A DNA stretch of 43,700 nt from the NCBI RefSeq assembly GCF_964194155.1, contig NW_027596098.1, positions 826,301 through 870,000 of the forward strand, written 5' to 3'. Positions 1-43,700 of the stretch are shown one piece after another. The notes beneath the pieces were generated by a model, which worked only from the letters and a program-made list of their open reading frames with translations, searched no databases and was not told the origin of the DNA. Each line of letters starts with the position of its first letter. Position 1 is the first letter of the stretch. A program made the translations under genes and the position numbers. The stretch comes from Cetorhinus maximus. Its lineage: Eukaryota.

Positions 1-49
1 TAGATAGATAAGTTGATAGGTAATAGAGAGGGCCTGTATTCAAACACAC

Positions 50-700
50 CACACTGATTCCAAGTGACAAATGAAAGTCGAAGAAATGCAATGGATTTGT
101 TTTCAAATCCTCCCAGTCGCTTTCCCCACCGTGAGACAACCGTTCTCACTGAATTCCATCTTTTACACGAGGTTTTCCATCTCCAAGAGCCCTCTTTGGA
201 ATCGTCTCCAGCACTGATGCATTCTCTCTGGTGCCTTCCACGAGAGTTTTGAGCTCTCCTTTCAATGCCCCTCTACCCTGGATCATCACATTCATTTAAT
301 CTGTGTTTTGTGCATTCTTCCTCACTGACTCAGTTATCAATAATACCGCTGCTTCATATTCCCATAGCCAATCTCTACAGCATTCAGTTGTTTACTTGGA
401 ACTTGTGACTTCTTAAAAAGCCTTTTTATCACATTCAATCTGATTGCTGCAGATTTTTTTAAAAATATATTTAGTATTGAAGCTTGGAGCAATCCACTCT
501 GCTCCTTATTTTTAAATTCATTTAACACACATTTTTCATGTTTCTTATTCTTTGACCAGAAGGTCCTCTTGGGTCAGTATCCGCATTCTGACAGGCGCTT
601 TTTCGTTTTGGAGACTATTGGTGCTTTTGTGGAAATTATTCGCTCTGTAGTTCCCTCTGCCCTGACAGCAGTCTCTCTTTGCAGCTGTCTTAAAAATGAA
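50..700 (-). mobile_element. Possible L1/Tx1-type ORF1 remnant
   Basis: Minus-strand translation near 60-120 gives LGGFENKSIAFLRLSF, resembling the ORF1p motif LDDLENRSRRNNLRI. It is preceded by a K/E-rich, coiled-coil-like stretch (ORF 337-528). Heavily decayed. Confidence 0.3.
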
Positions 701-725
701 CTCAAATTTCTGGGTTTTGTCGTTG

Positions 726-836
726 AGGGAGGCGGGGGGCGGAGTGGGGGTTGGGGGGGTGGGGGGTGGGGGGGGGGGGGAGGGGGGGTGGTGGTGGTGG
801 GGGGGGGGTGGGGGGGGGGGATGTAGGGGCGGGCGG
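726..836. repeat. G-rich low-complexity tract (G4-prone)
   Basis: Long G runs interrupted by T/C/A; explains the poly-Gly ORF 569-826. Confidence 0.9.
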
Positions 837-1229
837 CGACTTTGTCTGCCTCTCTGAAACCGTGTTGCTACGCAACACCACCGTTTTTGTATTCTCGTGT
901 TTGCTTTAAATTCTCAGGATCGTTAACGCATCAGAAATGCAAACAGTTTTTTTTTACAGAGAAACTAAAACTCAACTTAACATTTTCTTAACGCAGATGA
1001 AGAAATAGAAATCAAACTTAAACATTACAGCTAAAACTCAGTCCTAACGCCGAGAAGGCATAGATCATGGTGCTGGAGTACGTGCAACTCAATACCCGAG
1101 GTGGAATGGCGTTACTAGTAGAAATTAATGTTACAGTCACACCAACTCCTTTGCTCAGGCTCCCGCCAGTTGGCCAGTGTAGACATCAGCGACAACAAAC
1201 AGTCTGCACTGCATCGCTGCATAAATCAA

Positions 1230-2140
1230 TTCACGGCTTCCTTACTTTTTTCGATTTGTTACCAGTATGACGGGTGCAGGAGAACACCATGAACTTGAAC
1301 ACCTGCTTCAGCGTATGCCCGATGGATCTCTCTGAGCGGCTCAGGAATCAGAAACGTGGCTTCATTGCATCAATGGTCGGATGCACGATGTTCCTGGTGG
1401 CTCCATTGCTCTCGCTATGTTGGTGTTATGTTTGCGTGGTCGTTTGGCAGTTAGGGAGTCTGTGTGTGTTTAGATCAATATGTTGAGGGAGCAACCTGGA
1501 CCTCCAAGAAGCCAACCTTTGGCTCTGAAGGAGGTTCTAAGATGGTGGGAATGGCTGCCTACTTCAGAATGATGGTATCGTGGCCGTTGCCTGGATGGGG
1601 AAAATTCACCAAAGTGGTGTAGCGTGCATCGTCACATAGCTGCTGTATATTGTGGCAGCTCGCCACGAATTTCTCAAGGGCAACTATACAGTGACGCCCA
1701 CGTTCATGAAATAATTACAATTGGAAAAAAAAAATGGATTAAAATTTAAGTCATTTACCGGACCTTTGACACGGCAGACCACCGGGGACACCTACACCTT
1801 CTGGAATCCCTCGGTCCTGCGAAAAAAATTGGACCTCCCATCATGTTTCTCTCTGCTGAGGAACAATCAGATAAATTCTCCTCATCCGGTATATATGGTC
1901 TCCATCAGCTACTGGATAGGTCGACGGATGACATGCCTAGATGTGATGGATATGTCACCTGTACCATCCTGCAAAGTTCCACATCCATAAAATTCAATAG
2001 AAATCTGAACTAAACTGCAGCTGACATCACCGTCCTCAAATTGTTGTGATGCTGCAAGTCCTGCTGAAGGAGGCGACACAGATCTGTGGCCACACGTTTT
2101 TAAATCAGAGACGCCTCACGTTCGTGTCCTGGGTTATGCC
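1230..2140 (-). mobile_element. PIF/Harbinger DDE transposase pseudogene (HARBI1-like)
   Basis: Collinear minus-strand motifs: VATDLCRLLQQDLQ (~2050-2092); EFYGCGTLQDGTGDISITS..REKH (~1845-1997, cf. LNFYASGSFQ..GDI.NISQ); HPGNGHDTIILK (~1560-1600, cf. YPGSSHDAFIL); YSESNGATRNIV-like/KPRF (~1350-1420, cf. YNESH.ATRNIIEQTIG.LK.RF); QVFKFMVFSCTRH (~1268-1307). Stops and frameshifts present. Confidence 0.85.
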
Positions 2141-2699
2141 TAGTTTGGTAATGTGTTCTTAGAAAACCAGGCTACTGAGTGCAGAGACCCCCTCGCCTTC
2201 CCTCTTTACACAGATTCTCCTCTCTGCAGCCTCTGAGCCAATTGTTGATCATGTTTATGTCACAGTTGCTTTCTACCTATTGATCCCATAGCTTTTGCAG
2301 AGCTGTGCAACCAAATCATCTCTCCACCCTGAATGTATGCAACAGTTCACAACACAGTTCCAAGAAAACATCCGCAGCACTGCCGCTAAATTTTCAATTA
2401 GAGAAATCAGTCACAGCCCCTCAGCTACAAGCTATATGCCTGGTTCTATTAAATAAAGCTAAAGAGGGGGCTTCCTCGTGTTGCTAAACATATATTCAGT
2501 TGAGACGAACTGACACAGGCGTCCAATGGAAACCAAGTTACAGATAGTTGTGCCAAAGCTGCTGAAACTGCCTGTCTAACATGGAGAACGAGGTGGGAGA
2601 CGCTGAGAAAAGAATGACAACCAGGCCAGCACCAATTCATGGTGTGAGTATCATACCTCCAGCATTAGTGACCATAACACTCCACAAAAAAATCAGATG

Positions 2700-3300
2700 A
2701 ATAATTGGAGGGAGATATTGAGAGAATTATTTTAAATTTTAAATTAAACTGCATACAACGTAAAGGGAAAAAATGCTGAAATATGGGGGAATGACAGAGG
2801 GGTTTGGATGAATCGTAGGAGTGAGTCCGTGGAGGAAGCACATAATATGGATGATAGTATTAAAATTGATGTGTTACCAGAACATAAATAAATGCAGGTG
2901 AGTGAGCACTGAGATGATGGCTCAACGGGATTTGTTGTGAGTTGGAATATGGGCAGGATAGTGTGGGGTGATCTGGGGACTATGATGGTTGGTAACTGAG
3001 AGCGTGGCCCCGATAACATTGGAATAGTTGAGTCTTGGTTGAGAACCAGGTGAGGGTTCAGTCAGCAGCCGGGGCAGGGAGTTGATGAGTGAATTTCTGG
3101 TGGTGGAAAGGGGCAAGATCTGGAATGGAGAGAAAAGGGTGTCAGCAGTCAGAACAGGATCAAACGAATCGCACATGGTGTGAACAGCATGGTTCTACCT
3201 CAGATATTGGCCAGGGAGGCTCGTGGGTTCAGTGGATCAGGAATGGAAAGTCTTGGAAAAAGTGAAAACAAGAGATTCCATCTTCCCAAAGTTCAACCGA
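2700..3300 (-). mobile_element. Decayed L2/CR1-group LINE fragment (endonuclease-linker region)
   Basis: Pyrimidine-rich minus strand with Ser/Leu/Pro-rich translations (ORFs 2744-3019, 2922-3176), typical of L2 remnants; no decisive motif. Confidence 0.4.
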
Positions 3301-3360
3301 CAAGAAAAATATCAAGTTAAGTGTGGTTTATAATATAAATAACTGGGCAGAAAAACTTAC

Positions 3361-3660
3361 CAGGTACACCATCAGTAGTCAGGCTAGGATAATAACCTGA
3401 TTGAATAAGCAAAACCGTGAAATAGATGCGCTCGACTAATGACAACCGGTCATAATATTTAGAAAGTCAATACAACAGGATAAACTCCTGTCTATACTTT
3501 TAACCTTCCAGTCTACTGTTCTCTGTTTCTGATCCATTATTGTAACATTCCAATCTATTGTTTTCATATTCTGACCACTTCTCTCCCTCCCACTGGAGGC
3601 ACTGATCACTATCAGCGTTGGAGCTGATGCTCCCACGGCCACAATCTGATAACACATTGT
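3361..3660 (-). pseudogene. Possible TIM/HAVCR-like IgV exon remnant
   Basis: Minus strand: DCGRGSISSNADSDQCLQWEGEKWSEYENNRL, then in a shifted frame VKSIDRSLSCCIDF (cf. TIM CWGRG.C and V...DSG.YCCRVE). Ends at a strong donor CTG|GTAAG (3361/3360). The 5' part abuts a CR1 fragment. Confidence 0.3.
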
Positions 3661-5450
3661 CCTGAGTACCTTATTTATGGAAGAGGCAAAGCCTCCATTG
3701 GCACAATTAAGATCCATGAAGGGTGACATTAATTCCAGTCACTGAGCATACATGTTCTGTTAATACCTTTCAATCTAATGTCCTTATATGACCATAACGT
3801 GGAAAATTTGCCCGTCCGGGTGGGATTTCTGAGGGCAGCTGAGGGAATAAATGGGGGAAATAGTGAAAGCTCTGGACATAATATTTCATCCCTTCGTGGA
3901 TATAGGAGTGGTGCCAGAGAACTGGAGGTTACTAGATGTCCCGCCCCCCTTTTTAAATTAGAGGAGAAAGGGATCATCTTTGGAGCTACAGAGCAGAGGA
4001 GTTAATGTCGAAAATGGAAACTGTTCTGGAGCACATAATCGTGGACAGAATTACATGTTTTCTTCCATCAACATCAAGTTTACAAATGATCAGAAGGACG
4101 GTAATCTCACTTCTAAGTCATATATGATAAACGTAATGTAAAACTTTGTCTAAGTAACGATAGTGCAAAAGAGGGAACTGAACTTGATGTTATGTCTTTG
4201 AAGAAAGTCTGATCAAGTGTCATGTAATGGAGTTGAAACATAAATTGAGCCCCATGGAGTAAAGGTGTAGCGACAGTGTGGATGTACCAATGATGAAGAG
4301 ACAGATCGAAAAGAGAGTTTATGGCCAATATCTATTCCGAATGTAGGGCGTTTTGAAGTGATGTGAACCAGGGATCGATTTGAGGTGCATTGGTCTTTAT
4401 GTTACAAATAAAAGACAAAGGAACATCTACAAATTACATAACTTCTAGAACTTGAGGGACCGGTTTTAAAATTAGCGTTTGCCCTTTTATGACAGATCTG
4501 ACGAACTTGTATTTTTTTCTTTCTTACTGCTTTGTGAATTTGGAACTCTCTGCCTCAGGAGGCTGTGCACGCTGGGTCACTGAATATTTTTTTCAGGCAG
4601 GGGTACATGAATTACTGTTATCAACGGAAGCAAAGGCAATCGGGGGTAAATGGAAATATAGAATTTGAAACTCCAACAGATCACCGATGATCTTGTTGAA
4701 TAGCGGTGCAGGATCGAGGGGCTGAAAGGCCGACTTTTTCTCCCATGTAATATCTTTGCAGATGACAGGCAGCCGGAAATGTACGCAGTGAGGAGCTTAG
4801 AAAAATCTAGGGAAACGGGAAATGGAAATTTAAATTAGGGACATGTGAAGGACACATTTGGTAGAAGGATCGAGGAGAGAGAAAATTAACTAAATGAGAC
4901 CATTTTAAACAGGATGCATAAACAGAGTGGATAGATGTGCACACTTGTTTATAACTGGAAGGACATGTTTATAGATTTGTTCTTAATACGCAGATGATGT
5001 GTGACTTTATACATTAGAGGCAGAGAGTAATGGAGTAAGAAGTTATGTTAAATTTTCAAACATCACTTATTCGTGCTCAGCAGTGAAATTGTGTCTAATT
5101 CTGGCCACTATATATTAGAAAAACGTGTGGGTCTTGGGGAGCTTACAAAGGGGAATTAGTGTAAAGTTGTCACGGATGAAGTTTTTTTAAGTGCCATGGA
5201 GAGACTGGACAAGCTGGAATTCATCTACTGAGATCAGTAAATATAAAGAAGAATTGAATAGATATCTCCACATTAACGTAAAGATTAGAGAGAGTGAGGA
5301 TAAACTGTTTCCACTGGAAAAAGGAACAGGAACAAGATTTACAGGAAATGGTGAAAGAGCCTGAGGGGACATAAAGATAACATTCACTGTAATACAGTGT
5401 TAGAATCTGGAACAAACTGTCTGTAGGCCTGGTGGAAGCCGTCTTATCGG
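3660..5450 (+). mobile_element. CR1 LINE remnant (RT and 3' region) with a nested CR1/HE1-type 3' tail at ~4430-4750
   Basis: Degenerate RT motifs: LEHII.DRI (~4026), remnants of QHGF..GRS.LTNL (~4070-4125) and PQGS..G.L.F (~4367-4400), and FADD (tttgcagatgac, 4755). The nested tail ends with the shark-type sequence ggatcgaggggctgaaaggccgact..tcccatgt. Confidence 0.85.
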
Positions 5451-5469
5451 GCTGATGAAAAAAATACCA

Positions 5470-5530
5470 TTACACTATCTCGAAGAAGAGCAAGGAGCTC
5501 TCCCCAGTGTCCTCGTGAATATTTATCCCT
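5470..5530 (+). mobile_element. DeuSINE (SacSINE1-like) core fragment
   Basis: gaagaagagcaaggagctctccccagtgtcctcgtgaatatttatccctcc matches my recollection of the Deu-domain core; a paralogous copy lies at ~34925-34990. Confidence 0.5.
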
Positions 5531-5559
5531 CCAACAACATCACAACAAAACAGGTTAGC

Positions 5560-6480
5560 TTCTTTAAAGAGCTCAGTCGAGGGAGAAAAATCATCTGTAT
5601 GGTTCGCCCGGATGGTCAGAACCCCCATTGTGTCTCCAGAGGGATGTTTTAACTAATGGGTTGGGAGAGGTTCATGAGGATTCGTGTGAGAACGTTCCTC
5701 AGAGTGGACAAAAGGGGTGTGTCTCTATTCGTCACACTGATTGATTCATAACCCTCCCTAAACAGTGAAAAACTGATGACAATTCAGAAGTCTGAGAGTG
5801 GGAACACGCCTTTCGAGATGTATGTGAAAAAATATTAGAGGTCTTCAGGAAGACCAACAACATGGTAGTTGTCGCCACCCTTCTCTATGCCAGTGAGGCA
5901 TTGGTCACCGACCAAACTCCGTGTGCTGGAGAATTTCTAGCAGTGAAGTATCCACAGGACTCTCAATGTCAAGTGGGAAGACAGGTTAACAAACACCAGC
6001 ATCCTCCCTAAAAGCAAATCCTCCAGTATCACAACCTGACCATGTGACTCAGCACCACTGGTTTGGATACTGCACCCATGTGTCAATCAAGCAGTTTCTG
6101 AAGCAGTTCCTTTTTTCACAACTTGAGAATGACACCTGGTCTCAAAGTGTCAGCAGATTAAAAAAAAATCAAGGAGAGGCTGACGGCCATAGTGAAAAGC
6201 GGCCAAGCTGATATCCGTGTATGAGATGAAATTGCCTCTTCCAACAAACTGCAACACAGTCCACAGTGACCACACAATCTTTGCTTTGGCGAAGTAACAA
6301 AACGGAAAGGAGAGGGAGCTGCTCTCTGATTCAAGAAACCCCTTCCTCAGGGAAATTCTTGTACTCTCTGCATAAAGGTCTGTGGCTCCAAGATTGTCTT
6401 CTCAGGCACCTGTGGTGATACACAACCTGAACCCTGCAAAACAGCACCCTTGTTGCGAGGAACTAATGATGTTGATGAGG
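5560..6480 (+). mobile_element. RTE-clade LINE 3' remnant
   Basis: Motifs ATLLYASEA (~5874-5900), KWEDRLTNTSIL (~5970-6006), WFGYC and KQFLFSQL (cf. W.GH..RM...LPKQ.L..EL); ends in a (GAT/GAG)n tail at ~6465-6490. Confidence 0.75.
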
Positions 6481-6559
6481 AGGAGGTTGATGGTGTGATC
6501 ACAGCATTTGACTATGTGAACGCAATTAAATTTCAAACATTTGAATTATTTCTACTAAC

Positions 6560-7925
6560 CAGCCTTACTTAAAAATTAGGTTTCAACGTGGGAAAGTAAC
6601 ATCACTGGACTATGCGCATGAGAAACTGAACATGCAGCAAGCAGTAGACAGAGCTAAGCGATCCCATAATCACCGGATCAGGTCTGTGCTCTGCAGTCCT
6701 GCCACACCAGTGGTGAATGGTGGAAAATTTATGAACTCCATGGAGCGGGTGTTTCGACAAGTATGATGTGCAGCTCTGCACATCAGTCAATTAAAATAAA
6801 AAAGCCTGGAGCAATTGCAACCAACGTTAGCTGGAATTTGCCAAGTGAATGATCCACATCGGCCTGCTCCAGATGGCCCCAGCAGTGAAGGTGTAGTTTT
6901 AATACTATCCTTTCGTTCAACGTGATAACAAGAAATGGTGGAAGGCACTGAAAGCATCAAAGGTATTGGGCACTAACAATATTCCAGCAATAGAACTGAA
7001 GACTTGTGATCTAGAGCTTGCCGATCCTAGCCATGCTGTAGCAATAAACCTATATAACACTGGCAATTGCCCAGTAATATGGTAAATAAACCTAGAATTT
7101 CCTGTCCACAAAACTAGGGACAAATACAGCCCAGCCAATTAGCGCTCCATCAGTCTAACCTCAAACGGTAGGGCGTCATGGCATAGAAGCATTTTCATTA
7201 GACTAGTATTGTGGAAACCCAGCATAATGTTCTTGGGGAGTCCGTTTCGAACCCCTCTGCAGCAGTTGGTATATTAAAAACAAAACAGGGCTTTTTAATG
7301 CTCATGATGCCCATCATTACCACTCATTTATTTTTAAATAAGCCAACTTGGTTAATAGTGATTCATTATAACAAAATCGGCTGTCTTTACCTATTCTTCC
7401 CTACAGGTGACTACAGATCCACAGAAATTGGCCTCCCTCTTACTTCCCCTCGGAACAGCGCAGATGACAATAATTGCTCACTGACAATCGATTTTGGTTC
7501 CGTCAGTGTCAGTAGGACCTTATTGCGGCCTGGGTTAAAAGATGGACAAAATAGCTGAGACCACGAATGTAGTGGACATCAAGGGCACATTTGGCCGAGT
7601 GTGGCACCAAGGAGCCCGAACAAAATTGGATTCAATGGGAATCACGGGAACAACCTCCGCTGTTTGCATTCATACCCAGAAGAAAGGAAGATGGTCTTTA
7701 TTCTTGGAGTTCAGTCATGTCAGCTCCAGTGCAGCAGTTCGTCGGGGTATTTTACTGGGCCGAAACATCTTCAGCTGCTTCATCAATGACCTTCCTTCCA
7801 TCTTAAAGTCAGAAGTGGCAATTCTCGTTAAGGATTGGACAATGTTCAGTAACCTTCATGACTCCTCGGATACTGAAGCAGTCCATGCAAATACAGCAAG
7901 TCTTGTAGAATATCCTAGTGGCAGG
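6560..7925 (+). mobile_element. CR1-group LINE remnant (shark family), interrupted at ~7200-7470
   Basis: NIPAIELKTC..ELA.P (~6978-7028), SPAN*RSISL (~7128-7158), DIKGTFGRVWHQG and IFSCFINDLPSI (ORF 7542-7928). Same family as 20820-22005 and 25220-26620. Confidence 0.8.
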
Positions 7926-8304
7926 TAACCATGCAAAGACAAAATCTTGATCTATGAATACACAAAGTGCTGGCAATGAGTGAGCAGGGACTCAACAAAA
8001 CGAGAGCGATAACCACGTAATGCCATCAGCCATACTTGTTATTTTCCGGGACTAATGAACAGGACTAGAATCGGGAAAAGGCAAAGAAGATATCATTGTT
8101 TATTTCATTCTGAAGGAGCTACAGAAATGCTTGCAATGATCATGCCAAGTTTCACTGCTATGCCAGTATAATAAAAACTAAGTGCTTAAGTTAAAACATG
8201 CAAAAAAAAAATAATAATCAACTCATTTTGTACAAATGCGCAAAAACAATAAACAAGCGTTCATTAACACAAATATTTGTAAACAAACATTAACAATAAA
8301 AAAG

Positions 8305-8420
8305 CTGTGAAGAAGAGTCAAACAGACTCGACACTATAAATCTGCTTCTCTTCACTAATGCTGCCACATATGCAGAGTTTTTCTTTTTTCATGCGTTTTC
8401 TGTCTCTGTTAGCAAAATGT
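8305..8420 (+). mobile_element. Old Penelope-type tail with a degenerate hammerhead motif
   Basis: gtgaagaagagtcaaacagactcgacac (GAGTC/GACTC stem II; broken CUGANGA and GAAA cores), followed by ..gctgccaca..gcagagtttt. Paralogue at ~38020-38100. Confidence 0.45.
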
Positions 8421-9370
8421 GTCTACAAATATGCATACACACAATCAACACGCGGATATTTTTATCATTTTCCTAATAAAAATCCCTGGAGACAAACGAT
8501 CACCTCTCCATTGCCTGAATGTAAAGTTATTATTCACAAACTTTGCCTATAAATGGGCCAACCCTCACTCATGTGCAGGACTGTTTATTTCTCTCCACAA
8601 TTGCACAATGGGTTACTACTGTGGGCCCACACCTTTGGAGATTCGCTATACAGAGACCCCGGATTTATTAGTGACCTCTCGTATTTCCCACTCCGTGACC
8701 CAAAGGATGTCAGCTGGTAAAACATCCTGCGGGAGATCACTCCATTGGAGGCACCGAGATGGACGGTGGGCAGTAGGTGGATTGAATATATAATTGTGGA
8801 GAGGAAAGTGAGGTTCATCACAAAAGTTTTCAGCCAGCTGTGGGTTTCCATCAGTCGGCAGATGCGTGGAATATTGATACTTGGGAGGGCATGAAGCCAG
8901 GGGAGGGCCGATGCATGGGGAAATGCAGTTAGGAGGCACATTGATGCATTCAAGTAAGTTCAACAAGGTGCGTGTGTGTGTCTGATGAGCTGTGCAAGGC
9001 AGTTACACAGTACTGTGCTGCGGAATATATGAGGACAAGTGCTGAGGCCCAGAGTATTGCGGCAGCAGGACCTAACCAAGATTTAACTACTGTCATTTAT
9101 ACGATGTTTCTGGTTTTCAACTTTGCAACTGTTTCCATCAGGTGATACCAAAAGTCCACAATCCTATTTATAGTCACAGCCGTTTGTGTTGTTTTGGGAT
9201 CGTACTTTTGCCTCTGACAATCCATTTAAACATGTTTTTCCAATTTGGCATTGCCATGATGGACATGGAATGCACTCGATAAATTGAAGGAATAATTCAA
9301 GTTGCCATGTGCTGCAGTAGCCCTCAAATTATCAAGGCATTTGTCAAGGATCTGGTCCAGGGTGGAGAAG

Positions 9371-10420
9371 GATTCCCTTCATCCCCCCTGACGGCATTCC
9401 GTAGGGATCGTTCCCTCCGGGACACCCTGGTCCACTCCTCCATCACCCCCTACTCTTCAACCCCCACCTATGGCACCTCCCCATGCCGACGCAGAAGATG
9501 CAACACCTGCCCCTTCACTTCCTCTCTCCTCACCGTCCAAGGGCCCAAACACTCCTTTCAAGTGAAGCAGCATTTCACTTGCATTTCCCCTAACTTAGTC
9601 TACTGCATTCGTTGCTCCCAATGCGGTCTCCTCTACATTGGAGAGACCAAACGCAAACTGGGCGACCGCTTTGCAGAACACCTGCGGTATGTCCGCAAGA
9701 AAGACGCAAACCTCCCTGTCGCTTACCATTTTAACACTCCACCCTGTTCTCTTACCCACATGTCTGTCCTTGGCTTGCTGCATTGTTCCAGTGAAGCCCA
9801 ACGCAAACTGGAGGAACAGCAACTCATCTTCCGACTAGGCACTTTACAGCCTTCCGAGCTGAATATTGAATTCAACAACTTTAGATCTTTAACTCCCCCT
9901 CCCCCCATCCCCACCCCGTTTCTCCCCCCTCCCTTTTTCTTCAATAATTTATATAGATCCTTCTTTCACACCTATTTCCATTATTTTTAAATCTAAAACT
10001 AAAACTTTGTTAGTCTTTCCACCCCACCCACACTAGAGCTGTACCTTGAGTATACTGTCTTCCATTCTTAAATAGCACTTTTCTTAGAGAATATCACCAC
10101 CTTCAACACCTCTTTGATCCTTTCGTCTGTGACATCTTTTGATTATCTGCTTCTATCACTCCTTGCTTATCTCCACAATCATCCCACCCTCAACTTCTCT
10201 CTCCCCCCGCCCCCCCTCCCCCCCCCCACCTTAGACCAGCTTATATTTCACCTTTCTCCTAACTATACTCAGTTCTGCCGAAGGGTCATGAATACTCGAA
10301 ACGTTAACTGATTGCTTCTCCACCGATGCTGCCAGACCTGCTGAGTTTTTCCAGGTAATTCTGTTTTTGTTTTGGATTTCCAGCATCCGCGGTAGCTTTT
10401 AGCTTTTTGTTTTTATCTAC
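9371..10420 (+). mobile_element. 5'-truncated Penelope-like element (GIY-YIG endonuclease C-terminus plus 3' tail)
   Basis: Open frame: AFRRDRSLRDTLVHS, PCRRRRCNTCP, FTC.SPNLVYCIRCSQCGLLYIGETKRKLGDRFAEHLR, HFN, RKLEEQQLIFRLGTLQPSELNIEF. Tail gatgctgccagacctgctgagtttttccag. Candidate TSD GGAGAAG (9364-9370) / GCAGAAG (10421-10427). Absent from the paralogous site at ~39130. Confidence 0.93.
10270..10310 (+). ncRNA. Minimal type I hammerhead ribozyme motif (Penelope-associated), core mutated
   Basis: CAGTT-CTGCCGA-A-GGGT(CATGAAT)ACTC-GAAA-CGTT-AACTG: stem I CAGTT/AACTG, stem II, palindromic AACGTT stem III. The core reads CUGCCGA instead of CUGANGA. Confidence 0.7.
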
Positions 10421-12084
10421 GCAGAAGCATGGGGATTAGGTCGAACGACAGCTGCCATTAGCATAGTAGAGCTGGGCTCCAAATCGTCTGTTGCAAAAGA
10501 GCTTTCAACAACTGTCTTGATCAAGGTTGGAAGCAATCTGGGCAGTTTTCGGAGCGGTACAGTGTGCCACACTGCATCCTAGGCAGCTGTGATGATGACA
10601 GCACCACAACTGTTCTCAAGTTATTTTTGGAAGACATTTCCGACGGAAGACGTAAGCGTTAGAACTTGATCAGTTGTGCTGCACACCTTCCAGATAATTA
10701 GTTGATATTAAGCGTATTTCTACTTCTGAAGATATGTGTTGCAGGAACATGTTCAAACATTTTGAAGCAAACAAAGTAGTGACATCAGTCGTAGGATGGC
10801 TGCCAGGGGGAGATATTTACCAGGTTTTGGTATGAAAGTCATTTTTGGGACTGAGATTGTGATTATGATTCTTATGCAGAGCGGAGGCAGCCAGGCAGCA
10901 GCACGGGGATAGAGTTACATTAACGTTGCCCATTTCTCGTTGTATTTTTGACAGTTTACACAAGTTCCATTGAATCTGGTTGCACTGCTGATGGGTGGAA
11001 AGCAAAGGCCACTGTGGATGAATGGGGGCCCGTGTTAACAATGTGAGAAATCATCCAGGACTGGGCACTTTGCTGGTGTTGGGCGACCTTCAAGGGAACG
11101 GAGCCAGAACATGTCAGGCGATTATTTTTGGCTCCATCAAGCAAACTGAAACGATCCTTGCCTGTAACAAGGTGCGGCCATTTCTAGAGGTCCACTGTAG
11201 GAGCAACTCACCATCACTCTTTTTGGCTGAGTAACCCCAGTCAGTATGGTGGCTGTTGAAGACACCCATGATTGTGTCTGAGTGAGGCAGAGCTGTCATA
11301 ACCTGTTTTTCCCAGCAACCACTTGGATGCTTTAATTCTTTTACGATATCAAAACTGCCGACCCGAATTGTGTCACAGAACGATGAAAAAGCAGCTGCTA
11401 CCCCAATGTCGGATCAGACATGCTTGGAGTCGTCGTTTCATTTGTGGCGGGAGTTGCTAATAAGGTCTCAATCTTCGATCTAATAGCGACGTGCCATAAA
11501 TATATTCCGTCGATGGAGCGTTGGTTGGCTGTTGTAAGACATGGATAACATGCACTATTAAAACAAGTCCGGGATGCTGTTCACTGCAGGGGCGGTTGGC
11601 TCTGGGGGGATTGGGATTCCTGGCGCTTTCGGATTCCTCTAACGTTCTCTTCAATTTCAGTTTGCTGACATGATAACTTGCTTCACCACGGGCATTATTT
11701 TGGCGAACCATTTATTGTTAAAAAAAGTAAACTCCTCCACAATTTTCTTTGTTGGTATGTTTCTCAAATGTGTCGCTTCAGGGAACCTTAAAGACACTTC
11801 AATATTGACTGTAAGCACTGATTTACACAAGCAATCATGACCCTAGTAATGCTTGAATTGTAACTAAATGTGCTGGTTGAGTAATGTTTTGGATTTTCCC
11901 TATCACTTGACATATGCGTTATGTTATATAGAATTGAACTACATCTACTTGCAATCCCGGCTGATATAAAAGATTTGGCACTTTCTAATTGCTAAATGTA
12001 GCACACACACCGTCCCAAACCCCTCCCCCCCCCCCCCCCCCCCCCACCACCAACCCCCATACCACCACCCCATTGTAGATTCAT

Positions 12085-13620
12085 GAGTTATTCAACGGAT
12101 AACATTTCTATCCTCGCATGTTAATACAATCGGATGCACTTCCTTCCAGCTGTCATTTCCTGAAGCATGGCACAGGTGCCATTTTCTCATTAAAATATTA
12201 CACTTCAGGTAATAAAATTTTGTAATAAATTTGCTTCTGTTTGTGAGTATGCCGCCTGATATTACTATTTTAAATACGACCACTAGTCTCGACTAATAAC
12301 CTTGAGCTAAACTCCCCGACTGCGTTCCCTCTATTCTCTCTTCCTTAATAATCATATACAATCTTATGTCAGCTAATTGGACTTCAAAGTCTTCTGCCTG
12401 CCATTTAGCATCCTAATGTTGCTGTTTCAAACTGTGAGCCTGTGATATTTTTATCTCACAATCTGGAAATAATTCCAGGTTGCTCCTTCTGAAGCATGTC
12501 TCTTGAAAGACATCTATCGGCTACACCAATTCCATAGGCATCACCCTCATCTGTGACGCAGCTATATCACTATCTGAAATAAATTGAGTACCTGCATTGG
12601 ACATTTTTTCATCGGCTCCAACAATCACCTCAACTATTTTCGAATTATCCATTAAATTCACCTTCCAGAAGTGAATAGGTTTAGCACCAACAATACACAA
12701 ATTTATTAACACATATCCCTGCAATAACCCCTCTGAAAAAACAAATTTCACTATTCCATAAAATTTGTAATTGGCTTGCCCCTGTGTCTCTTAAAATATT
12801 AACAACTTTACCGACTCCAATCTGTGCACCATAAAGATTTCCCCTTCACATTCAAAATATATAGTCATTACCACAACCTGCAACCCAGAACTCAGTTGGA
12901 TGAATTGTGAACACATTCCCACATCTTTAAATATCACTGATTCTATATGCTTTATCTATACACAAACGTAGCGATCTTCCAGTGATTGAAACTCAGGACC
13001 CACAGTACTTTCATTTCCTGAACCTTTCCGCACCAAAATAATCCCAACAGATGTTCCCTGTAATTTTCAACAGACTGACTGTGTGTGCCCAAAATTATTA
13101 AAATGAAAAATTCTCAATTTTCGTATGTCACTCTATCATCAGCGCATTCCTTTTTCATTAAAGAAGAAAAACATCTTCCTGGGAATTTCTACGTACTCTT
13201 TCTCTTCTCCGATTGTACATCTTTCATTCACCTTCCCACCTTCTGTCTATCTCTAATTTAAAGGATGACAAAATATGCTTAACTGTATGAACTAGATGGT
13301 AACCATCAGTCATCTCTGCTGCTTGCCTTAATGTTCCAACCCTCTTTTCCCCCACATTAGTCCTCATTAGCGAAGGAGCTGAACGTTTCACTTCGTCCAA
13401 AGCAATTAGTTCTCTGAAGGCCGAAAATGTTGTCTCTACCTTTAATGGCACTATCCACCGGTCATTTTTTTTTCCGTTCTCTCAAACTCAATACACGTTT
13501 TACCAAGCTGTTTTCTCATATTCATAATGTCTACGTGTATGCCTCAGCAACAAACTCGTATGCACTCAAAATAGTCTTCTTAACAGATCGTAGTGCAGGA
13601 ATATTTCTTCTGACAATGAA
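12085..13620 (-). mobile_element. Gmr1-like Ty3/Gypsy LTR retrotransposon remnant (gag-protease-linker)
   Basis: SAYEFVAEAY (~13538-13567, cf. AYELVPEAYRQKF of SCAN-related gag); degenerate zinc knuckle FHFNNFGHTQSVC (~13070-13110); protease NILRDTGASQL (~12768-12801). Confidence 0.85.
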
Positions 13621-13624
13621 ACAT

Positions 13625-14720
13625 AAGCACTGATCCCTGTGGTGCACCACTTAGCATCGCCTGCCTTCCGGAAAAAGACCCATTTATTCCCACTCTCAGC
13701 TTCTGGACTGCAAACTAATTCTCAATCCATACCCCCAATCCCATATGTTTCAAAATTGCTCAATAGCCAAGTAGGTGGGTCCTTAAGGAAAGCTTTTTTG
13801 AAATCAAAATGCAGAACATCCCCCTGTTCCCCCTTCAGTGTTCTGCTAGGTACTTCCTCAAAAAAGCTCCAGCAGATTGCTTAAGCATGATTTCATTTTC
13901 ATAAATCCATAATTAATTAGTCCATAGCCGTTACTGCTGTCGAATTTTTCTGGTACCACGTTTATTTTATAATAGAGTGCAGCATTTTCCCCCTTTTCAA
14001 AATGTACATGAATTGCCCTGTACTTCCCGCTTTCTCCCCCCTCCTTTTTTAAAGAGTTTTGTTTTTTTGCCACCCTGCAACCAACAGGAACTGCTGCAGA
14101 GTCTAGATAATTATGGAAGATGACCACCAATGTTTCGAATGTTTCAAGGGGAGCTTCCATTAACACTCTGGGATGTAAATTATCAGGGCTTGTGGATTTC
14201 GCAACCTTTAATCCCATTAATTTTTCTAGCACAATTATTATTTTTTTCTCTAAAACTGATTTCATTCAATTCATCCCTTTCATTTGACAATAGTTTCCCT
14301 AATATTTATGGGAAATTATCTGTATCATCCTTTGTGAAGACAGAAATAAAACATGTGCTCAATTCACCTCCCTTTGCTTTGTTCCCCATTAACCACCCCC
14401 CCCCCCCCCCACCCACCCCACCCCCCCGTTTCTGGCGGTAAGAGGCTTACATTTGTCATTGGTAATCTTTTTCCCCTCACATATTTACAGAAAATTTCAA
14501 AGTCAGTTTTTATGTTCCCTGGAAATTTACTCTCATAATCCGTTTTCCTCTTGATCAATGTTTTGACCACCTTTGCTCAGTTATACATTGCAAACCTGAG
14601 GATTTGTGGTTTTTTCTTTTTTCCTGGCAAGTTTATGTGACTCCTCTTTAGATGTAATACTATCCCTAATTCATTTTGTAATCCATGGTTGAGCAAACGT
14701 TCCTGTTTTATTTCTGCACT
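13625..14720 (-). mobile_element. CR1 LINE remnant
   Basis: ORF 13858-14265: VLEKLMGLKVAKSTSPDNLHPRVL..YGFMKMKSCLSNLLELF. ORF 14364-14570: DYESKFPGNIKTD..FCKYVRGKR. Confidence 0.9.
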
Positions 14721-15005
14721 TGTCGAAGCAGAATTTGTGACCTGAATGAGATTCTCATTCATTCTGATCCGCAGACAGGCTCTAATAGGATTATGTACGT
14801 GAAAGCCATTGCAACGGTTTTACTTTGTCTGCAATTAGGCGCCAGGTGAATCGAACGCCTGCATTTCAAAGGAGAAGAAAGTATTTTTTTCTCTCGGAAA
14901 AGTGGCTGTAAAGATAGTTTTTCACCGATAATTATTTCTAACAGAACGTCCCAACTATTGTGTTTTGTAAGTGTATCTGAACTCGTCATAACTCTATTAG
15001 TTTAC

Positions 15006-15066
15006 ATCTCGGGGATAATTGTGTTCCTTTGGAGTCTGCAGAGTGTTCAGTCCCATTCTTGTGAGT
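15006..15066 (+). other. Candidate decayed signal-peptide (leader) exon
   Basis: (ATC)SGIIVFLWSLQSVQSHS followed by a phase-1 donor T|GTGAGT at 15061. No in-place ATG (ATC at 15006). Lies in non-repeat-looking sequence. Confidence 0.25.
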
Positions 15067-15329
15067 TGCTTAAGTTTCTCCTTTGCCTATTGATTCCATG
15101 GGATCACTTTACTCAGGTTCAGATACACTACAGTATCAGGAATGTATTCGTGGAACGTTTAAGGATTTTGACTCAGACTGAGCAGTAGCTGCATTTTCAG
15201 GGTAAAAAAAAAAACCCTATGTTTCAGTTAATTGTTAAGTAAATTGTTGCAATTACCCCATATTGGATTAAGTACCAGAACATAGGATAGTTTCTGGCTG
15301 ACTCATCGGTTTTCCTGGCGTTGTAGATG

Positions 15330-15740
15330 ATTGCCGCTTGCTTATTTTCCAGTGTGTCGCCCAAACCTCAAATCTTCTGCTTCTGGAAATGTCCTTTCGC
15401 CATTGTTTAAATCGCGCTGTGACTATTCGAAAAATCTGAGCTGGCCATTCCAAAGGCCATCCACAACTCTTCTGCATGTGCCCTTGTACTCAACAACTCC
15501 TGCTCACACATCACTCCCATTGTTAGCCAACCAACATTGTGACTAGCTCAAACGAAATTTCAAAAAATCGCTTCCTTGATTACCAAACCTCCATAGCTCT
15601 GTCCGAACCACTGCCTATAAATATCTGCAGTCCCTCAACCTTCCATGATGCCAATTCCACCAGGGCCTTGTCCCTCCATCTCTCTCTAATATTGTCACGT
15701 CCCAATCTCCTCACAGATATCAAATGCCTCCATGACTACA
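15330..15740 (+). mobile_element. L2 LINE 3' fragment
   Basis: cacatcactcccattgttagccaaccaacattg (HITP..., cf. HITPVLADLHWLP) at ~15507-15540. Confidence 0.55.
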
Positions 15741-15751
15741 TGTGGTACATT

Positions 15752-16303
15752 TGATGAACGGACCACAGGAGACTCAGGTAGGGGTTACGATAGTTTATTA
15801 GCCCAATTGCAAAGAAGCCACCATTTCAATACAGCTTGAGACATGACTCTGCTAAATTACAAGTGTTCAACATGTTTGTACATCGTTGCTCACGTACAAG
15901 AACAGTTTACAGAGTCCGACATCGTCAAATTATAGATGCATATTAACCAGGTATCTCTGGTAACAGTTACATGCATCGTATGACCCTATCTTTCATCCAG
16001 GCAGAAGCCTGCTTTCCTATCTAAGTTGGGACCATGTGGGTTCCCATATCTGTTGAACTGCACACTTAATATATGTTATTGCCATCCTATAACTCCAGTC
16101 TAACTCCCAGGACCTAGCTGGTGATTGCAAACCCTGAAGGTATACAAAGTTTGAGAGTGTATATGGTTCATCTAGTTTAACTGTTTAATTGTTGATTTAC
16201 TGATTTGTGGTGGCCTGCCTATAAATTTTAATTTAAGTAATTAATTCCCTTATAATGAATTATCCCTTAACATAAATTCTAATTTAGTTTCTTCCACCTA
16301 ACA
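15752..16303 (-). repeat. Putative 3' LTR of the endogenous retrovirus (~550 bp)
   Basis: On the minus strand it starts with TG immediately after the PPT, carries AATAAA at 15799-15794 and ends in CA at 15753-15752. The left boundary is less certain; no second copy is in the window. Confidence 0.65.
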
Positions 16304-16315
16304 GTCCCCCCTTTT
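16304..16315 (-). promoter_or_regulatory. Retroviral polypurine tract
   Basis: Minus strand AAAAGGGGGGAC directly followed by TG(TTAGG). Confidence 0.85.
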
Positions 16316-16519
16316 GACCCTTGGCCTAGCCCAAGGTAGCCAACTATAATGGTACTGTCTGTCCCTTTACGCACCGCTACGTTTCATGCCGGACATTCAA
16401 CCAGCTTTGGGTTGTGAGGGGTACCGTCAGACAATCTGTATCATTTGGCCGTTCAATTCAGGCCTCAGGTTTACCAAATTACTTCTCCGCCTGTTAAAAC
16501 TCCCCCAACACCACTTTTT

Positions 16520-18260
16520 TTTTTACTCCTGTGTGCAATGAATCAAGTATATAATCAATATCAATTGAAGTATAAGTAGGAATAGGATATAAACCGAATC
16601 CAATGGTTTTTCTCTACATTTGAGCCCCAATTCCACCACCACCATGTGGAGGAACCTATTCGCTCGATATCCTCCTTTAAGGCTCAAACCAATTGCTGTA
16701 GTGCATAATATGTTCTGTATATCTACTGAGTCTGTATCCGAATCGCGGTTAGGGGCTAGGGTAATAAGGTAATTTCATAGGGCAACTGATTCAAATACTG
16801 TGACAGGTTATCCTATCTTGTGTAATTCGACCACTTCCACTTTCCCAACAATTCCTGGCGCTTGTGGGTATAGGCAAACTAAATAATTGTGAATGGGACA
16901 TATCTGATTCTTACCCTATTGGAAATTCTGCTGCTACGTGGTGAAACAATATCTGCCATTCCATGTATATGCAACATGTGTCGGTACTTTTGCAGTTCAT
17001 ATAGTTTCCATTGTACAGTTTGCAGCAGCTTTATATCCAAAAATCACTTCCTCCGTCTCATGGATTAGTTGTGCACATAGTACTGCGGTGGCCTCTATCC
17101 TACACTGTTTCAATGTGGAGCTAACTATATTCACTTCTATGTCCACTGCATATGGCAGACTAATGCCCCCATATAACCCCAATACTTTCTACTCTATATA
17201 AGGTCCTGCTGGGTGTCTCATGTATCGCTAGTACAATGTCTATTAGCATATTACTATTCACTATACATTCAATATTCATTCTAAATATGTGTGTTAAACC
17301 TTTGAGCTGGGAACAGGTGAAGTCCTGTTTATTGTGTCATGAAAGGTTCAATATACGCTCATTAGTTACCCATAAAGGAACTACACCTTCATTAATCTGT
17401 CTAAAATTCTCTCGGGCCTATTCCAGTGCCCACGATCCATAGGTGCTGCAAACATCATGTCTGCTTGCTTCATCTGAACTATTTTCCCTGTTTCAATTAT
17501 TTTATTGGTAGTCCAGGCATCACTTGCGAGCACGGTAGCCAGTCTTTAGATTAAAAGTGTCATGTCCTGGTCTGTATTTATTTGGGTCTTATGGATTCAC
17601 TGTCCCCGATCCAGAATCTCTTGAAGCTTACAGCTCAGGGTACGGACCATGTGGTCATCAGTTGCCAGTTTCTGAATTAACCACTAATGTCCCTATATTG
17701 AATATCGTAGCGGCATCATTTATCAGGCTTTCCTTAAGGGGGTTCCCTCCCAAGCCTAATTGCATCTCGCCTTTGAACTGAGATGCATCAGTCATCAGAT
17801 GGCCCAATGGAGCCATATATATTTCTCGAATATGGGTTCAGCACCACTGGGGCGTGTCAATTCTGGATATGTTCAAGGCTACGGGTACCCGCTCTTGGTG
17901 TACATTATTATACAAAACTTCTGATTAACCAGTACCAAACCATTAGTCAGTCCTAGATGACTAGTCGGACAAAGTTGATTAGTCATTGTGGTATGAGAGT
18001 TTTGATTTATCTCGACTCAGACTGTGGAAGTAAACGTGCAAGGTGGCTGGAGAGTGCCGGACCTCCCACATCTGATCTGAAGCAAGCCCTAACTATAATT
18101 CGAAAGCAGTTGATCTCCTACTGGTACATTTATCATTTCCTGCTTTGTGTTGCATTCAGCACGCTATACCAAAGTTCTTCAAGTGTTGCGGTATGAGCAA
18201 TAATGTTCCCCGACCTTGTTGACAGTATTGATACGTCCACGACCAGGATCGTAGATCTGT
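16520..18260 (-). pseudogene. env: Retroviral env pseudogene with F-protein-like layout (lokiretrovirus-like)
   Basis: In order: NGLVLV/EVLYNNVHQERVPVALNIS..PQWC; candidate fusion peptide LINDAATIFNIGTLVVNS (17726-17673); heptad-like segment; VCSTYGSWALE*ARENFRQINEGVVPLWV; IVLAI..LYRVESIGVI; Cys-rich LKQC..VLC..NCT..GRYCFTT..ICP..VC; YYALQQLV*ALKEDIERI; WWWWNWG; TM ILFLLILQLILIIYLI. Located between IN and the PPT. Multiple stops and frameshifts. Confidence 0.75.
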
Positions 18261-18309
18261 GGAGAATTTAACATCGGCTCCCGTTCTCCGAGTTACCGCT
18301 TGGTCCATT

Positions 18310-19010
18310 GTCATGCATCTTTAACTGTGCGTAATGCCCCCATTTACTTCCCGTTTTCAAATCTACAAGTGTGCATGTCTCTCATGGTATAATTAACACG
18401 TATGGTCCATGATTGTTGTCTCTGGGCTCACCTTGACTGTCACCGTATTACCAACTTGGTCTATTATTGTTCTCTGCATTTGCTTGTTTCCATATCCTTA
18501 ATCAGTTGTCGGTCTCTTACTTCTTTCCTTAACTCATGCAATTGCTTACTTATTTCCCTCACATAGACTCGCATCCTTCCTTTTAGTGGCCCTACATCTC
18601 CCACTCATGCTATGATCCCCGCGGGTAACTGCATTGCTCTCCTTGTAATTATTTCAAATGTGGTGAACACGCCGGTCCTGCATGGGGTAGCCGGAATGCG
18701 CATTAGAATATTGGGCTGTTCCCTGTCTCTTGAATTACTTTTGTGTTTGACGTTTTTTCATTAACTTCAGTTCATCCTTTCACCCGTCCCCGAGCTCTGT
18801 GGCTGGTAGGGAATGTGGAATTTATTTTTATATTTAAGTTTATACATTTATTTAGTGGCGCATAATGTGAAATGAGTTCCCTGATCTAAATCCAGCTGGG
18901 TAGGCACCCCAAATACTTCCAGTTTACTCTCTCGTGCTGCTGTCCGACGTCGGACCTCAATTCTCTTAAACTGCCGACACAATTATAAAATGCACCTTTT
19001 TATCCTATTT
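18310..19010 (-). pseudogene. pol: Retroviral integrase (core + C-terminal) remnant
   Basis: FGVPTQLDLDQGTHFT, KFHIPYQPQSSGRV, NILMRIPATPCRTGVFTTFEIITRRAMQLP, GPYVLI and KWGHYAQLK on the minus strand. Confidence 0.9.
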
Positions 19011-20373
19011 TTCAAAGACACTGTATCTTCACTTACAGTGACGGTTCTCTCAAGGAGCTGCTTAACTGTCTGTCATCATAATGTTAATCCTGTGGTCTTA
19101 CATTTTTTAGCTCGCAGGCACATGAATACAATCAGTAATACATCGATTTAGCCTTTTTTCAAGCTCTCCCTTTACCTGTATCCATCTTGTGGTAAATTGT
19201 TGTTAAGTATTAATTCTCCTTAGATTTCAATTCCTGAACCACAGATTCCACATATTTTTAAAGCAATTTATTTTCCCATCACCATAATAATGCTTAGATT
19301 CTCTTTATTTCACTTTTCTAATGTCTTGAAAGTTTATAATGTTTCCTTGCTCTTTAGGCCGTAATAACTATTCTGTGGCAATGAGGATCTCTCTCTCTAG
19401 ATCTTTGCTTACCTCGCCCTGTGCGTTTCAAATGTCTCAGTTGATGCGCAGATTATCAAATACACTTATCTGAAAAAACGTTTGAATATTGTGTCATTTT
19501 CCCCTAACTCTTTCTCCTACTTGCCTCATACTATTTTGCAAATGCAAGAACTACCACCTTATCTTGTTCAGGTTGTCTGGAAAGGCTTTAAAATATATGA
19601 AATATTCTCAGAACAGTTTTAAAAACCGAAATCAGGTTTTGACATGTTCCTTATCTTCTTCTCAAACAACATTTTATTGTCTCAAAATTAACTCACTAAA
19701 ATGTGTCTGACCCGTTTCATTTAGAATTATCCCAGAATCATTTAATTGCCCAAAAATTGGATTTCTGCCAAAATTTGTCAAGACCTTGAGCTCAGCTTCA
19801 TATTTTGGGAACAGACTTTACAAATGCAAAATCTTGCAGCATTTAAATTAAGGTCCATTATTGTCAAATCTTTTAAACTGATAATTCCCTTTTGAGAAAT
19901 TTTGAGGAACCAAACTTCAAATTTTAAACTTTGTAAGAAATGTATTTTAAACTATCAATGTTCAAACTACGTCTTTCTTATGTGGATTGATTTGTATCGA
20001 AATTATAATTCCCGTCTGCTCATCGAAATATTCTTTATCTCAGATAGCATCTTAGTGAATGAAGATTAATCTTCTAAACTACACTGCACTTAACACCTCA
20101 AGCCTTAGACCAAATTGAAGTAAAAGTGCTGTTGAGATGCAGATTTCCTTTCATATTTAATTCATCTCTTCAAAAGAAACCCCTTTTAACCCATTGGAGC
20201 CACCTAGAACAAATGTTTATTCCATTTGATTGTCCTGGAATCCCTTGAACTTCAGGTAATTTTTCCCCTCAGAATTTTAGAATAATAACTCGTATGAGAT
20301 AATGCAACTCTTATGTATCAATTCCAATCAGCTGGGAAGCTGGTGACACTAGTCTGCAAGGGTGTGGTCCAAA

Positions 20374-20818
20374 TGTTATTTCTTCTAAATATTTTTAACG
20401 ACTTAAAGCTCTCATATTCTAAGGGAAAATTCAAATAACAGTGCTGGAAATAAAGGGATCTTGAAGGCTCTACCTTTAGGGACAATCAAACTGACAGAAG
20501 CTCACATTTCCCTTGCTACTGCCTGTCAGTGGTTATTAACGCCTTTCTGGCTACCCCCATTTTCTCGCTTTCTCTCTCCAAGTTTTTCTCTCTCTTCAGC
20601 ACAAATAGCTCTTGTAGCGGAGCAGCACCAGGTGTAGCTAAAAATGGGATCATTACTGCTCCATCAGTCTACACTGCATCATTACTGAAGTGATTGAATG
20701 GGTCTTCACCAGTGCTAGCATTTGACACTTGCTTCGCATTAACCTGATCACCGACGTCCTGTTTGGTGTCCACTAGTATCACTCTGTTCCTGACTTCATT
20801 TCAACCTTAGTTGTAACA
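20374..20818. repeat. Possible LTR of a second LTR element (TGTTA...TAACA termini)
   Basis: Begins TGTTAT and ends TGTAACA; on the minus strand it is followed by TTTGG at the PBS position. Not similar to the 15752-16303 LTR. Confidence 0.35.
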
Positions 20819-20819
20819 T

Positions 20820-22005
20820 AGATAAATGAGCTGAACTTCCGAGGTTACGTGAAAGTAACTACCCTTGAAATCAATACCGGGTGCGTCATCAAAGCGTCAT
20901 AACAAGACTGGAGTCAATAGCACAATGAATCAACTTGGCACAATGGAAGATGGTTGTGGTTGTTGGGGCTCAGTCGTCTTATCTGCAGGACATCACCGCA
21001 GAAGGTGCTAAAATATTGCCCAGTATCCAACCATCTTCAGCTGCTTCATTAATAACATTTATTCCACCGTAAGGTCAGAAATGGGGATGTTTGCTCATGA
21101 TTCCGCAATGTTCATCAACATTCGACTCCTCAGATGATGAACCCGATCCTGTGCAAAAGCAGCTTGACCTGGTGAATACCAGGCTTGGGCTGACAAGTGA
21201 CATTTGCGCCACACAATTGTCTGGCAATGACCACCTCCATCAAGAAAGAATGCAAACATCACCCATTGACATTCAGTGACATTAGTATAACTGAATTCCC
21301 CACTATCAACATCCTAGCGTTTATATTGACAGAAACTGTACTGGACTAGCCATATAAGTGATGTAGCTATAAGAGTTGGCCATCGGCTAACAACCCTGCG
21401 ACGAGCAACTCACCCCCTGGCTTCCCAAAGCCTGCCCTACATCTAAGGCACAAGTCAGGAGTGTGATGGGATACTCCCCACCGCCTGGAAGAATGCTGCT
21501 CTCACAACACTTAAGAAGCTTGACAACACGCAGGAAATAAACATTCTGGTTCAGTGGCACCACATCCACAAATATTCACTCCCTCCACCACTGAAAAACA
21601 CAGCAGCAGAAGTGTGTACTATCTTGAACATGCACTACAAGAATTTGCCATGGCTCCTTCGAAAGAGCCTTCGGACAAAAACGACCACAACTATCTAGAA
21701 GAACCCCTGCAGCAGTTAAAAATGAACAACAACACCCGAAAGCTCCCCGGCATCCGCCCCCCGCCCACCCCCACCCGCACAATTCACTCACCATCGTGAC
21801 TTGGAAATGTATCGATCTTTCTTCGCTGTCGTTGCTTCACAATATTGGAACTCCCACCGTAACAGCACTGTGGATTTCCCTGCGCCACATGGACTGCAGC
21901 GGTTAAAGAATGCAGCTCACCATCACTTCCTGAAGGACAACTAGTTGTGGGCAATAAATGCTGTCCAGCCAGCGAAGCTCAGAGCCCATGAATGATTTTT
22001 TTAAA
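20820..22005 (+). mobile_element. CR1-group LINE 3' portion including its 3' end
   Basis: PTIFSCFIN..VRSEMGMFAHD (~21030-21100), YKAQVRSVMEY-like sequence (~21443-21475), and terminal gggcaataaatgctgtccagccagcgaagctcagagcccatgaatga. Confidence 0.85.
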
Positions 22006-22009
22006 AATA

Positions 22010-23620
22010 GTATTAAAATAGGTCCTGTAAGTGTATCCGTATAATTGGGGATCAATAGGGTGTATATTGGCTGTGCAGGGGCCTCGGGGAACATTCCACT
22101 GCTTTTGAGGGTTCCTCTCGCTTCAGTCATGTATTTATCGAGGGTCTCCGGGCAGTGTGTCGCTATTAATACGGGACACACAGGTTGTGTCTCATTATTT
22201 ATAAGGGATCCCCGCGGTGTTTCTCAGTATTTTTACTGGATCCCCGCGATGTTTATCTGTATTTATTGGGGTTGCAGGGGACTGTGTCTGAATTTAAAGT
22301 GTGTTCTTCATTAAAGTGCAAATAGGTAGAGGGTTGTTACTGCTCGTCAGTAAGCATTTGCGAGATTTCCCAGGAGTGTGAGAGAGTATTTGAAGGGTGT
22401 CAAGGAGTATGTCTGACCAATTTGACTGAACACCAGGAAGTATGTCGGTTTTTAGGGGGCTCACCGTGCAGTTCGTCTGTATTTAGTTAGTGTCTTTATT
22501 GAGTGTGCCGGAAGGTGCAGGGGTTAAACGAGTAATAAGTAAGTGTTTACGTTTTCAACTGGGGGAGTGAGTGAGCATTCATTGCATGGAAAGTAACAGA
22601 CATTGTGTCCGTACACACTGTTGGTCTGTGAGAGGAGTGTCAATATTTCATGGGTATCTCTGTGGAATGTGTCACTATTTCCTGTCGTTCCTTGGGGCCC
22701 TGGGGAGGGTGTCAGTATTTCAATGGGGCCCTGGGGACGTATATGCTATGTATCCCCGGGGATTGTTTTGGGATTTCATGGGTGTCCCTATGAAGTTCGT
22801 CTTTATCTCCTGGAGATGCCGTGGTAATATATGTGTATTTCATGGTAGTCAATAGTAAGTTTTTTGATATTTCATGGGGGTCCCTGGGGAGAGAATTCCA
22901 ACGACCTGGTGGCCCCTGATGGTGAGTTACTTGCTATTTCCTGGCTGCCCCCAGGGAGTGTGTCCGGATTAACATTTGGTCCCTGAGGAGTTTTTTCTTG
23001 ATTTGCTGTGGGCCCCTGGAGATTGTGCCTGTATTTCCTGGGGAAAATGGACAGTGTTTCCATATATTTGGGGTATGCGGAGTGTGTCAGCATTTACTGA
23101 TGGTCCCTGATACATGTGTCGGAATTTGCTTTCTGTCCCTCTGGGTTGAGATGGGATTTGCTTTGTGTCCCTGGGGAGCTTGTCCGGATTTGCTGCTGGT
23201 CACTGGTGAATATGTCGTAAACCCCAGAGCATTTCCCAGTAACACGCTGCAAAAATGGCCACAGTACAAAGGGACCCCCCAGGAAAGTTGGATATTCTCA
23301 ACTGGGATGCCGAAGAAATTCCAAACCACTATCCAGGGACCCAAAATATATATAAACGTGTCCACCGGGTACACAGGAATTACCTACGCAATCACAAGGG
23401 GCACCAGGAAATATGAAACCACTCGCCAGGGTCCCCCAGGAAATTCATAGAAACTCCACATGGTCACGCAGCAAATCCTGGCATAAGCACCAGGGGCCAG
23501 CAGCAGTCCTGGCACATTCCCCTGGGATGCGCAGAATATCCAGGCGCTCTCTCCATGGACCCACAGCAAATCCCTACTCTGTCACCGTGGACACACAATG
23601 AACCCCAGAAAACTCTGCAG
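22010..23620. repeat. Degenerate ~32-nt tandem repeat with a strand inversion at ~23218
   Basis: Unit approximately GGTCCCTGGGGAGTGTGTCCGGATTTGCTGCT (gtccct-like cores at ~22979, 23012, 23103, 23135, 23167, 23198). After ~23220 the reverse complement recurs (gcagcaaatcctggcataagcaccaggggcc). Confidence 0.8.
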
Positions 23621-23669
23621 GGACGAATTTCATACTCCTGCTCCTATGCTTTCTGTTCATATGCCCTCT

Positions 23670-24085
23670 TTCCATTCAGTTGGATAACCGAGTTCACTTT
23701 TATTGTCACTATCCCTCGAGCCTGATGAAGTGATAACACACTTATTGTCATTCCAAAAATAGGTAGATCACTGTGCTCACTCTCATTGCACTGTCCATCA
23801 ATTTGAATCACTGACCTCTCTCATATAATCATTTTTCATCCAGTTACATCGCTTAACTCACTCTTATTGTAACTTTACATCCAGTTATATCATCGTGCCT
23901 GACTCTTATTGTCACTATCCCTCCATATAGATTATTGACTTCTCTTGTATGGCCACGATACAACCAGTTAGATCATTTACATTACTCTCATTTTCACTGT
24001 CCATTCAGTTAGATTACTGACCTCAATTTGATAAAATTTGAAAACGCCATGGAGAATTACGCATACTTTAATTGTCATTTCCCAT
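23670..24085. repeat. Degenerate ~41-nt tandem repeat (~10 copies)
   Basis: tattgtca-like cores at ~23701, 23743, 23784, 23823, 23865, 23907, 23947, 23989 and 24070, with cagtta(g/c)at spacers. Confidence 0.7.
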
Positions 24086-24129
24086 GCAGACAAAGCACTG
24101 ATCTCAATGTATGAAGAAATAACATTACA

Positions 24130-24595
24130 TAGAACATTAAATGCAAGCTTAATGCCTCTCTCCATTATGGTACATCACTGAACTCACATCCACAAAAATT
24201 CACTGTCTCCAACACCGACACACAGTGGCAGCTCTTTGTAAGGCACTCAAGGTGCACTGCAGGAACTTACCAATGCTCTTCACACTGAATTATTCATGTC
24301 CCCGGCCACTATATCAATAGCTCAAGGAAAGCAAACACATGGAAACACAACCACTAGGGTGTTATGCTCCACACCACGCACCATCGTGAATTGAAATGTT
24401 ATTGCCATTGCTTCATTGTCGATGATTGAAAATGCTACAACTCCCTTCCGAACAGCGCTGAGTTTCCGCACGTCACCAGGAGTGCAGTAGTTAAAGAAGG
24501 AAATTCACCACCACCTTTACAAGAGCATTTTGCGATGCGAAACTCATGCTGGTCCATCCGGACATGCACACATTCCATCAACATATATTTAAAAA
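24130..24595 (+). mobile_element. 3' fragment of the same CR1-group LINE family
   Basis: Collinear with 21530-22000 (aaaattcactgtctccaacaccg..., ggagtgcagtagttaaagaagg..caccaccacc). Confidence 0.7.
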
Positions 24596-25219
24596 TTAAT
24601 TAATTACTCTTAGAGTTGCTGTGTGAAAAGCAGTTCCAACTGGATCCTGAACGCGAAATGGATGAAAGAAGCGATATTTGACTCAAAGTTCATTTGCAAA
24701 CTGAATTCCATATAAACAGCAGTTTATTTGCTGAGAGCGGCCCCTGTAGTTAGAGCTTTGTTCCAGGGGTTACACTCTCCATGGGATACAATCCTGACAG
24801 GATAACGGTTTGCTTTGTAACCGATCTCCAGATTTTTCTCAATTCAGCATTAACGATTAGAAACAAATGTTTTCTGAGGAAATCCATCTGACGTGTTCAG
24901 GATCATTGTATCTTTTTCTCCCCCATCGTCCAAATGTTTGTTGAACAATCTCTAGCTTTCCGCAACATCCCCCCCCGCCCCACCCCCTTCCCACCCCCAC
25001 CCCACACCCCCATCCCTACCCTAAATGTAATTCTGTTCCGCACGGTGATCACTATCTGTGTACAGTGCTTTCTGAAATTAATCTTCATTCAGTTTTTACC
25101 AGTTAAATCCATGTCTGTTTTTTATCTACAATGACGGGTATCAGCATTACCCTCGTCGATTCACACTCAGTTTTCTGACCAGCAACAATGAAGCAACGGT
25201 GACATAGTTACAACTCAGA

Positions 25220-26620
25220 TTTGTGAGTAGCTTGAAGGGGAGCTTCTGTCTGGTAGACTCCCTATGTGTATGGTGGCCTTGTCCTGCTGGATGTCAGTGG
25301 TCATTGGTTTTGAAGTTGGTGGAGAAGGCGCCTTGGTGAGTTACTGCAGTGCATCTAGCAGATGGTACACACAAATTCCACTGTGACACGGTGGCGCAGC
25401 GGCTAGGTGATGAATGAGGTGGATGGTGTGCCAATCAAGCGAGATACTTTGACCTAGATGTTCTGGACCAACCTGAGTGTTCTGGTTGCTACACTCATCC
25501 AGGCGAGTGGAGCACATTGAACCAAACGGTCAACCTCTGCCTTGTAGATTGTGAATATGTATGGGGAGTTAGGTGGTGTGTAATTCCACAAATGATTCGT
25601 TACCTCTGACATGCTCTTGAAGCCACATTATTTATATGGCTACTCCAAATCAGTTTCTGGTCAACGGTAACCAAAGACTGCTGCTAGAGAGGGATTCAGT
25701 GAAAGATTTGTCAATCAAGTTGAATGGGTAATATTTACTCTTTCTTCCTGGAGACGTTAATTGCCTAGCACTTGTATGACACGAATGTTACATGTCACTT
25801 ATCAGCCCACAACTGAATGTTGTCCAAGTCTTGCTGCATTTCGGCTCAGTCTGCTTCAGCATCTGAGGAGAAACAAATGGCAATGAACACTGTGCACTCA
25901 TCAGTGAACACGCCCACTTCTGACATTCTGATGGATGGAAGGTGAGCTCTGAAGAGGCTTAAGATTATAGGCCTTGGAAAGTACCCTGATAAAATTATGT
26001 AGTGATGTCGTGGAACTGTGATTATTGACGGACAACAACCTCAAACATTTTCCTTTGTCCGAGGTGTAAGTCCAACTAGAGGAGCGTTTTTTCTTCGTGA
26101 TTCCCATTAACCTCATTTTACCACGGCTAATTGATGCCACACTTAGTCAAGTGCTACATTGATGTCATGGGCAGTAACACTAACCCTCACGTCTAGAGTC
26201 AGCTCTGTGTCCATGTTTGGATTAAACAATGTAAATAGGTCATTAGCTGAATGATGCTTGTGCAGCCCAAACTGAGCGTTGGCGAGCAGATTATTGCTGA
26301 GTTGAAATGTGAAAGTTTCGATCAGGCTTTGCAATACTTTACTGATGATCGAGTTCAGAATGATGGAGCCACCAGTTGCCAATGTGGATTTGTCATGTTT
26401 GTGTACAGGACATGCCAGGAAAACATAGGGGTTAAGATTCCACAGTTGTAACTATACTGGAAGAGCTTGGATAGAGGCGTCACAAATGCTGGAGCAGAAG
26501 TCTTCAATACTATTGATGAAAGATTGTCAGGGCCCATAGACTTTGCGGTACACTGTGCTATTAGCCATTCCTGGATACACGTGGATTCAACCGAATTGGC
26601 TGCAGCTTTACGCAAATTTC
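25220..26620 (-). mobile_element. CR1-group LINE remnant, reverse orientation
   Basis: KSMGPDNLSSIVLKTSAPAFVTPLSKLFQYSYNCGI (ORF 26355-26684) and NNLLANAQFG..HSANDL..AHDINVALD (ORF 26143-26382). Confidence 0.85.
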
Positions 26621-27095
26621 CAATTAACGAGTCACATTCTACTTTAAGGCCACAGAATATATTATTTAGACATTCACCAATCAACTTTCAGCTTAATGTT
26701 AAAATTGAATTTCTGCTTCTGACGTTATATTTTGATTTATATTTCTTAGGTTTATTTTATATATGCCCAAAATTAAAATTCACGTAGATGGATGGACATC
26801 TCTAACTTATGTTCAGGATGTTTGATAATCAATTCAAATCAGTTGAAATATTATTGTTAATGGATCGAGACCTGTAAAATCATTAAAGCCTCTTCCATGA
26901 TATTAAACATTGGTAGGAAAACCTTGTGAACTTGCTGTGTTCAATACAATGCGACTAATTTGTAACAGAAACAGTCAGTTCCCATGGAAACTCACATTAT
27001 TTACAGTCCGTGCTGGGAAAGCATGATCTAATTTTCCTTAGGAAAACTGTAAATTTCAGCTTCCAACCAAATGCATTTTAGTGACCTCAATGCAG

Positions 27096-27403
27096 GTACA
27101 ATACTGGCCGAACGTTTACTGTTGTGACCCGTACAATTACAAGGGTGACAACGTTTATACATGGATCCTTGTCTGTATCGACCCCACACTCCGGCAGCAG
27201 GAATTGCGGTGGCAGAGGGCGGATGGTATGGAGTGAAGATAAAGACCATTACCGTGACGTTGGGAGGCCTGTTTGGGATCTTCCTGAACCACAATCAAGG
27301 CGAGATAAGGACAGCTCCCCATTCCGACGGGTGAAATTCGGGAACCTATTTTGCATCGAAAGAATGCTCATGAACGGGCAATCAGACCCACCTCTTCTAG
27401 CCG
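27096..27403 (+). pseudogene. Decayed VJ-type immunoglobulin-superfamily exon, NKp30 (NCR3)-like
   Basis: After the acceptor tgcAG (27095), one phase-1 frame reads TILAERLLL*PVQLQG*QRLYMDPCLYRPHTPAAGIAVAEGGWYGVKIKTITVTLGGLFGIFLNHNQGEIRTAPHSDG*NSGTYFASKECS*TGNQTHLF*. It shows a B-strand PC, C-strand WY, FLNHNQGEI (cf. NKp30 FLHDHQAEL), (D)SGTYF[C] and TGNQTHL (cf. GTGNGTRL). Five stops. Confidence 0.55.
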
Positions 27404-30400
27404 GTCAAAGCACCACACCCTATCCATCAGGAATTGTCACCATTCGGATTCCGTGCCTCGCAAACCTGGCATGCACCGGATAAGGGTGAACTAACTTGGC
27501 TGGAACTGAAGTCTGCACTGCCCATTCAGTCCAATTTTCTGGGTGCCGGGATCTGAGGTGCGAAGGCGAGGAGCGGGAGAAAGGCATGAATTAAGGAATG
27601 CCGTGGGGGCTTAAAAGGCAGCAGGGGTGTAGAAACAGCTCAGAAAAGTGGGGGAGTTGGTGGTGAGAAAGGCGAATCTAAAACTGGGTGTGGGTGATGT
27701 GCAAGAGGGAAAGCCATGGAAGGGAGAGGGAGGTGTTTTGTAAAGGGTGGAATGTCTCCAAAGGGAAGTGTGGAAGGTTGTCTGTAAAGGGGAATGTGAA
27801 AGGTGGTCTGCAAAAGGGAGGTTCGAAGTTGTCATGTAAAGGGGCGTTTCTAATGTGCTCTTTAATGTGTAGTCTGAAAGGTGACCTGTAAATCTGGGTT
27901 TACAAGGTGATCTGTAAATTGGTGTGGAAGGAGCTCTATCAACGTGGTGTGGAAGGTGGTCTCTAAAGGGAGCTCTTGTAGGTTGTCTGTAAACTGAATG
28001 TAGAATGTGGTGTGTAACCTGTGGTATGAAAGGTGGTCTGTAATAGGTAGGGTGTAGAAGGTGATTAGCAAGGGAGTTGTGGAAGATGGCCTGTAAAGTC
28101 CATGTGTAAGATGATATTTAAAGGGGGCTCGTAAGGCGGTGGGCAACTTGTGGTGTGGAAGAGGGCCTGTACGAGGTAGGATGTAGAAGGTGATCAGCAA
28201 GGTGTGTGCGGAATGTGGTCTGTAAGGTGCTGAGAAAAGCGATCTTAAAAGTGGGTATTGAAGCCGCGCCATTAAAATGAAGGAATGGAAGAAAGGCTGT
28301 TAAGCGGGGGTGTGCAGCATGGACTGTAAGGTGCGAGTGTGGAAGTTACTCTGTGAAGTGGAGGTGTGGAAGTTAGCCTGAAAAGTTTCGGTGTGGAAAT
28401 GCTTTTGTAAAGCAGGGGCATCGAAGCTGGTCTGTAAAGTGGGGCTGTTGAAGGTGGTCTGTAAATTGGGGGCGTGGAAGGTGGTCAGTTATGTGAGAGT
28501 GTTGCAGGTGTACAGTAAATTGGGGGTGTCGAATATGAGCTGAAAAGTGGGGTGTGGACGGTGGCATTTATGCGGTGGTCGGTAAAGTTTGATCAGCAAG
28601 GTCTCTATGGAATGCTACCTGCCAATGGGTTTTGAAATGTGGTATGTCAAGAGAGTGTGGAAGGTGAGCTGTAATGTGAGGGTGTGGAAGGTGGTCTGTT
28701 AGGTGGGTATTTCGAATTTTTTCTGTTAAGTGTGGGTGTAAAAGATGACCTGTAAATTGAGGGTGTGGAAGATGGTCTGTAAAGTGGGGGTGAGGAAAAT
28801 TGGAAAATACTCTGTAAATTTCGGGTATGCATGGTGGCCTGTAAAGTGGGTGTGAGGAATGTGGTCTGAAAAATGGGTGTATGGAAGGTGGACTTTAAAG
28901 AGGTTACTTGATGTTGGTCTTTAAAGTGGGAGATAGGAAGTTGGAACGTAAATTTGGTTGTTGAAGATTACCTGTGGAGGTAGGGTTTGGAATATGATAG
29001 TTAAAGGGAGAATGCAAGATAATCGGTATAGAATATATGGATGGTGGACTCTAAAGGGGGGTGTGAATGGTGGGCTGCAAGGTGGGTGCTGAAGGTGACC
29101 TGAAAAGATGGTTGTAGATTGTGATCTGTATAGTCGGTGTTGATGTGGTCTGAAAAAAACTGGCAAGCAGGATGGTCCATAAAGTTGGGGTGTGTATGGT
29201 GGTCTTTAAAGGGATGTATGAAATGTGATCTGCAAAGGTCGCTGTGGAAGCTTGTCTGTAAAGGGTTGTATAAGGTGGTCTGCGAAGCGGGTTGTGGAAT
29301 GTGGTCTGCAAACTGGGATGTGTACGGTGGTCTGTCAGCAGTGGGTTGTGGAAGGTCATCTGCAAGGTGGTGTGGAATGTGGCCTGTAAATGGATTGGAT
29401 AATGTGGTCTGTATATTGGGGGCATTGACTTCGGTCTGAAAGGGGGGTGAATAATCCTCTGTAAAGGGCTGGATGTGGAATTTGATTGCAAGAGTGCTGT
29501 GGAATGTGTTCTGCCAAGAGGGTGTTCAAGGTGTACTCTAAATTGGGGCCGTGGAAGCTGGCCAGCGAAGGGTGGTGTGGTTGATAATCTGCAGAGGGCC
29601 GAATGAGGAAGGTCGTCTGAAAAGTGTGGGGGGCGTGGAATTCGGCCTGTAATTTTGAATATTGGAAGGTGGTTTTTAAACTGGAATGGGTGTGCAATTG
29701 GGTCCGTAAAGGCAGTATGCAAAATCACCCTCATAGGGGATTGCGGAATGTGGTCTGTAAAGTGGGCTGTGTTTGGTGGCCTTCAAAGGGGGCGTGGAAA
29801 GTGGTCTGTAAAACGGGATGTGGCATGTGTCTAGAAATGTGGGTGAGGGGGGAGGGGGGCGCTGTTGGTGGATGGTGGTACGCAAATTAGGGGTGTGGAA
29901 AGTGGTCTGTAAAATGCGGTTCAGGGTGATGTTTTATGAAATGGAATGTGGAAGGTATTATGTAAAGTTGGGTTGTGCAAGTTATTCTGTAAAATGGGGT
30001 TAAGGGTGATGTTATTTAAAGGATCGGTCTGGAAGGCTCACTGTAAATTTGGGGTGTGTATGGTGTTCTGTAACGTGGATGTGGGGAAGGTGATCTGGAA
30101 AGCCAGGTGTGGATGGTCTTGCATAATGCGAGGATGTGGAAAGTGGTCTATAACGTGGGGGCCTGCAAGGTGGTCAGCAACTGCAGTTGTGGCCCGGAAA
30201 GTGCAGTGTGGGAGGTATTCTTTTAAGTGGGGTGCGGATGGCGGAGAATAATGGACAGTGTACATTGTGGTCCATAAAAGGAGGGATGGGGGGGGGGGGG
30301 GGGGGGGGCGGGAAAGGGATGTGGTAGCTGGTCTGTAAAGGTAAGTTTGGAAGGTGTTTTTTAATTGTGGGTGCTTGTGAAATTCGGACAGTAAAGCTGG

Positions 30401-31522
30401 CATTGTAATCTGATCCTTATATGGGAATGTAGAATGCGCTCTTTAAGTTGGGCTGTAGTTGGTGGTCTTTAAATGGGGTTTGGAAGTTTGTCTTTAAAGA
30501 GGATGTGAATGTTCCAATGTGAAAGGTATGTGGAAGCTGTAAAGGGGCTATGGAAGTTGGCTGAAAAGATGGATATGGAAGGTGGTCTGTAAAGTGTGGA
30601 TTTGCGGAATGTTGTGTGAAGGGAGAAGTGGAAGCTGTTCTGTAAAGTGGGGTTGTGGAATGTGGTCTACAATGTGGGGGTGCAGAAAGTGTTCCAAAAT
30701 GTCGGAGTGTGCAGGTTGCTCTGTAAAGGACGTTTAGAAGATGATCTGTTAAGTGTTTTGTGCATGGTGTGCTGTAAAGGGGTGTGCGATAGGTGAAATG
30801 TAAATAGGGCATGTGAAAGGTGTTCTTGAAATGGAGGTGAGGAATCTGGAATTAAAAGTTGGGTGTGGAAGATCATCTGTAAAGTCGATGTTTGAAAGGT
30901 GTTCTGTAAATTGAGAGTGGGAAGATTCTCTTAAACGGCGGGTTTGGAAGGTGGACTGCAAAGAGGGGTGCCAAATATAGCCATTAATTGGGCGTGTCTG
31001 TAAAGTGCCGATGTGGAACGTGTTATGTGATGCGAGGGTGTGCAAGTTGGTTGATAATGAGGGTGTGGAAAGTGTTCTGCAAAGTGGGCGTGTAGAAGGT
31101 GGCCTTTAAAGGAGGTATGAGGAAGTTGGTCTGTAAAGTGGGAGTGTGGAAGAGCTTCTCTAAAGTGGAGGTTTAAAGGTGGTCTGTTAATTGGGGTGAA
31201 GAAGATGGTTTTTAATTAGGGGTGTGAAAGGTAGAATGTAAAGAGGTGTGAAGAGGTGTTCTGTAAAGTCGGATGAGGAAGGTGGATTTAAAGGGCTCTG
31301 TAGAATGTGGCCTTTAATGTAGCATGTGGAAGTTGATCTGTAAAGTGAGGGTGTGGAATGTTGTCTATAATCTGGGGGCTTGCAAGGGTCTTTGGGTGAT
31401 GGACCGTTAAGTGGGTGAGTGGAAGCGGTTTTTAAAGGAGGGTGTGGAAGGTGGTTTGCAATGTGATGCTAGGAATGTGGTATATCACAAAGAGTAGGAA
31501 TAAATGGGTATTTTTCGAAGAC

Positions 31523-32010
31523 GGGAGGGGGAGCGAGAGGGAGAGGGAGAGTAGAGCAGAGGAGAGAAGAGGTCGAGGAGATGGAGGGGATGGAGGGAGA
31601 GGAGAGGAGAGCAGAGGGAGAGGAGAGGGAGAGGAGTGGAGAGGAGAGGAGAGGTTAGGAGAGGGAGAGGGAGAGAGTGAGGGAGAGGAGTGGGAGATGG
31701 AGAGGAGAGGAGAGGGAGAGAAGAGGAGGAGGGAGAGGAGAATATAGGAGAGGGAGAGGAGAGGAGGGGAGAGGAGAGGAGAGGAGATGACAGGGAGAGG
31801 GAGAGGGAGAGTTGACGTGAAAGAGGAGAGGAGAGGAGCGGAGAGGGAGAGTAGAGGGTGAGGGAGAGGAGAGGACAGGGAGAGGAGGGACTAGGGAGAG
31901 GGAGAGGGGAAGGAGATGGAGAGGAGAGGAGAGGATAGGGAGAGGAGTGGGAGAGGAGAGGGAGAGGGGTGGAGAGGAGAGGGAGTGGAGAGGGAGAGGA
32001 GGGGGTAGAG
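31523..32010. repeat. (GGAGA/GGGAGA)n polypurine microsatellite
   Basis: About 490 nt of almost pure G/A. Confidence 0.95.
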
Positions 32011-32356
32011 ACTAAGTGTAGATTCTGGAAGGATGTTCCTGATGGTGGGGGAGTCCAGATGCAGGGTGCACAGTCTTAATATACGAGGTAAACAATTTCG
32101 GACTTAGATAAGGTGAAATTTCATCACCCAGAGAGAAACGAGCCTATGGAATTCGCTGCCACAGAATGAATTTGAGAGCAAAATATTGCATGTTTTCAAG
32201 AATGACATGGATATTGATGTTGGAGTGAAAGGTATCATAGGAGGGAGAATGCGGGATTAGGCTATTGATTTGGATGATCAGCCATGATCATAATGAATGG
32301 TGCAGCAGTCTAGAAGGGCCAAATTGTGTATACCTGCTCCTGTTTTCTATGTTCCT
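32010..32356 (+). mobile_element. CR1/HER1-type LINE 3' end
   Basis: ggaaggatgttcctgatggtgggggagtccag..gatcagccatgatcataatgaatggtgcagcag..cctgctcctgttttctatgtt. Confidence 0.85.
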
Positions 32357-33128
32357 TTAATGGGTGATGTGTGCAATTTGGTATGTAAGTGGTTTTAGGA
32401 GATTGGCTGTAAAGTGAGGGTGTGGAAGACGGTCTGTAATTTCAGGTTGTGGAAGATGGACTCCAAAGAGGACTGTGGAGGATCGTCTGTAAAATGGGCC
32501 GCAAATGGTGGTATTTAAAGCGAGGGTGAGGAAGAAAGTATTTGACGGTTGTGTAGAAGCTGGACTGTAACATGGCGCTGTGGAACGTAGTCAGTTAAGT
32601 GGTCTCGATTTTCGGGTTGTGGAACATGGACCTGCAATTTGCGGTATGGAAGTTTGTCTGTAAATTGGGGTCAGGAAAATTGTTTAAAAAGTAATGCTTT
32701 TTGAAAATGGACTCTAAATTCTAATTGAAGAAGGTGGTCTGTAAAGTTCGGGGGGCTCTAAATTGTTGTTTCTAAATTGGGTCTGTGCAAAGGGGTCTGT
32801 AGATTTGTGTATGGGGATGGCATATAACGGGTTGTGATTACTTTAATATTTGAAGTGGATCTGCAATGTTGTCTGTAATTGGGTCTGGGTGTGTGGGTTA
32901 TGGTATGTGACGATGGGTGTGTAAGGCAATGTGTAAACGGGGTGTGGTCTGTGGTCTGTAAACGGGTTTGGAGGTGATCTGCTAAGGAGGTATGGATGGT
33001 GATGCGTCTGCTAACATTATTTGATAACACATTAAAATGACTCCCTTGTTAATAGTAGAGGGTAACTGTTCAATGACAAAATTAGGATCCATGAAGAGTT
33101 GCATTAATTACAGTCACTGAAGAAACAG

Positions 33129-33302
33129 ATAAAAACAAAGTACTGTGGCTGCTGGAAATCTGCTACAAAAACAAAAATAGCTGGAATAACTCGGCAGGTC
33201 TGACAGCATCCGAGGAGAGGAACACAGTTAACGTTTCAAGTCGTATGAATCTTCATCAGAACAACTGAAGAAGAGTCATATGGACTCGAAACTTTATAGA
33301 CC
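33129..33302 (-). mobile_element. Short Penelope-tail insertion with two opposed hammerhead motifs and a 14-bp TSD
   Basis: Flanked by CACTGAAGAAACAG (33115-33128) and CACTGAACAAACAG (33303-33316); the site is single and empty in the paralogue at ~3740. Minus strand: GTT-CTGATGA-AGATTCATACGACTT-GAAA-CGTT-AAC (33262-33227). Plus strand: CTGAAGA-A-GAGTC(ATATG)GACTC-GAAAC (33265-33292). Confidence 0.85.
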
Positions 33303-36300
33303 CACTGAACAAACAGGTTTGCTAAATGCCTTTCAAGCCAATATTATTATATTTCAATATAGTAGCGAATTTAAGTGGTAAGGTTGGCATATATGAGGGT
33401 AGCTGAGCGATGGAATGGTGGAAATGGTGAAAGCTCTGACCTTATATGTCTCTCCTCCTTCGGTATGGGCGTGCAGCTAAAGGGCTGGAGGTTTCCAAGT
33501 AACCCATTTTTATGGCAGGAAAGAGGGATAAATTCTGCAACTGCACAGCAGCCAGAATAATGTCGGTAATGGGAATCTTTCAGTTGGAAAAAGTTGTGGG
33601 CAGAAAAACGTGTTTCTTTGTAGGAAAATTAGGTTTATAAGTCATCAGAAGCACAGGCTCGTCAATGCGAAGTAATATCTGATTAACATAATGTAGAACT
33701 ATGTCGAAGTAACGAGAGTTTTGATGAGGGTAGTGATCGTAATGTTATGCCTATTATCAAATTAGGATCAGGGCATTTAATGGAGTTGTTACAGAAAATA
33801 CAAAATACATAGATACAAGGGACAGCGGCAGTGTGGATGTGACATTGATGAAGAGACAGGTCGCAGAGAGAAATGTAGGGAAGTTGAAAGTGATGCTCCC
33901 CAGGGATCGATGTCATGTGCACTGTTCTTTATGATGCAAATAAAGGACATCGGATTAAAAGCAAATGTCGTAATTCCTACAACAAGAGGTAACGGTTCTA
34001 AATTTAGATTGCCCTTGTATGACAGGCCTTTCTAGATGTGTTAGTCCCTCAGTGTTGTACCACATTTGAACTCTGCCTCAGAAGTCAGTGCAGGCGGCGT
34101 CACTGAATATGTTTCAGGCAGCGGTAGGTATATTCTTGTTAGCAAGCGTTTGAAAGGTTATTGGAAGTAAATGGAAATGTAGAATTCGAAACACAAACAC
34201 ATAACACATAATTTATTGAATAGCGGAACAGGTTTGAGGGGCTGAATAGCCTTTTTTTTTCTCCCATGTCATATCTTCATATTTGCAGAAGACAGGTAGC
34301 TGGAAATGTAAGCAGTGAGGTTACAGTAGTAAGCTTCAGGAGAATATACAGAAATTGCTGAAATTGAGAGAAACTGGAAATGGACATTTTTTTCAGGAAC
34401 GTGTGAAGGAAACATTTGGAGGAGGAATGAGGAGAGAGAAAATAAACTAACAGGGACAATTTTAAACAGGGTGCAGGAACAGAGCGGATGCATGTACACA
34501 CCTGTTTATAACGGGAATAAGATGTTAATTGGTTAGTTTAAAACACAGGGAGGATTTGTTACCTTATAAAGAATGGCAGAGCGTACAAAAGCAAAACGTT
34601 ATTTCAAGTTTGATACATCACTGGTTAGTCCTCAGCCTTGAAATTGTGTCTAATTCTGTTCAGTACAAAGTAGAAAGTATCTGAGGATCTTCGAGAGATT
34701 ACAGAGGGGATTTACTGGATTTGTGTCAGCGATGAGGGATTTGCTTTCCATGTGGAGATTAGGGAAGCTGGAATTGTTCTCCTTCGGTTAGTGAAGGGAG
34801 AAGGGGAACTGAATAGAAATCTCCAAATTAATATGGTGTTAATTATTTATTGAGACAGTAAGGACAAGCTGTTTCTACTGGAAAAATAACTTCTCGGGCT
34901 GATGATAAATATAACATCACACTATCACAAAGAAGTGCAGGGGAGGTATCCCCCGTACATTGGTCAATGTTTATCTCCCCATCAACACTACAACAAATCA
35001 GCTTATATTTCGTAAAGAGCCCACTCGAATGACAAAGAACATGTTTCTGGTTACCGCAAATGATCAGAATCTACATTGAGTCTCTGGTGACATGTATTTA
35101 CTGACGGATAATGGTCACATTAGGAGGATTTGTGTGAGAATCTTCCCCACAATGGACTGAAGGAAGGTGTCTCTCTCCCCACAAAGTGAATCGTCACCTT
35201 TCTCATACAGTAAAACAATGATGACATTTCAGAAATCTGAGGATGGGACCATATCTTCCCAGAATTTTGTTACTAATGTCAGAGACCTTGAGCAAGGCCA
35301 GGAACGCTGCCTTTGTCTCCATCCTTCAGTGAGCCAGTGAGCCAAGTGTCACCTTCCAAAGAGAACTCCCGATGCTCGAGAATTTCCGCCAGCAGTTTCA
35401 CTGCAGGATACTCAAAGTCAAGTGGTAAAAACAGGTTTAAAAAAAAAACTCCTGCTTATTCCCTGAAAGCAATTCCTCCAGTATCACAACGCTGACCATA
35501 CGAAACCAGCTCCACTTGTCTGGACACTGCATCCAGGCGTTAAACAATCAGCATCGAAGCTGATCTTTTCACAACTTCACGAGGAAACACAATCTCAAGT
35601 GGGGTAGTGAAAACGAACGTTTTAAGGACACCCCGACGGCCACATTTAAAACGTTTCAAAATGATTTATGTGTGTAGGAGGGCGTTGCCTCATTTGGCTA
35701 TCTGGGACATAATGGGGGACTGAGCACATAAAGTCTGCTGTTGAGAAGTGACAACAGAGGAAGGCGAAAGAACAACACCCGTTACTCAAAACATTCTCTT
35801 GTTCAAGGGAATTCATGTCCTCTTTGCATGGAGACGTGTGGCTCCAGGTTGACCTGTTGAGGCGCCTGTGGACAGACAAATCATTGAAGCCTGGCAGACA
35901 TCATCCTTTTTTCGAGGAACTGATGATGATGAGGTCGATGATGTGATTGCATTATTAGATAATGTAAGTACATTTAACATTATATCATTGCAATGACTAC
36001 ATGTTAAGGAAATCCCACCACCTCACCCCAACTCGTGTGCTAAATGGGTGGGATTGTGAGCAGATGCAGCCACACACAACTGAGCATCGATTCGGCGCGG
36101 TGGGCCACCAGCAGCAGCAGAATTACTTAATCTGCAATCTGTGAATTCCTCCCCTACTCCCCAGTAAAGTACCATGGGGAAATCTGCCATGGAATCTTCT
36201 AAAGAGCAGGAGGGCATTTCAGGAGCAGCACCAGCCATACTTAAAAATAAGAATTCAACGTGACGAATCTACATCACAGGTCTATGTGCGTGAAGAACTG

Positions 36301-38299
36301 TACATGCAACAAGCAGTACGCAGAGCTCTGCGTATCCTGAATCATTGGATCAGATCTAAGCTCGGCAATCCTATCGCATCCAGTGCCGAATGGGGGAAAA
36401 TTTAACAGCTCCTTGGCGTCTGTGGTTCCACCAATATCCCACCCTCAATGATGAGGTGCCATGACATTAGTGCATAAACAAGGCAGAAGCAATTGCAGCC
36501 ATCTTATGCTGGAATTGCCGAGTGGATGATAGATCTCCAAAACCTCCAGATTTTCCATAGCTTTGCAGGTGCTTGTTTTCAGCCAAATCGATGGGCCCCA
36601 CGTGATATCAAGAAACTGCTAAATGGGCTAGACGATGCAAACATTTTGGGTTCTGAAAACATTCAGCATTAGCACTGATGATTTGTGCTCCAGAACTTTC
36701 TTTCCCCAGACAAGTTGTTCCAGTACATCGTCAATACCGGCATTTACCAGCGATATGGGAAACTAACCAATTTTTTCCTGTACACAGTAAAATAGGAGAA
36801 ATCCAAACCCACCAATTACCACTCTATCAGCCTATTGTAAAACCGTGAGACGATGGCATTGTGGTACTTCGGAAGCAGTCTGTAATGCTGTGTGGCGTGG
36901 TGGGGGGGGGGGGGGGGGGGGGGGTGGGGGGGTGGGGGGGGGGTGGGGTCGCAGGATTCAAATCCACCGTCAGGACATTTACCTGATGATAATGACCACC
37001 ACTGTTCTTTATTGTTTTTTTAAGGAATTTTGGTTCACTAATGATTCCTTTTTTGGGCAGAAAATCAGTCATTACCACTTACTATGTCCTGCATGTGGTT
37101 GCAGATTCTCAGCAATGTGCCTGAAACTTAAATGCCCACTAAACAAGACAATACATTCGCATTGACGCTCATTTCGTGTTCCGCCTTTATCACTTAACTC
37201 TGAACCTCTGGTTGCAAGCATGGGCATAATAGCTGAGCACTCGAGGTCAGGTGAGAGAAAATGGCCTTGAAGTAATGACCGCATTTGACTGAGTGTGGCT
37301 TCAAGGGATCCCAACAAAATTCGATTGAATTTGAATGAGGGTGAAAACTATCCATTGGTTGGTGTCATTCCTAGCTTAAAGGAAGATGGTTGTGGCTGTT
37401 GGACATAAGGCATCTCAGCTACAGAATATCACTGCAGGAGTGCCTCCGGGGATTTTGCTCGGCCCAACCATCTTCAGCTGCTTAATCAATGACCTTCCTC
37501 CCATCATAAGGTCCGAAGTGATTTTCGCTGATGTTTGGACAATGTCCAGCACCATTCAAGTCTCAACAGATACTGAAGACGTCCATGCCTAAATGCAGCA
37601 AAACCTCAGCAATATCCAAGTGTGAACTAATAATTCAATCACAAAATCCAAGTCGATTAACAGATAACATGCCCGTAATGAGAGAGCTGGTACTCAGCAA
37701 CAAGAGGGTGATAACCACGTAATGGTGTTTGCCATTATTATTGTTTTCCGCTAATATTGAGCAGGACTGGAATCGGGGAAACTGATAAGGCAAAGAGGAT
37801 ACCATTGCTTTCTCTCCCTGATGGAGCTACACAAATGATTTTTATGGTCCTGACAATTGATCCTAAACATCACTGCTTTGACTTTGGAATAACAAATAAG
37901 TGTTAAGATAAGATAAGATGCACTTATTCATTTAGCAGCTCGTTATTTAGAAATGATCAAAAATAATAAACAAGCAGTTATTACGCAAATATGTTTAAAC
38001 AAACATTAAAATTAAATAGTCTCAGAAGTAGAGTCATAGACACTCGGGACGGTAATTCTGTTACTCCTCACAGATGCTGTCAGATATGATTTTCTTTTTT
38101 TTCACCCAGTGTTTTCCGTTTCTGTTAGAAAGGTGTGGCTACACACATAGACACAAACAATAGGCACGTGGATACTTTTATTTTTTTTAGCGAATACAAA
38201 GCCATGGAGCGAAATAATCATTTCCCATTAGGCGAATTTGGAGCATTGAGTCGCAAGTATGCCTGTGGAGGGGACATCCCTTAGTAGTGTGCAGCAATG

Positions 38300-40150
38300 T
38301 TTGTTTCGCTTCTCAAGCGCGTAAGAGGATGGCACTGAGGCCCCAGCCATTGGCGTTGTCTGCACAGGGACCTGTGTACTGAACATAATTATCAATGGCC
38401 ACTCCCGCCGTGGTAGATAAATGCCTGAAGTTCGATAGTCGGGTGTTAGACAGAAGTAGCTTAAAAGACACTTCTGAAATATCCCAGTCCTTGTCCCAAT
38501 TTATGCCTGCTGGTAGAACATCCTCAGAGAGATTAATCCATGCGGGGCGCCGAGAGGCAAGGTGTGCAGGAGGTGGAATAAAAATATCATTGTTGACTTG
38601 AAAGTGAGGTGCAGCACAGATGTATTCAACTAGCTTAGGGGTTTGTGTCAGTCGGCAGATGATGGGAGATTGAAGCTTGCGAGGGCAGGAAGCAATTTGA
38701 GAGGTGTTGAATAGGGAATTGCAGTTATGGTCTTCATTATTAAATTCATGTGAAATTCATCAAGATGCCAGACAGTTGCACATTACTCTGCTGCGGTGTA
38801 TCATAGGTCAAATGCTGAGACCGAGATTGATTTTGCAGCAGAGCCCAACCTATATTCAGCAAGTTTTATTGTAACACAGTTCTTTTTCTGATTTTGAACT
38901 TTCTTTAAATTTTCCAGAAAGGGCCGAATCTGACCTACAGTCAAACCCAAGTATGTTGTATTGGGCTGATGCTTTAGTCTTTGACTCTACATGCAAACAT
39001 GCAATTCTATGTTGGCAATTCTATTATGAAGATGAATACACTGTACATATTTGAGAATAATTCAAGTCGCCATATGCTGCAGTTGTCCGCAACTTTATTA
39101 AATATTTGTAAAGGATGTGGTGCAGGTTGCAGATGGACGGTGCTTGAGTTGTCAACAGGTGTCATCAGCATTGATTAACTGGACTCGAATTCATGTTTTG
39201 CGAAGGAGCATGTCAAAAACTGCCTTGATCCAGTTAGGAAGCACTCTGGACAGTTTTGGAAGCCGTCTAGCGTGCCACACTGTATGCTTGGCATTTGTCA
39301 GTTCCAGCAGCATCACACCTGGTTGCACTTTTTTTTGGAAGATATTTCCGATGTTCGATGTAAGTGTGCCATAACTTGATCAGATGTGCTGCATCCCTAG
39401 CGGAAACCAGCTTGGTAGATATAAAACATGTTCTCTATATCTGGAAACATGTGTTGCAAAGTAAATGCTCAAAGATCTTAAAGCACACTTCCGACTGTAA
39501 CGAGTGAAATTGAGCCCTGAACTTATTTCCTCCCATCTGGCGCGGCGAGCAACATTTAGAGACTAGATTAGATGGTCTGCTATGTCAGGGCGACCAGATG
39601 ATTCATTTTCCCTGAGGAGTGCTGAGCTCTTTGTGTCAAGGCATGTGACGTAGTTGGGCCATTAGCCACTAGATGTTGTTTTGCAAGCAGCTTTGAAAAT
39701 GGTGCCACAATAGCACTTATATATATCTTCCAGAGTAATGGATTGGATGGGTATAGTTACAGTAATGCGGTCCAAGGACTCGCACTGTTTTTCTCATTTT
39801 ACAGAAGTACCATTGCATCTTTCTTGCACTGCGGATGGTTGGGAAACAAAGTCCAATGTCGGTGAGCGATGGCCTGTGTTGACTAAGTGAGAAATCATCC
39901 AGGATTGTGTTGTGTGTTGGTTAACTGTGACCATCAATGGAAAATGGCCAGCAGAGGCCAGGTGAGTATTCCAGGCCTCATCTAGCTGACTGGAAAGTCT
40001 CTTCCTGATTCAGATCGCCTATCAAGATCATGCCATGTCTGCAGGCCCGTTGAGGGAACTGTTCACCATCAATGTTTGGGGCTCAAGAACCTCAATAATG
40101 TGATGGTTGTTGAAGACCCCCACGTTCGTAGCTGAGTCCAGCTCATCTGG
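38300..40150 (-). mobile_element. RTEX-like remnant (paralogue of 8480-11300, without the Penelope insert)
   Basis: Collinear with copy A, e.g. gtgccacactg (10565/39272), acttgatcag..gtgctgca (10664/39374) and gttgaagac (11255/40109). Confidence 0.75.
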
Positions 40151-40175
40151 CAGAGATTGCTCTTTTCATACACAA

Positions 40176-42629
40176 TCAAGCGTGAACTAGTAAAAGTTCC
40201 TCAAATACAGGAATTGGAATTAAATGTGCCGGCATAATCAGATCCTGTGGTTTCCCTATCGCCCGAAATGTGTGACAGGTTCTACCGAATTGGAATACAT
40301 ATATATGCAGACCAGGCCAATAGAAATATTTGTGCACTTTCTGATTCCTAAATGTCTCCACATCGTAATTACCTGCGTTATTCCCCGGATAATATTTCGA
40401 TTTACAAATGGTGATAAAACCCGATGCTCTTCCTTGCTGCTTTCATTTGCAGAACAACGACACAGCCACCATTTTTTGATTAAAACATTACCATACAGGT
40501 AACAACATTTCGGAATACTTTCTGCCTCTGTTTCTCTGTATGCTGTCTGGTATAACTGTTTAAGTTGTGAGTCATTTTTCTTAACTCGACCACTAGTCTT
40601 AAGCTAAACACCCTGAATGCAGTTTGCTTCAAAATGCCTCCTTGAAATTTCTCATCAAAACTGTATCAGCTTAAAGGACTTAAATATTAGATCCCTGTCT
40701 TTCAATTTCCTGTTCTCCGTGTTACAACCTCTGAGCCTGTGATCATGTTATGACATTCTGGTAAAAATCCTGGTGCTCCTTCTGCAGTACCTATGTTGAA
40801 AACACATTCACAGTGTGCTCACTTCCATAATCAAGACCCGCATATGTGACCCAGCTATATATTTACTCAAAATGAATTGAAACCCTGCAATGGGAATTTT
40901 TTCCATGAACCCAACAATCCCCTTAACTATTTCCACTCAGTCTATAAATTTATCTTCCACAAGGGAATATGTTTAGCATCTCCATGAATCTGACGTACTA
41001 TCACGGGCCCCTGCTCTATGGCTTCTGAACATCATACATCACTGTCCCATAATATGAAGGATTGACTAGCCACTGTGTCTCTTAATATTTTAACATATTT
41101 ACCTACTCCACGCTTTTCTCAAAATATGCCTCCCCATTCAAATGCAATATCATTAATCATGTCGAACATCTGCTGCCAATAACTCCTTTGGGTAAATTGA
41201 GAACACATTTTCACTTCTTTATCTTTTACACATGGTTCATTCATACCTATACGCAAAGCATTGGGCTTTCCTGTGCCTGAACCTCAGAACCCACAGCCCT
41301 TTTCCTTCCATAAATTATATGCACAACAATACTCGCAAAAGATTTCCGATGTAATTTCAAACACACTGCAATTTTGTGTCCGACTTTATGAAACAAATAG
41401 AAGAATATCAATGTCAATATGTCATTTCGACTGCCAGAACCTTCCTTTTTAGTTTGAGGCAAAAACAAAATACTTCCTTGGAATTAGCACCTAGTCCTTG
41501 CATTCCCTGAATACCCACCTTCCCTGTACCTTCCAACTTTCTATCCTCCCCTGATTTCAAAGAGTGACGACAGTAGGTTCAACTACTTGAATTAGCTCAT
41601 AATCATGTGCTATTTCTGCTTCTTGATTTACTGTTGCAGCCTTGTGTTCCCCAACTTGAGTTCTCACTACTGAAGGAATTGAATCCTTTAATTCAATCAA
41701 ACGAATTGCTTCTCTAAAAGCTGTATGTGTTGCCTCTATCGTTAATTGTCATATCCAGGTATCGTCTAATTGTATCTCTGAAACTCGATATAACTTTGCC
41801 CAAACTACTTTTTCATGTCCCTAGCTCCAGTCTCTATTCCTCAGGAACAAACTTGTATGCGCTGGACTTAATCATATTTTTGCACATCATCCTTCATCAA
41901 CAGTTCATATGACAATGGCGCATTAAACTCATGTGCTCTAACAACAACTCAATTTGTAAGAAACATGCCCATTTTCTGTGGCCATTTCCTCTTTTTAGCT
42001 ATGATCTCAAATGGAACAAAGAATGTTTCAAACTTTCGAAAGGTTTGTGTAACTTTGGATACCTCTCCATTGGGTTCTGATTTGGACGTAGGTCAAGTCT
42101 CACCTCTCGGTTTACGTTTTTTACCTGCCAGCCTTTTAAACTGCAATTCTCATTCTCTCTTAATTTCCGATGTTCTGCCTTTCTGCCTCATCCCTTTAAA
42201 ATGACCAATGCCTTTCCTATTTTTTTTCCCTTCTGCAACAGTATTTGAGGATTTTCCAATCAACTGCCCCACCGCCCCTTGGAGAATTCTGTCCCTCGGG
42301 TATTCTGTCCAATTTGAAATGCTACCCAACAACTTCAATATGTGTTATTTTCCTTACCCCTGCAGGGCATTCAAACAATAATTTATCTACCAATAATATT
42401 AAGTTAGATTTACTTACTGATTGTAAACAAACCAAAGGTACAGCTTCAACTCCAAGACAATTCTTAGCAAATGCCCAATTCATATATCAGTCTCACACCT
42501 AAAACAAAATCCTCACACCAAGTCGAGAATTCAAATTGCTTTTCGTACATTAAAACTTAAGTTCGATAAATCCAAACAAATGAAAGAATGAAAGAATTGC
42601 AACTGTATCCTGGAAAGAGCCCGGAATTT
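40176..42629 (-). mobile_element. Gmr1-like Gypsy remnant: PBS-gag-protease-integrase N-terminus
   Basis: SAYKFVPEE (~41837-41864); knuckle remnant FYLFHKVGHKIAVC; KILRDTVASQ (~41062-41091); then, with no intervening RT, the integrase zinc-binding region KYFYWPGLH..RTCHTF..IGKPQ..PAHLIPIPVFEE (ORF 40176-40361). Confidence 0.9.
42607..42626 (-). promoter_or_regulatory. Degenerate tRNA-Pro primer binding site
   Basis: Minus strand ..ataaCA-aaattccgggctctttccaggat versus the canonical TGGGGGCTCGTCCGGGAT. Confidence 0.55.
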
Positions 42630-43266
42630 TGTTATGGCAAGGCCGATCGTTTTCAGCAAATCCAAGATGGAAACCTGAAGCTGCTGCAAAAACTGCTTAG
42701 CAATTTGTTTTTTATTGTTTGACGCGTGTGTTGAATTCAATAATAAAATGTCCACTGAACCTTCGGTATTTATTTACAAAACTATATTAAACATTGATTA
42801 ATGAAATTAAAAAATGGTAAGCTCAAAGATATGCCTGTATATTACCACTATAATAGATTTAAAATCCTCTGAGTAATGTGACTCCCTGTTACACCTCCAT
42901 TAATTCAACAGTAAAAACAAAAATAGATTTCAAAAGACCTTGGATAAGCACACAGAGCACCCTCGACAGGAATATTCCAAGTTAGTTTTCAAAGCTTTGG
43001 TTCTTGCAGTAATAAACCTGATGCATAGAAGCTGGAGGCTATACACATTTTTTTCGATATTAGAAGCCTTCATGTACTTATGCATATCCTTATCACCTTT
43101 ATACATCTTTTTCCCTTTGAATGAAAATTCCAAACTTTCCATATGTCACTGGAATTTAACCTCCTGCTTAAAAAAAAATCATTGATAGCCCTAGTTTTAT
43201 ATGTAATATTTTGGGAATAAAATTAGGCACACTATTTGATGTACGTTCCTTTGCCTAGATGTTACA
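42630..43266 (-). repeat. Probable 5' LTR of the Gypsy element (distal end uncertain)
   Basis: TGTTAT at 42630 adjoins the PBS; candidate distal TGTTACA ends at 42893 or 43266. Confidence 0.4.
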
Positions 43267-43700
43267 TCTCATCCTATCTTTTTAAATTGAAACTTATCTG
43301 ACTTAATTAAAATGCAAATTATCCTTCGAACTTCCACTCTAAAAGTTGAGCTGTTGTTTCTTATTAAGCGTTTCAAAACTAGCATATTTTAACATCAAAA
43401 CCGTCAGGCTAGCTTAATTCCATTAAGCCACACAACCTAACACACGCGATCGCACACACATTAAACAAATCATTATGCATGCGCCTGCATAAAAGTAATA
43501 TATAAGTTGTTATGTTATAGCTTAAATACACACAAGGAATACATGGTTGTGTACAAATCTGCACCATCAATAATGAAAGGTTATGAAACATATAAGAAAT
43601 AAACAAACTTTAAGGTGAACACATATATGAACAAGTATAAAACAAGAGTTTACGTACTCATTCAACAACTTGCTTATTGTTTGTGAGCATTTGTATATGT

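Follow-up and report, generated by a model that had tools for sequence, protein, structure and literature searches.

A decayed endogenous retrovirus of Cetorhinus maximus with canonical retroviral enzymes and a predicted F-type envelope

The window analyzed here, a 43,700-nt stretch of Cetorhinus maximus contig NW_027596098.1, carries the remnants of a retroviral element on its minus strand (Table 1). An earlier note, based on the letters of the window alone, had described the order integrase (IN), env, polypurine tract (PPT) and LTR, and all four were located. The boundaries differ from those it gave: the LTR reaches ~15740 instead of ending at 15752, and the element also extends upstream to 20616. 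Of the proposed TG..CA LTR ends, the TG start is present, whereas the terminal ACA of the family has decayed. A self-search of the window returned one LTR copy only and no second LTR; the 5' LTR, the primer binding site (PBS) and gag are missing from this copy. Its truncated 5' end adjoins a repeat with ~70% matches, in either orientation, in the flanks of other loci; our guess is a LINE-like class.

Table 1. Parts of the element in the window and the adjoining repeat.
Feature	Position	Strand	Basis
Integrase remnant	18274..18913	minus	tblastn with P0112; 44% to full shark-type Pol, E 2e-30
env remnant, predicted class Ib F-type fusion protein	16523..18270	minus	tblastn to L043 env frame
Decayed furin site, then fusion peptide	17673..17741	minus	window translation compared with L043
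Transmembrane helix	16541..16588	minus	matches L043 Env hydropathy peak, residues 686-713
Polypurine tract AAAAGGGGGGAC	16304..16315	minus	sequence; equal position in other copies
3' LTR, about 565 nt, TGTTAG start	~15738..16303	minus	84% over 569 nt to L059 3' LTR
AT-rich block (35% GC), replaces protease-RT	18950..20616	minus	80-87% to other copies
Interspersed repeat, separate from provirus	20650..21995		flank matches at other loci

The IN remnant, interrupted by stops and frameshifts, keeps the C-terminal part of the core and the C-terminal domain (~110 of 209 residues); the N-terminal half, with the zinc-binding domain and the region of the first catalytic Asp, is gone. The env remnant was recovered as 8 tblastn pieces in three frames with 13 stops per 561 aligned codons. 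Its six main pieces share 51-70% protein identity with the env frame of another copy, L043, which is unbroken (724 aa) and lies beside a dead pol. Chance resemblance is excluded, because 30 of the 40 copies scored in the genome match nearly all 1.75 kb of the window env at 76-100%. Compared to full-length copies, the window env is short by ~100 N-terminal codons, the ~306-nt deletion of its subfamily. The window residues NPLKES/LINDAATIFNIGTLVVNS occupy the position of REKR/SLMNDAATIFNTGTSIVNS in L043, and REKR/SLMNDAATIFNTG of that copy served as reference for the decayed furin site and fusion peptide, in agreement with the proposal of a fusion peptide behind a degraded cleavage site. The Trp cluster and transmembrane (TM) helix reported in the earlier note are present as well. 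Signal peptide, RxKR site, fusion peptide, coiled coil and TM are all found in the L043 Env and are decayed in the window. The nearest named relatives of both Pol and Env are all elasmobranch, which, with a genome size of 4.0 Gb, gives indirect support for a shark host; a horn-shark protein used as a host check matched another repeat instead of a host gene.

More than 1,000 candidate copies were found in the genome (1,441 candidates, 40 of them scored). LTR pairs were called in 29 of 38 copies, and two of these calls (L016 and L049) turned out to be other repeats and were dropped; the remaining 9 copies had no pair. RT was present in 2 of 38 env-selected copies. The parent virus, ~8-9 kb long and flanked by 4-5-bp target duplications, has the layout LTR, tRNA-Ser PBS, gag, PR-RT-tether-RNase H-IN, env, PPT, LTR. 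The PBS pattern occurs at 50 genomic sites compared to 0 for a reversed control, and tRNA-Ser was obtained in two of three cases tested. Gag contains one CCHC knuckle (zf-CCHC, E 0.005). RT-bearing copies align to P0112 through tether and RNase H, indicating a dual RNase H, a trait that is common to all retroviruses and hence not diagnostic. The parent Env starts with a signal peptide and a ~180-residue N-terminal domain, followed by an F2-like strand, furin site, fusion peptide, HR1, cysteine-rich beta region, HR2 and TM. The N-terminal domain is likely involved in receptor binding; its single-sequence fold (pLDDT 35) was discarded. A candidate antisense frame overlaps the 5' part of env. Contig depth is far greater over env than over pol, a difference that does not measure copy number.

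The fold of Env was modeled on the ectodomain of L043 rather than on the window copy (pLDDT 68). Among the PDB matches listed by Foldseek, all were F proteins (RSV/hPIV3 F, best E 1.6e-11), which bears out the paramyxo-/pneumovirus F architecture suggested from the window and the fold comparison proposed with it. VIA gave Z 12.1 to NDV F (388 aligned, rmsd 17.7), 10.3 to hMPV F (274 aligned, rmsd 5.7), and 8.9 and 8.2 to foamy Env; the top match in the ESM Atlas was a Fusion_gly/Baculo_F cluster (0.94). The Envs of foamy viruses, WEHV-1 and WDSV have the same fold. In BFVD, glycoproteins of arthropod negative-strand viruses, a fish filovirus glycoprotein and baculovirus F outrank paramyxovirus F; therefore, the fold points to no donor. 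These results argue that the family Env is a predicted F-type, class Ib fusion protein. By analogy with F proteins, it would fuse membranes through cleavage, HR1 extension and formation of a six-helix bundle.

Sequence comparisons connect this Env to several retroviral lineages. The loki Env was the closest among the reference retroviral Envs tested (97.6-98% in profile comparisons; 97.8%, E 6.5e-13), with 50 bits in hmmsearch versus at most 15 for the others. The SnRV Env, for which BLASTP alone found no match, reached 68-90% in hhalign over 281-347 columns at ~19% identity, and runs colinear with the shark Env over 344-347 columns, starting at the CP motif before the cleavage site and reaching the cysteine-rich region. 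The foamy profile scored 78%, and all 6 gamma-type Envs, like the 12 controls made by shuffling or reversal, remained below 2%. We obtained no match to Pfam Fusion_gly (PF00523), Baculo_F, Gypsy or TLV_coat from 12 natural fragments, the unbroken Env or 29 family members in the Pfam comparison proposed earlier; the missing Fusion_gly match weighs against the F-type reading, as loki Envs matched Fusion_gly weakly. Control Envs matched TLV_coat. Searching PDB sequences with the Env or its profile gave no significant match, and a word-based homolog search returned 0 of 7,998 candidates. A gamma-type Env was rejected on the absence of CX6CC from the L043 Env, the absence of a TLV_coat match and the hhalign scores below 2%, in keeping with the lack of a gamma-type motif first noticed in the window.

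The placement of the enzymes was examined in trees of 35-55 chosen rows (LG+G4), with AU tests run without a mixture model; the RT+tether tree comprised 35 rows and 397 columns. Loki references in these trees were three metagenome contigs, and FLERV, ERV-L and Odin references were not among the rows. The RT tests used RT-bearing family members; the window copy itself has no RT. L088 was taken as the SnRV reference because its length of 10,688 nt agrees with PMC12193657 and its RT with the SnRV entry in PMC7947760 Dataset S3. With RT+tether, the shark element fell inside canonical retroviruses (100/97), as it did with RT alone (97/100), outside the foamy, gamma/epsilon and beta/lenti crowns. 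A Ty3/Gypsy errantivirus was rejected, RT being split from the Gypsy outgroup at 100/100. The shark clade and SnRV formed no clade in the best trees, in which the grade is paraphyletic; an AU test did not reject their grouping (p=0.42, RT only). These trees place the enzymes of the family among canonical retroviruses, in the SnRV/class III grade.

The earlier note had read the element as a loki-like provirus that might extend the host range of that group, which would make it the first lokiretrovirus of a cartilaginous fish. Besides the Env profile scores, this reading could draw on the dual RNase H and on blastp with the window IN, where loki came next after the element's own clade (72 vs 70 bits). 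However, grouping with loki was rejected with RT+tether (AU p=3e-6), and reached p=0.045 with RT alone. In the IN tree, the phylogeny that had been suggested as a check, the window piece and a family IN joined a shark clade (98/96), and grouping with loki was rejected there too (p=0.03; CGIN1 left out). RT identity was 39% to loki versus 43-50% to SnRV (43%) and its frog and coelacanth kin. The loki RT signatures of PMC7947760 Dataset S3 are absent from the family RT, and an exact search of the genome for a loki RT motif, which decayed copies would escape, gave 0 matches, so that within this scope the loki host range is not extended; none of six chondrichthyan genomes was positive in PMC7947760. 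The resemblance to loki thus stands for Env as closest reference and does not extend to membership, RT and IN both lying outside the loki clade. Judged by RT, the trait that defines lokiretroviruses, the loki reading is refuted unless wider sampling shifts the clade, and we consider it highly improbable.

We also considered a foamy-like ERV of the shark and frog FLERV clade (CmiFLERV and XtrFLERV), whose gag and env have never been found. The best match of RT in a PDB search was foamy (147 bits vs 123 for MLV), and grouping of the shark element with foamy viruses was tolerated by AU tests (p=0.094 for RT+tether, 0.28 for RT alone). Against this, maximum-likelihood trees put the shark clade outside foamy viruses (99/93, and a weaker 80/78 in the RT+tether tree), CmiFLERV and XtrFLERV not being among the rows. 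Furthermore, the family Gag has a CCHC knuckle, which foamy Gag is not known to have, and Env has 724 aa versus ~990. Env relatives were found in sharks and frogs, which is the host pattern of the FLERV clade (PMC5512871), and foamy Env is F-like as well (PMC11468914). The PBS of spumaretroviruses and FLERV is tRNA-Lys or Asn (PMC5512871), not Ser as here. Altogether, a FLERV identity seems improbable. Our preferred reading, with a probability of about 0.8, is that the window element, dead and truncated at its 5' end, belongs to an RT-less derivative of a multicopy ERV whose Pol is canonical and of the SnRV/class III grade, and whose Env is predicted to be of class Ib (paramyxovirus-F-like).

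How this Pol and this Env came together is a separate matter. An early lokiretrovirus might have donated env to an SnRV-grade lineage, or received it from one, the shared Env then reflecting transfer. Env is much nearer to its loki counterpart than to those of SnRV and foamy viruses, yet Pol is nearer to SnRV. Furthermore, env is often swapped within this grade: CmiERV lineage I combines the same PBS with a gamma-type Env, and Pol/Env incongruence was reported in 10.1101/2021.11.23.469661. The IN tree joins loki with frog and coelacanth SnRV-like elements (99/97), so these lineages seem to have exchanged sequence. On the other hand, 16 of 20 RT-sampled SnRV-grade loci in the genome carry the same Env type, including two families grouping with SnRV, so it is present in each of the two deep branches; a gamma-type Env profile detected 0 of these 20 loci, a weak negative without a positive control from the genome. 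Given also the colinear SnRV Env and the fold shared by foamy, WEHV-1 and WDSV Envs, a transfer would need to precede the whole SnRV grade, and we regard it as rather unlikely. It concerns the history of Env and is compatible with the SnRV/class III-grade classification.

The RT-less copies appear to descend from the parent virus by stepwise loss. PR-RT would have been swapped for the AT-rich block, for which neither blastn nor tblastx gave a match in L043 or L048, two copies with RT, and RNase H and half of IN would have been lost afterwards; 102 env codons were deleted in frame. This order is suggested by the intermediate copy L060, in which the AT-rich block is found. The net env deletion is exactly 306 nt, in frame, in 23 of 30 short-type copies. 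Across the 30 short copies, the omega-like ratio of env variants was 1.11 for singletons and 0.31 for those common to at least 4 copies. In these alignments, the shared env variants show the mark of purifying selection, which makes helper-assisted spread of the RT-less subfamily likely; recurrent synonymous CpG changes or inheritance from before RT loss may contribute to the low value. The derivative would have amplified to hundreds to thousands of copies, with packaging and copying likely performed by helper Pol in trans while the shortened Env was under selection. Inserted copies then decayed neutrally, the window copy being one such fossil, duplicated later along with its flanks.

The unbroken env of L043 is a candidate co-opted gene. 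Comparison with RNA (two runs, whose RNA status is a guess) yielded short pieces only, mostly 90-95% alike and so from related copies, which speaks neither for nor against expression; no RNA data set was listed for the unbroken env. If L043 was indeed co-opted, a shark would have captured a fusogen of a new kind, an F-type env.

In the loki paper (PMC7947760), four scenarios for how retroviral Env arose were left open, and loki Envs showed no similarity to canonical ones; a follow-up favored independent acquisitions. A canonical clade with an Env homologous to those of loki, SnRV and foamy viruses speaks for common descent from an F-type Env or for an early transfer, and suggests that F-type Env is an old, widespread retroviral trait rather than a lokiretrovirus hallmark. 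An F-like Env alone does not mark a lokiretrovirus. Since the shark family links loki, SnRV and foamy Env by sequence, F-type Env could be ancestral to all vertebrate retroviruses, gamma- and beta-type Envs being later replacements; together with retention of L043 as a syncytin-like host gene, we give this scenario somewhat less than even odds. The family offers many sequences for testing the origin of Env. Screens with gamma- or beta-type Env queries overlook the Env class of the >1,000 candidate copies found here, and in the open-access literature we found no paper stating an F-type Env for SnRV-like ERVs.

Compared to known systems, the shark family is similar to SnRV in RT grade (43% RT identity), single-CCHC Gag and colinear Env. 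It differs by an Env of 724 aa versus 1,134 aa (~19% identical), by the absence of a sister relationship in the best trees, by a tRNA-Ser PBS, by being mostly an RT-less derivative, and in that no long 3' ORF region was seen between env and the LTR. CmiERV lineage I of the elephant shark (PMC4422223) has an SnRV-like Pol, PBS TGGCGTAGTCGGCAGGAT and TGTTAG...AACA LTR ends as well; its Env, by eye, is gamma-type (LQNRMALD ISD and CX6CC), whereas here it is F-type. With lokiretroviruses (PMC7947760), the family shares a dual RNase H and an F-like Env (98% in profile comparison) that has the same parts, from signal peptide through RxKR site, fusion peptide and coiled coil to TM. In contrast to them, it falls outside the loki clade by both RT and IN and has no loki RT signatures, and its Env has an extra N-terminal domain and no Pfam Fusion_gly match. 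Foamy Env (PMC11468914) has an F-like core too (VIA Z 8.9 and 8.2; profile 78%), but its receptor-binding domain sits between the subunits, whereas the extra domain of the shark Env is N-terminal and leaves a near-minimal F core. Finally, the F proteins of paramyxo- and pneumoviruses, and those of lispiviruses and baculoviruses, share the predicted fold of the shark Env at 8-14% identity.

The minus-strand element described in the earlier note is real: integrase, decayed env, PPT and LTR are all present (table), and the motifs quoted there were found in the window. The provirus begins at 20616, where it adjoins an unrelated repeat, and no second LTR, PBS or gag was found within the window. Provirus and flanks (window 15000-27000) recur on two other contigs (L002/L038 and L003/L039), where a stretch of 12 kb or more is 98-99% identical, reflecting either segmental duplication or redundant assembly. 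A large degenerate tandem array with a 26-27-bp unit and strong G skew occupies window 27600-33100, and a GA-rich simple repeat lies in the same region (31500-32050). By its motifs, a 235-codon plus-strand frame (9283-9990) resembles the GIY-YIG endonuclease found in Penelope-like elements, and a minus-strand fragment (40176-40603) resembles the zinc-binding region of a Gypsy-type integrase.

Parts of the window provirus and the unbroken env frame of a related copy (window coordinates unless a locus is given)
Feature	Coordinates	Strand	Remark
Integrase remnant	18913-18274	minus	window
Decayed env	about 18270-16523	minus	8 pieces, 13 stops in 561 aligned codons
PPT	16315-16304	minus	
LTR	16303 to about 15740	minus	
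AT-rich block of provirus	18950-20616		without similarity to pol
Unbroken env frame	L043:1198-3381 (L043 = G000:C32)	minus	724 aa

The 4.0-Gb genome was searched for family copies with two queries: env DNA yielded 1,023 candidates at first look, of which 40 were scored, and Env protein yielded 3,103, of which 128 were scored; these figures are lower limits set by the scoring and do not give copy numbers. Thirty-eight copies were examined with 10 kb of upstream DNA each, a sample that is no census because selection was by env similarity. A true LTR pair was found in 27 (K2P 0.015-0.096, median about 0.045), two false pairs having been discarded and nine copies having none; calibrated with the mammalian rate and the assumed shark rate of PMC4422223, this divergence corresponds to 10-100 million years. 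Target-site duplications were mixed, as 7 of 20 copies with both LTR ends had perfect 5-bp duplications (8 if L006, read by eye, is counted) and 6 had perfect 4-bp ones, the others being imperfect or unreadable. Of 19 copies, 10 had a PBS differing from TGGCGTAGTCGGCAGGAT at no more than 3 positions; the complement of this pattern occurred 50 times in the genome versus 0 for the control, and two of three such sites tested were tRNA-Ser genes, the third being called as Leu. Three copies (L050, L052, L055) carry a second, GCGCTGCGAGCAGGG-like variant after the 5' LTR, perhaps reflecting a different primer tRNA.

PR and RT were present in only 2 of the 38 copies, L043 and L048, in which the order is gag (bearing a CCHC knuckle), PR, RT (bearing YVDD), tether, RNase H, IN and env. 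The remaining copies, like that in the window, are about 6.8 kb long, with half an integrase and an AT-rich block replacing PR-RT-RH. An intermediate copy (L060) has the AT-rich block in place of PR-RT, yet its tether, RH and IN are retained, as is the long N-terminal part of env.

The family RT reads QYPIK, HPIVASP and TWTRMPQGFHN, which are SnRV-like and not the QY(K/R)(I/L)PL, W-P-(M/V) and CPFGY/PFGY motifs common to lokiretrovirus (loki) RTs in PMC7947760, which defines the group by RT and found none in six chondrichthyan genomes. Trees used natural references: loki (L101, L102, L105), snakehead retrovirus (SnRV, L088), foamy, gamma/epsilon, beta, SIV and Gypsy. In the RT+tether tree (35 rows selected from 66 to limit run time, 397 columns), canonical retroviruses formed a clade (100/97) that excluded loki. 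The shark element clustered both with the Pols of other sharks (100/99) and with relatives from teleosts (89/83), and branched one node closer to the crown than SnRV. Constraining it with loki was rejected (p=3e-6), whereas constraining it with foamy was not (p=0.094); for RT alone, the p values for grouping with loki, foamy and SnRV were 0.045, 0.28 and 0.42, respectively. In the IN phylogeny suggested by the earlier note, the window's own piece fell, on a long branch, among the shark sequences (98/96), and a grouping with loki was again rejected (p=0.03). Therefore, the proposed loki identity is rejected by RT motifs and trees, and the element belongs to the SnRV/class III grade (clade Huo of PMC6001957), although it is not provably SnRV's sister. 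The host is likely to be a shark, since among named Pol and Env relatives the closest belong to Heterodontus, Mustelus, Chiloscyllium, Scyliorhinus, Heptranchias and Pristiophorus, followed by frogs.

The resemblance of Env to Mononegavirales F proteins was borne out by prediction. The unbroken frame of L043 encodes a signal peptide, an REKR site, a fusion peptide, heptads, a TM and 18 cysteines with no CX6CC, in line with the reported absence of a gamma-type signature, and the window env pieces are 51-70% identical to it. Pfam searches of the Env family, one of the proposed checks, returned no matches; a HMMER search of 1.84 billion proteins recovered 43 relatives. With an AlphaFold model of residues 200-685 (45-row alignment, pLDDT 68, pTM 0.52), all Foldseek PDB matches listed were F proteins, RSV F being the best (E 1.6e-11) and hPIV3 F also appearing. 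In VIA, the top nine were F proteins (Z 12.1-9.0), followed by foamy Env (8.9) and helical noise at 8.4 and below. BFVD fold matches added lispivirus F, baculovirus F, feline foamy Env and the epsilonretrovirus WEHV-1 and WDSV Envs; BFVD also matched a fish filovirus glycoprotein to the F-like Env model. The family Env is predicted to be a class Ib fusion protein. Compared with natural reference Envs, its profile scored 97.6-98% against loki (E about 1e-12), 68-90% against SnRV, 3-61% against single foamy Envs and 78% against a foamy profile; the 6 gamma-type Envs all stayed below 2%, as did the 12 controls made by shuffling or reversal. The loki Envs themselves match Pfam Fusion_gly weakly, in agreement with the published result.

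In the RT-less subfamily, 23 of 30 short-type copies show an in-frame net loss of exactly 306 nt from env (305 nt in the window copy). Over 545 codon columns, the omega-like ratio was 1.11 for single-copy variants, 0.66 for those in 2-3 copies and 0.31 for those in at least 4, and it was 1.01 for the window env. The copies decayed neutrally after insertion and the shared env changes were under purifying selection; part of the low ratio of shared variants could come from CpG recurrence or from changes predating RT loss. The RT-less element would have been copied by a helper Pol while still producing its shortened Env. In the 5' part of env, where the sense frame is broken, 7 of 15 short copies (L005, L006, L008, L010, L013, L017, L020) have an open antisense frame of 153 codons or more.

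L043, singled out as the best of many copies, is the only one among 128 scored with an entire unbroken env frame, and its LTR pair shows the greatest divergence (K2P 0.096). Its env has 0 breaks in 724 codons versus 15 in 1,101 pol codons (11 stops, at least 4 frameshifts; Poisson 5e-5, or about 0.007 once the 128 copies are allowed for); a substitution-only simulation at its LTR-derived divergence gave 0.7-1.3%. Its private changes had an omega-like ratio of 0.44 in env versus 2.09 in its own pol (Fisher p=0.0008). This env ratio was the lowest among 11 copies tested, significantly so against L048 (p=0.006) and not against L060 (p=0.13). In a DNA run from another organism, one contig spans the L043 flank into the LTR, and an env piece showed 8/290 differences (2.8%) versus 217/3,038 (7.1%) elsewhere; a second piece, 10% different, may be a paralog. 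We give about even odds that L043 env is a co-opted gene, that is, a captured fusogen.

Pairing of this Env with SnRV-grade Pol is not confined to one family, as 16 of 20 loci spread across 44-71% RT identity had an F-type Env downstream; a small gamma-type profile, which had no in-genome positive control, matched none of the 20. Eight of the 16 belong to two families grouping with SnRV and frog/coelacanth elements (92/86), one of them with 76% identity to a sawshark protein. These families (L166-L173) look younger and have long open pol frames with the same F-type Env. A literature search, covering mostly papers outside subscription, found no report of SnRV-like ERVs carrying an F-type Env related to that of loki; foamy Env was already known as F-like (PMC11468914). 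Although the window copy is a dead member of a known grade, its family supplies a sequence bridge linking loki and canonical Envs. On the simplest reading, the F-type Env is old in the SnRV/class III grade and a gamma-type Env was substituted for it in some lines; the main rival is an early exchange of this Env with loki, in either direction. CmiERV-I, an SnRV-like element of the elephant shark, has a PBS and LTR ends identical to those of the family; in contrast, its Env, read by eye, is gamma-type, in agreement with the Env swaps described in 10.1101/2021.11.23.469661.
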